Shown: in pieces, positions 1 to 64,000 of the stretch
Layout: each line of letters opens with the position of its first letter
Position numbering within the stretch: the stretch's first letter is position 1
DNA from: a virus
Length of the DNA: 64,000 nt
Reading direction: 5' to 3' (one strand)
Virus record (IMG/VR): IMGVR_UViG_3300033064_001806
Location: 32,001 to 96,000 of that record
Made by a program: the position numbers and the translations under genes
The notes under the pieces: generated by a model
The model's input: the letters and a program-made list of their open reading frames with translations, nothing else
Told to the model about the DNA's origin: nothing
The model's database searches: none

Positions 1-765
1 AAACGTACAAACTTTCCAACTGAAATTATCCCCTTACCTTCAAAAGGTCTTATATATCCATTAGGTCATCCACTTGAAAGTGGCGTGATTGAAATGAAGT
101 ATATGACTGCAAGGGAAGAAGATATTTTAACATCACAAAACCTTATTAAACAAGGTGTTGTGTTAGACAAATTGTTTGAGTCTTTGATTGTTACTCCTGT
201 TAATTATAATGATTTATATATGGGTGACAAGAACGCAATTATGGTTGCAGCGAGAATATTGGGTTACGGTAAAGATTATCAAGTCGAAGTTGATGATCCA
301 TTCTCTCCTGGAACAAAACAAAAAGTAACAATAGATTTAACTCAAATTGAGCACAAGGAGGTTGATTACAGCTTATTTGAGAGGAGAGTAAACGAATTTG
401 ATTACGAACTACCTAATTCAAAAAGAGTAGTAACATTTCGTTTAATGACTCATGCTTTGGAAAAAGACATCCAAGCAGAATTAAAAACAATGAATAAGAC
501 ATTAGTAAGAACCGGAATTGACAGGGAACTTACAACAAGACTCAAACATATTATTACTTCCGTAGACGCTGAAAGTGGTAGAGCAGCGGTAAATCATTTT
601 GTAGATAATGAACTATTTGCAGCAGATTCACGTGCTTTAAGACAATATATTAAATCAATATCACCTGACCTTGATTTAACGTACACTTTTAATTCAGATA
701 CAACTGGCGAGGTGAAGGAGTTGGAAATACCTATGGGTGTTTCATTTTTTTGGCCTGGGAACTGA
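1..765 (+). CDS. Tail assembly chaperone / T4 gp26-like baseplate hub assembly protein (5' partial; frame open from position 1)
   Basis: Frame 1 reads KRTNFPTEIIPLPSKG...KYMTAREEDIL...FFWPGN. LPS-G and MT-EE-IL motifs match gp26-like/TAC proteins. Lies two genes upstream of the tape measure. Confidence 0.75.
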   Translation, partial: KRTNFPTEIIPLPSKGLIYPLGHPLESGVIEMKYMTAREEDILTSQNLIKQGVVLDKLFESLIVTPVNYNDLYMGDKNAIMVAARILGYGKDYQVEVDDPFSPGTKQKVTIDLTQIEHKEVDYSLFERRVNEFDYELPNSKRVVTFRLMTHALEKDIQAELKTMNKTLVRTGIDRELTTRLKHIITSVDAESGRAAVNHFVDNELFAADSRALRQYIKSISPDLDLTYTFNSDTTGEVKELEIPMGVSFFWPGN

Positions 766-973
766 TTATAAATTAGGTTTGCACGAAGAGTTATTTGTGT
801 TATGTTATAGAGGACAAGGCGGGTGGACGTGGAATGACGTTTATAATTTACCAATACACCTTAGACGATTCTATATAAAGCAAGTTTCTAAAGCAGTTGA
901 AGAACACAATAAACAATATGAAGAGTCAGGCAAATCTAAATCTCCAGCAATGCCTACATTTAGACCAAAATAA
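737..973 (+). CDS. Second tail-chaperone ORF (gp51/'T'-like), possibly expressed as a frameshift fusion
   Basis: GGWTWNDVYNLPIHLRRFY motif resembles gp51/T-type chaperone halves. Overlaps the upstream gene at a T7 run; no evident RBS or ATG. Confidence 0.65.
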   Translation: MFHFFGLGTDYKLGLHEELFVLCYRGQGGWTWNDVYNLPIHLRRFYIKQVSKAVEEHNKQYEESGKSKSPAMPTFRPK

Positions 974-975
974 TC

Positions 976-1010
976 AAAGTCCGTATATTTATTTATACGG
1001 ACTTTTTGTT
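976..1010 (+). terminator. 12-bp hairpin followed by T-run; ATATTTAT motif overlaps the left arm and loop
   Basis: aaagtccgtata-tttatt-tatacggacttt then ttgtt. Confidence 0.6.
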
Positions 1011-1028
1011 TAATTATAATGTGGTATA

Positions 1029-4000
1029 ATGGCTAAAGAAGACAAGAAAGAATCAGAAGAGTTACGTGACCTCCGCAGACAAGAAGCAGAAATCACACGT
1101 GAAATCATAGATCTTCGTGAAAAACTCGTTGCACTATCCAAATCTGATGGTGCAAATTTACGAGAAGTTCAGAAAGTTCAGGAAAGTCTATTAGGTTTAG
1201 AAAAACAGAAGCAGGGAGTTCAGGGGCAAATATACAACCAATACGGTGAAATACTTAAAAGTGAACAAACTCATTTAGATAGTATTCAGAAAATAGTAGA
1301 AACACAAGAAGACTTACTAGAATTAACAGAAGAAACAAATGAGGAGTATAAAAAGGCTCGTGCTGTTAAAATGGAATTGCTTGATCTTGAAGATGAATTA
1401 AAAACAAAATATGATGATATTCAAAAAGGTCTTTCTGAAACTATAAAAAGTTCGCATGAGTATAATTTTGTAACCGATATGATTTCCCAAACAACTGCAG
1501 CAGTTCAAGAGCGAGTAGAGGGTACAAGTAAAGAAATGATTGCCTTGGGTGATGCAACGCGTAAAAATCTTTACACTAATATTGATTTGGTTGATACATT
1601 ACAAGATATGGATGTTTCAGCAAAAGCGGTTCGTGAGGGTAAATTTATTGAATTAAGTTCAGTTCGTGAAGAATTATCTTTAAAGAAAACAGGTAGAATG
1701 CTTGACGCACTCAAAGAAGATTTTAACCGTGGTTCAGTAAAAGACGCTGCGGGTAAGACAAAGTATTCTCAACAAGATTTGGATTTTATTCAGAAACAAA
1801 TGGGAATCTATACAATACAAGAAAAGAGTTTGAATAGTATTATTTCTCTTAAACAAAAATCCAATGAAGAAAATAAACAAGATGCTAGTACGCAAGCAAA
1901 AATTATACAAAAAACAGAAGAATTACAGAGTGCAATTGGTGAAACAAAATTTGGGGCGGTTTTCGATGGTTTAGAAAGTGGTATAAAGAAAATACCAGGT
2001 GGTACAGCACTTACAAAAGTTCTTGGATTTGATACATTTAAGAAAAACATGCAAGAAAATGTTGGTAAGTCATTAACAGGCATAGCAACTGGCTTCCAAG
2101 GAGGAATGGTTTCTGGTATGAAAGCATCTGGACAAGCAGTAATGGGATTTGGTAAAACATTGTTGATGGGACCACAAGCCGTAATATTTGGAATAATTGC
2201 AGCAGTAGGAGCGTTGGTTGCATTGTTTGTTTCATTAGATGGAAAAACTTCAAAGATACAAAAAACTTTCGGTGGAACAAAAGCAGAAGCTGAAAAAACA
2301 CATCATGCTGCACATAAATTAGCAGAAAACATGAAAGTAGCAGGCATTAATTCAGAGCAAACATTAAAAGCAATGGAAGATGTTAGTGAAAGAATGGGTG
2401 GACTTGATGTTTCTGCCATAATGCAAGGTGGTAATAAAGCAATGGCTCAGATGGTTTCTGATAGTGCTGTACTTTCTGAGAAGTTTGGTTTGAGTGCAGA
2501 TGAGATTGGAAATATACAAACATTGGCAACTTTAACTGGTACAAGTGTTGGTAGTTTAGTAAACCAAACAACAAAATTGGGTAAAGGTTTACTAACAGAT
2601 AAAGCAGCAATGAAAACTTTAGCTGAAATACCAAAGCAAGTTACCGTTGCATTTAAGGGTACAACACAAGAACTTATTAAAGCTGCTCAAAAAGCAAAAT
2701 TGTACGGAACTACCTTGGAATCAATTCAAAAAGTAGGTAGAGGAATGTTAGATATTGAATCCTCATTATCAGCAGAAATGGAAGCTAGGGTGTTAACTGG
2801 TAAAAATATAAACTTTGATGCTGCAAGGGGTTACGCATTGAACGGTTTAACTGCTAAATTACAAGATGAGATATTAACTCAAATGGGTTCTATGGAAGAT
2901 TTCAAAAAAATGAATGTACTTCAACAAGAATCTATGGCAAAAGCGTTTGGTATGTCTGTTGAAGAAATGACTACTATGTTAGCCAAGGGTGAAGAACTAA
3001 AAAATGTTGGTTTGAGTGCTGCAAAATTAGAAGAAAAACAATATCAAAATGCCGTTGGTTTAAGAGAAGAAGCAGAAAAAGCTCGTCAAGCAGGAAAAGG
3101 TGATTTGGCCGCTAAGTTAACAAGTATGGCTGCAGAAAAAGATTCCGCCACAATGGCAGAAAAACTCGGTGACATAATGACAAAAGTGAAAGAAAAATTT
3201 GAATCACTTATGTTTCCTATTGTTGAAATGGTTCATGGATTATTTGACGCAAAAGACGCAGGTGGCGGTATTATGGCAGTATTTGATGATGTTGTTAATT
3301 CTATAAAACCAATTTTATCTATACTTGGTGTTATAATTAAAATTATTTTAGCTGGTATGATTCCTGCATTCAAATTCACATTCAGTATTATATCTATGTT
3401 AGTTAAACCACTTTCATGGGTTGCTTCATTATTTGGTAGTGTAGAAGAAAAAACAGAACAAGTTGGAAAAACTGTGAAGGGTGTATCTGACGGTGTAAAT
3501 AAAATAACCAAACCAGTTAAAGAAGTAGAATCAGGATTTGGTGGTGTTCTAAAGTTAGTTGGATTAATAGGTGCAGCTTTTGCAGGTAAGGCTTTGATTG
3601 GAAAGGGTTTAGGGATGCTTAAAGATAAAGCTATGGATTTGGGTACAACATTGATGAGTAAAGTTGGTGGTGCTGCAAGTAAAGTGACAGGAAAATTAAC
3701 TGGAAAGATGGGTGGATTGGCAAGTAAGGTAGCAGGAAAATTACCTGGAAAAATGGGCGGATTTGCACAAAAGGCATTGGGTAAACTCACAGGGGCAGGT
3801 GGTGATGCAGGTGGTGGAGATGCCACAAGTAAAATGTTAGATACACAAACAGCAAATCTTGATAAAACATCTAAACTAGCAGATGGTGCTAAATCTATGG
3901 GTGATAAAATTGCTGATTTCGGTAAAGGATTGGGTTCTGCTATACAATCAATTGGTACAGGTATTGGTGGTGCATTTCAAGGAATTTTAACAGGAATAGG

Positions 4001-5435
4001 AAAAGGAATAGAAGCGCTTGGACAATCATTAGCAACAATGACTCCTATTGGTCCAGTTGGGGTTGCAGTTGGTTTATTTTTCTTAGCGTTGGGTGCTTCA
4101 CTACTTATGGCAGCACCTGCAATAAAAGCAATTGCTCCCGTATTAATGAAGTTTGTAGAAATTATAGGTGTAGCATTGGTTAAGGCGTTAGAAGTTGCAG
4201 GACCCATAATACAAAAAGTAATAGAAACTGTTGGTATAGTTCTAACCGCTTTTATGCCAGTATTGATTAGAGTTGCTGAAGTTCTTGGTACAGTATTTAT
4301 TGCGGCAATAAAAGAAATTGGTCCAATTGTAAAAACTGTGTTTGAAGGTATTGCAAGCGTAATGAGTACAATAGGCACACAGATAGTTAACATAATAAAT
4401 ACGATTGGTGATAATATAGTAAAAATAGTCGATAAACTTATGGCTATAACTGGTATCAATCCATTAACATTAATGGCAATTGCAGCGGGTATAGTTATAT
4501 TAGGTGGTGCTCTTGCCGGATTTGGTGCAGGTGCTGGTGCAGGTGCACTTATGGAGGGTCTCGGTAGTTTAGTCGGTGGTGACAGTCCAATAGACCAATT
4601 AATAACAATCTTAGATAAGGTTGACCCAAAAACAATTGGTGCTGTTGTTGCCGGTATTGCAGGTATTGGTGTTGCTATGAAAGTCATGGCAGAGCATTTG
4701 GGTAATATCGATGCTAGTAAATTAGAAGAATTTGGTGACGCTTTAAGTGGATTGATGAAAAACATGAGTGGTGGACTTATGGAAGGACTTAGTAGTTTGG
4801 CTGGAGGTAAAAGTCCATTAGAGCAAATGAGTGAACTTGTTACTAAGTTAAATCCAGAAAAAATATCTGGTGCAGCAAAAGCATTTAGTCAAATATCAGA
4901 TTCACTAAAAAAACTTTCCGATACTATTTCAACACTTGATGTTGATAAATTATCTACAGTTATGGATAAAGTTGGCGGTGGTGGGGGTGTTGCTAATGTA
5001 GTTGGTTCTATTATGGGTGGGATAACTTCATTATTTGGTGGTGGTGGTACTGAAGAAAGTAAACCGGCATCCGCAGCAAATAAAGCAAATGAATATACAG
5101 CAAAATCAACAATAACAAGTATTCCACAAACTACTACACCAGCTACAACAGCAGCAATAACAAGTATTCCACAAACTACTACACCATCTACAACAGCAGC
5201 ACCACCAACAGTTACAGGTGTACCTCCTGGTGAAGCACCTGGTAAAGCGAAGGGTGATGTTGGAGATGCGTTGGGTTCTAAATTAGATAGATTAATTTCT
5301 ATCATAGAAAGTATGGCTAGTCAGCCAACTATAATAAAGTTTGGTGAAAAAACAGTTGAAGAGATACAAAGTAAAATTGATTTCAAAAAAGCGTATAATA
5401 TAGCGATAGATAATACATACGGCCGTAGAATTTAA
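1029..5435 (+). CDS. Tail tape measure protein
   Basis: 1468 aa. N-terminal coiled coil, LDIESS..AEMEA..LTG core, Gly/Ala-rich amphipathic and hydrophobic stretches. Position after the chaperones. Confidence 0.9.
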   Translation: MAKEDKKESEELRDLRRQEAEITREIIDLREKLVALSKSDGANLREVQKVQESLLGLEKQKQGVQGQIYNQYGEILKSEQTHLDSIQKIVETQEDLLELTEETNEEYKKARAVKMELLDLEDELKTKYDDIQKGLSETIKSSHEYNFVTDMISQTTAAVQERVEGTSKEMIALGDATRKNLYTNIDLVDTLQDMDVSAKAVREGKFIELSSVREELSLKKTGRMLDALKEDFNRGSVKDAAGKTKYSQQDLDFIQKQMGIYTIQEKSLNSIISLKQKSNEENKQDASTQAKIIQKTEELQSAIGETKFGAVFDGLESGIKKIPGGTALTKVLGFDTFKKNMQENVGKSLTGIATGFQGGMVSGMKASGQAVMGFGKTLLMGPQAVIFGIIAAVGALVALFVSLDGKTSKIQKTFGGTKAEAEKTHHAAHKLAENMKVAGINSEQTLKAMEDVSERMGGLDVSAIMQGGNKAMAQMVSDSAVLSEKFGLSADEIGNIQTLATLTGTSVGSLVNQTTKLGKGLLTDKAAMKTLAEIPKQVTVAFKGTTQELIKAAQKAKLYGTTLESIQKVGRGMLDIESSLSAEMEARVLTGKNINFDAARGYALNGLTAKLQDEILTQMGSMEDFKKMNVLQQESMAKAFGMSVEEMTTMLAKGEELKNVGLSAAKLEEKQYQNAVGLREEAEKARQAGKGDLAAKLTSMAAEKDSATMAEKLGDIMTKVKEKFESLMFPIVEMVHGLFDAKDAGGGIMAVFDDVVNSIKPILSILGVIIKIILAGMIPAFKFTFSIISMLVKPLSWVASLFGSVEEKTEQVGKTVKGVSDGVNKITKPVKEVESGFGGVLKLVGLIGAAFAGKALIGKGLGMLKDKAMDLGTTLMSKVGGAASKVTGKLTGKMGGLASKVAGKLPGKMGGFAQKALGKLTGAGGDAGGGDATSKMLDTQTANLDKTSKLADGAKSMGDKIADFGKGLGSAIQSIGTGIGGAFQGILTGIGKGIEALGQSLATMTPIGPVGVAVGLFFLALGASLLMAAPAIKAIAPVLMKFVEIIGVALVKALEVAGPIIQKVIETVGIVLTAFMPVLIRVAEVLGTVFIAAIKEIGPIVKTVFEGIASVMSTIGTQIVNIINTIGDNIVKIVDKLMAITGINPLTLMAIAAGIVILGGALAGFGAGAGAGALMEGLGSLVGGDSPIDQLITILDKVDPKTIGAVVAGIAGIGVAMKVMAEHLGNIDASKLEEFGDALSGLMKNMSGGLMEGLSSLAGGKSPLEQMSELVTKLNPEKISGAAKAFSQISDSLKKLSDTISTLDVDKLSTVMDKVGGGGGVANVVGSIMGGITSLFGGGGTEESKPASAANKANEYTAKSTITSIPQTTTPATTAAITSIPQTTTPSTTAAPPTVTGVPPGEAPGKAKGDVGDALGSKLDRLISIIESMASQPTIIKFGEKTVEEIQSKIDFKKAYNIAIDNTYGRRI
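5110..5201 (+). repeat. 45-bp tandem duplication in TMP (ITSIPQTTTPxTTAA x2)
   Basis: caataacaagtattccacaaactactacacca at 5110 and 5155. Confidence 0.9.
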
Positions 5436-5477
5436 TAATATACTTAGAGTTATATTTATATGAAATAATTAGGATGC

Positions 5478-8400
5478 ATGATGTCATTAATAGATTTACA
5501 ATCAGACTTATCAAAATTTAGATCAACCTCTGTAAAGCAAGCAAAAACTACATCTGCTTCTTCAAAAGCTAAGGATGGTAAGAATTTTGCCAATGTAACT
5601 CCTGTTTCTGATAAAATGGAATCCATGTCTCCTAATATAAATCCACTCGAACAAAGTAATTTAGAAGGAATGATGAGTTCAACTAAATTGGATGATATAA
5701 AAAAATTCAATACAAAACCATTATCTGGACTACTTGGTAAAACTAAATTAGACGATATAAAGAAATTCAATACAAAACCATTATCTGGACTACTTGGTAA
5801 AACTAAATTAGACGATATAAAGAAATTCAATACAAAACCAATAGAAGATTTGTTGGGTAAATCTAATTTGGATGATAATAAGGCGTTTAAAACAACACCA
5901 ATTGAAAGTAGATTGGAAGGAACTAAATTAGATGATGTAAACCCGTTTACAACCACACCCATAGAAAAAAGATTCGAGACTTCTAAATTAGATGATATTG
6001 TGAAAAAAGTTTTTCAAGAGGGACTTGTAAACGCTGTTTCTAAATACTCTAACATTAATATTGATTCGGAATTAACACCGTTGGCTAAATTATCTTCTGG
6101 TACTATTGCATCTAAATTTGCTCAAATACGTGAAGAAAATTTTGAAAGTAAATTAAATAAATCAGAAATAAATCCAAGAATAATCGGCATTGGTCAAAAT
6201 AATTTACAATCTAATATACAACCAAAACAAACTACATTAACTTTTAATAGAAAAGATTCTACACCAGAAATACCAATAAACAGTTCAGACCCATCTGATA
6301 ATATAACAGATCCTAAAGTTGAGATAAATAGAATACCATTGTCTTTAGATAGAAATAGTCAGTCTGTTGATATAACATCAAGAGGGGTTGTATTGCCCAA
6401 TGATGATGTAGTTGATCCAAAAGTTATTATAAATACTAAACCATTATTTAATGATTTGAAACCACAATCTGTTATTATAAATAAAGATTTATTTTCTCCG
6501 TTAAATAATATATTAAATCCAGACATTGCATTCGAGCGTTCTATTTTGTCAATGGATAAAACAATAGAATCACCAGAATTGTTTACTGACTTACCAGTTG
6601 ATGGATTTATTACAATACCAGATACAAAAATATTTAAAACTGATTTACGAACTAAATTGGTAAAAGATATAAGTGATTATAATGTAGATGGTATTCCTGC
6701 GAAGTATGCACCCATTTCAAAATTAATGGAAATGACTCCATCGCAAATAGTTGATACAATTCGATATGATTTAGAATCTGTTCAATTAGAAGACAACAGT
6801 AAATATAATTTAGATAAGGCTATAAAAACTATTCCTTTTGGTAGAAATGAAGATCCATCAAAATCAAAATATTCTGCAGTTGACACACAAGAAGTAAACT
6901 TTTTTCCAGATTCAATGGCAAGTGGATTTACAGCAAGACAGCAGTTAGGTGATAGTAAATTCAATGGTGATTCAACATATGGTTGGGTTGGAAAATCTGG
7001 TGCAGCACCTTCTGTAAATTATATGAGTGATGAGAACGCAAAAGGATTTAAAACTTTTGTTGAAAAAAATAAAACTGCTTTTGTTATCAATAGTTCAGGA
7101 TTTGGATTTGTAAAGATACCAGAAGTTAATTACTTTGATGAAAATAAACTTTATACAAAAGAAGGGTTTAAGGCGTTTACTTCACAGTTAGAAAGTGCTT
7201 ATATAGATAATTCTTCTAAGTATGGATGGGAAGGAAAATCTGGTGCAGCACCTGAAGTTAATTACTTTGATATAACTGAAACAAATACAACAGCTGGTTT
7301 TACTAAATTTGTACAACTGTATGATAGTAAATATATTCCAGACTCTTCTGTATTTAATTGGGAGGGAGCAGCACCTGCGGTAAACTACTTTGATATTACA
7401 AATACACATACAGCCGACGGTTTTAAAACTTTATCTCAACCATTTATATCAAGTTATATTCCTGACTCTTCTCAATTTGATTGGGACGGAACACGTGATC
7501 AATCACCAGAAGTAAATTATTTTGATTTACTCGGTAGATATACTACTACCGGATTTACTAAATTCGCACAGAACTATGATAGTAAATATATCCAAGATGC
7601 TTCACAATTCGACTGGGACGGTTCAAAAGAGCAGGCTCCAGTTGTAAACTACTTTGACTTGACTAGCACGTATACAAACGATGGATTTACTTCTTTCTCA
7701 AATTTGTACGATAGCAAGTATATTCAAGATTCTTCCCAATTTGATTGGAATGGTAATAAAGAAAATGTTCCAACTGTTAATTATTTTGATTTAACAAACG
7801 CGCATACTAATATTGGTTTTCATTCGTTTGCAGCTAAATTAGATTCTAAGTACATTAAAGAATCTTCCCAATTTGATTGGAATGGTGCACGTGACAAAGC
7901 ACCTGCGGTTGATTACTTTGATTTAACAAAGAGAAACACAACATCTGGATTTACAACATTTCACATACTACATGATTCAAAATATGTAAAAGAATCATCA
8001 ATATTCGATTGGGATGGTGTTCGTTCACAAGCACCTGCGATAAACTATTTAGACTTATTGAAACAGTATACAACAGAAGGATTCAATACCTTTACTCAGT
8101 TTCAAATAACAAAGTATATTCCTGACTCTTCTCAATTTGATTGGAATGGAACACGTTCAGACGCTCCAGCGGTGGATTATTTTGATTTAACTAAAAAGAA
8201 TACAACAGTTGGTTTCCATGCATTTTCAAGAAAATATGAGAGTAAATACGTACCAGAATCATCAGAATTTGATTGGGACGGAACAAAACAAAAAGCGCCT
8301 GCTGTTGATTACTTTGATTTAACTAAGAAATTTACCACGGTAGGTTTTCATACGTTTGCAAGAAAATTAGAAACAAAGTATATACCAGAATCATCGGAAT

Positions 8401-11400
8401 TTGATTGGGATGGACAGAAGCAAAAAGCACCTGCGGTTAATTACTTTGACTTGAATAAAAGAAACACAACAATAGGCTTTCACACATTTGCACAACAGTA
8501 TGATACAAAGTATATACCAGAATCATCAGTATTCGATTGGAATGGAAATAGAGGTAAAGCACCTGCTGTAAATTATTTTGATAAATCAAATATTGCAACA
8601 TCCAAAGGTTTTCATATATTATCACAACAACAAGAACCAACTTCTTATCAAACAAGTGGCAACCAACTAAAAGGTGGTGCATCAATATTTGATTGGGATG
8701 GTTCTCGCACTGCTGCACCAGAAGTTAACTACTTTGATACGGGTAATCAAAGAACAACAAAAGGATTTCATAAGTTTGCTAAGCAACTTGAGCCAACTAA
8801 ATATCAAATAGCAGGAACAACTCTAAAAGATGATGCTTCTGAGTTTGATTGGAATGGTACAAGAGCAAAATCACCAGAAGTTGATTACTTTGATTTAACT
8901 AAAAGATTTACAAAAAAAGGTTTCCATAGATTAGCAGAAGTTAGAGAGGAAACCAAATACAAAACAGAGGCTTCAGAATTTACATTCAAAGGTTCACGGC
9001 CTAAAAAAGGTGTAAACTATTTCGATGCTACTGCAAAAAATGCTGCTGGTTTTACTCAAAAACCAGAATCATTACAAACAGAATATAAACACGAATCTTC
9101 AAATTTTGGGTTTACTGGTAAATTACCAAGTCCAATTGATTTCTTTGATAATAAAGATTCAGATGGTTTTGTATTAAATGCAGAGCCACTTCAAAGTAAA
9201 TTTAAGGAAGATACTAGTAGGTTTACATTTCTAGGAAAAAGAAGTAATGCACCTGCAATTGATTATATAGAAAATAAAAATGCTCCAGGTTTTAATTCAT
9301 TTCCACCATTACTCGAATCCAAATATGATTTAGATTCTACACAATTTGGTTGGAAGGGTGTTAGAATAAGTGCACCATCAGTAGATTTCTTAGATAACGC
9401 TGCTTCAAGTGGGTTTACAACGTTCGCACAAACATATCAAAGTTTTTATACTGAAGATTTTGGTACATATAATTGGAAAGGACCACGTTCAGACGCACCA
9501 AATGTTAGTTGGTTTGGTATTACACCAAAAAGAAAAATGCAACTACCAGACTTGGATTCTGCTACCCGTAGTGTTATGACTGATCAAGGGTTTAAAACTT
9601 TCTTTGAAAATAAAGAAAATACAAACTTAGCTTCAAGTTATTCAACACTATCAACTGAAAATGGACTGAACAAATCTTTAGTGAATAATATTCCTATGAC
9701 TAATTTCTTTGGATATACGCCTTCCACAAGAAACGGGTTTATGATAAAAATGACATCAACGAATGATACTATGTATCCGATAGTTTCACCAATGATGCGA
9801 TACGATTTACAACTGCAACAAAGAACTCCTATTCAAATATCAAGAGGTGAACTCCAAGGTGGACTCATTAAAGATAGAGAATTGTATGCACCCAACACTT
9901 TTGGTAAAAAGATTTTCGGTAATGGTAGATTATCTTCTTTACAAAATCAAGTACCAGATTCAAAGGTTGATACTGATTCTTCTTACTATGGAAGAACATA
10001 CGAAGAAAACATAAGAAACTTTACAGAGAAAAAAGGATACGTTGCTAAATGGGCAATAAAACAAAATTCACCTTCACCATTAGACTTACAATATTCCAAA
10101 TTTAATTTAAGAGCAGACTCTTATAATCCAGACTTCTTAGGTTCAGCAGACCAACCATTTGTGATGAGAGACATTGGACAGCGATGGGGATTTGGTGTAA
10201 ACTTTGATGAAGGACTTGTTCGTGGTGGTGCTGTTACAATGGCAGACCGTATTCTTAATGACGTAATACGTATTGGTAAATTCTTGATAACTGGTAAAGG
10301 TTTACTGTTCTTAGCAAAACAAGTTGGCTTACAATTAATGAATCCGAATGTAGATGAAAGGCCAGTGAACGGTATTATTGATTCATTAGCTTCTGCAACT
10401 TCATTTGGAATGTCACCAACACAAATTTTCAATCCTTTGGCTTTAATTGCAAATGTAGGTGGTGCACCAATTGGTTTAAGACTACCAAGACATAGTTTGT
10501 TGGGTGCTTTAGATTCATCGATGTTGAACAGATACGGTGATACTGCTATAAAAAGAGAATTTTTAGAAGATGGTACACCTGCTGGTTCAAATTTCAAAGA
10601 ATTAGAAGTACCAGAAAGCGATGGTGATCAAACAGATTACAGTAGATTAATCGGATTGATGAAAGAATTATTACCTAATTCATTCAAACCTAATGTTGCA
10701 GGTTTAACATTTGATCATGAACACGCAAAAATATATAGAATTTCAAGTGGATTTGGTGGACCAGGTGCTCCATTAGGAATTGGTGGTACAAAAATAAGAA
10801 GAGCAACTCATCCATACCTTACTTATTATACAACCAATGCATTCTTAGTTGAGGCTGTACCACCAACTCCACCTGCCACAACAACCGCAGCAAGTGCAGT
10901 ACCAACTTCTCCGGCTGCTGCAGCTGCTTCAGCAGGTGCTGCATTAGGACTTGGTACAACTTCAAATCCACAATATCAAAAAACTGCACTTAGAAATCAA
11001 TTTTATAATCTTGGTGATAAAAATGGTGATGTGAATCCAGGTGGAAGTTATTCTGCTGAATTGTTTAATCAATATAACACAAGTGAAAAATCTGCATTCG
11101 GTATGATTAAAGGACTTATAAACTTGTTACCAAATGGTCCAGGTAATACTGTAAGTGCAGGTGGTGGTACAGCGAGTACAGGTAGTGTAGGTACTTCTGG
11201 AAGTGCTGCATCCATTCCAATATCTTTACATTCTGAGACAATAAACAGAATAAAAGGTTTGAACACATTCACTCCAAAAACAAAAACATTTTCATCGATA
11301 ATTAAACCAGAAACATATGCTAACGCATTGAATAATCAAGACGTTCCGTTACATAAAAGTTCTCCAACTGAATCAGATCCACTTAAAAAATATTTAACAT

Positions 11401-13115
11401 CAACTTACAGTAACTTACGTAAGGCAGATGTTGGATCAGTTGATTCACGTTCACGTAAATACAATGACTTTAGACACGATATATATGATAGTGAAGTTCC
11501 ACCAACTACTCCATCTGGTTCAAGCCCAGCAGCAGGTCAATTACAAATAAAACAATTTATAATGTCTGACCCTAAGTTTGTACGCTACCATAAACAAAAT
11601 TTAGAAAATTTCTATGGTCTTGGTGCACACGGAGAACCAGGCAGTCAGAGAAATTTACCATTTGTATCAAATATACATTATATGAAAGATAAGAAAACCG
11701 GTGCTTCTGTACCAGTTTTGAAGAAAGGTAGACAATTCCGTGGTGATAGAATTAATATTATAGATTATAAACAAGTAAAGAGTGCGATTAATAAGAATTT
11801 AGTATATGAAAAAGATTTAGATGGATTAAAAGGTGCTGAAGACTTAGTAGAATTTTACTTTACTAGCTTAAAGATTGGTGCAGGTGGTGTTAACAAACCC
11901 GCTGAAGCAATAGTATTTAGAGCAACTTTTGATAACATTCAAGACACACATAGTCCAAAATGGAATGCCGTAAAATATATGGGTAGAGGAGATCCACTCT
12001 ATACTTATGATGGTTATGAAAGAAGTATTTCGTTTGGATTTACTGTGCACATTGGTTCTCGTGATGAAATGAAAGCATCATGGAGAAAGTTAAATTATCT
12101 TGCTTCATGGACAGCACCAGATTACACAACAGCTGGTTTAATTCGTGGTCCAGTTATTCGTTTGAATATTGGTCACTTATATCGTAAAATGCCAGGGTTT
12201 ATAAGTTCATTATCATATACATTTGATAATGTTGGTAGTACATGGGAAACATCAAAATTACCAGAAGATAGATCACAAACGGTAAAAACTGCTGATAATG
12301 ACGCAACACCTAACGTATTACTTTCTTCACCTGGCGTACTACAATTACCAAAAAATATTCAGGTATCTGTTGGATTTACTCCGTTTGGTGTGTATCGTCC
12401 AGAATACAATGGTGTCATGTACTCATTGTATGATGATGGAAATACAGGTGATGGTATTGAATCTGGTCTAATGCCAAGTTCTGATACTAAGGTAAACTAC
12501 TTCAGAGCAATTGATACTAAGGATGATGGTACACGTGCAAGTATAACCGATGCTGATAATACAGCGCTGTTCTCATCACCTAAGCCAGATGGTAACGAAG
12601 CCAAATTGGTTGATGTACAACCTAAGCTAAGCGAAAATACTAATGATGATGCTCCATCTACTGCAGGCGATGATTTTCTAGGACTAGTTGACGGTGCAAG
12701 AGTCACACAAACTGAAAAAGATGTACCAAAAGATGATGCAACAAAAGTCGATGGTAATGCACCGGCTGGTACTGGTATTTTATTATCAACCGATAATGGT
12801 GCAGTTAAGCAAGGTGCTAATTCTCTAGATCCTGGAAAATTAACTGGCCTTGGTGGATTTGGTGGAAGTACAGAAACTCAACAATCTAATAACTATATAG
12901 CGATTCCTAAGACTGGAGGTAACATACCTGCATATATACCAGCAATAGAAACTGAAGTTGTGACAGGCGCTGAATTTGATGCTGCATTTACTCCGGCACC
13001 AATAGCATCTGAGCAGGTAGGAACACCTACTAACTTTACTGAAACAACTGGTAAAACAGATAAACCTAAGAGTAAAAAAAATGCGAAGGTGATAAATAAA
13101 AAGAAAAAGCCATAG
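5478..13115 (+). CDS. Giant virion protein: 20-aa and 44-aa repeat arrays plus a C-terminal tail-tube-initiator/gpU-like baseplate domain
   Basis: FRA...D...W....Y.GR....YTY.GYER.ISFGF...W.KLNYLAS region near 11900-12400 resembles tube-initiator domains. Position between TMP and the LysM gene. Confidence 0.65.
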   Translation: MMSLIDLQSDLSKFRSTSVKQAKTTSASSKAKDGKNFANVTPVSDKMESMSPNINPLEQSNLEGMMSSTKLDDIKKFNTKPLSGLLGKTKLDDIKKFNTKPLSGLLGKTKLDDIKKFNTKPIEDLLGKSNLDDNKAFKTTPIESRLEGTKLDDVNPFTTTPIEKRFETSKLDDIVKKVFQEGLVNAVSKYSNINIDSELTPLAKLSSGTIASKFAQIREENFESKLNKSEINPRIIGIGQNNLQSNIQPKQTTLTFNRKDSTPEIPINSSDPSDNITDPKVEINRIPLSLDRNSQSVDITSRGVVLPNDDVVDPKVIINTKPLFNDLKPQSVIINKDLFSPLNNILNPDIAFERSILSMDKTIESPELFTDLPVDGFITIPDTKIFKTDLRTKLVKDISDYNVDGIPAKYAPISKLMEMTPSQIVDTIRYDLESVQLEDNSKYNLDKAIKTIPFGRNEDPSKSKYSAVDTQEVNFFPDSMASGFTARQQLGDSKFNGDSTYGWVGKSGAAPSVNYMSDENAKGFKTFVEKNKTAFVINSSGFGFVKIPEVNYFDENKLYTKEGFKAFTSQLESAYIDNSSKYGWEGKSGAAPEVNYFDITETNTTAGFTKFVQLYDSKYIPDSSVFNWEGAAPAVNYFDITNTHTADGFKTLSQPFISSYIPDSSQFDWDGTRDQSPEVNYFDLLGRYTTTGFTKFAQNYDSKYIQDASQFDWDGSKEQAPVVNYFDLTSTYTNDGFTSFSNLYDSKYIQDSSQFDWNGNKENVPTVNYFDLTNAHTNIGFHSFAAKLDSKYIKESSQFDWNGARDKAPAVDYFDLTKRNTTSGFTTFHILHDSKYVKESSIFDWDGVRSQAPAINYLDLLKQYTTEGFNTFTQFQITKYIPDSSQFDWNGTRSDAPAVDYFDLTKKNTTVGFHAFSRKYESKYVPESSEFDWDGTKQKAPAVDYFDLTKKFTTVGFHTFARKLETKYIPESSEFDWDGQKQKAPAVNYFDLNKRNTTIGFHTFAQQYDTKYIPESSVFDWNGNRGKAPAVNYFDKSNIATSKGFHILSQQQEPTSYQTSGNQLKGGASIFDWDGSRTAAPEVNYFDTGNQRTTKGFHKFAKQLEPTKYQIAGTTLKDDASEFDWNGTRAKSPEVDYFDLTKRFTKKGFHRLAEVREETKYKTEASEFTFKGSRPKKGVNYFDATAKNAAGFTQKPESLQTEYKHESSNFGFTGKLPSPIDFFDNKDSDGFVLNAEPLQSKFKEDTSRFTFLGKRSNAPAIDYIENKNAPGFNSFPPLLESKYDLDSTQFGWKGVRISAPSVDFLDNAASSGFTTFAQTYQSFYTEDFGTYNWKGPRSDAPNVSWFGITPKRKMQLPDLDSATRSVMTDQGFKTFFENKENTNLASSYSTLSTENGLNKSLVNNIPMTNFFGYTPSTRNGFMIKMTSTNDTMYPIVSPMMRYDLQLQQRTPIQISRGELQGGLIKDRELYAPNTFGKKIFGNGRLSSLQNQVPDSKVDTDSSYYGRTYEENIRNFTEKKGYVAKWAIKQNSPSPLDLQYSKFNLRADSYNPDFLGSADQPFVMRDIGQRWGFGVNFDEGLVRGGAVTMADRILNDVIRIGKFLITGKGLLFLAKQVGLQLMNPNVDERPVNGIIDSLASATSFGMSPTQIFNPLALIANVGGAPIGLRLPRHSLLGALDSSMLNRYGDTAIKREFLEDGTPAGSNFKELEVPESDGDQTDYSRLIGLMKELLPNSFKPNVAGLTFDHEHAKIYRISSGFGGPGAPLGIGGTKIRRATHPYLTYYTTNAFLVEAVPPTPPATTTAASAVPTSPAAAAASAGAALGLGTTSNPQYQKTALRNQFYNLGDKNGDVNPGGSYSAELFNQYNTSEKSAFGMIKGLINLLPNGPGNTVSAGGGTASTGSVGTSGSAASIPISLHSETINRIKGLNTFTPKTKTFSSIIKPETYANALNNQDVPLHKSSPTESDPLKKYLTSTYSNLRKADVGSVDSRSRKYNDFRHDIYDSEVPPTTPSGSSPAAGQLQIKQFIMSDPKFVRYHKQNLENFYGLGAHGEPGSQRNLPFVSNIHYMKDKKTGASVPVLKKGRQFRGDRINIIDYKQVKSAINKNLVYEKDLDGLKGAEDLVEFYFTSLKIGAGGVNKPAEAIVFRATFDNIQDTHSPKWNAVKYMGRGDPLYTYDGYERSISFGFTVHIGSRDEMKASWRKLNYLASWTAPDYTTAGLIRGPVIRLNIGHLYRKMPGFISSLSYTFDNVGSTWETSKLPEDRSQTVKTADNDATPNVLLSSPGVLQLPKNIQVSVGFTPFGVYRPEYNGVMYSLYDDGNTGDGIESGLMPSSDTKVNYFRAIDTKDDGTRASITDADNTALFSSPKPDGNEAKLVDVQPKLSENTNDDAPSTAGDDFLGLVDGARVTQTEKDVPKDDATKVDGNAPAGTGILLSTDNGAVKQGANSLDPGKLTGLGGFGGSTETQQSNNYIAIPKTGGNIPAYIPAIETEVVTGAEFDAAFTPAPIASEQVGTPTNFTETTGKTDKPKSKKNAKVINKKKKP
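5681..6000 (+). repeat. 60-bp (20-aa) tandem repeats TKLDDIKKFNTKPLSGLLGK, about 5 units
   Basis: Near-identical units at 5681, 5741 and 5801; degenerate at 5861, 5921 and 5981. Confidence 0.9.
6880..9720 (+). repeat. About 21 copies of a ~44-aa repeat (PxVNYFD...GFxxF...SKY...SSxFDWxG)
   Basis: 132-nt periodicity in the core (anchors near 7638, 7770, 7902), degenerating at both ends. Confidence 0.9.
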
Positions 13116-13198
13116 AAAAAATATGGATTGACGGTAAAAAAAGAAAGGGTAATAATTATATATAGTATATTCTATAATCAATATTATTAGAGAGTTTT

Positions 13199-13534
13199 AT
13201 GGCAAAACGCTATGAACGCGCATACATAGTTAGTAACGCAAAGAAAATTGAATCGGACGGTAATGAAAAATATATTAGACGATTATCCAGTATATTTTAT
13301 CCGAACTTTTCTAAAGCAGAAGATGTTCAAATTCTTTCACAGGAAGGTGATAGGTTAGATATTCTTGCACAAGAATACTATAATGATCCAGCACTTTGGT
13401 TTGTTATAGCTAAAGTTAATAATTTGGGAAAAGGAAGTTTGAATGTTCCAGGTGGAATGATATTACGAATACCATACTATCAGGAAGATACTGGTATACT
13501 TTCATTATTGGATAATTATAATACTTGGAGGTAA
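13199..13534 (+). CDS. LysM-like baseplate protein (P2 gpX / T4 gp53-like)
   Basis: GDRLDILAQEYYNDPALWFVIAKVN...G..LRIP motif. Confidence 0.85.
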   Translation: MAKRYERAYIVSNAKKIESDGNEKYIRRLSSIFYPNFSKAEDVQILSQEGDRLDILAQEYYNDPALWFVIAKVNNLGKGSLNVPGGMILRIPYYQEDTGILSLLDNYNTWR

Positions 13535-13537
13535 ACA

Positions 13538-15550
13538 ATGCCTACATGGTCTTCTGGTTATGAAAATCCATTTTATCATGCATCACTTGGTTATGTAAGA
13601 GGTGAACTTAATTCAAGGGCGATCAATGCAGGTGCTAAAGTAAGAGCAGGAAAAACTAATAAAGCACTTGAATGGTCATATGGAAAAACAGCATACGGTC
13701 ACGTAACGGGTGGCGGTGTTACATTAGGGTTTCCTGGAACTAAAGTAATGTCTAATTCAAAAGGTGATTTAACATTATATAATTCACGTAATACGCCAAA
13801 GTTTCCATTATTGATGGGGATAGATGTTACAAATGATGGAGCTTTGGGTTCTTTGTTACGAGGTAAGTTTACCTTTACATATTTTCCACAGCTCGGTAGT
13901 AGTGGATTCAGCATGGCTGGAATTGATAAAGCGTTCTTCACTCCTGGAAAAGATGTTGTTCTTTCTTGGGGTTGGAGTTATGGTGGAGCTGGTTCAAGAC
14001 AATCGTTTACTGGAATAGTTAATAATTTTAATTGGTCGTTCAATGCGGATTTATCAATGACTGCTGACTGTTCTGTTGTATCTGCCGCAACTATTGCACT
14101 CGGTATGTCAGGTGATCAAAGTGTAAAGTCGGGTGATGGTGAGCCTCCAGTAGAAACAGTAGATCCAACTGAAGTTGCAATACCGGCAAGTAATTTATCT
14201 TCGGTTATTGATGCTGATTTAGGACTTGGTGATAAAGAACCAGACGCAGAGCCACCAGTAGATCCAAAAGATCCACCAATAGTAACAGATGCGGGTGGCG
14301 CTGGTATTCCTGTGTTTGAACCAAAGACGGCAGGTGAGGTATTTCCTTTACCAAAAGGTAATACTGTTAATAAATATTTAGATTATATTGGCATTGGGTG
14401 GCCATTTCAAGATAGTGAACCAGACGAAGAAGAAGTTGATGCAAAAGACCCACCAGATGACCCACCAATAGATGGTGAAGGTGCAGCGGTAAAACCATTT
14501 TGGTATATTACAGTTGCAACACTTGTGGATTTTACAAATATGTTGGTAGAAAAGTTTGAAGGTACAGGGAATGCTACTGCACTTGGCAGAATAATAGAAG
14601 TGAGTTGTAACAAGAATTACACACAAGGATATACAGATGGTTCTGTAAAATCGGCATACCCGATAGATGTTATTTTTCCCAACACCGCCATGGGTTCTTA
14701 TGGAGATTGCGTACCAGTATATGGTTTAGACGGTCTTTTCGGTACTGGTAATAAAATTTATATAGATGGTATTTTACTTGGAGTTGACTGGGTTAAAAAG
14801 GCGTATGATGAGTTTGTGGTAGACAACGCTGCAAATATACCATATAAGAATATTACAAAGTTTCTTGAAAGTGTATTAAAGCGAATAAATATTGCTTCTG
14901 GTGACATATACCAAATATCAGCAGTCTTATGTGAACCACCGAATAATTTTGATGGTGCTGTTAGTGGTGGTATATCAAAAACAATATTATCGATTGAGGA
15001 CGCAAATATTGGACAAGCTATTACAGAAGCGGTTGACAGTAAGGCAATCAAATTTGAAGCAACTATATTCAAGCCACTTATAAAATCTGTTAGTATATCA
15101 TCGAAACCACCTGCAGCAATGACTGCTGCTGCTTATACACAGGTTCGGGGTGGTAAGGCTGCCAATCTTGAAACACCAACTGGTGCGGATGGTGGTAGGA
15201 GTTCAGTACTTAATGAAATGAAAAAGGCAGAAGCAAATTTTACAAAAACTGGTTTTAATTTATCTTGGTGTGAGGCATATCGTGGTTTACAGAGCAAGAT
15301 GAAAAAATTAGGAAACGGAAAGGGTGATCATTGGATTAATCAAGCGCTGTATCCAGTTGACTTTACGGTAACTATTGATGGTATTAGTGGATTTAGATTT
15401 GGTGATGTTATAAAAACATCGTTAATTCCGTCAGCATACAGTAATGCAGGTTTAGTATTTGTTGTTACTAAAATAGATCATAAAATTACTGCAGGTGGTT
15501 GGGAAACTACATTATCAACTGCTGCCAGACTTACCGGTAAATTAGGATAA
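13538..15550 (+). CDS. Baseplate hub protein (gp27/gpD-like)
   Basis: L.WGW..., G.V.NF.W, and C-terminal TIDGISGFRFGD...F.VTKI.H.I...GWETTL motifs. Position after the LysM gene. Confidence 0.7.
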   Translation: MPTWSSGYENPFYHASLGYVRGELNSRAINAGAKVRAGKTNKALEWSYGKTAYGHVTGGGVTLGFPGTKVMSNSKGDLTLYNSRNTPKFPLLMGIDVTNDGALGSLLRGKFTFTYFPQLGSSGFSMAGIDKAFFTPGKDVVLSWGWSYGGAGSRQSFTGIVNNFNWSFNADLSMTADCSVVSAATIALGMSGDQSVKSGDGEPPVETVDPTEVAIPASNLSSVIDADLGLGDKEPDAEPPVDPKDPPIVTDAGGAGIPVFEPKTAGEVFPLPKGNTVNKYLDYIGIGWPFQDSEPDEEEVDAKDPPDDPPIDGEGAAVKPFWYITVATLVDFTNMLVEKFEGTGNATALGRIIEVSCNKNYTQGYTDGSVKSAYPIDVIFPNTAMGSYGDCVPVYGLDGLFGTGNKIYIDGILLGVDWVKKAYDEFVVDNAANIPYKNITKFLESVLKRINIASGDIYQISAVLCEPPNNFDGAVSGGISKTILSIEDANIGQAITEAVDSKAIKFEATIFKPLIKSVSISSKPPAAMTAAAYTQVRGGKAANLETPTGADGGRSSVLNEMKKAEANFTKTGFNLSWCEAYRGLQSKMKKLGNGKGDHWINQALYPVDFTVTIDGISGFRFGDVIKTSLIPSAYSNAGLVFVVTKIDHKITAGGWETTLSTAARLTGKLG

Positions 15551-15558
15551 GGAATACT

Positions 15559-16251
15559 ATGGCAAAAAGAAGAAAAATATATTATCCCGATGAACAGATA
15601 GAGAAAAATCTCTTTACTGCCGGTAGGGAATATATGCTTTTAGATAATTGGCAAGAATATTCTGGATATTATCATAGGTACGCAGGTAAGGAAGTATTTA
15701 CTGAAAAGGAATGGGATCCTAACAAATCAAACAGATTAATCCGCTTCAAAGAAGGAACAAATACATATTTCAAATATTTGGATTTGAAACAATTTACTGT
15801 ATTATCAAACGGTGATAAAAGAAAGATAATTGGGGAAACTACTCAATTTTACAGATACCGTGCACCAAGAGTTGTTGTAGTAAAACCAACTTCTGAAAAC
15901 TTGAAGAAAGGGAAGATACTAAGATATTTCGTTTATAAAAGAAATGAACCAGAACGTGTATTTTTTGAAATAGATGCAAATCAAGTAAAAAATTACTCTT
16001 CACTTAATAAAGGAATAAATCATATATTATATGGATTAGTTAACATTACTTGGAAAGTAGATGGACCAGAATACGATATTTATAGTGGTTCTATTTTAAT
16101 GAAGCCTGGTGTACACGATACAAATAAAAGAATTGTATTGAGGAATTCAAAAAAATACCCTATGTTAGCGAAAGTAGTAACTAACTTTAGAAAATATTCT
16201 AAATATGATACTGGCTTATCACAAAGTACCGGTTGTATTAATTGTAAATAA
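15559..16251 (+). CDS. Conserved phage protein, probably baseplate/structural
   Basis: 230-aa ORF closing the tail module; Y.G.YH and RYF motifs. Confidence 0.45.
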   Translation: MAKRRKIYYPDEQIEKNLFTAGREYMLLDNWQEYSGYYHRYAGKEVFTEKEWDPNKSNRLIRFKEGTNTYFKYLDLKQFTVLSNGDKRKIIGETTQFYRYRAPRVVVVKPTSENLKKGKILRYFVYKRNEPERVFFEIDANQVKNYSSLNKGINHILYGLVNITWKVDGPEYDIYSGSILMKPGVHDTNKRIVLRNSKKYPMLAKVVTNFRKYSKYDTGLSQSTGCINCK

Positions 16252-16257
16252 AATTTT

Positions 16258-17478
16258 ATGTTTCAAGATAAATCGTGCGTTTGTGTTCCATTACTTTCAA
16301 ATTGGAACAAACATTCTTCTGATACCGCAGTAATTGGTCTGTACTTTCGATTCACCGATGGTACAGATAGGTATATTAACTTTACACATCCAGATGAACT
16401 AGATTCCGATATTCAATTAACTCAGATTAAGTTATCCTCAACTTCTCTTGTGTTTAACAAGAAGGCAATGCTTTATCATGGGTTCAATGAAGGTATTGAT
16501 TTGAATTCATACTTACATTATTACGCTGGTGATAGTATTAATCCAAGAGAATTTTATCCAAAGGGGATGGAAGTTTTATCCACTAAGTTCTTTAGAATAG
16601 AAGATTTAGGTCATGTTATACCGTTGGCGAATCAATTGGAGTGGGCAAAGAAGATTGGGGAATATGTTTTGGGGTTTGAACAGTTTAGAAGTGAAATGAC
16701 AATAACTGAACAATGTATTGATTATTGCAATGACTTTACTAATGTTTTTTATGAAATAGAAAAGAATGAAATTCTTGTTGGTGATGAACGTAAAAAGCAA
16801 AACTATATGTGGTATACCGCAACAAGTAGACCGAGCAATGCGTGGAATAACTTTAACTTTTCTGCATTGAATAAAAAAGACGGTACACGGAATAAAATTC
16901 ACTCAAGATTTGAAGGTGGGAAAATAGTTCAGTTTGATTATGACGCTTTCCATATTAAGTTATTAGCAAAGATTTTAGATTATAAATTCGATTACCACCC
17001 ATATGAACAAATAAAAGCAGAATTAGGAATGAATGGTGAGTATGACGCATTCAAAACAAGAGTGTTTCAAAACATCTATGGTAGAATAACACCAGACTTT
17101 ATTCAACATCCATTCTTCCAACGTGTACAAGTGGTTATAGATCAGTTGTGGGAAGGGTATGAAAAGGATGGTTATGTTGATTCTCACTTCTATGGCAAAC
17201 TATTCAGAGGTATTCAAGATCCAACACCGAATAAAGTATTTAATTATATACTTCAATCGTTAGAAACTGAATATAATGTGAAAAAGATTAAAACTGTTTT
17301 ACCTGTTATTAACGATAAAAAGTCCATTTTCTCTATGTATTTGTACGATGCGTTCGTGTTTGATATACATCCAGACGAAGAAAACCTAATAAATCTATTA
17401 AAAAATATTTTTGAAACTGATGGAATGACAGTAAAAGTTTATGCTGGTGATGACTTTGGTGCTATTAAAAGAATTTAA
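16258..17478 (+). CDS. Divergent minimal family A DNA polymerase-like protein
   Basis: TATSRPSN (T.TGR.S), motif A FDYDAFH, motif B K...F...YG, motif C YLYDAFVFD; only 406 aa. Confidence 0.7.
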   Translation: MFQDKSCVCVPLLSNWNKHSSDTAVIGLYFRFTDGTDRYINFTHPDELDSDIQLTQIKLSSTSLVFNKKAMLYHGFNEGIDLNSYLHYYAGDSINPREFYPKGMEVLSTKFFRIEDLGHVIPLANQLEWAKKIGEYVLGFEQFRSEMTITEQCIDYCNDFTNVFYEIEKNEILVGDERKKQNYMWYTATSRPSNAWNNFNFSALNKKDGTRNKIHSRFEGGKIVQFDYDAFHIKLLAKILDYKFDYHPYEQIKAELGMNGEYDAFKTRVFQNIYGRITPDFIQHPFFQRVQVVIDQLWEGYEKDGYVDSHFYGKLFRGIQDPTPNKVFNYILQSLETEYNVKKIKTVLPVINDKKSIFSMYLYDAFVFDIHPDEENLINLLKNIFETDGMTVKVYAGDDFGAIKRI

Positions 17479-17526
17479 TTTGATATTTATGTAAGTACAA
17501 TTTATGTAAAAATTGAGAGAGAATTA

Positions 17527-17916
17527 TTGAAAACGCAGTTGGTATGTACTTTTGCTAAAAAATATCAAATAGAAAGAACGCTGGATAATATAAAAGAAAA
17601 TTTTAATGTATTAAACAACAAAGTTTTCTTATTCCGTTCTTTTGATGTTAAAGATGAATGCATCCTTTCTTATAATATTATAATGGATACATATAAAAAG
17701 TTTTTACCCAATTCAATCATGGTTCATCAGAAGAAAGAAACAAATACGATATATACGATAAACGCTTTAAACGAACTGATTATGAACTTGAATAATGGTG
17801 TATTGGATAAAACGTATCCTATTGAATGGGAAAGATATAGAAATTGTGCTTTATTGAAAAATAAAGACGGTTTCAAGGTTGTTAAAATAATACTAGTTAA
17901 TATATATAATTTATAA
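17527..17916 (+). CDS. Conserved hypothetical phage protein
   Basis: 129-aa ORF with a TTG start; H.KKETNTIYTINALN motif; ATATTTAT upstream. Confidence 0.6.
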   Translation: MKTQLVCTFAKKYQIERTLDNIKENFNVLNNKVFLFRSFDVKDECILSYNIIMDTYKKFLPNSIMVHQKKETNTIYTINALNELIMNLNNGVLDKTYPIEWERYRNCALLKNKDGFKVVKIILVNIYNL

Positions 17917-17964
17917 ACAATTATATTTATAGTATATGTATTACATTATATATTAGAAGAAAAT

Positions 17965-18282
17965 ATGAAAAAAGAAGAACTTGTAGAAGTAATTACACAG
18001 AGAGTACTTGAAACACTCAGCGAACGAATTTCATTATTGGAATCGAGTGGATTTGATATTATATTCAGTTCTCTTAGAAAAGAGTTGAATAAAATAACTA
18101 TACTTCCAGATAATGTAATTGACGCAAGCCAGTATAAAGAACACGAATTAGTCGATGCTTTGAAGAAAATTGGTTATGAGTATAAAAAACCAATGGGTAA
18201 TAAACTACATTTTTTTAATAAAAAAACAAGTATAAGTCTTTATCTAATTCAGAAAACTTTGAAAATAACACTTATGCCATAA
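17965..18282 (+). CDS. Hypothetical protein, putative internal head protein
   Basis: ORF with L/V-x-E-rich N-terminus; ATATTTAT upstream. Confidence 0.5.
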   Translation: MKKEELVEVITQRVLETLSERISLLESSGFDIIFSSLRKELNKITILPDNVIDASQYKEHELVDALKKIGYEYKKPMGNKLHFFNKKTSISLYLIQKTLKITLMP

Positions 18283-18292
18283 GAGACATTAA

Positions 18293-19162
18293 ATGAAAAA
18301 AACACAGACTAAAAAAGTACGTATTATTAAAGAAGATGTTTCTTCTGCAAATATAAGCCCCATAAGTTACATGGTGTTTATAGATATTTCTAGTTATCTA
18401 TCCAAAGGTCGTGGTTTATTAAATTCTATGTTTTCAAGTAAAGCAACTGAATCTATTACAAAATGGTTTGGTAGAGTAAAAGAAGACGAAACTTATAAGG
18501 AAAATGAAGAGGCATTCAAAGCCATTTCTTCAAGATTTATGGGCAATCCTATTTTGAAAAAACTTTATAGTTCAATAGACAAACTTAAAACCATTTCAAC
18601 TGGCGAAACAGATCAAAGTGAAAGAGATAAAGATATTGAAAACTTATTGGGTAAAATAAGTTTATTTATTAAAAATAGACTTACAAAAAAAGACAGGGAA
18701 CTTATTGGTAAAATTTCAACTGTAGTTAATTCGATTGGTAATAATATTTCTTCTACCATAAAATCAGACTTAGAAGTAATGACAAAAGCAGAAGCACCTG
18801 CACCAATCCAGTCAAAATCTAATGAAGAAAAACCAAAAGTAGAAGGAAAAGTAAATGAAAGACTAAAAAATAAGTTGCGTAAGAAAATCAAAGAAATAAT
18901 TAGAACTCAGATGCTAACCCCAAAATTAACTAAAGAAACTCCATTGTATGACATTGCAGCCCTTATTAGGAAAGATTGGAAGAATGTTTATCTCGGTGCT
19001 AAACCTTATCTTGATGCAATGAGTAAGCTCACTAATATATCAGATAGACATGGTGCAGATGATGCTAAAACTATTGTTCTTTATTTTCTTTCTAATGCTT
19101 CTGCATGGAGAGGAGATACAGCAAAGGCAGTAAAGGCTCATCTTAAATCATTAGTCAAGTAA
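18293..19162 (+). CDS. Hypothetical protein with an appended C-terminal phage domain (IRKDW..VY.GAKPYL.AM...YFLSNA..WRG)
   Basis: 289-aa ORF; IIKE leader; C-terminal ~75 aa look like a stand-alone phage protein family. Confidence 0.55.
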   Translation: MKKTQTKKVRIIKEDVSSANISPISYMVFIDISSYLSKGRGLLNSMFSSKATESITKWFGRVKEDETYKENEEAFKAISSRFMGNPILKKLYSSIDKLKTISTGETDQSERDKDIENLLGKISLFIKNRLTKKDRELIGKISTVVNSIGNNISSTIKSDLEVMTKAEAPAPIQSKSNEEKPKVEGKVNERLKNKLRKKIKEIIRTQMLTPKLTKETPLYDIAALIRKDWKNVYLGAKPYLDAMSKLTNISDRHGADDAKTIVLYFLSNASAWRGDTAKAVKAHLKSLVK

Positions 19163-19251
19163 ATATTATTTTACATAACATTATTAAATTAAAGTAAATT
19201 GAGAGTGGGTATAATGAAAAAGCAAAAAGACTTAGTGAAAAAAAACAATAA

Positions 19252-19887
19252 ATGTACGTGATAAAGTTAATAGATATATTAAAAGAAATGGGGATTGATA
19301 AAGGTGCGTTCCATGGATTTGGAATGAAACCACAAGATATGCGTGTTGATAGTTGCAATGTGGAATGGACAAGTCCAGACCAAGATACTGGTTGCCCTGC
19401 GTTTTCTGATTCAACTAAAATTACAGAAGAAGATATTACCAAGGCAATCGAATATCTAAATACGGAAAAACTAAAAACATTAATAGCATATTCAAGGGGT
19501 GGTGCAATATTATTACAAGCGTTATCTATGGGTGCTAAGAAACCATCAACAGTTTATTTAGTGGCTCCTGCTTGGAATAGACAATGGCCTACTGTGAGTT
19601 TAACTGGTTCTGAAGTAAACGGAAGTGGTGCAATAATTCATGGTGGTAGTGATAATGTAGTTCCATTAAAACATTCTGTAATATTAGCAAAGGCAAGTGG
19701 TATGCCATTATATGTGTTCCTTGGAATGAATCATGTTAGCATATTAAAAAACAAAGATAATCCAACTTCTGGAATACTATTGAAAAATTTAGAAAATGCT
19801 ATGGAGGTTTTGCCAGATTGGGGTGCAAGTGGAAAAGCAACGGAAGAAGAGTTAAAAATGCAAGAAGAGTTTATAAATAATATTTGA
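19252..19887 (+). CDS. Alpha/beta hydrolase-fold protein
   Basis: FHGFG oxyanion motif, AYSRGG nucleophile elbow, IHGGSDNVVP, C-terminal His (MNH). Confidence 0.8.
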   Translation: MYVIKLIDILKEMGIDKGAFHGFGMKPQDMRVDSCNVEWTSPDQDTGCPAFSDSTKITEEDITKAIEYLNTEKLKTLIAYSRGGAILLQALSMGAKKPSTVYLVAPAWNRQWPTVSLTGSEVNGSGAIIHGGSDNVVPLKHSVILAKASGMPLYVFLGMNHVSILKNKDNPTSGILLKNLENAMEVLPDWGASGKATEEELKMQEEFINNI

Positions 19888-20795
19888 GAAAAATTATCAG
19901 TAAATTAAGTGTATTATTAAATGAAGTTAGAGACTTCAGAAAAAATGCAATAGATAATGCTAAATTTCGCCTTAGAGAAACATTCATTAATGAAGAAGGT
20001 GAAGACAAATCACAAGATGAAATAAAGGCAATTCTGAAAAAAGATTACTCTTCTTTTGTTAAAGAGTTGGGTGATAATATAAAAGATGAAAAATTTCTAA
20101 ACGCTATAAAATCACTTTCTAACACATCACCTCTTAAAGTATCAGGAATGTCTCCCGTAGTTACAGATTTACAACCAACACAGAATGAAGTTATAATGGA
20201 TAAATCTTTAAGTTATCCACTAACAGATGTACCAAGTGCCGAACAATACTTAAAAGGTGGAGTGGTTGCCGTTGCAGGTAAATCAATTATAACATCAGGT
20301 GGTGGTAAGTATGTAATAGATGGACATCACAGATGGTCGCAAGTGTTGTGTATCAATCCAGACGCTAAAATTAAAGCATTAGATTTAACAGACATTAAAA
20401 AACCGATTGAAGCATTAAAAGCAACACAGATTGGAATAGCTGCACAAACAGGTGCAGTTCCAACCGCAGCAGGTGGTGGAGTAAACCTTTTTACAGTTGG
20501 TGAGGGTGAGTTAAAAAAATATGTTATTGATAAAATAAAAGAACCAGTTGTTGCTGTATTTGAAAAATATGGTAAAGGTGATACACCAGAAACAATTGCA
20601 GATTATATTTGGGAAAATGTTCAAATACTTAAAAAACAATCTCCCCCAGTAGCAGGTGCACCTAAACGTGATGTGATGCCACAAACAGATGATGCACCAC
20701 AATGGGTTGACAATACTTTCAATGTAGAACAAATACCAGAAGAATTAACTAATCGATTCAAAGAACTATTACGGTATAACAACAGAAATAAATAA
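19884..20795 (+). CDS. ParB/Sulfiredoxin-like domain protein
   Basis: LQPTQ...YVIDGHHRW motif. Confidence 0.7.
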   Translation: MRKIISKLSVLLNEVRDFRKNAIDNAKFRLRETFINEEGEDKSQDEIKAILKKDYSSFVKELGDNIKDEKFLNAIKSLSNTSPLKVSGMSPVVTDLQPTQNEVIMDKSLSYPLTDVPSAEQYLKGGVVAVAGKSIITSGGGKYVIDGHHRWSQVLCINPDAKIKALDLTDIKKPIEALKATQIGIAAQTGAVPTAAGGGVNLFTVGEGELKKYVIDKIKEPVVAVFEKYGKGDTPETIADYIWENVQILKKQSPPVAGAPKRDVMPQTDDAPQWVDNTFNVEQIPEELTNRFKELLRYNNRNK

Positions 20796-20801
20796 AATCA
20801 C

Positions 20802-20830
20802 TGGGGACAAAATGTCCCCATGTTTATTTT
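20802..20830 (+). terminator. Intrinsic terminator-like hairpin
   Basis: tggggaca-aaa-tgtcccca followed by tgtttatttt. Confidence 0.65.
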
Positions 20831-20838
20831 ACATAAGA

Positions 20839-20870
20839 TTTGAATATTAAACATTAAAACATTATATTTG
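20839..20870 (+). promoter_or_regulatory. Bacteroidota-type housekeeping promoter (-33 TTTG / -7 TAnnTTTG)
   Basis: TTTG at 20839-42, 20-nt spacer, TATATTTG at 20863-70, upstream of SSB. Confidence 0.7.
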
Positions 20871-20930
20871 TACTAACATATTGAACGATATGAGTTCAAC
20901 ATTATTTATTATTTATTAAGGAGTTACATC

Positions 20931-21701
20931 ATGGCTATCAATCTTGATGCAATTAAAAATCGTTTGTCTTCATTAAAAAACACAAACAATCGTGTTTCAA
21001 ACATTTGGAAACCAGAACCAGGTGAACATCAAATCCGAATTGTTCCTTATGTTCACAACTTAGAAAATCCATTCATTGACCTTTACTTTCATTACAACAT
21101 AGGAAAGCGGTCTATTCTTTCTCCTGTAACATATGGTCGCCCTGACCCTATTCTTGAGTTTGCTGAGAAGTTAAAACAAACAGGTGACAAAGAAGATTGG
21201 CTAATGGGAAGAAAGCTCGAACCAAAAATGAGAACATATTTACCAGTTATTATCCGTGGACAAGAATCTGAGGGTGTAAAGTTTTGGGGATTTGGTAAAA
21301 TGATTTATGAAGAACTTTTAACATTTTTTGCTGATGAAGATTACGGTGATTTATCCGATCCTAAAAATGGGCGTGATATTGTAGTTACTGTTAAGTCAGC
21401 AGAAGAAATCGGTAAGTCTTATGCAGAAACATCTATTCGTGTTAAACCAAAACAAACACCACTTACAGAAAATGCTGCGGTTCTTGAGAAAGTTAAACAG
21501 CAACCAAAAATCAATGAACTTTATCCAGAACCAACTTATGATGAATTAAAATCCCAATTACAAACTTGGATGGGAACTACACACGAAGATGTTGTAAAAA
21601 GTTCTACAAACAACACATATGGTAAAACCAGTAATTCAGAAGAACATACAAAAGCGGTAACTTCTTCAACAGTTGCTTCTTCTTTCGATGACTTATTTTA
21701 A
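20931..21701 (+). CDS. Single-stranded DNA-binding protein (T4 gp32-like)
   Basis: WKP..G...IRIVP, GVKFWGFGK, D...GRD motifs; acidic tail SFDDLF; AAGGAG RBS. Confidence 0.85.
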   Translation: MAINLDAIKNRLSSLKNTNNRVSNIWKPEPGEHQIRIVPYVHNLENPFIDLYFHYNIGKRSILSPVTYGRPDPILEFAEKLKQTGDKEDWLMGRKLEPKMRTYLPVIIRGQESEGVKFWGFGKMIYEELLTFFADEDYGDLSDPKNGRDIVVTVKSAEEIGKSYAETSIRVKPKQTPLTENAAVLEKVKQQPKINELYPEPTYDELKSQLQTWMGTTHEDVVKSSTNNTYGKTSNSEEHTKAVTSSTVASSFDDLF

Positions 21702-21715
21702 TAGGGATATACGTT

Positions 21716-22861
21716 ATGGCAAAATCAAAGAGTGACTTATCCGATGAACTCGGTGGAGTTATTGCAGAAACAATAAATAAAAAGTTCAAAGAACAGCATT
21801 TTAAAACCGCTTATTTTCTTGAGGGTGATAGTGATGCACCCACGATTGTAAAAGAATGGGTTGGTACTGGCTCAACAATTCTTGATTTGGCAATTTCAAA
21901 TCGTAAGAATGGTGGATTTCCAGTAGGTAGAGTGTGTGAAATAACAGGATTAGAACAATCAGGTAAATCTCTATTAGCAGCACACGCTCTACTAAACACT
22001 CAAAGAAAAGGCGGACTTGCAGTTTACATAGACACAGAAAATGCTATCTCTACTGAATATCTAACCGCAATTGGTTTGAACCTTAAAGACATGCTCTACA
22101 TTCCATTGGATACAATGGAAGATGTGTTTGAAGCGGTTGAGGTTATTATTGAGAAGGTTCGTTCTTCCGATAAAAATAAATTGGTTACAATAGTTATTGA
22201 TTCTATTGCCGGTGCATCTACTAAAACAGAGATGGCTGCAGATTTTGATAAAGATGGTTATGCTACTGCAAAGGCACTTATCATTTCAAAGGCAATGAGA
22301 AAAATAACAAATTTAATCGGTAGAGAACGCATTTGTCTTATTATCACAAATCAACTTCGTCAAAAACTAAATGCACCTGCATTTTCAGACCAATGGACTG
22401 CACCCGGTGGTAAAGCACTTCCGTTTCATGCTTCCGTTCGTATTCGTCTCTCTTCAATCGGTTCAATTAAAGTAAAGGTTGAAGGACATGATGAAATCGT
22501 TGGTTCAAGAGTAAAGGCTAAATTAGTAAAGAACAGAGTTGGTCCACCACTACGAGAATGTGAATACGAGATTTATTTTGATTCTGGCATAGATGACTAC
22601 AGTAGTTGGCTTACCACGATGAAAGATTATAACCTTGTTGCACAAGCAGGTGCTTGGTATTCATGGACAAACAAAGAAACGGGCGAAGTTATTAAATTTC
22701 AATCGAAAGATTTTGTTGAAAAAATTATGAATCATCCAAAATTAAAAGAAATGGTTTATGATGAAATTGCTGATAAAGTAATTATGAAATACCAACAACT
22801 TGACTCTGCTCGTATTGATGAAGTAATTATTTCAAATCAGTCAATTGATACAGACGCATAA
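21716..22861 (+). CDS. uvsX: RecA/UvsX recombinase
   Basis: Walker A GLEQSGKS, YIDTENA, IDS, NQLR, GGKALPFHASVR. Confidence 0.95.
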   Translation: MAKSKSDLSDELGGVIAETINKKFKEQHFKTAYFLEGDSDAPTIVKEWVGTGSTILDLAISNRKNGGFPVGRVCEITGLEQSGKSLLAAHALLNTQRKGGLAVYIDTENAISTEYLTAIGLNLKDMLYIPLDTMEDVFEAVEVIIEKVRSSDKNKLVTIVIDSIAGASTKTEMAADFDKDGYATAKALIISKAMRKITNLIGRERICLIITNQLRQKLNAPAFSDQWTAPGGKALPFHASVRIRLSSIGSIKVKVEGHDEIVGSRVKAKLVKNRVGPPLRECEYEIYFDSGIDDYSSWLTTMKDYNLVAQAGAWYSWTNKETGEVIKFQSKDFVEKIMNHPKLKEMVYDEIADKVIMKYQQLDSARIDEVIISNQSIDTDA

Positions 22862-23904
22862 TGAACAAGTATCAGAAACTACTTCAAGAAATAGAAACTG
22901 AGAAAGAACTACAAGGTAATTTACACCGCGATAGTAAGGTTTTGATTGTAGATGGGATGAACTTATTTATAAGAACATTCTCGGCTATTCCTTCATTAAA
23001 TGAAGATGGTCAACATATTGGTGGTCTATCTGGCTTTCTCAAATCACTTGCTGCAACAATTCGTATGACGAATCCAACACGAGTCGTGATTGTCTTTGAT
23101 GGGAAGGGTGGTTCACTAAGAAGAAAGAAAATATATTCAAATTACAAGGAAGGTAGAGCAAATAAATCTAAATTAAATAGGGTTGCGGGTTTTGAGAATC
23201 TTGAGGATGAACAAAAGTCTATGAGGTTTCAACTGTTTCGTCTGTTTACTTATTTACAGAATTTGCCATTAACCATTATATCGATGGATAATATTGAGGC
23301 TGATGATGTTATTGCCTACCTTTCTTTTTATTTGAAAGAAAAATCTGTTATATTATCGAATGATAGAGATTTTTTACAGTTGGTATCAGAACAAGTTTCT
23401 GTGTATTTACCAACGAAAAAAAAGTTATATACACCAGAAAATCTATTAGAAGAAACTGGAGTATGGTGTGAGAATTTTATTTTATTCAAAGCATTATTAG
23501 GCGATAAGAGTGATAACATTAAAGGTATTAGTGGGTTTGGTGAAAAAACAATATTGAAACACTTCCCAATACTTTCAGAAAAAAGAAAAATTGATTTAGA
23601 TATGTTCGTAGAATTTTGTAAATTGTATGATAATAAATCTAAAGCAATCAATGAACTCAAAAATAACATTAGTGTATTAGAAACTAACTATAAGCTTATG
23701 CAATTACACGATGTTGATATTTCACAAAGTTTTAAATCATCTATACGTGGCATGGTCGATGGTGAAATCCAAAAACTAAATAAAATTGAATTGGACAAAT
23801 TATTTATAGTAGATAAATTATACTCTGCTATACCTAATTTTGAACACTGGTTACAAAGAAATTTTGGAAATCTAAATACGATTCGGAATATATATGCAGG
23901 ATAA
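22861..23904 (+). CDS. 5'-3' exonuclease / flap endonuclease (T4 RNase H / PolI N-terminal type)
   Basis: VDGMN, FDG, YK.GR, EADD, SNDRDFLQL, GDKSDNIKG. Confidence 0.92.
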   Translation: MNKYQKLLQEIETEKELQGNLHRDSKVLIVDGMNLFIRTFSAIPSLNEDGQHIGGLSGFLKSLAATIRMTNPTRVVIVFDGKGGSLRRKKIYSNYKEGRANKSKLNRVAGFENLEDEQKSMRFQLFRLFTYLQNLPLTIISMDNIEADDVIAYLSFYLKEKSVILSNDRDFLQLVSEQVSVYLPTKKKLYTPENLLEETGVWCENFILFKALLGDKSDNIKGISGFGEKTILKHFPILSEKRKIDLDMFVEFCKLYDNKSKAINELKNNISVLETNYKLMQLHDVDISQSFKSSIRGMVDGEIQKLNKIELDKLFIVDKLYSAIPNFEHWLQRNFGNLNTIRNIYAG

Positions 23905-25246
23905 TTTATCCCAATACGGTCAAACGTTTCAAACAAAAGTAATTATTTCACTATTGAAAGATAGAGAATTCTTACAACAAGTGTCAGACCTTATAGATCC
24001 AACTTATTTTGAATCACAGGCAAACTCTTGGTTAGTTGAGAAGATTATTTCTTATTATGAGAAATATAAAAGCCCACCAACATCAGATGTATTCAAATCT
24101 GAATTACTAGTGGTAGAAGATAAAATATTGAAAACAACGGTAGTTGATGCACTTAAACAAGTAAAAAAGTACACAGACAATTCAGATGATGAGTATGTTA
24201 AAAATACTGTACTTGAATTTTGTAAAAATCAAAAGATGAAAATAGCGATATTAGAATCAGTTGATTTGTTAAGAAGTGGTAAGTATGATTTGATTAAAAA
24301 GAAAATTGATAATGCACTTAAAGCAGGAGCGGATAAAGATATTGGACATGAATATAAAATTGATGTAATATCTCGCTATGCAGAAGGTGCGAGAGTGTGT
24401 GTTCCAACTGGTTGGAATATTATAAATGACATTATGTCAGGTGGGTTAGCAGAAGGAGAACTTGGTGTACTAGTTGCACCAGCAGGTGGTGGTAAGTCAT
24501 GGGGCTTAGTGAGTGTTGCTGCAAATGCAGTTAAAGCAGGTAAACGTGTTATTTATTATACACTTGAATTGAATCAACATTATGTTGCAAGAAGATTCGA
24601 TGCTTACTTCACAAAGATTGCTTTTCAAAACTTAGGCGAAGAACACGCACAAGAAAAAATTAAATCGGCAATGGAGAACTTAAAAGGTGAATTGATTGTT
24701 AAATATTATCCAACAAAAACTCCATCGATTAACACACTCACTTCACATATCGAGAAATGTATTAGTCAAGGCAAACCACCCGATTTGATTATTGTTGATT
24801 ACGCAGACTTGATTAAACCCGCAAAAGCAGGTGATAAGAGATTAGAGTTAAACGATATTTACGAAGACCTTAGAGGAATTGCAGGTTTATATCAACTTCC
24901 AATTTGGACTGCTTCACAAGCAAATCGTTCTTCATTGGAAGACGATGTTATCGAAGGTGGTAAGGTTTCAGAATCATATAATAAAATGATGATTGCTGAC
25001 TTTGTAATGTCACTATCAAGGAAGTTAGATGACAAAGTTGGTGGCACAGGTAGATGGCATATTATTAAAAATAGGTTTGGTCCAGATGGCATGACGTTTC
25101 CAAGTAAGGTAAACACAATGACTGGCCATATAGAAATATACGAACCTAACTCCGATATGGGTAAAACTGTAACGGTTACTATGAAAGGTGAAAAGAATGT
25201 AAAGAAAGCACTTTCACAGAAATTCAAAGAATTAGAAGGATTCTAA
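23894..25246 (+). CDS. Replicative DnaB/gp41-like helicase
   Basis: APAGGGKS, YTLEL, IVDYADL, WTASQANR, KNRFG. Confidence 0.93.
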   Translation: MQDNLSQYGQTFQTKVIISLLKDREFLQQVSDLIDPTYFESQANSWLVEKIISYYEKYKSPPTSDVFKSELLVVEDKILKTTVVDALKQVKKYTDNSDDEYVKNTVLEFCKNQKMKIAILESVDLLRSGKYDLIKKKIDNALKAGADKDIGHEYKIDVISRYAEGARVCVPTGWNIINDIMSGGLAEGELGVLVAPAGGGKSWGLVSVAANAVKAGKRVIYYTLELNQHYVARRFDAYFTKIAFQNLGEEHAQEKIKSAMENLKGELIVKYYPTKTPSINTLTSHIEKCISQGKPPDLIIVDYADLIKPAKAGDKRLELNDIYEDLRGIAGLYQLPIWTASQANRSSLEDDVIEGGKVSESYNKMMIADFVMSLSRKLDDKVGGTGRWHIIKNRFGPDGMTFPSKVNTMTGHIEIYEPNSDMGKTVTVTMKGEKNVKKALSQKFKELEGF

Positions 25247-25256
25247 TACTTATACA

Positions 25257-25325
25257 ATGCTATGTTATAAAGCAGAATTACCTAATTTTGAGTGGTGGGA
25301 CGGTGAAAAATGGGTTATGAAATAA
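25257..25325 (+). pseudogene. 22-aa micro-ORF MLCYKAELPNFEWWDGEKWVMK, possible gene remnant
   Basis: Read from the sequence; protein-like and GC-richer than its flanks. Confidence 0.35.
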
Positions 25326-25348
25326 TTTTATTAAAACCCAATTTTTTT

Positions 25349-25386
25349 AATCAAAACCATATACTTATTCGTATATGGTTTTGATT
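25349..25386. promoter_or_regulatory. 16-bp perfect inverted repeat overlapping an ATACTTAT motif, upstream of nrdJ
   Basis: aatcaaaaccatatac-ttattc-gtatatggttttgatt. Confidence 0.7.
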
Positions 25387-25433
25387 TTTATAATAAAAAT
25401 GACGTTTTCAATAAAAAAATGATGGAGAAATAA

Positions 25434-27287
25434 ATGAATATTAGCAATAGAATTCTTTCTGAGATAACAGTATATATGAAATATGCTCGTTACTTACCAG
25501 AAGTAAATAGAAGAGAAACTTGGACGGAGTTAGTAACAAGAAACAAAGAAATGCACCAACGTAAATACCCTAAACTAGTAGATGAAATTGAAAATGTCTA
25601 TAAGTTTGTTTATGATAAAAAAGTACTTCCATCTATGCGTTCTTTACAATTTGGTGGTAAGCCCATTGAAATTTCACCAAATAGAATTTACAACTGTGCG
25701 TATTTACCAATTGATGATTGGCGCGCATTTGCTGAAGTAATGTTTCTTTTACTTGGCGGTACAGGTGTAGGTTATTCAGTTCAAAAGCACCATGTAGAAC
25801 AACTTCCTCCTATTCATAAACCAAAATCTAAAGAACGTCGTTATCTTATTGGTGATTCAATTGAAGGTTGGGCTGATGCGATAAAGGCACTTCTAAAGTC
25901 TTATTTCACAGGCGGTTCATCTATTCGCTTTGATTATTCAGATATTCGTCAGAAAGGTGCTCGTTTAATTACAAGTGGTGGTAAAGCACCTGGTCCTGAA
26001 CCACTTAAAATTTGTATTGAAAAAATTCGTGCTATTCTTGATTTGAAAGGCGATGGTGAACAACTCTCACCAATTGAAGTACATGATATAGTTTGCCATA
26101 TTGCAGACGCAGTTCTTGCAGGTGGTATTCGTCGTGCTGCTCTCATTTCTCTTTTCTCCGCAGATGATGACGATATGATTTCGTGTAAGTTTGGAAACTG
26201 GTGGGAATTAGATCCACAACGTGGTAGAGCAAATAATTCTGCCGTTCTTCTTCGTAGTAAAGTATCTGAAGAATTCTTCAAATCACTTTGGAAGAAAATA
26301 GAATTATCTAATGCAGGTGAACCTGGTATTTATCTTTCAAACGATAAAGATTGGGGCACGAACCCCTGTTGTGAAATTGCACTTCGTCCTTTCCAATTTT
26401 GTAACCTTTGTGAAGTAAATGTATCAGATGTTGTTGACCAAGAAGATTTAGAAGCAAGAGTACGTGCTGCTACATTCATTGGTACACTTCAAGCGGGTTA
26501 TACAGACTTCCATTATCTTCGCCCTATTTGGCAAAGAACTACCGAGAAAGACGCATTACTTGGAATTGGTATGACAGGTATTGGTTCTGGTAAAGTAACG
26601 AAACTGGATTTGAAAGCAGCCGCTAAAGTATCAAGAGAGGAAAATGAAAGAGTTGCTTCCATACTTGATATTAATAAATCTGCTCGTACAACAACAATTA
26701 AACCAGCAGGTACATCATCTTTAACTCTTGGGTGTTCATCTGGTATTCATGCATGGCACAATGATTTTTATTTACGTAGAGTGCGTGTTGGAAAGAATGA
26801 AGCAATTTATTCTTATCTTGCAATCAATCATCCAGAGTTGGTTGAGGATGAATACTTCAGACCACATGATACTGCTGTGATTGGTGTTCCACAAAAGGCA
26901 CCAGAGGGGTCGATTCTTCGTAGTGAATCACCATTGCAATTATTAGAAAGAGTAAAATTGTTTAATCAACAATGGATAAAACCAGGACATAGAACTGGTA
27001 TGAACACTCATAATATTTCCGCAACAGTTAGTATCAGAGAAAATGAATGGCCTGCGGTAGGTCAATGGCTTTGGGATAATCGGGAACATTACAATGGACT
27101 TTCTGTATTGCCACATGACGGAGGATCTTATATCCAGAGCCCATTTCAGGATATTACAAAAGAAGAATACGAACGATTGATGGAAACACTACACGATGTT
27201 GATTTATCAAAGATTGTAGAAATGGATGATAATACTGATTTGTCTAATGAATTAGCTTGTGCAGGTGGTGCATGTGAGATAAAATAA
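25434..27287 (+). CDS. nrdJ: Class II (adenosylcobalamin-dependent) ribonucleotide reductase
   Basis: PSMR, NCAY, GGTGVG, RRAA, TNPCCEI, TTIKPAGT, C-terminal CAGGAC; no beta-subunit gene adjacent. Confidence 0.92.
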   Translation: MNISNRILSEITVYMKYARYLPEVNRRETWTELVTRNKEMHQRKYPKLVDEIENVYKFVYDKKVLPSMRSLQFGGKPIEISPNRIYNCAYLPIDDWRAFAEVMFLLLGGTGVGYSVQKHHVEQLPPIHKPKSKERRYLIGDSIEGWADAIKALLKSYFTGGSSIRFDYSDIRQKGARLITSGGKAPGPEPLKICIEKIRAILDLKGDGEQLSPIEVHDIVCHIADAVLAGGIRRAALISLFSADDDDMISCKFGNWWELDPQRGRANNSAVLLRSKVSEEFFKSLWKKIELSNAGEPGIYLSNDKDWGTNPCCEIALRPFQFCNLCEVNVSDVVDQEDLEARVRAATFIGTLQAGYTDFHYLRPIWQRTTEKDALLGIGMTGIGSGKVTKLDLKAAAKVSREENERVASILDINKSARTTTIKPAGTSSLTLGCSSGIHAWHNDFYLRRVRVGKNEAIYSYLAINHPELVEDEYFRPHDTAVIGVPQKAPEGSILRSESPLQLLERVKLFNQQWIKPGHRTGMNTHNISATVSIRENEWPAVGQWLWDNREHYNGLSVLPHDGGSYIQSPFQDITKEEYERLMETLHDVDLSKIVEMDDNTDLSNELACAGGACEIK

Positions 27288-27329
27288 TTTTATATAGTTA
27301 TTGTATATGTAAACATCACAGTAATTAAT

Positions 27330-27701
27330 ATGGAGAATATAGTGAGAGATTTAGTTAATGAAGGCAGAGAACTGCAAAATAGAGTAACAAGTAAATTTTC
27401 AAAGATGGTAAAAGAAGCCGCTCAAGAAGAAGTTTCTTCACCAATAAGAAATCTTGTGAATAAAATGGAAAAATTTACAGATAATAATCAACATACCGAT
27501 ACATTGAGTGAATTGGCAAAACATTTAAAATCAAAAAAACATCAACTTTTGTTGCAAGCAATTGATGATATTCATGAAGTAGAAGGTTCTCTACCAAGTG
27601 AAATTAGTAAATATAGAGATCGTATATACAATGAATTGACAGCACTCGCTAAAAAAAGTATGAATGCTAAAGAGTATTCTGCTATTATGGGTTCGATGTA
27701 A
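27330..27701 (+). CDS. Hypothetical helical protein, paralog of 28579-28932
   Basis: Shared KF...L.ELAK....KK.Q..L.A...I...EG pattern. Confidence 0.6.
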   Translation: MENIVRDLVNEGRELQNRVTSKFSKMVKEAAQEEVSSPIRNLVNKMEKFTDNNQHTDTLSELAKHLKSKKHQLLLQAIDDIHEVEGSLPSEISKYRDRIYNELTALAKKSMNAKEYSAIMGSM

Positions 27702-27716
27702 ATTAAATAGTTAAAG

Positions 27717-28064
27717 GTGTTATAGTTCTTTGGAATAATGAAGGAGTATAGTTATGGATATTACATCATTTTTTATGGGTATATGTGCAGTTACAGTTTT
27801 AACGGCAGTTGCAGTTGTAGTTGTGGGTATGTTCAGAATTAGTAAATTAAACAAAGAACTAAATAATTTAGTTAGAAACCAAGATACGATGGATAGAATT
27901 ATTGTTGATAATGAAAGAGAAATCAGAAGAACAATAGATTCCAGAATTGACAGTTTCGGTTCAAAGATTGAAAAAGAAATAAAATTCATACATGAAAGAA
28001 TTGATGGATTGAATAAAGTAAAATAAATAATAATTTTTAAAATGAATTCATAGAACTATAACAC
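27717..28064. repeat. 13-bp perfect inverted repeats flanking one small membrane-protein gene
   Basis: gtgttatagttct (27717-27729) and agaactataacac (28052-28064). Confidence 0.8.
27754..28026 (+). CDS. Small single-TM protein with a cytoplasmic coiled coil
   Basis: N-terminal hydrophobic helix, R.IDSRID motif, AAGGAG RBS. Confidence 0.7.
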   Translation: MDITSFFMGICAVTVLTAVAVVVVGMFRISKLNKELNNLVRNQDTMDRIIVDNEREIRRTIDSRIDSFGSKIEKEIKFIHERIDGLNKVK

Positions 28065-28092
28065 ACATTTTTTATAAGTTAGGAGACTTGTT

Positions 28093-28272
28093 ATGAATAA
28101 ACAAGAATTATTTGAACAGATTTCAAATTTGTTCAATGAGTTTGTGGCAGCACACAACTCAACAAAAAAGAAAGACGCTGCAATTGCTCGTAAAGCAGCA
28201 GGTGGAATTAAGAAATTAGTTACACCTTATAACCAAGCGTCTGTGACGGAAGCTAAGGTAGCAAAGCAATAA
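28093..28272 (+). CDS. Histone H1-like (Hc1-type) small basic protein, not in the ORF track
   Basis: MNKQELFEQISNLFNEFVAAHNSTKKKDAAIARKAAGGIKKLVTPYNQASV...; AGGAG RBS; ARKA...IKKL...Y..S pattern. Confidence 0.65.
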   Translation: MNKQELFEQISNLFNEFVAAHNSTKKKDAAIARKAAGGIKKLVTPYNQASVTEAKVAKQ

Positions 28273-28302
28273 AAAAGGGTGATGGAAACATCACCCTTTT
28301 TT
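28271..28302. terminator. Bidirectional intrinsic terminator
   Basis: aaaaaagggtgatg-gaaa-catcaccctttttt. Confidence 0.9.
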
Positions 28303-28369
28303 ATTTATCCCATATTTATATTTACAATAGTATTTTTCACATCAAGGCAAATATAAATGGGATGGCGTA

Positions 28370-28576
28370 ATGTCAGTAAAAAAACCAAGAGAATACAGAA
28401 GTGTATTGGCAAAAATATGTTTAGTACTTGGGACATTCTTCAATCCTCTTGGATTCGATGCGGCTTTTGCTTTAATGATGAAATTTACAGGGAGCTACAT
28501 ACTTACCGATATTATATTTTATTCGGTAGCTCTATTATTTTTTGGACTTTATTTTATCTTATCTCGTAGGAGTTAA
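28370..28576 (+). CDS. Small membrane protein
   Basis: Two hydrophobic segments; FFNPLGFDA motif. Confidence 0.6.
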   Translation: MSVKKPREYRSVLAKICLVLGTFFNPLGFDAAFALMMKFTGSYILTDIIFYSVALLFFGLYFILSRRS

Positions 28577-28578
28577 AA

Positions 28579-28932
28579 ATGAACATATCATCAAGAAAAC
28601 AACTGTTAGCAGAAGCAGGTGATGTATTAAAAAAGATTCGTGAAGAAGTTGAAGGCCTCGATAAAAAAGTAGAAACTTCTGTTAAAAAAATAATTAAGTT
28701 CTGTGAAGAAGATAAAGACATGGTATCAGGACTTCTTGAACTTGCAAAATTAGTTGGTGATAAAAAATACCAAAAAGTATTAGAAGCGGTAAAAGAAATT
28801 GTAAAAGCAGAAGAAGGCTCACACTATTTCATCGATCAATATATAACAGAAATTAAAAGTATATTATTATCTGCTGCAAAAGAACAATTTAGCTCACAAG
28901 AGTTTGGTGTAATATATTCTGCAATCGGCTAA
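28579..28932 (+). CDS. Hypothetical helical protein, paralog of 27330-27701
   Basis: See the paralog; LLAE leader. Confidence 0.6.
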   Translation: MNISSRKQLLAEAGDVLKKIREEVEGLDKKVETSVKKIIKFCEEDKDMVSGLLELAKLVGDKKYQKVLEAVKEIVKAEEGSHYFIDQYITEIKSILLSAAKEQFSSQEFGVIYSAIG

Positions 28933-28955
28933 TTCAAATTCAATTATAGGTAGTT

Positions 28956-31655
28956 ATGAGAAGAAACATTACATACTTAAATGGTGTTACTGTTCAACAA
29001 GAAGATTTAGTACAAGATAAAAATGGTGCTATTATTTGGAATGGGATTGAATACGGTAATCCTGTTTTCTCTGGTATGCAAGCACTCAATGGAAATGGAG
29101 ATATTGTAGATGTTTATAATATAACTTTATCTTTCTGTGAAAATACAAGATGGAAAGAAGTTGATAGAGAATTTACCAAAGATGTTTTGAAATATAGACC
29201 AGTTGGATTTTATAAATATAGATTAAAATTTACATACGATAGAGAAACTGCAAGAATACGCGGCACTTCTCAAAATGTAATAGTTGAAGATTTCACAAAA
29301 GAAACTTCAAAAATATATAAAATCATGATAATAGATAACTATCGTCAATTACCGTTGGAAGAAGGAGTTCATTATACTATTGCACCAAATGGTTATGTTT
29401 GGTTTTTAGGTACTTGGCCATATCCTGAATTGAAAATAATGATTGATTGGCTTGATACCACTACAAACGAAACAAAGACCACAGAATATATAACCAATAC
29501 GATAATAGATAATGGTTATAGTGGAGCAGCAGAAAAAAGAAGTAATGTGTTTACTATTACACAAAGTGGACAATCCGTTCTGTTTAGTGAGAACTTAAAT
29601 TTTGTTGCAAGTCTTTATTCAACTCCTGGTATAAATTCAATAATTGCATCCAATCCACTTGGTATGTGGAGAGAACCACTTATATACACTATAAATGGTG
29701 GTGAGTGTTATGTGGAAGTGGGTATTGATGGTTCATTAAAATATTTAGATTCCAATAAAATAGAAACAACAGCAGAAGAAATACGGAAAAAAAGTTTATA
29801 TCGTAATCCATTTGGCACTGGATTAGATTTAACACACAAGAGTGTAAGGGAATTTGAAACTGGTGAAAACATTTCTGGTAAACCTGCAATTGGCTTATTT
29901 CAGATAGTAGAGCCGTACATTCCAGGATTAAATTTTAATATTAAAAACAAGAATTTAGCAGCAACATCTGGCATAAGAACAGTTGATGTACAACCAAAAG
30001 GTCTTGCTTTCAGAACATATTTTCCAATACCAGTAAATACACCAGACGCACCACTTCAAGTTGGTATGAGAATGTTCGTAGATAATAGAAGGATAGAAGC
30101 TGTTCCATATAGAAGGTGCTTTGAAGGACTTAGAACTGAGTATAGTTTGAATGAAGAATTCATTGTTTATTTTGAAAAGGAAGAGCCTTGTTTTTCTGAC
30201 TCAGCAGGAGCACCTGCAATGCAATTTTCTTCTAGTATTGAATTAGAAGAAGGTGTAGTTATTGATTGGGAAGGGCAAACAGTCAACAAAGAGTTACCAG
30301 ATTGTGAATGTTTACGAGTTAGAGTTATAAGAGAACCATATGAAGAGCAAAGAACAGACTGTGGATGTAGACAAGTAACACGTTCTGACATTTATGAAAT
30401 TTGTCCAGAATCAACACCACCTGCTATTTATGCTGATTATGAATCAAGAATAAGAACAGATGGTTCTACTATTTTTACAGTTCCACCAACTGGACTTACT
30501 CCGATAGTTTCAAGAGTAGAAAGAATTGAAAAATGTAAAGATAAACCATTGTTTGAAAGAACGGATTTTACTTACCATAAAATTCCAGATAGTGATATTA
30601 TAATTGGAAACATACAAAGTGTAATCGGTGGAATGTTTAGTGCAGAAGAATCAGTTGATTGCTATGTTACTAATTCAATTCAAACTGGTTCCAATGATTA
30701 TTATTATAATATTACTGGCTGTAATACGTGTGGTAGTAGTTCTTATTTTACCGTTTCTTACGGTCATTCCGAAGGTTCTGGCTCAACATATGATTCACAA
30801 TATGAATATAAATCACCAACAAAAGTAATATACAGTAAGTATAGATTAACGGCACTTGAATCACCAGAAACAAATTTTAGTTTTTATTATACAGGAAGTA
30901 TAGAAACACCAAAGGATATTTATAGTATAAATTTTTATCGTGAATCATACGGTGATAGAATAGATCCAGGTAATTTTGAAATATCATTACAAGAACTAAA
31001 TGGAACTGCTTATCCAAATATGTATTATACTGGTAGTAATGTTCAACCAAGTTCTTCAAATAAGATTATAAGTTTAGTAGATAATTCAGAATATATAAAT
31101 GAATCAAATTGCGAAGAAGATCCGTATGCTTCCTATGATTTAGTAAGTGGTTCATTGATTCGTGGAATTTACAATACAGGTACAGGTAGTATTACTACAA
31201 ATACACAATACACAACATACGGTAAAGTTTATCCAACCCTTGGTTTAATTGTATTAAATGGTAACAGATTGAATGGAGAAGTATCATTCAATAGTGTGAG
31301 TGGTAGTAACATAGATGGCGATAATTCATTAAAGATATTTACCGCAATAAGTGGTGCTGCTTCGCTTGGTTATTCAATAAGAGCTAGAAAAGTAAAAGAA
31401 CGAGGTGTATCACATTATATAGTTAGAGTACCTGCATCAGAAGCAACCTATACAAATAACCCAAGTGCCATAAATTCAATTGGTAGATTAAAATACGATT
31501 GTATGTCTGAGCAACCAATAACGTATGTTACAACCGTTGGTTTATATAATGATGATAAAGATTTAATAGCAGTTGCTAAATTTAATAAGCCTATAAAGAA
31601 AGAACACGATGATGATTTATTTATAAAAATAAAGATGGCTAAGCAAGATATATAA
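28956..31655 (+). CDS. Virion structural protein (baseplate/fibre-associated) with a Cys-rich middle
   Basis: C-terminal YVTTVGLYND..DLIAVAK...PI.K motif typical of large-phage baseplate/tail proteins; SGS motifs. Confidence 0.6.
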   Translation: MRRNITYLNGVTVQQEDLVQDKNGAIIWNGIEYGNPVFSGMQALNGNGDIVDVYNITLSFCENTRWKEVDREFTKDVLKYRPVGFYKYRLKFTYDRETARIRGTSQNVIVEDFTKETSKIYKIMIIDNYRQLPLEEGVHYTIAPNGYVWFLGTWPYPELKIMIDWLDTTTNETKTTEYITNTIIDNGYSGAAEKRSNVFTITQSGQSVLFSENLNFVASLYSTPGINSIIASNPLGMWREPLIYTINGGECYVEVGIDGSLKYLDSNKIETTAEEIRKKSLYRNPFGTGLDLTHKSVREFETGENISGKPAIGLFQIVEPYIPGLNFNIKNKNLAATSGIRTVDVQPKGLAFRTYFPIPVNTPDAPLQVGMRMFVDNRRIEAVPYRRCFEGLRTEYSLNEEFIVYFEKEEPCFSDSAGAPAMQFSSSIELEEGVVIDWEGQTVNKELPDCECLRVRVIREPYEEQRTDCGCRQVTRSDIYEICPESTPPAIYADYESRIRTDGSTIFTVPPTGLTPIVSRVERIEKCKDKPLFERTDFTYHKIPDSDIIIGNIQSVIGGMFSAEESVDCYVTNSIQTGSNDYYYNITGCNTCGSSSYFTVSYGHSEGSGSTYDSQYEYKSPTKVIYSKYRLTALESPETNFSFYYTGSIETPKDIYSINFYRESYGDRIDPGNFEISLQELNGTAYPNMYYTGSNVQPSSSNKIISLVDNSEYINESNCEEDPYASYDLVSGSLIRGIYNTGTGSITTNTQYTTYGKVYPTLGLIVLNGNRLNGEVSFNSVSGSNIDGDNSLKIFTAISGAASLGYSIRARKVKERGVSHYIVRVPASEATYTNNPSAINSIGRLKYDCMSEQPITYVTTVGLYNDDKDLIAVAKFNKPIKKEHDDDLFIKIKMAKQDI

Positions 31656-31676
31656 TGGTATCTGAAATATTTTTCG

Positions 31677-31724
31677 TATATTTGTATAAATAATAGATTT
31701 TCAACCCGTGACAATTTGTCACGG
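31677..31724 (+). promoter_or_regulatory. TATATTTG promoter element followed by a 19-bp palindrome (candidate operator)
   Basis: TATATTTG at 31677-84; ccgtgacaa-t-ttgtcacgg at 31706-24. Confidence 0.6.
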
Positions 31725-31758
31725 TTTCACTACCATCTATTTTCATTTAAGGACGAAC

Positions 31759-32016
31759 ATGATTACCATTAAACATTACACAGCCTCTTGGTGTATGCCA
31801 TGTAAACAACTTAAACCCATTATGAGTGAAATCTTACTTAAACGTCCAAATGTCAATTATAAACTTATTGATGTGGACAATAATCCAGATGAAGCATCGA
31901 TGCATGGTGTTCGTGGAGTTCCTACTGTAATATTTATGAAAGATGGGGTTGAAGTAAATAGAATTATTGGTTTGGTTTCTAAAACAAATTACGAAATGGC
32001 AATTGATAATTTATAA
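31759..32016 (+). CDS. trxA: Thioredoxin
   Basis: ASWCMPC active site, VRGVPT; ATG 31759 after aagga preferred to GTG 31708. Confidence 0.9.
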   Translation: MITIKHYTASWCMPCKQLKPIMSEILLKRPNVNYKLIDVDNNPDEASMHGVRGVPTVIFMKDGVEVNRIIGLVSKTNYEMAIDNL

Positions 32017-32025
32017 TGGTGATAT

Positions 32026-32724
32026 ATGACAGTTATAGAAGCGGTTTCTCCCGGTGACGCTTGGGTAAAAGTTTCTAAGCATTTGTTAGAAAAAGGGGAA
32101 AAAGTCGGTGAATTAATTGAAGAATTAAATGTAATGATGGAAATTACTCAATTTGAAAGTGATGATTGGTTTGATTCACACTTCAGAGAAATAATGGGTG
32201 ATGATAGAATTGATTTTGCTTCTTCGGTTACTTTCGTAGAACCTAAACATAAAAAACCAATTAACGATTTCTTTCAAGTAGAAGAAGGATTAGAATATCA
32301 GTTCATTAAAGACCATTGGCATCAGTCCTATTGGGGAAGAATGATTAGTTGGCAAGGTACGTTTAATCAAGTTGAAAACGTTATTAAGATTTTGAAACAA
32401 GGTAAAGCAGTTAAACGTTGTGAGTTAATTATATTTGACCCATCACGTGATTCACGCAATCCGTATTCTCAACCTTGTATGTTAATGATTGACTTGAAGC
32501 CACGGAATGGTAAGTTGTATTTAACTTCTGTTTTACGTTCCAATAGAGTTTCTAAAAGTGGTTACGCTGATTATTCTGCTTTAGTTAGTATGGGTAAGTT
32601 TTTAGCAAAAGAAAGTGATTTGGAATTAGGAAAGGTTAGTGTATTAGCATGTTCCTGCCACATCGGTAAGATGAACAATGAACTTAAAAAAACAAAAGAA
32701 TTATTAAACATACTCAATAAATAA
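32026..32724 (+). CDS. Thymidylate synthase-fold enzyme, atypical (candidate dCMP/dUMP C5-modifying enzyme)
   Basis: Y.GR, NQ, PC catalytic Cys, RNGKL, RSN, S.H. Carries RSNR instead of RSxD and Asp (YAD) at the TS Asn specificity position. Confidence 0.75.
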   Translation: MTVIEAVSPGDAWVKVSKHLLEKGEKVGELIEELNVMMEITQFESDDWFDSHFREIMGDDRIDFASSVTFVEPKHKKPINDFFQVEEGLEYQFIKDHWHQSYWGRMISWQGTFNQVENVIKILKQGKAVKRCELIIFDPSRDSRNPYSQPCMLMIDLKPRNGKLYLTSVLRSNRVSKSGYADYSALVSMGKFLAKESDLELGKVSVLACSCHIGKMNNELKKTKELLNILNK

Positions 32725-32725
32725 T

Positions 32726-34231
32726 ATGTGCGGTATAATAGCAACCGTCGGTTATACTAAAACTGACGTTGATAATATGTTGGAAACCATCGCTCACCGT
32801 GGTAAAGATAACCGTGGTATAAAAGAATTTTCTTGGGGCGATAGAAAAGTTATACTTGGACATAATCGTCTTGCCATTAACGATACTTCTGCCGCAGGCA
32901 ATCAACCGATGGAATGGGAAGGTATTCACTTAGTAGTTAATGGCGAAATATGGAATTATCCTGAACTAAGAAAAGAATACGAAGAAAGGGGATATAAGTT
33001 TAAATCAAATTCAGATTCAGAACTTATACTGTTTGTGTACAAAGAACAAGAATTGAAAAGACTTAACGGTATGTTTTCTTTTGTTATTTGGGATAACGGA
33101 AAGCTAATTCTTTCACGTGATTGGGTTGGTAAGTTACCACTCTATATTTTTAACAATAACACTTACATTATTGCAAGTGAAATAAAATCTATTGTTAAAC
33201 AATTACCGAACGCTGACATTAAGTTTGTACCGAAAAATTCTTTGATTGAAATTGATCTGAGTACCGATAAAATAATAGTTCATAAAGATTACTATTTTAA
33301 CTTTTCAAACGAAACAACTTCACCCGAAACACATGAAGAATGCAGTACAACAACGTACAATCTACTGGAGAACGCGGTAAGTAAAAGATTGTTATCTGAT
33401 GTACCTATTGCAACTTCGTTGTCTGGTGGGATTGATTCCGCTGTTATAACGTATTTGTTATCTACTAAAATACCAAACTTAAAAGCCTATACAATTGCTT
33501 TTGATGAAGATTCACCTGACTTGAAATATGCAAGAATAGTTGCAAAACATTTAGGTGTTCAATTGGTTGAAGTTTTAGTTCCAAGAAACGTGGAACTCTT
33601 GAAGCAAAGATTTTTAGAATCAATACGAGTTATTGAATATCCATCTACAGTTCAAATGCAAGTTGGTATTCTACAATCGTTTATAGCAGAACAAATGGCA
33701 AAGGATGGAATAAAAGTTGCGTTTAGTGGTGAAGGTTCTGATGAAGCGTATGGTTCTTATGGAATGATACGGATGTTTAGTAAGAAGCCAGACTGGTCGG
33801 ATATTAGAAAGAAATTATTTGAAAAGCAATACTATGGTAATTTATTACGCGGTAATACTGTTTTCATGTATTACGGAACAATAGAATTACGTTGCCCGTT
33901 TTTCGATATTGATTTTTTAGATTACACTACTAACTTAACGAACGAATTTTTATCTGATAAATCTCAATGGAAACTTCCACTCGCAGATGCATTTAGACCG
34001 TACTTGCCTAAAGAAGTTATTGAACAAGAGAAACGTGCTTTTCAAAAAGGTACAAACTTCAAAGGATATATTGAAGATATAATTCTAAATGATAAAGAAA
34101 TAAACTTTCGTAATAGAAAAAAGATGCTTCATGTAATTGGTGATAACTTTGAAAAGATTCATGGATTTTCACATAAGAAAATGAAGGGCGAACTTATTGG
34201 TAATAATAGTGGAATATTCAAATGGATTTAA
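32726..34231 (+). CDS. Asparagine synthetase B-like glutamine amidotransferase
   Basis: MCGI N-terminal nucleophile, HRG.D, LGHNRLAI, NGEIWNY, SDSE, LSGGIDS, SGEGSDE, ELRCPF. Confidence 0.9.
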   Translation: MCGIIATVGYTKTDVDNMLETIAHRGKDNRGIKEFSWGDRKVILGHNRLAINDTSAAGNQPMEWEGIHLVVNGEIWNYPELRKEYEERGYKFKSNSDSELILFVYKEQELKRLNGMFSFVIWDNGKLILSRDWVGKLPLYIFNNNTYIIASEIKSIVKQLPNADIKFVPKNSLIEIDLSTDKIIVHKDYYFNFSNETTSPETHEECSTTTYNLLENAVSKRLLSDVPIATSLSGGIDSAVITYLLSTKIPNLKAYTIAFDEDSPDLKYARIVAKHLGVQLVEVLVPRNVELLKQRFLESIRVIEYPSTVQMQVGILQSFIAEQMAKDGIKVAFSGEGSDEAYGSYGMIRMFSKKPDWSDIRKKLFEKQYYGNLLRGNTVFMYYGTIELRCPFFDIDFLDYTTNLTNEFLSDKSQWKLPLADAFRPYLPKEVIEQEKRAFQKGTNFKGYIEDIILNDKEINFRNRKKMLHVIGDNFEKIHGFSHKKMKGELIGNNSGIFKWI

Positions 34232-35061
34232 TACAAACACCGATTGAGGAATACGAACTCAAAGGAAAGAAAGTTTGGGTTAAACGTGATGATTTAATAG
34301 GTGATGGGATAAATTATCCAAGGTGGGCAAAGATAGAAGGAATTAAACAAATTCTAAGAAGCCCTGCTGTTGATAAAAACAAACCATTAACTCACCTTTC
34401 AGTATACGGTAGTTGGACAGGCTGGGTTTTATCTAAACTTTGTAAAGAAGAAGGTATAGAATTTATTTCTTCTTATCCAGATACAAAGAAATTCCCACCG
34501 AGTTTAATTGAAAGAGTAATGGCAAATGGTGGAAAATTAAATCCACTTAAACCAAACATAATGGCAATACTAAACAATCGTGTAAAGAAACAGGCAATAG
34601 AAAACGGGTGGCAAATGTTACCATATGCGTTCAATCATCCAATGTACATTGCACACATGGGTAGTAGAATGAAAGAAGTATTGGCGGATAATGATTTTGA
34701 CCACTTGGTTGTTTCAATGGGAAGTGGTGTAACGTGTTCTGGACTTATAAATTCATTCTTACATTATACAGATTGGCGAGATGTTGTTAGTAACAGAAGG
34801 CAAGTTCATGGTATTACAATGTCATCGATAAAATCAACAAGAAAAATATTAGAACAAAATGGAGCAGGTGGTAATAATAATATTCACATTTATAAATCAC
34901 CATTTGCTTTTGACGATATGATGTTGGATTATTCAGTACCGTTTGATTGTAATGAGTTTTGGGATAAAAAAATGTGGTTCTGGTTAGAAGAAAACATTGG
35001 GAAATTAGACGGAAAAGTATTATTTTGGAATATTGGCGGTTCATATTTACAATCGATTTAA
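34222..35061 (+). CDS. PLP-dependent fold-type II enzyme (D-cysteine desulfhydrase/ACC deaminase-like)
   Basis: TP......VWVKRDDL...AK (PLP Lys), V.SMGSGVT phosphate loop, LFWNIGG. Confidence 0.75.
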   Translation: MDLIQTPIEEYELKGKKVWVKRDDLIGDGINYPRWAKIEGIKQILRSPAVDKNKPLTHLSVYGSWTGWVLSKLCKEEGIEFISSYPDTKKFPPSLIERVMANGGKLNPLKPNIMAILNNRVKKQAIENGWQMLPYAFNHPMYIAHMGSRMKEVLADNDFDHLVVSMGSGVTCSGLINSFLHYTDWRDVVSNRRQVHGITMSSIKSTRKILEQNGAGGNNNIHIYKSPFAFDDMMLDYSVPFDCNEFWDKKMWFWLEENIGKLDGKVLFWNIGGSYLQSI

Positions 35062-35077
35062 TATAAATAAAGGAGTT

Positions 35078-35590
35078 ATGAAAATGGCACAGACGTGGCA
35101 AAGAAGATGGGATGAGAGTTTGGCTGAGGAATCATTTAAGAACAGATTAAATTTACCTATTACGTATGTAAAGTTAAGTCCAGACGCAGTTAAACCAGAA
35201 TACTCACAAGACGGTGATGCTGGTATGGATTTAACAGCGACTTCATTTAGAGTTACAGATACTTTTATGGAATTTGGAACTGGTATTGCGGTACAGATTC
35301 CAGCGAATCATGTTGGACTTTTATTTCCAAGAAGTTCAATTACAAAAGCAGCAGCAGGAGTTTCATTGAAAAATTCTGTTGGTGTTATAGATTCAAATTA
35401 TCGTGGTGAAATCCTTGTGAGATTTGAATTGCCTTATTCAGGAGCGGTGGGTGGAACTATTCCAGTTGTTGGCGATAGAGTTGCACAATTGGTTATTATT
35501 CCGTATCCAAGAGTAAAATTCGTAGAAGTAGAGAAACTATCCGATACAAACCGTGGCCAAGGTGGGTTTGGTTCAACGGATAAACAATAA
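35078..35590 (+). CDS. dut: Trimeric dUTPase
   Basis: AGMDL, PRSS, GVIDSNYRGEI, RVAQL, RGQGGFGST; start moved to the ATG after AGGAG. Confidence 0.95.
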   Translation: MKMAQTWQRRWDESLAEESFKNRLNLPITYVKLSPDAVKPEYSQDGDAGMDLTATSFRVTDTFMEFGTGIAVQIPANHVGLLFPRSSITKAAAGVSLKNSVGVIDSNYRGEILVRFELPYSGAVGGTIPVVGDRVAQLVIIPYPRVKFVEVEKLSDTNRGQGGFGSTDKQ

Positions 35591-35637
35591 ATTATATATT
35601 TATAGTAAACAAATTCGTTTACTCATAGAGAAGCATT

Positions 35638-36267
35638 ATGTCAAAACTAAGTAACATATTAAAAGAAAGTGGTTTATCGAGATTGGTTTACCACATGGAA
35701 ATGCACGATTGCGGTACAATTACAGCCTTCCGCTCTAAAGAAGGGTGTGGTTTACCTGAAGATTTACCGTATGCTCTACAAGATAACAAAAAAAGAAATG
35801 CACAATTAAAAGCAAAACTTGAAATGATGGGGTATGGAACAACAGCAGTTAAAGGTGCTTACATTGAAAACTACGGAACACCTGAAGCAATTGAAGTACG
35901 TGAAGATGTTTTCTTTGTTGTGGATTTACAAGATAAAGGAAAACTTGAAGCAGATTTAAGAAGATTGGGTGAAGAGTATATGCAAGATTCTATTTTGCTT
36001 ATACCAAGGGGCGGTGATGGTTCTATTCTAATCGGTACAAACCAGTGTTCAGATTATCCAGGATATGGAAGAACAATGCAATTCAATGATAGACAAATGG
36101 GCAAAGGTGGGCAATTCATGACAAAAGTAAAAGGCAGACCTTTTATATTTGAATCTGACTTGCTTGAACAAATTGGAAACCATAACTATTATAGTGTTGC
36201 AAACAACATGGGTAAGTGGGCAATGAAAACTATTGCAAATAAAAATTGGAAAGATATACAAATTTAA
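35638..36267 (+). CDS. Putative SAM lyase (T3 SAMase-like) with an L-K-E head-protein-type leader
   Basis: TAFRS...N..RN...G.Y.E...(R)E...QDSIL parallels the T3 SAMase pattern SAFRS...N..RH...GCYRE...EE...QDCVL (recalled, not searched). Confidence 0.6.
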   Translation: MSKLSNILKESGLSRLVYHMEMHDCGTITAFRSKEGCGLPEDLPYALQDNKKRNAQLKAKLEMMGYGTTAVKGAYIENYGTPEAIEVREDVFFVVDLQDKGKLEADLRRLGEEYMQDSILLIPRGGDGSILIGTNQCSDYPGYGRTMQFNDRQMGKGGQFMTKVKGRPFIFESDLLEQIGNHNYYSVANNMGKWAMKTIANKNWKDIQI

Positions 36268-36289
36268 TTTTAATATTAAAGGTATTACT

Positions 36290-36574
36290 ATGAGTCGTTC
36301 ATATAGAAAAACTTCCATAATTGGAAATGCTGGTTCTTCTGAAAAAATGGATAAAATTATAGCACATCGTAAGAGTAGAAAACATATTAAAGACCATATT
36401 ACAGCAACACATTGTAATTTAGAATTGTTAGAAGAAATAATGATGCCAAAAGACGATTATTTTTCTAATCCTTGGAATTCATCGAAAGATGGAAAAACTT
36501 ATTGGGATATAACTGAAAATGAAAATGATGAAGATTGGCTAAAAAAATTAAAGAAAAAAATCATGAGGAAGTAA
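36290..36574 (+). CDS. Small basic hypothetical protein
   Basis: MSRSYRK...DK..A.RK.R...W...KDGK.YW; ATG 36290 preferred. Confidence 0.55.
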   Translation: MSRSYRKTSIIGNAGSSEKMDKIIAHRKSRKHIKDHITATHCNLELLEEIMMPKDDYFSNPWNSSKDGKTYWDITENENDEDWLKKLKKKIMRK

Positions 36575-36579
36575 TTGTT

Positions 36580-36879
36580 ATGGAAGTTTTATTAGTAGAA
36601 CCGAAAACAAATAAGTTTACTGCTTATTTGTATGATGGTACAACCGCAGCAGCAAATGAAGCATGCTTAAAGTGGCCATGTGTTATGACTGCAAGTAACA
36701 GTTATAAAGATAAATGGGTTTTGAAGTTTGAAGCATCGAGGGAAGAGTGCTTACCTGGTCAATATATTGTTAACGAAAGTAGAGGGTATTCCATTTATTC
36801 ACAAAAGCAATTCTTAGAAAAGTACGAAGTGGTTTACGATAACCGAAATAAAATTGGTAACTTTTTAGCAGAAGATTAA
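36580..36879 (+). CDS. Small phage protein of the 'A...DG...G.YIV......F...YE' type
   Basis: PGQYIV...YS...F.EKYE pattern; ATG 36580 preferred. Confidence 0.5.
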   Translation: MEVLLVEPKTNKFTAYLYDGTTAAANEACLKWPCVMTASNSYKDKWVLKFEASREECLPGQYIVNESRGYSIYSQKQFLEKYEVVYDNRNKIGNFLAED

Positions 36880-36891
36880 TATAGGAATGTT

Positions 36892-36993
36892 ATGTATTTA
36901 GATTACTTTGACAAGTTCAAAGGAATGAGTCCTTACCTTGCGATTGATAAAGCAAAATTTGCAGAACCAATGTGGATATTCAAAAAGGCATAA
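36892..36993 (+). pseudogene. 33-aa micro-ORF, likely internally deleted methyltransferase-like gene
   Basis: MYLDYFDKFKGMSPYLAIDKAKFAEPMWIFKKA; the C-terminus matches the EPIFIFRK / EPAFIFIK ends of the two downstream MTases; stop abuts the PolB ATG. Confidence 0.55.
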
Positions 36994-39510
36994 ATGTATC
37001 AAAATATATTTGTTAAAACAAATACAAAAGAAGCATGGGTATGGGATGATGCTAAAGGACTTTTGTATTTTAACTATACTCCATATGCCTACCGTAGAGA
37101 TTCAAACGGTAAGTTTGTTTCATTGTATGGCGATAAATTATCTAAGATAACTCAATTCACAAAGAATGATCCAGACTTATTTGAATCTGATGTTGCTGAA
37201 ACTACGCGCATTCTTGTTGATATGTACCATGAATCCGATATTCCATCGAAAGGAATTGTTACAATGACATTCGATATTGAGGTTGAAATGATTACAGGTA
37301 CACCAGATGCAACTGAGGGTAACAATGAAATAACTTCTATAGCTTACCATGATTCAGCAACTAACCATTACACTATGTTAGTGTTGGATAAACAGAAGCG
37401 ATTGAAAAATAGAACTACGGATAATAAAACAATAGTTTCTTGTCCAGATGAAAAAACACTTCTACTTAAATTCTTAGCAGGAATAGAAGAAATTCAACCG
37501 CACATTATGACTGGTTGGAATTGTGATGCATTCGATATTCCATATTTGCATAACAGAATAAAGAGAGTTCTTGGTAAGAAGCAAGCACATCGTATGTCAC
37601 CTATAAATGAAATGTATTTTTCGCCTTATAGAAATCGATGGAGCATTGCTGGTATTTCTGTGTTGGATTACATGACTGTTTATAAAAAGTTCTCTTATAA
37701 AGAACTACCATCGTATGCACTTAATGCGGTTTGTATGACTGAGTTAGGACGTGGTAAGGTTGAGTATGAAGGTAACTTAGATGATTTGATGGAAAACGAT
37801 ATTGAAACTTTTATAGAATATAATATAACTGACGTTGAACTTGTTCTTGAATTAGACAAGAAGTTGCAGTATATAGACTTAGTGCGTGGTATTTGTCACG
37901 TTGGTCATGTTCCATACGAGGATTTTGTTTACTCTTCAAAGTATCTTGAGGGTGCTTTGTTATCGTACCTTAAAAATGTTGGAAGTGTTGTAGCACCGAA
38001 TAAGCCAGCTGATAGACAAGAGAAGATGGCAGAGTTACGAGAGAGTGGTCAACAAGGTTTTATTGGTGCTTTTGTTAAAGACCCAATTCCCGGCCGCTAC
38101 GAATGGATGTATGACTTGGATTTAACTTCTCTGTATCCATCCATTATTATGACTTTGAATATTTCTCCAGAAACAAAGATTGCTAAAATCGATAACTGGT
38201 CTGCTGAAGATTTTATTCGTGGTAACATTGAAGAATATTCCGTTGCTGGTGAAATGGTTTCAAAAGAAAAGTTAAAAGCGTTTTTGGATAAATACAAATA
38301 TACCGTTGCTTCCAATGGGGTGATGTATAGTTCCGATAAGGTTGGATTGATTCCTGCAATTCTAAGTGATTGGTTTGACAAGCGGGTTCAGTATAAAGAT
38401 GAAATGAAAAAATGGGGTAAAGAAGGTGATACAGCGAAGTATGAATTCTATAAGAAAAGACAACTTGTTCAAAAGATTCTACTCAACTCACTCTATGGTG
38501 TGCTTGGTTTGCCTGCATTTCGCTTCTATGATATTGATAATGCGGAAGCAGTTACACTTTCTGGTCAGACTGTAATTAAGAAAACAGAAGCAGCGATTAA
38601 CATGAAATATAACAAAGAACTGATAACAGATAATATTGATTACGTACAATATGTTGATACCGATTCTGTCTTTGTTTCTTGTTTACCGTTGGTAAAGAAT
38701 AGATTTCCTGATATTGATACTAACGATATTGAGTTGATGACTCCAAAGATTTATGAGATTGCAACCGAAGTTCAAGATTATGTAAATGAGTTCTACAATA
38801 TATTTGCAAAGAAAGTATTCAACACGGATAAACATCGCTTAGAAATTAAACAAGAGATGATTGGACGTACAGGTTTCTGGCAAAAGAAAAAGCGATATGC
38901 ATTATGGATTATTTCTGACAACGGTGTTCCGATGGACAAGTTGGAAGTTAAGGGATTGGATATTGTTCGCTCTTCATTTCCAAAATCATTTCAGAAGTTT
39001 ATGAAGGCGGTACTAATTGATATTCTGAAAGGTAGAGATAAAGTAGAATTAGATGAAGATATTATAAAATTCAAACGAGATTTAGGTACAGTTCTGTATG
39101 GTGAGTTGGCAAAGAACTCTTCTATAAAAGATATTAAGAAATATCAAGAACGTTTAACAGTTGATGTTTTGGGTAAGTTTGGAAAAGGAACGCCTGCTCA
39201 TATTAAAGCAGCGATGAATTATAATAACCTATTAAAGTTATTTAATTGTCCACCGAAGTTTCCAGCAATTAAAAACGGTGATAAAGTTAAGTGGGTATAT
39301 TTAAAAAATAACTCATACGGTTTAGAACTATTAGCATTCAGAGGAGATTCAGATCCAGTAGAAATTATAGAATTTATTAAAAATTACTTTGATGCAAACG
39401 AATTATTTGTATCGGAGTTGGATGGTAAACTAAGAGGTTTCTATGAATCAATGAAGTGGGAGTTCCCAACGGAAAGTAAAAAGGTTGCACAAAAGTTTTT
39501 TACTTTCTAA
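36994..39510 (+). CDS. Family B DNA polymerase (gp43-like)
   Basis: Exo FDIE, GWN..FD; DLTSLYPS, KILLNSLYG, YVDTDS, KKRYA, KGLD. Confidence 0.97.
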   Translation: MYQNIFVKTNTKEAWVWDDAKGLLYFNYTPYAYRRDSNGKFVSLYGDKLSKITQFTKNDPDLFESDVAETTRILVDMYHESDIPSKGIVTMTFDIEVEMITGTPDATEGNNEITSIAYHDSATNHYTMLVLDKQKRLKNRTTDNKTIVSCPDEKTLLLKFLAGIEEIQPHIMTGWNCDAFDIPYLHNRIKRVLGKKQAHRMSPINEMYFSPYRNRWSIAGISVLDYMTVYKKFSYKELPSYALNAVCMTELGRGKVEYEGNLDDLMENDIETFIEYNITDVELVLELDKKLQYIDLVRGICHVGHVPYEDFVYSSKYLEGALLSYLKNVGSVVAPNKPADRQEKMAELRESGQQGFIGAFVKDPIPGRYEWMYDLDLTSLYPSIIMTLNISPETKIAKIDNWSAEDFIRGNIEEYSVAGEMVSKEKLKAFLDKYKYTVASNGVMYSSDKVGLIPAILSDWFDKRVQYKDEMKKWGKEGDTAKYEFYKKRQLVQKILLNSLYGVLGLPAFRFYDIDNAEAVTLSGQTVIKKTEAAINMKYNKELITDNIDYVQYVDTDSVFVSCLPLVKNRFPDIDTNDIELMTPKIYEIATEVQDYVNEFYNIFAKKVFNTDKHRLEIKQEMIGRTGFWQKKKRYALWIISDNGVPMDKLEVKGLDIVRSSFPKSFQKFMKAVLIDILKGRDKVELDEDIIKFKRDLGTVLYGELAKNSSIKDIKKYQERLTVDVLGKFGKGTPAHIKAAMNYNNLLKLFNCPPKFPAIKNGDKVKWVYLKNNSYGLELLAFRGDSDPVEIIEFIKNYFDANELFVSELDGKLRGFYESMKWEFPTESKKVAQKFFTF

Positions 39511-39519
39511 ATAATTCAG

Positions 39520-39527
39520 TATATTTG
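39520..39527 (+). promoter_or_regulatory. TAnnTTTG promoter element
   Basis: TATATTTG upstream of the clamp gene; also at 43004-43011 and 61625-61632. Confidence 0.55.
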
Positions 39528-39558
39528 TGGAAATTATTATTATAAAAGGATTCGTGTT

Positions 39559-40278
39559 ATGGAAAAATCAAAGTTATTAAACTTCATTAGTAAATATCAC
39601 TTGGGTAAATTAGTTCAATCTGTTGCTTGGAATGCAAACGGTGGATTAGCAACTCGTTTTATTTCTGATGACAAATGCGTAGTAGGAGAAGTTAAGTTAA
39701 AAAGTTTCAGCGGTCAAGTAGCAAAGTTTGGTGTGTATGATACAAACTTACTTACAAGTCTTCTTGGTGTTCTTGGTAACACTATTGAATTTAAAATCAA
39801 TGGTGCAGACGATAAAGCATTCGCTTTAACATTAAGTGATAAATCCACAACTGTTAATTATATGTTAGCTGATTTGGCAGTTATTCCACCGGCACCGGAG
39901 TTGAAAGAACTTCCACCATTTGAATTAGAAATGTCAATTACAAAAGATTTTATTGATAAATTTATCAAAGCTAAATCTGCTTTATCTGATATTGAGAAGT
40001 TTACTATTCTTAAAAACGGTAAGACTAATAAATGGCAAATTGTAATTGGTTATGCTAACATAAACTCCAATAGAATTTCAATTGATATTGATTGTATTTG
40101 TGAACAAGATTTTGAACCAATTTCTTTTTCAGCAAAGTATTTCAAAGAAATTCTATCAGCAAATAAAGATTTGAACGGTGGTTCAATGAAAGTTTCCTCA
40201 CAAGGTTTAGCAAAAGTTGAATTTGATATTGACGATTTTGAATCAAGATATTTCTTAGTAAAATTGGAAAACAATTAA
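39559..40278 (+). CDS. Sliding clamp (gp45-like)
   Basis: 239 aa; FGVYD..LL, Y.LAD...IP, FSAKYFKEIL, VSSQGL, YFLV; between PolB and the clamp loader. Confidence 0.8.
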   Translation: MEKSKLLNFISKYHLGKLVQSVAWNANGGLATRFISDDKCVVGEVKLKSFSGQVAKFGVYDTNLLTSLLGVLGNTIEFKINGADDKAFALTLSDKSTTVNYMLADLAVIPPAPELKELPPFELEMSITKDFIDKFIKAKSALSDIEKFTILKNGKTNKWQIVIGYANINSNRISIDIDCICEQDFEPISFSAKYFKEILSANKDLNGGSMKVSSQGLAKVEFDIDDFESRYFLVKLENN

Positions 40279-41912
40279 TGAAAAAGTATTTCTATGAAAA
40301 AAGTGATATTCTGTCCTGGCCATCAAACATAACGTATGGTGAACTGGTTACATTTGACGATAACAGGTTTTATGAATGGGCAGAAGATTTACGAATGAGG
40401 ATTCTAACTGATTGGGATAACAATGGGAAACCGCCAGTCGTTGGTAGAACTGAGGAAGAGATTAATCAATCATTCTCGAAACTCCGTCAGTTCAACGCTT
40501 CATCTATTTTTCATAGTGTGGAAGACGGCAATGACTCTGATATGATTGGAGTCATTGCTAATTTCACAAAAATTGGTTCTGCTGCAAATCAATTCTTTCC
40601 AACAATGCTAAAAACTAAAATTGCATCTGGCATGGGAAGTGATTCTGGTAAATCGATTTACGATTATTTTACAGACTCTATGAAAGAAACATTTCATCAT
40701 ATTATGAAGAGAAGTGTTTACAACGATTCTATGTATTTGTACAGTAAGTCTTTATCTTCAAATCAAGTAAAGAATCCTTACTTCAAAGAAGGTGAAACTC
40801 TTCGTGATTTCTTCATGGCGTATAAAAATGGTGATGGAAGATTCGATGGACAAGGTGTTCGTATTTCTAAAATATCATGCACTCTACAAACTCAAAGTAA
40901 AAAATACAAAAAGTATTTAACTATAAAGGTAGATGAGATTAGACAGTTCTTAGCGGAAGGTTTGATTGATGACTTCATGTTATTTACTTTGGGTAGTCCA
41001 GCGGATTTAACTGATACATTTAATATACAAAAAGAAGGTTCGGAACCGAGGGCAAATGTTTATATTGTTCGTGTTTACGAAAAGAATATAAAACTATTTC
41101 CAAGTGCAATACAAGTATTTCGTATGTCATTTTGTCAACCGGCTGTAAACTTTCCACCTATGACCGCAAAGTTTATTTATGAACACTTTACAAAACATAT
41201 ACCTGCAAGTGAAACAGTAACGGTATATGATCCAAGTTCTGGTTGGGGTGGAAGGATACTCGGTGCTATGTCTGTTGGCCGCCCAATGCATTATGTTGGA
41301 ACAGACCCAAATACAGATAACTTTATTGATGAATTAGGAATAAGTCGTTATGAATACCTTGCAGACTTTTTTCTAAAATCAATAGGCGAGCGAGGCACAA
41401 ATATATCTTCAAACTTCTTTGTTACAAATGAAAATCATACATACGAACTTTTTCAAGATGGTTCAGAAACAATTCAATTCAATCCTAAATTTCAAAAGTA
41501 TAAAGGTAAGTTAGATTTTGTTTTTACTTCACCACCATACTTTAATAGAGAAATGTATTCCGATGATGCAACTCAATCGTATAAAGCACATAGTGAGTAT
41601 GCGGATTGGCGTGATAACTTTTTACGCCCAACATTAGAAACTGCGGTTGCTTATTTGAAATCAGACCGTTACCTTTGTTGGAATATAGCTGATATTAGAA
41701 TTTCAACTAACAAAATAGTTCACCTTGAAAAAGATTCAATTGATATATTAGAATCATTGGGAATGGAGTATGTAGGTAAATTTGGAATGGCAATGGGTAG
41801 AATGATTGGTAACTCTGACCAAGAAAAATTGGCTGAAAGAACTTCTAATAAAGTTTTTCATAAAGGTCAATGGTGGAAACAAGAACCTATTTTTATTTTC
41901 CGGAAACCATAA
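40278..41912 (+). CDS. DNA amino-methyltransferase-like protein (N4C/N6A)
   Basis: NFPP, YDPSSGWGGR (SAM motif I), GTDPN, FTSPPYF (motif IV). Confidence 0.8.
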   Translation: MKKYFYEKSDILSWPSNITYGELVTFDDNRFYEWAEDLRMRILTDWDNNGKPPVVGRTEEEINQSFSKLRQFNASSIFHSVEDGNDSDMIGVIANFTKIGSAANQFFPTMLKTKIASGMGSDSGKSIYDYFTDSMKETFHHIMKRSVYNDSMYLYSKSLSSNQVKNPYFKEGETLRDFFMAYKNGDGRFDGQGVRISKISCTLQTQSKKYKKYLTIKVDEIRQFLAEGLIDDFMLFTLGSPADLTDTFNIQKEGSEPRANVYIVRVYEKNIKLFPSAIQVFRMSFCQPAVNFPPMTAKFIYEHFTKHIPASETVTVYDPSSGWGGRILGAMSVGRPMHYVGTDPNTDNFIDELGISRYEYLADFFLKSIGERGTNISSNFFVTNENHTYELFQDGSETIQFNPKFQKYKGKLDFVFTSPPYFNREMYSDDATQSYKAHSEYADWRDNFLRPTLETAVAYLKSDRYLCWNIADIRISTNKIVHLEKDSIDILESLGMEYVGKFGMAMGRMIGNSDQEKLAERTSNKVFHKGQWWKQEPIFIFRKP

Positions 41913-41915
41913 TAT

Positions 41916-42995
41916 ATGAGACCTAACGGCGATAGTTTAAGTAAATTTTTTGATGTTGATCAGCTAGAAGTTCGTTTGTGGAAAGAAACAGGTGAATACT
42001 TTGCAGGTAAGAGAGAATTGGATGATACAATAGATTGTATCTTTCAGTATTACCGCAAACATGGTTATCCGTATATGAAAATCACCGAACAAGAAAAACA
42101 TGAACACATGAGAAAACTTCAACAATTTAATTATGATTCTATTTTCAAAGACGGTGATATAATTCAAACTATGAACGGACTTCGTTTGGCATGGTCTTAC
42201 TTTCCACATGGAATGGAAATCAAGTGTGGTAATTCTAAAATGTCTCCTATGGATAATTTTTTAAATGACCAAACATTCAAAATGACTATTCGTAAATGTT
42301 TGAAGTGGTTGTGGAAACATTTGGGTGGTTCTTTTCAAGAGAATCGTCTTCGTCAATCACTTAAAATATATTCCGGTGTTCAAGGTGTTTCTAATTTCAG
42401 ACCAACTGCTGCAGGTGCTATTTATAAAAGATTTGGTGGTGATGGTGTGATGTGGGATATGTCTTGTGGTTGGGGTGGTAGATTAGTCGGTGCACTTGCT
42501 TCACCGTATATCAAAACTTATATCGGAACAGAACCATCTACCAAAACATTTGAAGGTCTATGTAAACTTCGTGATGACTTTGCGTATCTTGGGAAAGATA
42601 TTCAATTGAATATGATGGGTTCAGAAGATTATCTACCAGAAAAAGAAAGTTTAGATTTATGTTTCACTTCACCTCCGTATTTTGATACAGAAAAGTATGC
42701 AGATGAAGAAACTCAATCGTATAATAAGTTTTCAACTCGTGATACTTGGGGTTCTGGTTTCTTACAAGAAACATTTAAGAATTGTTTTCATGGATTAAAA
42801 CCGCATGGTTATATGTTGATAAACATTTCAAATACACCAAAGTATAAAGACTTGGAAGAAATGACAATTCATTATGCAAAAGAAGTGGGTTTCATATATG
42901 AAGGTAAAATTAATCTAATTCTATCATCAGTTATGGGTGCTGGGTATAAAAGAGAACCTGCATTTATTTTTATAAAACCCTTGGCAGTCTCATAA
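41916..42995 (+). CDS. DNA amino-methyltransferase-like protein (N4C/N6A)
   Basis: NFRP, WDMSCGWGGR, GTEP, FTSPPYFDTE. Confidence 0.82.
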   Translation: MRPNGDSLSKFFDVDQLEVRLWKETGEYFAGKRELDDTIDCIFQYYRKHGYPYMKITEQEKHEHMRKLQQFNYDSIFKDGDIIQTMNGLRLAWSYFPHGMEIKCGNSKMSPMDNFLNDQTFKMTIRKCLKWLWKHLGGSFQENRLRQSLKIYSGVQGVSNFRPTAAGAIYKRFGGDGVMWDMSCGWGGRLVGALASPYIKTYIGTEPSTKTFEGLCKLRDDFAYLGKDIQLNMMGSEDYLPEKESLDLCFTSPPYFDTEKYADEETQSYNKFSTRDTWGSGFLQETFKNCFHGLKPHGYMLINISNTPKYKDLEEMTIHYAKEVGFIYEGKINLILSSVMGAGYKREPAFIFIKPLAVS

Positions 42996-43040
42996 AAAAT
43001 TTGTATATTTGTACTATAATATAAATCACAAGGTTATAAT

Positions 43041-43985
43041 ATGTTTAATGCAACTCACACAATTTGGAACGAAAAGTATCGTCCACAGACACTTGACACG
43101 TATGTAGGTAACGAAACTATCAAGACAACATTTAAACAATACATAGAAAACAATGATGTACCTCACTTATTGTTGTATGGCGATGCTGGTAGTGGTAAAA
43201 CAACACTCGCTAAGATTGTTGCGAACTCTATCGCAAAAGATAATTATATTTACATTAATGCGTCAGACGAAAACTCCGTAGATACTGTTCGTGATAAAAT
43301 CAAACAGTTTGCTTCTTCAATTGGATTTGGTGGATTGAAATTGATTATACTTGATGAAAGTGATTATCTTACACCCAGTGCTCAAGCAGCACTTCGTAAT
43401 GTAATTGAAACATTCAGTAAAACTACTCGTTTCATTTTAACGTGTAACTATGTTGAAAAGATTATTGACCCGATTCAATCTCGTTGTCAAATCTTTAACA
43501 TAGTACCACCATCAAAGAAAGAAGTTGCACAACACATCGTAAGCATTTTGGAGAGCGAGAAAGTTACATACAACAAAGAACACCTTGTTAGTATTATCAA
43601 TTCAAACTATCCTGATATTCGTAGAGTTATTAATACAACTCAACGATGCGTAATCGATGGTAAACTGAAATTAGATGAATCAACATTAGTGGAAACTAAT
43701 TACTTTTCAACTATTGTTGATTTACTGAAATCAAATAAAAACAAAAAAGAGAAGTTTGAAGGTATTCGTCAGATACTTGCAGATAATCATGCGAGAGATT
43801 TTAATCAACTGTTTCGTTATCTCTATGATAATGTAGATAGTTACGCAAGCGGTTTTGTATCAACTATTATTTTAATCATCGCAGAAACACAATATAAAGA
43901 TAGTTTTGTGGTTGACCACGAAATAAATGCAATGGCAATGTTTATTCAAATTATTATGGAAATTGAACAAAGGAGGAAAGGATGA
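43041..43985 (+). CDS. Clamp loader AAA+ subunit (gp44/RFC-like)
   Basis: W.EKYRP, GDAGSGKT, NASD, LDESD, SRC. Confidence 0.95.
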   Translation: MFNATHTIWNEKYRPQTLDTYVGNETIKTTFKQYIENNDVPHLLLYGDAGSGKTTLAKIVANSIAKDNYIYINASDENSVDTVRDKIKQFASSIGFGGLKLIILDESDYLTPSAQAALRNVIETFSKTTRFILTCNYVEKIIDPIQSRCQIFNIVPPSKKEVAQHIVSILESEKVTYNKEHLVSIINSNYPDIRRVINTTQRCVIDGKLKLDESTLVETNYFSTIVDLLKSNKNKKEKFEGIRQILADNHARDFNQLFRYLYDNVDSYASGFVSTIILIIAETQYKDSFVVDHEINAMAMFIQIIMEIEQRRKG

Positions 43986-44251
43986 GTGTATTTGATATTA
44001 ATGGAGGTGGGCAACCACCAGGGCAAGAACAACAAAGAATTAATGTTGACTTAAATCAAGCAAGTGATATTGTTTGTTCTAATTGTGGCGGGAAGTTTTT
44101 TCATGCAGTAACATTCTTTAAGAAGATTTCTGCATTACTTTCACCAACTGGACAAGAAGGAATTATTCCAATTCCAACATATGCTTGTCTTGAGTGTGGA
44201 AATATTAATGAAGAATTTTTACCATCAAAAAGACAACAACTAAACGATTAA
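43982..44251 (+). CDS. Zinc-ribbon hypothetical protein
   Basis: CSNC...CLEC. Confidence 0.65.
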   Translation: MSVFDINGGGQPPGQEQQRINVDLNQASDIVCSNCGGKFFHAVTFFKKISALLSPTGQEGIIPIPTYACLECGNINEEFLPSKRQQLND

Positions 44252-44264
44252 TAGGATTTCAATA

Positions 44265-44720
44265 ATGTCTGCTAAGAATATATTCGACCATTTAAAAGGT
44301 GTTACACTTCGTAAGACAAAGTGGGAAGACTTATCTGAAGAAGATAAGAAGAGTTGGAGTAATTATATGATTTCACGTTTCTTCTCTATGGAGCCGGAAC
44401 TTGTGGAAGTTATAAATGAATTTCAAAAATACTCGAACGGAATATTATCATCAGAAGATTATTATAAACTATTATCGGATACTCTACCAAAGCATTCGTT
44501 CTTTCTAAAATATGTTAAAGCTAAGAATAGAGTTAACATAGAACCAGAAATGATTACTTTATTTTGTAACCATTTTCAACTTGGAAAGAGCGAAGTGTTT
44601 GAGTATATTCGTTTTCTGAAAACTACTAATCCAACTGAACTTACTACTATACTAAAGAAGTACGGTACTAAAGAAGACGCAATAAAAGATTTTGAAAAGA
44701 AATTGAAGACTATAAAATGA
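44265..44720 (+). CDS. Clamp loader small subunit (gp62-like)
   Basis: IFD.L, YMI.RF.SM, F.KY.K motifs; near gp44. Confidence 0.65.
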   Translation: MSAKNIFDHLKGVTLRKTKWEDLSEEDKKSWSNYMISRFFSMEPELVEVINEFQKYSNGILSSEDYYKLLSDTLPKHSFFLKYVKAKNRVNIEPEMITLFCNHFQLGKSEVFEYIRFLKTTNPTELTTILKKYGTKEDAIKDFEKKLKTIK

Positions 44721-45100
44721 GGAATAAAATGTCAATTAAAGAAATAGACTTAGGTAGAAAACAAAATAGTGTTGTTTCTGAAATGGAAGAAAAGTTTCCT
44801 ACTATGACTAAAGAATTTAAACGTATTCAACAAGAACAGTACGAACTATTCTGTGCAAAACAAAAAAACTATGGTCCAGATAATATATCAATGGGTACAA
44901 CATTAGAAAGAGAGGAAGACAGAAAACTTTCTTTACAAGGTTTATTCTTTCGTATTAACGATAAAATAAACAGATACAAACAAATGATTATGTTTGGTTC
45001 ACAAGATGCAGTTGGTGAATCCTTATATGACACATTCAAAGATATTTCTGTTTATGGAATTATCGCACAACTTGTTCAATCTGGTAAATGGGGGAAATAA
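44717..45100 (+). CDS. Nucleotide modification-associated domain 1 (Nmad1/DUF1599-like all-alpha protein)
   Basis: K..NYG..N...R.NDK..R...ES..DT..D...Y.II. Confidence 0.75.
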   Translation: MRNKMSIKEIDLGRKQNSVVSEMEEKFPTMTKEFKRIQQEQYELFCAKQKNYGPDNISMGTTLEREEDRKLSLQGLFFRINDKINRYKQMIMFGSQDAVGESLYDTFKDISVYGIIAQLVQSGKWGK

Positions 45101-46257
45101 TGAGTACATATATATGGACTTCGGAATATGTAAGTGAAGGTCATCCTGATAAAATAGCTGACCAAATTTCAGATGCAATTCTTGATTGGTATTTACAAAG
45201 AGATCCAGACGCAAAGGTTGCGTGTGAGGTTATGGTAAAGGATAGTGATGTTTATGTTTCTGGTGAAATAAAATCAACGGTTGATAAAGATAAAAGAACT
45301 TTAGAATTATCACTAACTAGATTAATTAAAGGACTTATAAAAGACATTGGCTATACAATAGAAGAATCACCATTCTTCAATTCAGAGTATTGCCGTATTC
45401 ACTTTAATATATCAACTCAATCATCAGAGATTAATCAAGCGGTTGATAAAGGTGATGTTGTTACAGCAGGAGACCAAGGTATTATGTTTGGTTACGCTAC
45501 TCGTGAAACTCCAACATATATGCCGATAGCAATTTACTTGGCTAAAAAACTAATTGACGTTGCAACAGATATTAGAAAAAAAGGTAGTAAATTAGGTCAT
45601 GTACAGAAACTTCGTCCCGATATGAAGAGTCAAGTGTCTGTTACGTATAAAGATAATAAAGCAGTAGGTATTCATTCTGTTGTATTTTCAACTTGTCATT
45701 CTGAAATGATTTCACTTGAACAACTTAGAAAGTATTTCCATTCTGATATTTTACCAACGGTATTAGAAAGTATTCCAGAAGAACTTGCGGAACTATTTAC
45801 AGATAAAACTGTTTACCATATAAATCCAGCAGGTGAATGGAATGTTGGTGGTCCAGTTTCTGATTGTGGATTAACAGGTAGAAAGATTGTAGTTGATCAA
45901 TACGGTGCTGATTGTGAAATTGGCGGTGGCGCTTTCTCTGGCAAAGACCCAAGTAAAGTTGATAGAAGTGCAGCGTATATGGCTCGTCATATCGCTATAA
46001 CAACACTTCATGAAAATGAAGAAGCAAATAAAATTAAAGTTCAATTGGCATATGCAATCGGTGAAGAGTTTCCTGTTTCATATCGTATATTTGATCCAAC
46101 AACTTGCAAAGAATATGGACTTGGTAAATTTACTCACGCTGATTTAACTCCAAGTAGAATCATTGAAAGATTAAAATTAAAAACTCCTATTTATTTACAA
46201 ACTGCCAAGTATGGTCATTTTGGAAATAAAGATTTAGAATGGGAGAAAATTGGATGA
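45100..46257 (+). CDS. metK: S-adenosylmethionine synthetase
   Basis: SE.VSEGHPDK, AGDQG, D.KSQ, GLTGRKI.VD.YG, GGGAFSGKDPSKVDRS, YGHFG. Confidence 0.97.
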   Translation: MSTYIWTSEYVSEGHPDKIADQISDAILDWYLQRDPDAKVACEVMVKDSDVYVSGEIKSTVDKDKRTLELSLTRLIKGLIKDIGYTIEESPFFNSEYCRIHFNISTQSSEINQAVDKGDVVTAGDQGIMFGYATRETPTYMPIAIYLAKKLIDVATDIRKKGSKLGHVQKLRPDMKSQVSVTYKDNKAVGIHSVVFSTCHSEMISLEQLRKYFHSDILPTVLESIPEELAELFTDKTVYHINPAGEWNVGGPVSDCGLTGRKIVVDQYGADCEIGGGAFSGKDPSKVDRSAAYMARHIAITTLHENEEANKIKVQLAYAIGEEFPVSYRIFDPTTCKEYGLGKFTHADLTPSRIIERLKLKTPIYLQTAKYGHFGNKDLEWEKIG

Positions 46258-46745
46258 AACTAAAAGACTTGATAATGGAAGCATTTACTCTTAGTGGTAG
46301 AGTTATGTTATATCACTTTTCAAAAGAAGATTTAGGAAATGTAGCAGTTCTCGATCCGGCATTATCAAGTCAACGTCCATCTTCTTGGTCACGTAACGAT
46401 TATAAATTATCGAAAGTACCAAGAGTATTTTACTATACAGACTTAACAAAAGTTGAGCATATGGTTAAAACTAATAATTTATATGCAGCAGAATATGATG
46501 GTACTAAAATACTAAACGTATCGCAGGTATTGAAGGAGTATCAAACAAATCCAGATTCACTTGCTATCAAAAATCCAAACGCTTTCAAAATAATGCAATC
46601 GTCCGTAAACCAATATGGTGTATTAGATTACGATGCTATGTTAAGAACAGCCGGCCAATTCTTTAGTGGTGTATTCTACGATACTGGTAACTTACCAATT
46701 GTCAATTTATTCGTACCATTAAGGGCAAAAAAACAAAATGTCTGA
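46254..46745 (+). CDS. Hypothetical protein with an MKLKDLIME leader; possible ADP-ribosyltransferase-like fold
   Basis: LYHFS...PRVFYY pattern; fold call is weak. Confidence 0.45.
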   Translation: MKLKDLIMEAFTLSGRVMLYHFSKEDLGNVAVLDPALSSQRPSSWSRNDYKLSKVPRVFYYTDLTKVEHMVKTNNLYAAEYDGTKILNVSQVLKEYQTNPDSLAIKNPNAFKIMQSSVNQYGVLDYDAMLRTAGQFFSGVFYDTGNLPIVNLFVPLRAKKQNV

Positions 46746-47649
46746 TAAAAAAATATCATTTTCACAATATCAAATGTGGAAAGGTTGTTCTCACCGATGG
46801 AAACTTGTTTACAAAGATAAGGTTGGTATTTTTACCCCAAACATAGCAATGTTGTTTGGAACGGTAATGCATGAAGTTCTACAAGAATATGTAAAGACTA
46901 TATATGAAAAGTCAATAAATGAAGCTAATGCCTTAGAATTAGATACTATGCTTCAGAATGGTTTGAAGGAACATTATAAAAAAATACTTACTGAAACAAA
47001 TGGTGTACATTTCTCAAATCAAAATGAACTTGCTGAGTATTGTAATGATGGTATTGAAATTCTAAAATGGTTCAAGGCACATAGAGCAGACTTCTTCTTA
47101 AAGAAAGATTATGAGTTAGTTGGAATAGAATTACCTATTAATATAATTCCACTTGAAACTCATTCAACTGTAAGACTTGTTGGATTTTTGGATTTGGTAA
47201 TAAAGAATACAAAAACAGATGAGATTTATATTTACGATTTCAAAACAAGTACTGGTGGATGGGGTAAATATCAAAAGAATGATAAAGCAAAAGTATCGCA
47301 ACTTGTTTTGTATAAAACATATTACGCAAAACAATACAATGTTAGTCCAGAAAATATTCACATTGAATATCTTATTCTAAGAAGAAAGATACGGGAAGAT
47401 GCTGAATATGAAGTAATGAAAAAAAGAGTTCAACGATTTGAACCATCGCACGGAAAAGTTTCTCAGAATCAAATTCAAAAAGAAATACACGAATTTATAA
47501 CCACCAACTTTACAGAAGACGGTGAATTTAAGTTAGATGTTGTTTATACACCAGAAGGTGGTAATGACTATTATAATTGTAAATTTTGTGATTTCAACAA
47601 GTCTGAAGAACTATGTCCAAAAGAAAAAAGAAATACCCTACCGTTCTAA
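46738..47649 (+). CDS. PD-(D/E)XK nuclease (RecB/Cas4-like)
   Basis: ISFSQ, FGT.MH, GFLD, IYDFKT, QL.LY, C..CDF...C. Confidence 0.85.
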   Translation: MSDKKISFSQYQMWKGCSHRWKLVYKDKVGIFTPNIAMLFGTVMHEVLQEYVKTIYEKSINEANALELDTMLQNGLKEHYKKILTETNGVHFSNQNELAEYCNDGIEILKWFKAHRADFFLKKDYELVGIELPINIIPLETHSTVRLVGFLDLVIKNTKTDEIYIYDFKTSTGGWGKYQKNDKAKVSQLVLYKTYYAKQYNVSPENIHIEYLILRRKIREDAEYEVMKKRVQRFEPSHGKVSQNQIQKEIHEFITTNFTEDGEFKLDVVYTPEGGNDYYNCKFCDFNKSEELCPKEKRNTLPF

Positions 47650-47650
47650 A

Positions 47651-47705
47651 ATATTTTCTACTATTTTCTACTGTTTTCTATAATTAGTACATACTTATGT
47701 ATGTA
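47651..47705 (+). promoter_or_regulatory. Three 10-bp tandem repeats (candidate operator) plus an ATACTTAT motif in a 7-bp hairpin
   Basis: atattttcta / ctattttcta / ctgttttcta; tacatac-ttat-gtatgta. Confidence 0.65.
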
Positions 47706-47734
47706 TGGAATTCATATAAACATTGGAGAAAATC

Positions 47735-47893
47735 GTGGATGAAAAATCAAAATATTCAAGTATTCAAATTAGAATGCGAATAAAAGAAGAAATGTTAAAT
47801 TACTGTAACAGTAATGGATACAAAGTTAGTGGTCTTTTAGAAAAACTAATTCAGAATCACCTATCGGGAAGTTACGTTACGAATACTATATAA
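47735..47893 (+). CDS. Ribbon-helix-helix-like small regulator, not in the ORF track
   Basis: GTG start after ggag; MDEKSKYSSIQIRMRIKEEMLNYCNSNGYKVSGLLEKLI: alternating beta strand, helix, G.K.S turn, helix. Confidence 0.65.
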   Translation: MDEKSKYSSIQIRMRIKEEMLNYCNSNGYKVSGLLEKLIQNHLSGSYVTNTI

Positions 47894-47918
47894 GTATATT
47901 ATTAATAAAAGGTTATGT

Positions 47919-49349
47919 ATGGCAAAGAAAAAGATACTATTATTATCAGATGATTTAAGATTAACATCTGGAATTGCAACTGTGTCTCGTGATTTAGTTC
48001 TCGGCACAGTAAGAGATTTTGATTGGGTGCAAGTTGGTGCAGCAATTAATCATCCAGATAAAGGTAAAATATTTGATTTATCACAAGATGCTAAAGAACG
48101 AAGCGGTGATGATACGGCAAATATAAAAATATATTGTAACGATGGATATGGTGATCCATTTCTTATTCGTAGAATAATGGATGCGGAAAAACCAGACGCT
48201 ATATTACATTTTACAGACCCAAGATTTTGGGGATGGTTATATAACATGGAACATGAGATTCGTAAAAAAATGCCGTTGATGTATTTGAATATATGGGACG
48301 GTGCAGGATTGGTTGGTGATACAGCAACAGACCCTATGTGGAATAAAGAAGCGTATGCTAGTTGTGATTTATTACTGGCAATTTCAAAACAAACATACGG
48401 TATTAATTACAGAGTGTTGAAAAAATTCGGTGAAGAAGTTCCAAAGCATAGAATAACTTATATTCCGCATGGAATAGATACTGATATATTTTATCCTATA
48501 AATGAAGCATCAACCGATAATCAATGGAATGAATTACAAGAAGAACGTAATAAACTTCGTAATGGCAATGATGATAAGTTCGTTGTTATGTGGAACAACC
48601 GAAACATTCACCGTAAGCATCCAGGTGATGTTGTTCTTGCTTATAAACATTTCTGTCAACTTGTAGATAAAAACGGTGGGAATGCTGCAGAAGATTGTGT
48701 ATTACTAATGCACACCCAACCCATGGATCCAAATGGAACAGACTTAGTTGCTTTAGTTGGTGAACTTTGTGGTGAGTATACTGTTTTATTTGACGATAAA
48801 ATAGTTCCATCTACAAAATTAAATGTTCTATATAATGCAGTTGATGTTGTTCTTAACATGGCTTCAAATGAAGGTTTTGGTTTAGGAACAGCAGAAGCAC
48901 TTGCAGCAGGTACTCCGATTGTAGTAAACGTTACCGGTGGGTTACAAGACCAATGTGGTTTTATAAATCCAACAACTGGTAAATACTTTACAGAAGATGA
49001 TTATTTGAAAATACATACACTCCATAGAAAAGATGAATGGGGACATTTAGAACATGGTGAGTGGGTCAAACCAGTTTGGCCATCAAACATTTCATTACAA
49101 GGTTCAGTACCAACTCCTTATATTTTTGATGATAGAGCAGATTTTAGAGATATTGGAAAAGCGTTGTATGATTGGTACATAACTTCAAAGGAAGAAAGAA
49201 CATTTGCAGGATTAAAGGGAAGAGAATTTATTATGAATGTAGAAGTTGGCATGTCAAGAAATAATATGTGTGAGCGAATTTCAACAAGTATCAACGATAC
49301 ATTTGAAAATTTCGTACCACGAAAAAGTTTTGAATTACATTTAGTGTGA
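47919..49349 (+). CDS. GT4-family glycosyltransferase
   Basis: SG...V, IPHG.D, RN..RK, EGFGL...EA.A.GTP. Confidence 0.9.
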   Translation: MAKKKILLLSDDLRLTSGIATVSRDLVLGTVRDFDWVQVGAAINHPDKGKIFDLSQDAKERSGDDTANIKIYCNDGYGDPFLIRRIMDAEKPDAILHFTDPRFWGWLYNMEHEIRKKMPLMYLNIWDGAGLVGDTATDPMWNKEAYASCDLLLAISKQTYGINYRVLKKFGEEVPKHRITYIPHGIDTDIFYPINEASTDNQWNELQEERNKLRNGNDDKFVVMWNNRNIHRKHPGDVVLAYKHFCQLVDKNGGNAAEDCVLLMHTQPMDPNGTDLVALVGELCGEYTVLFDDKIVPSTKLNVLYNAVDVVLNMASNEGFGLGTAEALAAGTPIVVNVTGGLQDQCGFINPTTGKYFTEDDYLKIHTLHRKDEWGHLEHGEWVKPVWPSNISLQGSVPTPYIFDDRADFRDIGKALYDWYITSKEERTFAGLKGREFIMNVEVGMSRNNMCERISTSINDTFENFVPRKSFELHLV

Positions 49350-49356
49350 GGAAATA

Positions 49357-50658
49357 ATGAGTTATAGACCAAAATTAGCTTTTTGTGGACCAGTTACAAC
49401 TATGAGTGGTTATGGTTCTCATGCGAGAGATTTACTTTTATCACTTATAGAAATGGATAAGTTTGATATACAAGTAATATCAATAAATTGGGGCGATACA
49501 CCCATGGATGTATTGGATTCAGATAATGTAGATATGAAAAAAATTAAAGATTTAATAATTCCAGGTTTACAATCACAGCCAGACATTTGGATGCAATGCA
49601 CTATTCCAAATGAATTCCAAGCAGTTGGTAAATATAATGTTGGAATTACAGCAGGTGTGGAGACTGATGCTTGTTCTCCCGAGTGGGTTGATGGTTGTAA
49701 TCGTATGAACTTGATTATTGTTCCATCCAAACACGCTAAGTGGGTATTTGATAATACTCAATACGATAAAATGGATAAACAAACAAATCAGAAAATAGGA
49801 AGTCTTAAAATAACTACACCAGTTGAAGTCTTACATGAAGGTGTTAGAACTGATATATACAACAAGGATAATACTTTAGAAAAAAATATAACAGAAGTAT
49901 TAGATTTGATTCCAAACAATTTCGTATATTTGTTTGTTGGACATTGGCTTAAAGGAGACTTCGGTCAAGATAGAAAAGATATTTCTGGACTGATTTACAC
50001 TTTCTGCGAAACATTTGGTGATACAGTAAATCCACCAGCACTTCTTTTGAAATGCACAAGTGGAACATTCTCTGTCTCGGATAGAAGTAGAGTAATGGAT
50101 AAAATAAATCTTATTAAGCGAATGAGTAAAAAGAAAAATCTACCAGAGATTTATTTACTTCACGGTGAATTAACTGATAATGAAATGAATTCTCTTTACA
50201 ATCATAAGAAAGTAAAGACGATGGTTTCATTTACGAAGGGTGAAGGGTATGGTAGACCAATTGCAGAATTTATGGCGTCTGGTAAACCTATTATCGTTTC
50301 GGGTTGGAGTGGACACATGGATTTTATAAATGAGAAATCTCATATTCCATTAAAAGGCACTCTATTAGAAGTTCATCCAAGTGCGGTTTGGGATACAATT
50401 ATAAATAAAGGAACACGCTGGTTTACAGTAGATTATCAATCTGCAGCAGAAACTATGAATAAAGTTCATAAAAATTATAATAAATACTTACAAAATTCTA
50501 AAATAGGTATTCGTGAACTAAAAAGTATTTGGTCATATAGTTCTATGTGTAGAAAATTTGAAACTATGTTAGATGAAAAACTACCAAAGTTTGCAGACAG
50601 AATTGCTCTTAGTTTACCTAAACTTAAAAAAATTAGTAGTCCAGGGGAAACTAAATGA
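49357..50658 (+). CDS. GT4-like glycosyltransferase
   Basis: SGYG..AR, VPS.H, RK.I, GEGYGRP..E. Confidence 0.85.
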   Translation: MSYRPKLAFCGPVTTMSGYGSHARDLLLSLIEMDKFDIQVISINWGDTPMDVLDSDNVDMKKIKDLIIPGLQSQPDIWMQCTIPNEFQAVGKYNVGITAGVETDACSPEWVDGCNRMNLIIVPSKHAKWVFDNTQYDKMDKQTNQKIGSLKITTPVEVLHEGVRTDIYNKDNTLEKNITEVLDLIPNNFVYLFVGHWLKGDFGQDRKDISGLIYTFCETFGDTVNPPALLLKCTSGTFSVSDRSRVMDKINLIKRMSKKKNLPEIYLLHGELTDNEMNSLYNHKKVKTMVSFTKGEGYGRPIAEFMASGKPIIVSGWSGHMDFINEKSHIPLKGTLLEVHPSAVWDTIINKGTRWFTVDYQSAAETMNKVHKNYNKYLQNSKIGIRELKSIWSYSSMCRKFETMLDEKLPKFADRIALSLPKLKKISSPGETK

Positions 50659-51278
50659 TTTCGTACACTATTACTGCTTGTAATGAACACACTCAGTTAA
50701 ATACTTTATTAAATTATCTTAGTTCAAGAATATCTAAAAATGATGAAATCGTGTTACAGATGGATAGTTTATCTGTAACTAACGAAGTAATAGAAGTTGT
50801 TAACCAATGTAAAGGAAAGCTACAAAACTTAATCGTTGTTGAATTTCCATTAAACAATGACTTCTCTAGCTTCAAGAATAATTTGAAAAAGCATTGTACT
50901 AAAAAATGGATTTTCAATATTGATGCAGATGAAATACCAGCTGAAAATTTAATGGTAGATATACATGAAATTCTAAACGAGAATCAAGAAGTTGATATGT
51001 TTTTAATTCCAAGATGGAATACTGTTGATGGTATAACTGAAGATCATATAAAGCAGTGGAACTGGAACTATGATAAAGAAGGTAGAGTTAATTGGCCAGA
51101 TTTACAAACAAGAATTTATAAGAATAACGAATCTATTGTTTGGAAAAACAAAGTACATGAAAGGTTGAGTGGTTTTACTACGTATGCCGTTCTACCAGAA
51201 GAAATAGAATATTGTCTGTTCCATCCCAAAACGATAGAACGTCAAGAAAAACAAAATGAATTTTATAGTCAGATATAG
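50655..51278 (+). CDS. GT2-family glycosyltransferase
   Basis: NE, IDADE, WPD.Q.R, W...VHE. Confidence 0.85.
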   Translation: MISYTITACNEHTQLNTLLNYLSSRISKNDEIVLQMDSLSVTNEVIEVVNQCKGKLQNLIVVEFPLNNDFSSFKNNLKKHCTKKWIFNIDADEIPAENLMVDIHEILNENQEVDMFLIPRWNTVDGITEDHIKQWNWNYDKEGRVNWPDLQTRIYKNNESIVWKNKVHERLSGFTTYAVLPEEIEYCLFHPKTIERQEKQNEFYSQI

Positions 51279-51286
51279 GAATTGTT

Positions 51287-52471
51287 ATGAAAAAAATACC
51301 CTTATTCAAAGTATTCATGTCTGAAACTGCACCGAAGGCAGTTACAGAAGTTCTTACAAGTGGATTCATCGGGCAAGGTCCAAAGGTAGAAGAGTTAGAA
51401 CGTAATCTAACTTCTTACTTTGGAACTACATCGTCTCAAGTTTTAACCCTTAACTCAGCAACTTCAGCAGAACATTTAATTTATCACCTCCTCAAGAAGC
51501 CATCAAGACTTACAACAACATATGATGTGGGTGAATCTTGGTACGATTGGAGAGGCTTACAAGAAGGGGATGAAGTTCTAACAACACCACTAACTTGTAC
51601 AGCTACAAATTGGCCAATATTAGCAAACGGTTTGAAAATTAAATGGGTTGATGTTGATCCAAGCACAATGAATATATCTTTAGAAGATTTGAAATTAAAG
51701 TTATCGGAAAAAACAAAGATTGTTGTTGTTGTTCATTGGGGTGGTTATCCTGTTGATTTGGTTGAACTTGAAAAAATTAGACGAGATTTTCATACTAAGT
51801 ACGGTTTTCCATTTATGATAGTAGATGATTCCGCACACGCATTTGGTTCTAAGTTGGACAACAAATTAATTGGTACATTCGATACCATTTCAACTTTCTC
51901 AATGCAAGCGATTAAACACATAACTTCAATTGATGGTGGATTCTGGTTGTGTCCTTATAGCGAGTTAAACAAACGTGGTAAGCTACAAAGGTGGTATGGT
52001 ATTGATAGAGAAGGATCAAGAGGAGATTTTAGATGTGAAAGTGATATAGAAGAGTGGGGATTTAAGTTTCACATGAATGATGTTTCTGCTGCGGTTGGTA
52101 TAGAAAATCTAAAACACGCAAATGATATAATCAGAAAACATAGAGATAACGCTGAGTTTTATAACAAAGAATTACAAAATATAAGTGGTGTAACACTATT
52201 AGAAAACTCTCCAAGAAAAAAATCTGCTTATTGGTTATATACAATGCGAGTAGAAAGGAGAGACGAGTTTATGCGTTATATGAACAATTGTGGTATTGTT
52301 ACAAGTAGAGTACATGAAAGAAACGATAAACATACTTGCGTTAAAGAATTCGTTACTGAATTACCGAATATTGAAATGGTAACTAAAGATATGATATGCA
52401 TTCCTGTTGGGTGGTGGGTTACAGAAGAGCAACGTGAATATATTGTTGATTGTATTAAGAGAGGTTGGTAA
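51287..52471 (+). CDS. DegT/DnrJ/EryC1/StrS sugar aminotransferase
   Basis: NSATSA, VHWGG, DSAHA, FS.QAIKHIT..DGG. Confidence 0.92.
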   Translation: MKKIPLFKVFMSETAPKAVTEVLTSGFIGQGPKVEELERNLTSYFGTTSSQVLTLNSATSAEHLIYHLLKKPSRLTTTYDVGESWYDWRGLQEGDEVLTTPLTCTATNWPILANGLKIKWVDVDPSTMNISLEDLKLKLSEKTKIVVVVHWGGYPVDLVELEKIRRDFHTKYGFPFMIVDDSAHAFGSKLDNKLIGTFDTISTFSMQAIKHITSIDGGFWLCPYSELNKRGKLQRWYGIDREGSRGDFRCESDIEEWGFKFHMNDVSAAVGIENLKHANDIIRKHRDNAEFYNKELQNISGVTLLENSPRKKSAYWLYTMRVERRDEFMRYMNNCGIVTSRVHERNDKHTCVKEFVTELPNIEMVTKDMICIPVGWWVTEEQREYIVDCIKRGW

Positions 52472-52698
52472 TGCAACATAATACTCCGGTAGATTTAAAA
52501 TCATCTGTTAGTGATGTTGTTGGAAATTATGTAACTCAAATAATTCATTTTATTGGTGGAGATAAAAGAACATTTCACAATATAGAATCTGCTAGTATTC
52601 GCCAAGGGCAATTCACAAAATTCAAACAAAAAGATGGCACTTGGATAATGATTAATGATAGAAATGTTTTATGTATAGAAGTTTTTAATCAGGAATAA
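52471..52698 (+). CDS. Small hypothetical protein
   Basis: ORF overlapping the stop of the aminotransferase. Confidence 0.5.
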   Translation: MQHNTPVDLKSSVSDVVGNYVTQIIHFIGGDKRTFHNIESASIRQGQFTKFKQKDGTWIMINDRNVLCIEVFNQE

Positions 52699-52700
52699 CA

Positions 52701-53267
52701 ATGATTGGATGGAATGAAGAAATAAAAAAAGAATTAGGGTACTGTGGTAATAATGTATTTATAGGACATAATGTTGTATTCACAAATCCAAAAGAAGTTT
52801 ACCTAAGTGATAATGTTAGAATAGATCCATTTACCTTAATAACAACTAAATTAAAAGTTGGAAGTTATGTTCAAATTTGTTCTCATGCAGTTCTTGGTGG
52901 TGGTGCTTCTCACACAATTACGTTAGGTGATTGGACTTTCATAGGGTATGGTTCTAAATTATTCTGTGCTTCTGAAGATTATAGTGGGGAATTTGGCCCA
53001 GTCAATGAGTTTTGGGGAAGTAATAAAATATTCAGAGGTGATATTACGTTGAGTAATCACTCAGGTATTGCTTCCGATACAATGTTATTTCCAGGTGTTC
53101 ATCTTCCAGAAGGATGTACAATCGGTGCTAAAAGTTTTGTTTATCCTAAAGTTGAACTAACCGAATGGAGTGTTTGGATTGGAAATCCTTTGAAGTTTCA
53201 TAAAACAAGAAACAAAGAGAACGTACTTAAATTTGCACAAGATGATGAATTTTTAAAGAAACATTAG
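52701..53267 (+). CDS. Left-handed beta-helix acyltransferase
   Basis: Hexapeptide repeats; C-terminal GNP. Confidence 0.85.
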   Translation: MIGWNEEIKKELGYCGNNVFIGHNVVFTNPKEVYLSDNVRIDPFTLITTKLKVGSYVQICSHAVLGGGASHTITLGDWTFIGYGSKLFCASEDYSGEFGPVNEFWGSNKIFRGDITLSNHSGIASDTMLFPGVHLPEGCTIGAKSFVYPKVELTEWSVWIGNPLKFHKTRNKENVLKFAQDDEFLKKH

Positions 53268-53277
53268 AATAAAATAT

Positions 53278-54024
53278 ATGAAGTGTTGTAAAGTAATATG
53301 CTTTTGGTTTGGTTGGAGAAGAAAAAGTAGTAATAATGTTGAGAATATTACTCAGCTAGTTCCTGCAATAATAGATACGGAACTTAATATAGAAAATGGA
53401 ATTGATACTGATGTTTTGTTTGTTGTGAATAAATCTAATACAGAACTAGATAACTCACTTGATCAGTATGAAGGAATGAAAACAAAGAATGGTACTATTA
53501 AAGTTATTAAACGAGATAACATTGGTTTGTCATTTGGTGCATATCTTACAACATTTTCAAAATTGAAAGATGAATATGATTATTGGTTTTTCTCTGAAGA
53601 TGATGTAATAATTTATCACGAAAATTATATGAAATCATTCGTAGATTTTTGGGAAAAAAATAAAGAGCAATTGGGATTTATCGCTTTAGCACCTATAAGT
53701 AATTACGGAAAATTACATTGTGGTGGTGGATGTGGATTGGTTTCTACCGATTGGATGAAACAAACATATACTGATTCTGATATAGACCGTATTATAGATT
53801 CGTATTCCAAGTTTGAAGAACAGTATGATATTGCAGATTCTACATTGGGTAGTGAAAATGTGGAGATACGTTTTTCAAATGCATTTGTTCACGATGGAAA
53901 AACTATAATGAATCATTCCGAATATTCACCACTCGCAGCTAATTACAGACACCATAATAGTCAAAGAGCGTTTGAAAGCGCAGAGAATTTAAGTAAAACT
54001 TTTATATACACAGTTGGGGATTGA
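53278..54024 (+). CDS. Putative GT-A-fold glycosyltransferase
   Basis: R.N.G.SFGAY, YWFFSEDD. Confidence 0.6.
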   Translation: MKCCKVICFWFGWRRKSSNNVENITQLVPAIIDTELNIENGIDTDVLFVVNKSNTELDNSLDQYEGMKTKNGTIKVIKRDNIGLSFGAYLTTFSKLKDEYDYWFFSEDDVIIYHENYMKSFVDFWEKNKEQLGFIALAPISNYGKLHCGGGCGLVSTDWMKQTYTDSDIDRIIDSYSKFEEQYDIADSTLGSENVEIRFSNAFVHDGKTIMNHSEYSPLAANYRHHNSQRAFESAENLSKTFIYTVGD

Positions 54025-54025
54025 T

Positions 54026-54898
54026 ATGAAAAATTATTTCACAGAAAAAACAGCAATGGATATTCCTTGGATTGAATCTCCTTTTTTTGAAAAAATATTA
54101 AACAATTCAGATTACACTGAAGAAGAAAGAGAAACTTTAATAAAGTATAATAAAGATGGGTATATTGTAATTGATTTAGAATTAGATGATAATTTTATTA
54201 GTAATTTAATTAGTGGCGTTCAAGATGAATTAAATAAATTACCAACTCAAGATTCAAGATACCACTACTCAGATTCACCTAGAGTTTTTGAAGCATGGAG
54301 AATTAACCCGTATGTTTTAGATTTAGCAAAGCATCCTAAGATATTGAAAACACTTGAGTTTCTTTATAATAAAAAACCAGTTCCGTTTCAAACTATAAAT
54401 TTTTTGAAGGGTAGTAATCAACCATTACATCAAGACTCTATTCATTTTTATACTCAACCGGAAAGATGGATGGTTGGAACTTGGACTGCGTTAGAAGATA
54501 TGAGTGAACTAAATGGTCCATTGAATATAGTACCAGGTAGTCACAGACATCCACATTACAACTTTCAAAACTTAAATTTACCAGTGGTTGAGTTTGGAAA
54601 TCAATTTGAAAATTACGCTGAGTATGAAAACTTTCTTATTCATTTAGTAGAAACAATGAGTGAGAACAAGAAACAATGGATAGGTAAAAAAGGTCAAACA
54701 TTAATTTGGGCTGCTAATTTATTACACGGCGGTGCTGAAATTATTGATAAAAATTTAACACGTCATTCACAGGCTACTCATTTTTACTTTGAAGGTTGTA
54801 ACCATTACTACTCTCCTTTATTCTCAGACGCTACTAACGGAATATATTCAGATAAAGACTTAACAAACAAAGATATATTAAATCATATAATTGGGTGA
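54026..54898 (+). CDS. Phytanoyl-CoA dioxygenase-family 2OG-Fe(II) oxygenase
   Basis: HQD, W.ALED, NGPL..PGSH, LLHGG, R.S. Confidence 0.9.
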   Translation: MKNYFTEKTAMDIPWIESPFFEKILNNSDYTEEERETLIKYNKDGYIVIDLELDDNFISNLISGVQDELNKLPTQDSRYHYSDSPRVFEAWRINPYVLDLAKHPKILKTLEFLYNKKPVPFQTINFLKGSNQPLHQDSIHFYTQPERWMVGTWTALEDMSELNGPLNIVPGSHRHPHYNFQNLNLPVVEFGNQFENYAEYENFLIHLVETMSENKKQWIGKKGQTLIWAANLLHGGAEIIDKNLTRHSQATHFYFEGCNHYYSPLFSDATNGIYSDKDLTNKDILNHIIG

Positions 54899-54901
54899 TG
54901 T

Positions 54902-55543
54902 ATGGCAAAGATAGTTTTTTTAGGCGGTACAGGTGGACTTGGTTCAAAAGTTATAGAACATTTAGGAACACATACTATAAAGCCAGTTGGTTCTAGGTTG
55001 GTTAATCTTGAAGAAGAATTAGAAATACAAAAATACTTTAACAGTAATACAGATTTAGATGTACTTGTTATTTTTTCCAATTATAACTTTAATTCTTTCC
55101 TGCATAAGTACAAAGAAAATCAACAAGAGTTAAACAAACAGATAGCAATAAATATTGGAGGTGTTACTACTTGTATAGCAAACGCACTACCAAATATGAG
55201 AGAAAGAAATTTCGGTAGAATAATCCTTGCTTCAAGTATAACGGTTGATAATAATGTTATTGGTACATCCTTATATGCAGCAGCAAAAGCATACTATGAA
55301 AATATTGTAAAAACAATTTGTATTGAAAATGCACAAAAAGGAATAACTGCAAACTGCATTCAGTTGGGGTATATGGACGGTGGATTAACATATACATTGG
55401 AAGAAGAATTTCTAAAGAGTACTATTAAATCAATACCTACTAAAAGACTTGGTACACCAGAAGAAATAGCAATGACTATTGAATTTCTAATAAATAATCC
55501 GTATATTAATGGGACTACTATTAAATTAACAGGTGGTTTATAA
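54902..55543 (+). CDS. Short-chain dehydrogenase/reductase
   Basis: GGTGGLG, YAAAK, G..I...GG. Confidence 0.9.
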   Translation: MAKIVFLGGTGGLGSKVIEHLGTHTIKPVGSRLVNLEEELEIQKYFNSNTDLDVLVIFSNYNFNSFLHKYKENQQELNKQIAINIGGVTTCIANALPNMRERNFGRIILASSITVDNNVIGTSLYAAAKAYYENIVKTICIENAQKGITANCIQLGYMDGGLTYTLEEEFLKSTIKSIPTKRLGTPEEIAMTIEFLINNPYINGTTIKLTGGL

Positions 55544-56520
55544 TGTTGTATTATCGTATACTAGATGATAAAGTTGTAGTGACGGATGAAGTTCATTACT
55601 TATTGTTTTCCAAAGAAGATAAAGAAAAACATTCTGTTCCAGGATTACCAGACGATTATGATGGATGGTTTCCTTTTTTAAGAATGTGCCACACTATTGG
55701 AGATTACGCAATAACAAGTGGAATCTTTGAAGCGTTGAAAACAAAATATCCTAAGATACAAATAGCGTTACCAACTGATGAATATTTATTTAAGTTTTTT
55801 GGTGAAGCGGGTTTGGAATATTATTCATCTGGAACTAATAATGGTTTACAAAATTTTCATATTGTTAATGCTAATAATCCACATATAGATTATTATTATA
55901 ACTTCGGAGAATTTGAAAATATATTTACAGATCACGAAAGATGTTATACGAGTTTAGTTAAAAGACCAAATGGTGATATTCGTTCATGTGATGAACCTTT
56001 AGCAGAGCAAATACTTCGTAGGTTTGGGTTCACAGAAGAAGAGTTAAAAACCATTGATAGCAGACCTAAGTTATACTTTTCCAATGAAGAAAAAGAAAAG
56101 GGTGATGCATTTATTAAATCACATATGGGAAATTCTGAGTATGGTTGTTTATTATTTTCTGCAAGAATAGAAGAGTATCGTAATGAATGGGAATACGATA
56201 CTGAGTTATTCAATGCGTCTGAACAATATTCCGATTATCCTGTGTTTTATTATGCCAACGCTTTTGATTTAGAAACAACAAAGTGGAAGAAACGATTTAA
56301 TACTGCTATTGATTTCTCTAAAACAGATTTAACAATACGTGAACAACTTTATGTTAAGAGTAAAGCAAAATTTAATATCGGTTATCAAGCAGGAGTTACC
56401 GATGCAATATCAGGAACAAATACAGAATGTCATGTTCTAACTCCATACTATAACATTGCGGAATGTTGTATTAGAGGAGTTACTTATTATTTCTCAGACG
56501 GTTCAATTAAAAGGTTTTAA
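55543..56520 (+). CDS. GT9-like glycosyltransferase, paralog 1
   Basis: LR....IGD......LK.KYP, NP.ID, P.LYF. Confidence 0.6.
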   Translation: MLYYRILDDKVVVTDEVHYLLFSKEDKEKHSVPGLPDDYDGWFPFLRMCHTIGDYAITSGIFEALKTKYPKIQIALPTDEYLFKFFGEAGLEYYSSGTNNGLQNFHIVNANNPHIDYYYNFGEFENIFTDHERCYTSLVKRPNGDIRSCDEPLAEQILRRFGFTEEELKTIDSRPKLYFSNEEKEKGDAFIKSHMGNSEYGCLLFSARIEEYRNEWEYDTELFNASEQYSDYPVFYYANAFDLETTKWKKRFNTAIDFSKTDLTIREQLYVKSKAKFNIGYQAGVTDAISGTNTECHVLTPYYNIAECCIRGVTYYFSDGSIKRF

Positions 56521-56522
56521 TT

Positions 56523-57434
56523 ATGGCGATTTTTTATAGAATATATGATAACACAATTAGACACGCATTTGAAACTGACAAACTTGGTTTTGATGTAAAT
56601 GATCCATCTTATATACCAGATGAATATTTAGAAAATAAAAAGTTCATTGTATTAAGAACTTGTAACTCATTGGGTGATTGGGGAATTATATCAGCAATGC
56701 CTCGATTGTTAAAGAAGAAATATCCAGATTGCGAAGTGTATGTACCATCTGTTAATTTATTAACTAATATGTTTGCAGGTAGAAACACATGGAATCAATG
56801 GAATAATCCATTTGAGAATGTTGAGCAAATATTTCATAACAATCCATGGGTTGATGGATTCATAGATAATATAGATGATGAAGTTTTCCACGATCATTAT
56901 AGAATATATGATTTAGATAATCCAGAAGTGCCACTTGTAAAACAAATGTTAAAGTTTTGGCAATTCACAGATTCAGAAATGGAAGATTATTTACCAGAGA
57001 TTTATTTCACACAGGAAGAAATACAATTAGGAAATGAAATAATAAATTCTTATATTGGTGGAAATGAGTTTGGATCATTGTTATTGGCTAATACTACACA
57101 AGATTTTTATGACGATAATATAAATGAATTACTTATTAGTGCTTTAGAATTATACAAAGATTTACCTTTCTTCTATTATGGAAGTAAAGACATAAATGAA
57201 ACTATGTTTAATTTTGTTAATGTTAAAGGAAACTTCAAGGATATAGAAATTCCACTAAGAGTTCAGTTATATATAAAGTCAAGAGCAATTGTTAATATTG
57301 GTTATCACAGCGGTATTAATGATATATTATGTAGATACACAAATGTAATATGCACACCAATGTACCCAACGAGCAAAGAAACTATAAGAGAAAATTATTT
57401 ACACACTATAAATTATTTACGTTATGATCTTTAA
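56523..57434 (+). CDS. GT9-like glycosyltransferase, paralog 2
   Basis: LR....LGD......LK.KYP, NP.VD, P.IYF; colinear with paralog 1. Confidence 0.6.
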   Translation: MAIFYRIYDNTIRHAFETDKLGFDVNDPSYIPDEYLENKKFIVLRTCNSLGDWGIISAMPRLLKKKYPDCEVYVPSVNLLTNMFAGRNTWNQWNNPFENVEQIFHNNPWVDGFIDNIDDEVFHDHYRIYDLDNPEVPLVKQMLKFWQFTDSEMEDYLPEIYFTQEEIQLGNEIINSYIGGNEFGSLLLANTTQDFYDDNINELLISALELYKDLPFFYYGSKDINETMFNFVNVKGNFKDIEIPLRVQLYIKSRAIVNIGYHSGINDILCRYTNVICTPMYPTSKETIRENYLHTINYLRYDL

Positions 57435-57981
57435 TGAACCAAATATTGAATCGAGTTATTCTATAAATAATTTAGGGCGTACCATTTACCAAACAGTTTT
57501 GGATTACAAACCAGAACGAGTTATTGAATTTGGTGCACTCTATGGTTATTCTACTATTTGTATTGCGTCTGCTCTGAGGGAACTTGGTAGGGGTAAACTT
57601 GTATGTTATGACATTTGGGACAAGTATCAATACAAACACGCATCTATAAATGAAACTTATGCTAATGTTATTAAGTATGATTTAACTGACTATGTTGAAT
57701 TACAGGAAATGGATTTTTATGAATGGGTATCGAACCCAACTGATTTTGATTTAATGCATTTGGATATTTCTAACGATGGTTCTACAATTGAATTAGTTCA
57801 TGATTCACTTATTAAGAACAGAAAGTCCGGTGTAGTTTTATTTGAAGGTGGTACGGTTGAACGAGATAATGTTGAATGGATGATTAAGTACAATAAAAAA
57901 CCATTCAGTTCAATACAGAAAAAAGTTCAGTATGAAATTGTTAACCCTATGTTTCCTTCACTTTCCAAAATAGTTTTATGA
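57424..57981 (+). CDS. Class I SAM-dependent methyltransferase
   Basis: VIEFGALYGYST, YD.W, DLMHLD. Confidence 0.85.
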   Translation: MIFNEPNIESSYSINNLGRTIYQTVLDYKPERVIEFGALYGYSTICIASALRELGRGKLVCYDIWDKYQYKHASINETYANVIKYDLTDYVELQEMDFYEWVSNPTDFDLMHLDISNDGSTIELVHDSLIKNRKSGVVLFEGGTVERDNVEWMIKYNKKPFSSIQKKVQYEIVNPMFPSLSKIVL

Positions 57982-58895
57982 AAATAGCGTTCTTTACAGA
58001 AATGGAGTTCAACGGTAAGATACTAAGAACACATGAAAATATGAGAACTGAATTTGCTTGGATGTGTGCATTGAATGCAACTCATTATACCATTGGTCAA
58101 ATTCCAAATGAAGAATATGATTTGGGTGTAATTATTATTCCTAAGAATAATCCAAACTTTAATATAGATGACTTAAAATCAAGTTGTAAGCAAGTAGCAA
58201 TAATGCAAGAAGGACCAAATTGGTTCTGGCAAGATTATGATTTAGCAAAACAGATTTGGTATTTTAACACATTAACTTCAGCAGATATTATATTTACTCA
58301 CAATAAAGTTGATCAAACGTATTATCAAGGATTAACTTCCCATCCCGATGTTCGTGTGTTACCATCACTCATGATAGAAGAAGCAGTTGGTAATATTCCA
58401 AGTGTAGAAAGAAGTGGTGTTATAATAGGTGGTAATTTTGTATCTTGGTATGGTGGATTTGATTCATATATAATTGCTTCTGATTTAAGTGATGAAATCC
58501 ATGCACCATCTATGGGCAGACGGCAAGAAGGTGAAGAAAATTTAATCAAACACTTACCTTACATGAATTGGAAAGAATGGATTCACACACTAAATAAATT
58601 TAAGTGGGGTGTTCATTTAATGCGAACTCATGCAGCGGGTACGTTTTCATTGAATTGTTCTTATCTTGGTATTCCTTGTATTGGTTATAACGGATTAGAC
58701 ACGCAAGAAATACTTCACCCAAACCTTACAGTTGATATTGGAGATTTACAAACAGCACGTAAGTTAGCATTAGAATTAAAGAAAGATAGCGATTTTTATA
58801 AAGAGCAGAGTGATATTACTAAAAAAATGTATAAGGAGTTTTATAGTGAAGATAAGTTTTATTCAACCTTCAAGAAACAATTTAAAATATCTTAA
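57978..58895 (+). CDS. Putative GT-B-like glycosyltransferase
   Basis: C-terminal GTFSLNCSYLGIPCIG resembles a GT-B nucleotide-sugar loop; cluster context. Confidence 0.55.
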   Translation: MKIAFFTEMEFNGKILRTHENMRTEFAWMCALNATHYTIGQIPNEEYDLGVIIIPKNNPNFNIDDLKSSCKQVAIMQEGPNWFWQDYDLAKQIWYFNTLTSADIIFTHNKVDQTYYQGLTSHPDVRVLPSLMIEEAVGNIPSVERSGVIIGGNFVSWYGGFDSYIIASDLSDEIHAPSMGRRQEGEENLIKHLPYMNWKEWIHTLNKFKWGVHLMRTHAAGTFSLNCSYLGIPCIGYNGLDTQEILHPNLTVDIGDLQTARKLALELKKDSDFYKEQSDITKKMYKEFYSEDKFYSTFKKQFKIS

Positions 58896-60030
58896 ATGGT
58901 CGTATGATGCAATAAGAAAAAATCAAGGAAACCATACAGTAGAAATATGTGTAGCAGATGACTTTAGTAATGATGGTACATGGGAATGGTGTAAAAAGAA
59001 AATGGAAGTTGATTCTAACTTCAAAGCCATTCGTAATGATGGACCAACAAGAATTGGTCATACAATTTTATACGATAAATTAATTAATGAAGTTTCTTCA
59101 CATGATATATGTATGATTTATCATGCCGATATGTACCTGTGTCCAGGTGCGTTGGATTCTATTGAAAAGTATATAGCACCTAAAACTATTGTTTCACTGA
59201 CGAGAATTGAACCACCACTACATCCTAAAGGTCCAGAAAAAGTTTTATTGGATTGTGGAATTGAACCAGAAGAATTTAATGAAGAAAAATTATTATCCGA
59301 ATTAAATTTATTACAAATTGGTGAAAAAATAACGGAAGGTATATTCGCACCGTGGGCATTTATGAAAGCTGATTTTCAAGAAATTGGTGGCCATGATCCA
59401 TTGTATGCTCCTCAATCAAAAGAAGATAGTGATATTTTCAATAGGTTTCAATTGAACGGTGTTAAATTTATTCAAACATGGCAGGGGTTTGTATATCACA
59501 TGACTTGCAGAGGAAGTAGATTTAATCCAACATTAACTGAACCAGGCAAGAATAGTTCAGAATGGGAAGAACAAAACTTACGTTCAACTAGAAACTTTAT
59601 TCGTAAGTGGGGTAGTTTTGTTTTGCATGATGAACTATTGAAACCAATAATTACTCACAAATATGATATTGGTATAGTTCTACGTAATTGTACATTACCA
59701 TTATTAGAACTGTCTGAAATATTCTGTTCAAACATTTATGTAGATTTAGATTCAGAATTGATTAAAAGCTACATAGTTAAGGAACAACCAAATACTAAGT
59801 TTGCTTTATCATATAGAATCCGTTCGATTGATGCAGAAAAAGATAATGATATTGTCTTTGAATTTGATGGAAATAATTGGACACAACAGGTAAGAGATAT
59901 GATAATACACTTACCAAATGTTTTAACTGCAAATGAAATAGAAATCGGTGAATATGAACTTGATTTCTGTAATGTAAGTGTTAAAAAGGTAAAATACTAC
60001 GAGAATAATTTGATAAAGTTGCATCAATAA
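58846..60030 (+). CDS. GT2-family glycosyltransferase
   Basis: DD.S.DGT, HADM, GG.D, EDSD; GTG 58846 after AGGAG. Confidence 0.85.
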   Translation: MKISFIQPSRNNLKYLKWSYDAIRKNQGNHTVEICVADDFSNDGTWEWCKKKMEVDSNFKAIRNDGPTRIGHTILYDKLINEVSSHDICMIYHADMYLCPGALDSIEKYIAPKTIVSLTRIEPPLHPKGPEKVLLDCGIEPEEFNEEKLLSELNLLQIGEKITEGIFAPWAFMKADFQEIGGHDPLYAPQSKEDSDIFNRFQLNGVKFIQTWQGFVYHMTCRGSRFNPTLTEPGKNSSEWEEQNLRSTRNFIRKWGSFVLHDELLKPIITHKYDIGIVLRNCTLPLLELSEIFCSNIYVDLDSELIKSYIVKEQPNTKFALSYRIRSIDAEKDNDIVFEFDGNNWTQQVRDMIIHLPNVLTANEIEIGEYELDFCNVSVKKVKYYENNLIKLHQ

Positions 60031-60083
60031 TAATTCATTATATATTTATTGGTATATGTATTAAAAAAATATGAGAGACATTG

Positions 60084-60440
60084 ATGCATCAAGTAGCAGC
60101 GCAATTAGTTCAAGTTGAAACACAGCTTCGTTTTTTTCATTGGCAAACCAAGTCATATGCACGTCATAAAGCATACGGAAAAACTTATGATGCAATTACT
60201 GGCAAGATTGATACATTTGTGGAAGTATTGATGGGTAAATATGGACGTGTTCCTGCGATGCCTATGAAGATTTACAATAGCAATGAGAAAGATATAAATT
60301 CGTTTATAGAAGAAACCATTACATTTTTGATTGGGTTTTCTACTATGTTCGATCCAAATACTGATTCAGATTTATTGAATATAAGAGATGAAATGTTAGC
60401 AGAGTTTAATAAGCTCAAATATTTGATTACATTAAAATAA
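60084..60440 (+). CDS. Ferritin/Dps-like four-helix protein
   Basis: HWQT..YA.H.A....YD....D.FVE...G; LLNIRDEM...YL. Confidence 0.75.
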   Translation: MHQVAAQLVQVETQLRFFHWQTKSYARHKAYGKTYDAITGKIDTFVEVLMGKYGRVPAMPMKIYNSNEKDINSFIEETITFLIGFSTMFDPNTDSDLLNIRDEMLAEFNKLKYLITLK

Positions 60441-60451
60441 TAAGAGGTGTT

Positions 60452-60634
60452 ATGATGAATGAAGAAATTAGAAACAAAGAATCAAAGGGGTTCGGTGATA
60501 CTATTGCTAAAGTTACAAATGCATTAGGTTTAGATAAAGTTGCTGAAACAGTAGCACATGCAGTTGGTAAAGAAGATTGCGGTTGCAATAAAAGAAAAGA
60601 AAAATTAAATGATATGTTTCCATACAATAGATGA
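60452..60634 (+). CDS. Small conserved phage protein
   Basis: SKG.GDT.AK.T...G......DCGC..RKEKLN..FPY. Confidence 0.6.
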   Translation: MMNEEIRNKESKGFGDTIAKVTNALGLDKVAETVAHAVGKEDCGCNKRKEKLNDMFPYNR

Positions 60635-60825
60635 CACCTAAATCTATACATAAGATAGCTACTAAGATGGATGTAGCATGGGATGGCGATAAAAATTTTA
60701 TGTCATGGTGTCAGACAATTGTTGGTAAAGAACATTTAGATGATATGTCAGAAGTTGAACTCATTATGATTTACAATAGATTAAAAAATGGTAAATTTCC
60801 AGAATCACTAAGAGCAAATGAATAA
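60631..60825 (+). CDS. Small hypothetical protein
   Basis: ORF with W.GD..FM.W....GK.HLD. Confidence 0.5.
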   Translation: MTPKSIHKIATKMDVAWDGDKNFMSWCQTIVGKEHLDDMSEVELIMIYNRLKNGKFPESLRANE

Positions 60826-61249
60826 TATCAATTACATAACACCTGAAGAATTGTCTAATATAAAGAAGCCAGCAGCGTCAGGTGTACTTGTTATGAATAG
60901 TGCCGATGAGTTTCTTTTAACAAAAAGAACTTCAAAAGCACAATATCTTGGTGGGTATTGGTCAGTACCGTCTGGCGAATCAAACGTAAATGAATTAGAA
61001 TCTTTAGAAGATTGTGCTCGCAGAGAGTTCTTTGAAGAAACAACACACACTATACCAAAGAATGAAAAAATAATATGTATTGATAGATACTACGCTGATG
61101 AAAGATTATACTTTCTTTTTTTATACAGAACTAAAAGTAGATTTTTTATAAAGATAGATTGGGAACATGAAGATTTGGGTTGGTTTACCAAAGACAATTT
61201 GCCGCAACCGATTGCTCCTCAAATTTTAGATGGAATTAATAGGATATAA
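60818..61249 (+). CDS. NUDIX hydrolase
   Basis: Nudix-like box PSG...E.LEDCARREFFEET; EH...WF. Confidence 0.85.
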   Translation: MNNINYITPEELSNIKKPAASGVLVMNSADEFLLTKRTSKAQYLGGYWSVPSGESNVNELESLEDCARREFFEETTHTIPKNEKIICIDRYYADERLYFLFLYRTKSRFFIKIDWEHEDLGWFTKDNLPQPIAPQILDGINRI

Positions 61250-61250
61250 A

Positions 61251-61595
61251 ATGAAAAATAAAAATCCATATAAAGAAATTAATGACGCTAATTATATAAT
61301 AGATATGATGAGAGAGGATGTATTTGGACATAGAGTAACTATGGTAACTGCTAAAGATACTAACAAATTGAAAAATAAGTTATATCAGCCAACTACTGAT
61401 GCAGAGAAAGAAGATTTTGTTGCAATAGTCGAACCGATTATGAATAGAAAATCTTACATTTCAAAGGAAAGAGATCCAAACTTAGATTCATTTATAGATA
61501 TTGATACGAGAGTAAGTCAACAAGATTTTACAGGTGAACCTGATATGGATGAATTAGATTTTGATGAATTGCTTGGTGATGAAGATTTAGATTAA
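61251..61595 (+). CDS. Hypothetical protein with an acidic tail
   Basis: ORF; ATG 61251 preferred. Confidence 0.5.
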   Translation: MKNKNPYKEINDANYIIDMMREDVFGHRVTMVTAKDTNKLKNKLYQPTTDAEKEDFVAIVEPIMNRKSYISKERDPNLDSFIDIDTRVSQQDFTGEPDMDELDFDELLGDEDLD

Positions 61596-61640
61596 GATGT
61601 ATTGTTTATTTAATAAATTTTTAGTATATTTGTAACCTCA

Positions 61641-62234
61641 TTGGAGAGTATAATGAGTGAAATTAAAAAGTTCGTAATAAAAGAAATACGAGATGTATTG
61701 CGAGAAGAAAAACACAAACAGAAAATTAAAGAATTATCTGGCATACTTTTTGAAGCAATTGAAACAGCAAATGTTGTTAAGAGTAATCCAAAAAGATTTG
61801 CAATTGCAAAAAAAATTATTAAAATAACAGAGGGTGATTTAATAAAAGAATATCATAAAGAAGGTGAAGGTAAAATGTTCAAAGCTCAATTACTTTCTAT
61901 TATGCATAATGCAAAACAGATTTATGAAATGATCGATGAGCATGATGAGTTTGAAGATTGGTTACAATCAAAAGTTACAATAGCAGAAGATTATTTAAGA
62001 GCAATTCACGGTTATATTAAGTATTATAATGGAGACGAAGACATGGGTACTGAGTTTGAAGACGAGATTGAATTAGACGGTGAGAAGGCGAACTTCAGCG
62101 ATGAAGAATCAGCAGAGTATTCAGATGCCGCATTTGATGAAGATGGTGTAGTTTATGGTGATGATGAATGGGAAGATGATGACGAAGCCTTTGATTACTT
62201 CATAGAAGATGAAGAAGACACTTTAGCATTATAG
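61641..62234 (+). CDS. Hypothetical protein with an EG.M...QL...W.QSK...A.DY domain and acidic tail, putative head-associated
   Basis: Repeated I/L-x-E motifs; conserved-looking central helix pair. Confidence 0.55.
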   Translation: MESIMSEIKKFVIKEIRDVLREEKHKQKIKELSGILFEAIETANVVKSNPKRFAIAKKIIKITEGDLIKEYHKEGEGKMFKAQLLSIMHNAKQIYEMIDEHDEFEDWLQSKVTIAEDYLRAIHGYIKYYNGDEDMGTEFEDEIELDGEKANFSDEESAEYSDAAFDEDGVVYGDDEWEDDDEAFDYFIEDEEDTLAL

Positions 62235-62240
62235 GAAACT

Positions 62241-62447
62241 ATGATAACTACATTTTTATTTTCGGACGGTTGGCGTTTTATTTCTAGTGATGGTAGTTAT
62301 ATAAGCATTTCAAAAGATGAATTGGAAAATTATAGACTCAACGAAATTACAGACGATGAGATAAAAGCGTTATGTTATGGTTATATTACTGGAAAATCAT
62401 TTTTGAATTTTTCAACAGAAGGAATTGAACAGAGTTATGAATTTTAA
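62241..62447 (+). CDS. Hypothetical protein
   Basis: ORF track; AGGA RBS. Confidence 0.45.
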   Translation: MITTFLFSDGWRFISSDGSYISISKDELENYRLNEITDDEIKALCYGYITGKSFLNFSTEGIEQSYEF

Positions 62448-62724
62448 TACAAGAACTATTATTGATTTAATTACCCTTGACGATGACTTAAAAGATAAAT
62501 TAAATAGAATAGTAGATGATGAGAAGTTATTCTTACTTAGTATGGGTGACAGTTCAATTGATGAAGCTGAATTTATTGCCTCGGTCTCTCCATTAATACA
62601 TGATAATCTTAAACGATACGTTAAACTCGATTTAAGAAGTACGGATTTAAGTTTTTTGAAAGGAATAATTAATCTAAATAAGGTTGATTACAAATTGGTT
62701 TTTGAAAGTATCAAACAGGTTTAA
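62425..62724 (+). CDS. Hypothetical protein
   Basis: ORF track. Confidence 0.45.
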   Translation: MNRVMNFNTRTIIDLITLDDDLKDKLNRIVDDEKLFLLSMGDSSIDEAEFIASVSPLIHDNLKRYVKLDLRSTDLSFLKGIINLNKVDYKLVFESIKQV

Positions 62725-62729
62725 TTGTT

Positions 62730-62897
62730 ATGTTAAATAAAATATTTGAATTTATTGGTGTTGGTATATTAACACCTATATTATATACAATGTATTTTCT
62801 GATGGTTGTTATCGCTACATTTATATTCGCATTACCGATTGGTGTTGGCATATATATAATTGATTTAACAATAAAAAGATTCTTTGGTGGTTTTTAG
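62730..62897 (+). CDS. 55-aa membrane protein, not in the ORF track
   Basis: MLNKIFEFIGVGILTPILYTMYFLMVVIATFIFALPIGVGIYIIDLTIKRFFGGF. Confidence 0.55.
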   Translation: MLNKIFEFIGVGILTPILYTMYFLMVVIATFIFALPIGVGIYIIDLTIKRFFGGF

Positions 62898-62899
62898 TT

Positions 62900-63087
62900 A
62901 TGCCATCTATGATTTTAAGTGTGAAGAATGTGGAAATATAAAAGAGTATTATGTTCCATCAACAACTTCAATTCCAGAAAATTGTTATTGCGGTAAGAAA
63001 TGTGAATTAATAAAAGTGGAATCGTTCAGTTCAAGTAAACCCATACTAAAGGGAAACGGATTTTACGAAACCGATTATAAAACATAA
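62900..63087 (+). pseudogene. FmdB-family zinc-ribbon protein with an apparent 1-nt deletion just after the start codon
   Basis: IYDFKCEECG...C.C...LKG.GFY.TDY; ATG-CC-ATC is one base short of the canonical MPIY start. Confidence 0.6.
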
Positions 63088-63099
63088 AATGAGGTTGTT

Positions 63100-63432
63100 A
63101 TGAATTATCCTAAATATAGGACAAGTAAAAGCATTCAAGTAAAATTAGCACCACAAGTTGCTGTTATGGGATGTGAATATAAACATTTAGTTAGAGCGTT
63201 TGGTAATCCAAATTTGGCGGCAGATTATGGTGACGAGTTTGATGGTGTAGAAAAATGTGCTTGGCATATTCAATTTGAAACAGGTCAGGTTGCTATAATT
63301 TCAGATGTTCGACCATTTGGTATTCATGACATGGATTATAGAATTGTAAAAGAATGGAGAGTAAACGCACATGACACACTAGTTTACGATTGGATAAAAG
63401 AGATAGTTAGGGATATGAACCCAAACGCATAA
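63100..63432 (+). CDS. Hypothetical phage protein
   Basis: Y..LV..FG.P...K..W...F motif; GAGG RBS. Confidence 0.55.
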   Translation: MNYPKYRTSKSIQVKLAPQVAVMGCEYKHLVRAFGNPNLAADYGDEFDGVEKCAWHIQFETGQVAIISDVRPFGIHDMDYRIVKEWRVNAHDTLVYDWIKEIVRDMNPNA

Positions 63433-63460
63433 ACAATATTAATTAAAAAAGGAGTCAATT

Positions 63461-63622
63461 GTGAAAAGTATTATATTTCTAATAGTATTATTATGCTGTA
63501 TTACGGCACATTCAAACGAAAATCCAATTAAGTCTAAACAACATAAAAAAGATCATTCGTGTTGTAAAAAAGATACAACAAATAATAAATCAAATAAACA
63601 AGATATACCAAAGTTTCAATAA
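63461..63622 (+). CDS. 53-aa secreted-type peptide, not in the ORF track
   Basis: GTG after AGGAG; MKSIIFLIVLLCCITAHS signal-like, then a His/Cys/Lys-rich HKKDHSCCKK segment. Confidence 0.5.
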   Translation: MKSIIFLIVLLCCITAHSNENPIKSKQHKKDHSCCKKDTTNNKSNKQDIPKFQ

Positions 63623-63645
63623 ACATTTAGAAGGAGTAAAACACA

Positions 63646-64000
63646 ATGAAGTATATCATTGTAGTGTTTCTCGCAGTTATGTCAATGACTGCAGGAGACA
63701 CACAACCATATCTATTGAAAAAAATAGTTAGTGGTGGAAACGGTAATGCAACTCTCGGTCAAGTAGTTGCTGGTTATAAGAATGGCTATCATGTTGGAAT
63801 ACGCACACCAAGGGTACTTACAACTTCTGTGAACGAACCAATTCCAATGAAATTATCAGGATTAGCGTTTCCTAATCCAACATCAGATGGAATAGTAAGA
63901 ATAGATGTGCCAAACCCAATGCGAATTGAAGTGTCTGATTTGAAAGGATTTACAATCGGTGATGGAATTGATTTATTATCAAAACAAATTCAACTTCCAT
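63646..64000 (+). CDS. Signal peptide plus T9SS type A C-terminal sorting domain-like protein (3' partial), not in the ORF track
   Basis: MKYIIVVFLAVMSMTA...VSGG...TLGQ...TTSVNE...AFPNPTSDG.V.I...I.V.DLKG; AAGGAG RBS. Confidence 0.7.
   Translation, partial: MKYIIVVFLAVMSMTAGDTQPYLLKKIVSGGNGNATLGQVVAGYKNGYHVGIRTPRVLTTSVNEPIPMKLSGLAFPNPTSDGIVRIDVPNPMRIEVSDLKGFTIGDGIDLLSKQIQLP

Follow-up and report, generated by a model that had tools for sequence, protein, structure and literature searches.

Several described enzyme systems build elaborate pyrimidines, and those closest to the locus reported here share a fold or a chemical step with it. In the thymidine hypermodification of Pseudomonas phage M6 and Salmonella phage ViI, a TS-family enzyme provides a C5-functionalised pyrimidine of the uracil type (PMC8989533, PMC5889632), and a fold-type-II PLP enzyme tailors the amino-acid-like side chain; M6 gp52 experimentally decarboxylates an amino-acid adduct on DNA (PMC8989533). 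In Synechococcus phage S-B43, the CmoA/CmoX/CmoY system yields 5-carboxymethylcytosine and its glycine amide, with the amidation taking place on DNA: CmoY, an asparagine-synthetase homologue, joins glycine to the 5-carboxymethylcytosine of cyanophage DNA, and a glutaminase domain is present in some of its homologues (PMC12783734). The flavin-dependent 5-hydroxy-dCMP synthases HY126 AfhB (9iqc/9iqu), RB69 gp48 and DLP3 gp80 have a short TS fold and act on dCMP (PMC13326640). MilA, a CMP 5-hydroxymethylase, and T4 gp42, a dCMP hydroxymethylase, combine the TS fold with a catalytic Cys and a cytosine-specifying Asp.

Here we describe a gene cassette of a large freshwater phage that we think rather likely to be a mobile phage module hypermodifying cytosine in DNA, through a pathway that is probably previously undescribed; we found no literature description of its combination of TS-like, AsnB, PLP and SPPY proteins. 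The nearest characterised relatives of its proteins (AfhB, MilA, M6 gp52 and, distantly, CmoY) all act on cytosine nucleotides or DNA base side chains. The window, which is the whole 64,000-nt stretch of viral DNA analysed, encodes on its + strand, in order, thioredoxin (Trx; 31759-32016; PF00085, 3e-15), a 232-aa TS-fold protein (32026-32724; PF00303, 26.7 bits against a 24.3 cut-off), a 501-aa AsnB-like protein with GATase_7 and Asn_synthase domains (32726-34231), a 279-aa PALP-fold PLP enzyme (34222-35061; phrog_7093 4e-26, PF00291 below cut-off) and a trimeric dUTPase (35084-35590; PF00692, 3e-16). An earlier note on this DNA had proposed that these five genes, tightly packed behind one promoter and a palindrome, form a pyrimidine hypermodification operon. 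The packing was borne out, no gap exceeding 22 nt (9 nt, 1 nt, a 10-nt overlap and 22 nt in turn), as was the palindrome ahead of Trx, a perfect 19-nt element assigned to neither strand (31706-31724) and read directly from the sequence as CCGTGACAA-T-TTGTCACGG. Lying upstream of Trx and after a tail-protein gene, it is present as a single copy in the window and may serve as a terminator stem or as an operator; chance gives one match to its 15-nt core in 28 of 100 shuffles. Sigma-70-like matches are not commoner than in shuffled sequence (24 found versus 27.1 expected), so the single promoter is no more than putative. Downstream, a + strand gene for an S-adenosylmethionine-lyase-family protein (35638-36267; PF23780, 1.2e-10, above cut-off) adjoins the cassette in the closest relatives only.

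Comparison with Microcystis phage Mel-JY01, the closest cultured relative (PolB 62% identical), redraws the limits of the module. There, Trx directly adjoins dUTPase and the TS-like, AsnB and PALP genes are missing; the window dUTPase is 45% identical to the Mel-JY01 gene immediately after Trx. Because Trx and dUTPase are neighbours in a phage without the three central genes, they fall outside the module, and the TS-like, AsnB-like and PLP genes are a three-gene insert between two backbone genes. Among relatives, a link between Trx and the TS-like gene appears in only 3 of 20 lineage groups; in other relatives Trx adjoins ribonucleotide reductase (for example, in L025), and dUTPase stands beside the cassette in the closest relatives and is absent there elsewhere. 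The five-gene operon thus gives way to its three central members. MetK and the glycosyltransferases are also backbone genes shared with Mel-JY01. So is Nmad1 (44717), whose match is weak (E 3.7e-4, below cut-off) and which loses the accessory role suggested for it; the NUDIX domain at 60818 was confirmed, without linkage to the cassette.

A second insert of the same module lies 5 kb downstream, at the sliding-clamp/clamp-loader junction. In Mel-JY01 the clamp adjoins the clamp loader and both intervening genes are missing; in the window, these two + strand genes (40278-42995) encode paralogous SPPY-motif amino-methyltransferase-like proteins that co-vary with the module and were overlooked in the earlier reading. 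The first (4a; 40278-41912, 544 aa, a partial PF01555 match) has its SPPY motif at residue 418 and, in the family alignment, a motif I of the form D-x-S-x-GWG; in distant cassettes its orthologues immediately precede the TS-like gene. The second (4b; 41916-42995, 359 aa, PF01555 match) shares 40% identity with a cassette-adjacent protein of L052 (9e-68) and 41% with a Vibrio phage protein that carries the annotation N4-cytosine methylase. SPPY homologues also stand alone as predicted N4-cytosine methylases, as in Vibrio phage 2.058.O, so part of the co-location could reflect a general 'DNA modification island'.

Linkage was assessed in 78 distinct viral contigs that encode a TS-like homologue and across 20 TS lineage groups. 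An AsnB or bare PP-loop gene lies within 7 kb of the TS-like homologue in 76 of the 78, a PALP PLP or radical-SAM enzyme is nearby in 74 (the 4 exceptions being truncated contigs), and SPPY genes are nearby in 64, with up to six paralogues per cassette. Across the 20 groups, only these three families (AsnB/PP-loop, PALP/radical-SAM and SPPY) widely accompany the TS-like gene. Variants elsewhere carry radical-SAM in place of PALP or a bare PP-loop protein of ~300 aa in place of AsnB, and fusions join TS to radical-SAM (P0161) and radical-SAM to SPPY (L068). Neighbourhood conservation is therefore near-absolute for the TS-like, AsnB and PLP genes and does not extend to Trx or dUTPase. These data support a functional tie between a cytosine-type C5-pyrimidine TS homologue, an AsnB-type amide former and a PLP enzyme, and we regard cytosine hypermodification as the most likely reading because this enzyme set always travels together.

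The TS-like protein retains the catalytic features named in the earlier note and departs from thymidylate synthases where that note said it would. Alignments to MilA and AfhB and within the family show Pro-Cys with an invariant C151, R171-S172, K130-R131 in place of RR, and an invariant Asp (D182) at the ThyA Asn177 site. The folate-contact Asp169 of RSxD is Arg here and Arg or Ala across the family, and so is not conserved. A family-specific invariant insert reads FD..FR..G..RID.A..TF.P. The AlphaFold model (pLDDT 91) has AfhB (9iqc/9iqu) and MilA as its best Foldseek matches, and the family profile ranks the same two first in the PDB (AfhB 3.7e-9, MilA 2.7e-8, canonical TS 5e-4 or worse); by profile and fold, then, its closest solved relatives are cytosine-nucleotide C5 modifiers. 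It resembles the AfhB group in its Cys, its Asp at the Asn177 site and its replaced Asp169, but lacks that group's diagnostic D169N, shares only ~17% identity with it and keeps company with AsnB, PLP and SPPY proteins rather than arabinosyl/glycosyl transferases. MilA and T4 gp42, in contrast, retain the folate-binding Asp (RAND in MilA), are ~90 residues longer and lack the family's insert.

These residues bear on a prosaic alternative, in which ordinary auxiliary metabolism genes boost the infected host: the TS-like protein would be a divergent thymidylate synthase, AsnB a true asparagine synthetase and the PLP enzyme a threonine/serine dehydratase. Public annotations as thymidylate synthase and threonine dehydratase agree with it, a complete 177-kb relative has no ThyA besides the TS-like protein, and the AsnB-like protein scores 292 bits against the 267 cut-off of TIGR01536, the NCBI equivalog for true asparagine synthase, a result that counts against our preferred reading. 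However, the dUMP-specifying Asn is Asp and the folate Asp is lost, and canonical ThyA (E 1e-90) coexists with the TS-like protein in three complete jumbo relatives, so the latter is not the phage dTMP synthase. The AsnB-like protein, predicted to be an AsnB-family glutamine amidotransferase and PP-loop adenylating amide former, keeps Cys2 and SGGIDS as family-conserved features, but its alignment to E. coli AsnB gives V-Q-M-Q for the T-T-x-R segment. That segment is required for beta-aspartyl-AMP formation, and its loss removes the aspartate-activating motif. Some cassettes moreover have a PP-loop protein without glutaminase in the place of AsnB, or a radical-SAM enzyme in that of PALP, and linkage of three genes this close to absolute is unexpected of unrelated metabolic genes; we consider this alternative very improbable.

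The PLP enzyme is a fold-type-II, full-length homologue of the DNA-adduct decarboxylase M6 gp52 (BLASTP 2e-28, 29% identity), which bears out the suggested link to ViI/M6-type adduct chemistry (PMC8989533). Its family alignment has an invariant K37 and a GSGVT loop; Lys37, aligned to K36 of gp52, is the predicted Schiff-base former. The model (pLDDT 86) matches D-Cys desulfhydrase and ACC deaminase in Foldseek. This homology weighs on a second alternative, in which the product is not a DNA base but a modified pyrimidine nucleotide or nucleoside in free form (an antimetabolite, signal or cofactor-like molecule) and the SPPY proteins are unrelated ordinary methylases. The mildiomycin (MilA) and bacimethrin pathways begin with a CMP hydroxymethylase, and no characterised proteins stand nearer to the TS-like protein than MilA and AfhB. 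Small-molecule biosynthesis often employs AsnB-family and fold-type-II PLP enzymes, and SPPY homologues occur without the cassette. Yet over 20 lineage groups the cassette has no conserved association with an N-glycosidase (MilB/BcmB-like) gene or any other for natural products, the only characterised homologues of the PLP enzyme act on DNA (PMC8989533), the radical-SAM-SPPY and TS-radical-SAM fusions link the pathway to a DNA-methylase-like domain, and the cassette is located among replication genes. Free-nucleotide production thus seems quite unlikely.

The starters of the known pathways are absent. As the earlier note had it for the window, neither a 5-hmdU DNA kinase nor an aGPT-Pplase2 amino-acid:DNA transferase was found there, in the 110-kb contig that contains it or in five relatives that are complete or nearly so; a C5-methylase-type CmoX was not found. 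The cassette thus differs from M6 and ViI in lacking both enzymes, in its cytosine-type rather than uracil base (Asp at the Asn177 site) and in adding AsnB/PP-loop and SPPY proteins; it shares with them a radical-SAM enzyme in some cassettes, but one that is class-B-like, with no detectable similarity to M6 gp53. CmoY systems, also of aquatic phages and with a glutaminase domain on some homologues, offer the parallel of an asparagine-synthetase homologue turning a cytosine C5-side-chain carboxylate into an amide (PMC12783734), but have no PLP enzyme, and here C5 chemistry is assigned to the TS-fold enzyme. Similarity to S-B43 CmoY is weak and limited to the bare PP-loop variant (2e-4). Of the original hypothesis, the cytosine-type TS, the AsnB and PLP linkage and the missing canonical route all survive, whereas its five-gene extent does not, and it missed the SPPY genes.

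From the domain identities, active-site residues, gene linkage, fusions and insertion structure, we infer a substrate, an order of steps, the nucleotide or DNA level of each and a product. The TS-fold enzyme would bind a cytosine mononucleotide, most likely dCMP, add its Cys to C6 and place a substituent on C5; the loss of the folate-contact Asp suggests a co-substrate other than ordinary folate, and TS homologues with a changed Asp169 that use flavin in place of folate set a precedent for cofactor switching (PMC13326640). The C5 side chain would then bear a carboxylate and a free alpha-amine. The AsnB-type enzyme may adenylate the carboxylate and amidate it with glutamine-derived ammonia, the nucleophile in bare PP-loop variants perhaps being another amine or free ammonia, and the gp52-like PLP enzyme would build or decarboxylate the amino-acid-like part, with the class-B-like radical-SAM enzyme taking over in some cassettes. 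A gp52-like decarboxylation would compete with AsnB for one carboxylate, unless the adduct has two or the PLP reaction specificity differs. Finally, the SPPY enzymes, SAM-dependent and N4-cytosine-type in appearance, might methylate N4 or the side-chain amine on DNA, possibly sequence-specifically, given up to six paralogues in one cassette.

Alternatively, all steps could be post-synthetic on polymeric DNA or RNA/tRNA. The TS-like protein would then attack C6 of polymer cytosines in the manner of C5-methylases and aGPT-Pplase2 transferases, without a modified dNTP at any stage. The characterised homologues of its partners (CmoY, M6 gp52 and N4-cytosine methylases) are all DNA-acting (PMC12783734; PMC8989533), and a non-systematic inspection recognised neither a dCTPase nor a dNMP kinase devoted to modified dCMP. 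The TS-like protein also lacks ThyA's N-terminal phosphate-binding Arg; in the family alignment, equivalents of Arg21 and Glu58 are not recognisable in its N-terminal half, so nucleotide binding is only a prediction. Against this, all characterised TS-fold enzymes use mononucleotides; R171-S172 and K130, whose ThyA counterparts bind the 5'-phosphate, do not vary in the family; and fusions of remote short TS-like relatives to NUDIX or Ham1 NTP pyrophosphatases point to mononucleotide substrates. Wholly post-synthetic modification is, on this evidence, unlikely.

Diphthamide synthesis (Dph2, Dph5, Dph6) combines a radical-SAM enzyme, a SAM-dependent amine methyltransferase and a carboxylate-amidating PP-loop ATPase; its target is a protein histidine, its enzymes come from other families and it has no TS-fold component. 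The radical-SAM variants of the cassette share this enzyme logic, as a chemical analogy and not homology. If cytosine hypermodification is correct, the DNA of these phages probably holds a chemically undescribed modified cytosine, and the modification would shield it from host nucleases.

The viral window belongs to a 110-kb IMG/VR contig (CheckV completeness 62%) whose genes all lie on a single coding strand, with a GC content of ~33%. Five closely spaced genes, as described in an earlier note on this DNA, occupy 31759-35590: a thioredoxin (Trx, 31759-32016), a 232-amino-acid thymidylate synthase (TS)-fold protein (32026-32724), a 501-amino-acid AsnB-type amidotransferase (32726-34231), a 279-amino-acid PALP-fold protein (34222-35061) and a trimeric dUTPase (35084-35590). 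A perfect 19-nt palindrome is present upstream of Trx, as that note had stated; the single promoter proposed alongside it was not borne out, with scans for sigma-70 promoters and terminators giving matches at chance level.

Comparison with the closest cultured relative, Microcystis phage Mel-JY01 (PolB 62% identical), redrew the boundaries of the putative pathway. In Mel-JY01, the gene order runs Trx, dUTPase, one ORF, PolB, clamp, clamp loader, Nmad1-like, MetK, PD-(D/E)XK and glycosyltransferases. Relative to this layout, our phage has two insertions. The TS-like, AsnB and PALP genes sit exactly between Trx and dUTPase, and two methyltransferase-like genes with an SPPY motif (40278-41912 and 41916-42995) sit between clamp and clamp loader. 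None of the five inserted genes has a homologue in Mel-JY01, whose layout nonetheless includes Trx, dUTPase, Nmad1, MetK and sugar genes; we therefore assign those to the phage backbone and not to the pathway. Thus, Trx and dUTPase, counted in the earlier proposal as part of a five-gene pathway, are simply neighbours in a cassette-less phage, and Nmad1, suggested as an accessory, is a backbone gene with a counterpart in Mel-JY01. Trx follows ribonucleotide reductase in other relatives.

Several features of the surrounding genome were recorded in passing. A protein of the S-adenosylmethionine (SAM)-lyase family (35638-36267; PF23780, 1.2e-10) is encoded in the same phage as a full SAM synthetase, MetK (45088-46257). 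MetK is common to Mel-JY01, and the lyase-like gene adjoins the cassette only in the closest relatives. That one genome should encode both a degrader and a producer of SAM is odd; the pairing may be relevant to the SAM-dependent steps of SPPY or radical-SAM (rSAM) enzymes. A sugar/glycan block at 47919-60030 encodes two GT4 and two GT2 glycosyltransferases, a DegT-type aminotransferase, a hexapeptide acyltransferase, a PhyH-family dioxygenase, a short-chain dehydrogenase and a methyltransferase; we consider it untied to the cassette because its first GT4 gene is common to Mel-JY01. In the structural region upstream are two very large ORFs (1029-5435 and 5478-13115; 1468 and 2545 amino acids).

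We then scanned IMG/VR with the window protein and a family alignment, which yielded 78 distinct contigs with a TS-like homologue (36-99% identical to the window protein). An AsnB gene, or a ~300-amino-acid PP-loop domain without the glutaminase, lies within 7 kb of the TS-like gene in 76 of the 78; of the two remaining contigs, one ends 35 bp past the TS-like gene and the other holds a TS-rSAM pair. A PALP enzyme, a radical-SAM enzyme or both are found in 74 of 78 (PALP in 70, radical SAM in 6), all four others being truncated contigs, and one to six SPPY paralogues each are present in 64. Clustering of all neighbouring ORFs showed that only the AsnB/PP-loop, PALP, rSAM and SPPY families track the TS-like gene over 20 lineage groups; no kinase, glycosylase-like transferase or glycosyltransferase was co-distributed with it across those groups. 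Two fusions, TS-rSAM (protein P0161) and rSAM-SPPY (locus L068), tie the parts of the module together. An apparent TS-AsnB fusion at locus L044 was rejected as Rosetta-stone evidence: an in-frame deletion has cost the TS-like protein its final 14 residues and AsnB its initial 15, with the glutaminase Cys2 among the latter. Viral-contig scans with single proteins (P0161, P0157 and P0155) gave no matches, whereas the family alignment as query did, and a DNA-level search of a phage collection gave no match.

The SPPY, TS-like, PP-loop and rSAM genes also occur as a four-gene set in three Ignavibacteria/Candidatus Kapaibacterium genome bins (L118:6590-10975, L119 and L120:6650-10913). One copy is on a 3.28-Mb contig and adjoins an HTH_17 excisionase-like gene, and a PADLOC search of the regions next to the bacterial copies gave no defence genes. 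These sets may be part of a prophage or island; alternatively, the cells themselves may use this modification. In some jumbo-phage relatives, the TS-like and AsnB genes are separated by one to four inserted small ORFs of 70-140 amino acids (L016:8701-9845 and L045:8701-9123) that match neither Pfam nor PHROG; possibly these are selfish elements.

The TS-like protein keeps the catalytic Cys146 (Pro-Cys) of ThyA and the phosphate-contacting pair Arg166-Ser167; the equivalents C151, R171 and S172 are invariant in 22 aligned family members, together with K130, D182, H212 and a family-specific segment at residues 49-73. The residue Asn177, which selects dUMP over dCMP (PMC13326640), is absent; invariant Asp182 stands in its place, aligned with the Asp of MilA and AfhB. 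Also missing is the folate-pterin contact Asp169, which is Arg in the window protein. The motif reading made earlier from sequence alone (Pro-Cys and Arg-Ser kept, folate Asp to Arg, RR to KR, Asn to Asp) is upheld.

Folate-dependent (d)CMP hydroxymethylases (T4 gp42, MilA) share the specificity Asp with the window protein, but their Asp169 is lost in it, and the equivalent of Leu143 is Ser (G, R, K or S across the family) and not the water-excluding Leu. Flavin-dependent 5-hydroxy-dCMP synthases (AfhB, RB69 gp48) give the best fold and profile matches. An AlphaFold model (pLDDT 91) of the window protein most closely resembled the flavin-dependent dCMP 5-hydroxylase HY126 AfhB and the CMP hydroxymethylase MilA, and the family profile matched AfhB at 3.7e-9 and MilA at 2.7e-8, as against 5e-4 or worse for ordinary TS. 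However, the D169N substitution diagnostic of the flavin enzymes (PMC13326640) is missing from the window family, in which position 169 is never N among the 22 aligned members. With R or A at the Asp169 position throughout the family, the TS-like protein belongs to neither the folate-type hydroxymethylases nor the D169N flavin hydroxylases. The PF00303 score is just over the cut-off, and the top NCBIfam match, a short methanogen-type TS, is far under its own. A canonical ThyA (E 1e-90 to 1e-95) is encoded alongside the TS-like gene in three complete jumbo relatives; a complete 177-kb near-twin of our phage has the TS-like gene only, with no canonical ThyA. Among remote short TS-like proteins, P0240, P0196 and P0192 carry fused domains, either NTP pyrophosphatases of the Ham1 or NUDIX type or MtrA and the pterin-binding DUF4346, an illustration of how diverse, and how little studied, TS-fold enzymes are.

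The AsnB-like protein passes the NCBI equivalog TIGR01536 (292 bits versus a cut-off of 267) and matches E. coli AsnB at 1.7e-41. Cys2 of the N-terminal glutaminase and the PP-loop SGGIDS are invariant in the family, and equivalents of the catalytic Glu and Lys are also kept. In a profile alignment to 1ct9, V309-Q310-M311-Q312 falls opposite T-T-I-R of E. coli AsnB, such that the Thr322-Thr323-x-Arg325 segment, required for beta-aspartyl-AMP formation, is absent. A precedent exists in CmoY, an asparagine-synthetase homologue that amidates 5-carboxymethylcytosine in cyanophage DNA (PMC12783734). CmoY of S-B43 was a weak match, obtained from the bare PP-loop variant only. CmoY-type ligases co-occur with CmoX, a C5-carboxymethyltransferase, and with CmoA; no PF00145 C5-methylase was found in the 110-kb contig.

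The PALP enzyme is a full-length homologue (BLASTP 2e-28, residues 6-272) of M6 gp52, which decarboxylates C-alpha-glycinyl-thymine in DNA (PMC8989533). K37, invariant in the PALP family alignment, lies opposite M6 K36, the proposed Schiff-base Lys. The decarboxylases M6 gp52 and ViI gp226 partner with 5-HMUDK and aGPT-Pplase2. Consistent with the earlier statement that no 5-hmU kinase or amino-acid:DNA transferase is recognisable in the window, neither partner was found for the window PALP: PF18723 (5-hmdU DNA kinase) matched nothing in the contig, nor in any of five relatives that are complete or nearly so, and tblastn detected no homologue of M6 gp51 or of the kinase, and no aGPT-Pplase2. 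D-cysteine desulfhydrase and ACC deaminase were the fold matches; relative to these, an invariant Trp replaces the Asn of the Ser-Asn loop. In the ESM Atlas, the protein falls in virus-only PALP clusters.

SPPY proteins carry motif IV, (S/D/N)PP(Y/F), as SPPY in 11 of 11 aligned homologues, with a D-x-S-x-GWG motif I upstream followed by FTSPPYF. Their match to PF01555 is partial, a PDB sequence search gave no match, and one of them shares 41% identity with a Vibrio phage protein that bears an N4-cytosine methylase annotation and whose gene is solitary and without the cassette. The near-identical complete 177-kb relative has a third paralogue just upstream of PolB (L002:12867-14021) that is missing from the window, and up to six paralogues occur in other cassettes (loci L102 and L106), which suggests fast turnover of SPPY genes, perhaps with differing sequence specificities. 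The rSAM enzymes of variant cassettes have no similarity to M6 gp53 and could be assigned to no subfamily: their NCBIfam matches are to class B (ladderane lipid rSAM, BchE, ArsL, AprD4), weak and all far under the cut-offs, and a PDB search returned AprD4 only, at 0.005.

In aggregate, four enzyme types make up a set that is both mobile and modular, and the closest relatives studied so far modify cytosine nucleotides or the side chains of DNA bases. We consider the cassette to be probably a cytosine DNA hypermodification module, and hold any particular product with much less confidence. The TS-fold enzyme would activate C5 of dCMP and attach a group using a non-folate co-substrate. The resulting side chain would bear a carboxylate, as substrate of the AsnB/PP-loop enzyme, and a free amine, as required by a gp52-like PLP enzyme; SPPY enzymes would then methylate N4 or the side-chain amine on DNA. 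A tension remains in this scheme, as decarboxylase and amidase would compete for one carboxylate. Either the adduct would have two carboxylates, or the PLP enzyme would perform beta-replacement, which is typical of its fold, and build the side chain.

The rSAM-containing variants, with radical SAM, methylase and PP-loop amidase, are reminiscent of the logic of the diphthamide pathway. A diphthamide-like amino-acid-amide side chain, built on cytosine C5 in a base resident in the phage genome, is a speculative and rather unlikely extension. Here, the TS-fold enzyme would activate dCMP C5, and a new C-C bond would be formed with either a PLP-supplied, serine-derived aminoacrylate or an rSAM-supplied, SAM-derived aminocarboxypropyl unit. 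The AsnB/PP-loop enzyme would convert the carboxylate to a carboxamide, and SPPY enzymes would methylate the amine or N4. If true, the TS fold would gain a new use in which the co-substrate is neither folate nor flavin, and the product would be a DNA base of a new class.

The cassette is no rarity: clusters of its TS-like protein number in the hundreds in metagenomes from fresh water and the sea, and cassette-bearing phages range from ~170 kb to 375 kb. Near-identical DNA was found in freshwater and lake metagenomes of many studies; sequencing run X7 contained only short, dissimilar pieces. Contigs from one lake metatranscriptome reach into each of the five genes and cross the TS/AsnB and AsnB/PALP junctions; they do not prove transcription because the RNA library may contain DNA. 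Full-text literature searches returned three related pathways, but neither a description of these genes in combination nor any publication about Mel-JY01. The cassette uses none of the known entry routes, namely hmU kinase and transferase, C5-methylase and Cx-SAM, TET, or glycosyltransferase acting on hmC/hoC.

Hypermodifications of phage DNA determine which restriction, CRISPR and other nuclease defences are evaded, and are a source of useful enzymes and new nucleic-acid chemistry. Solving this cassette would probably provide a third cofactor type for the thymidylate-synthase superfamily, a new cytosine derivative and a new nucleic-acid role for asparagine-synthetase-like enzymes. It would also explain why the DNA of abundant uncultured aquatic phages may resist sequencing or cutting.
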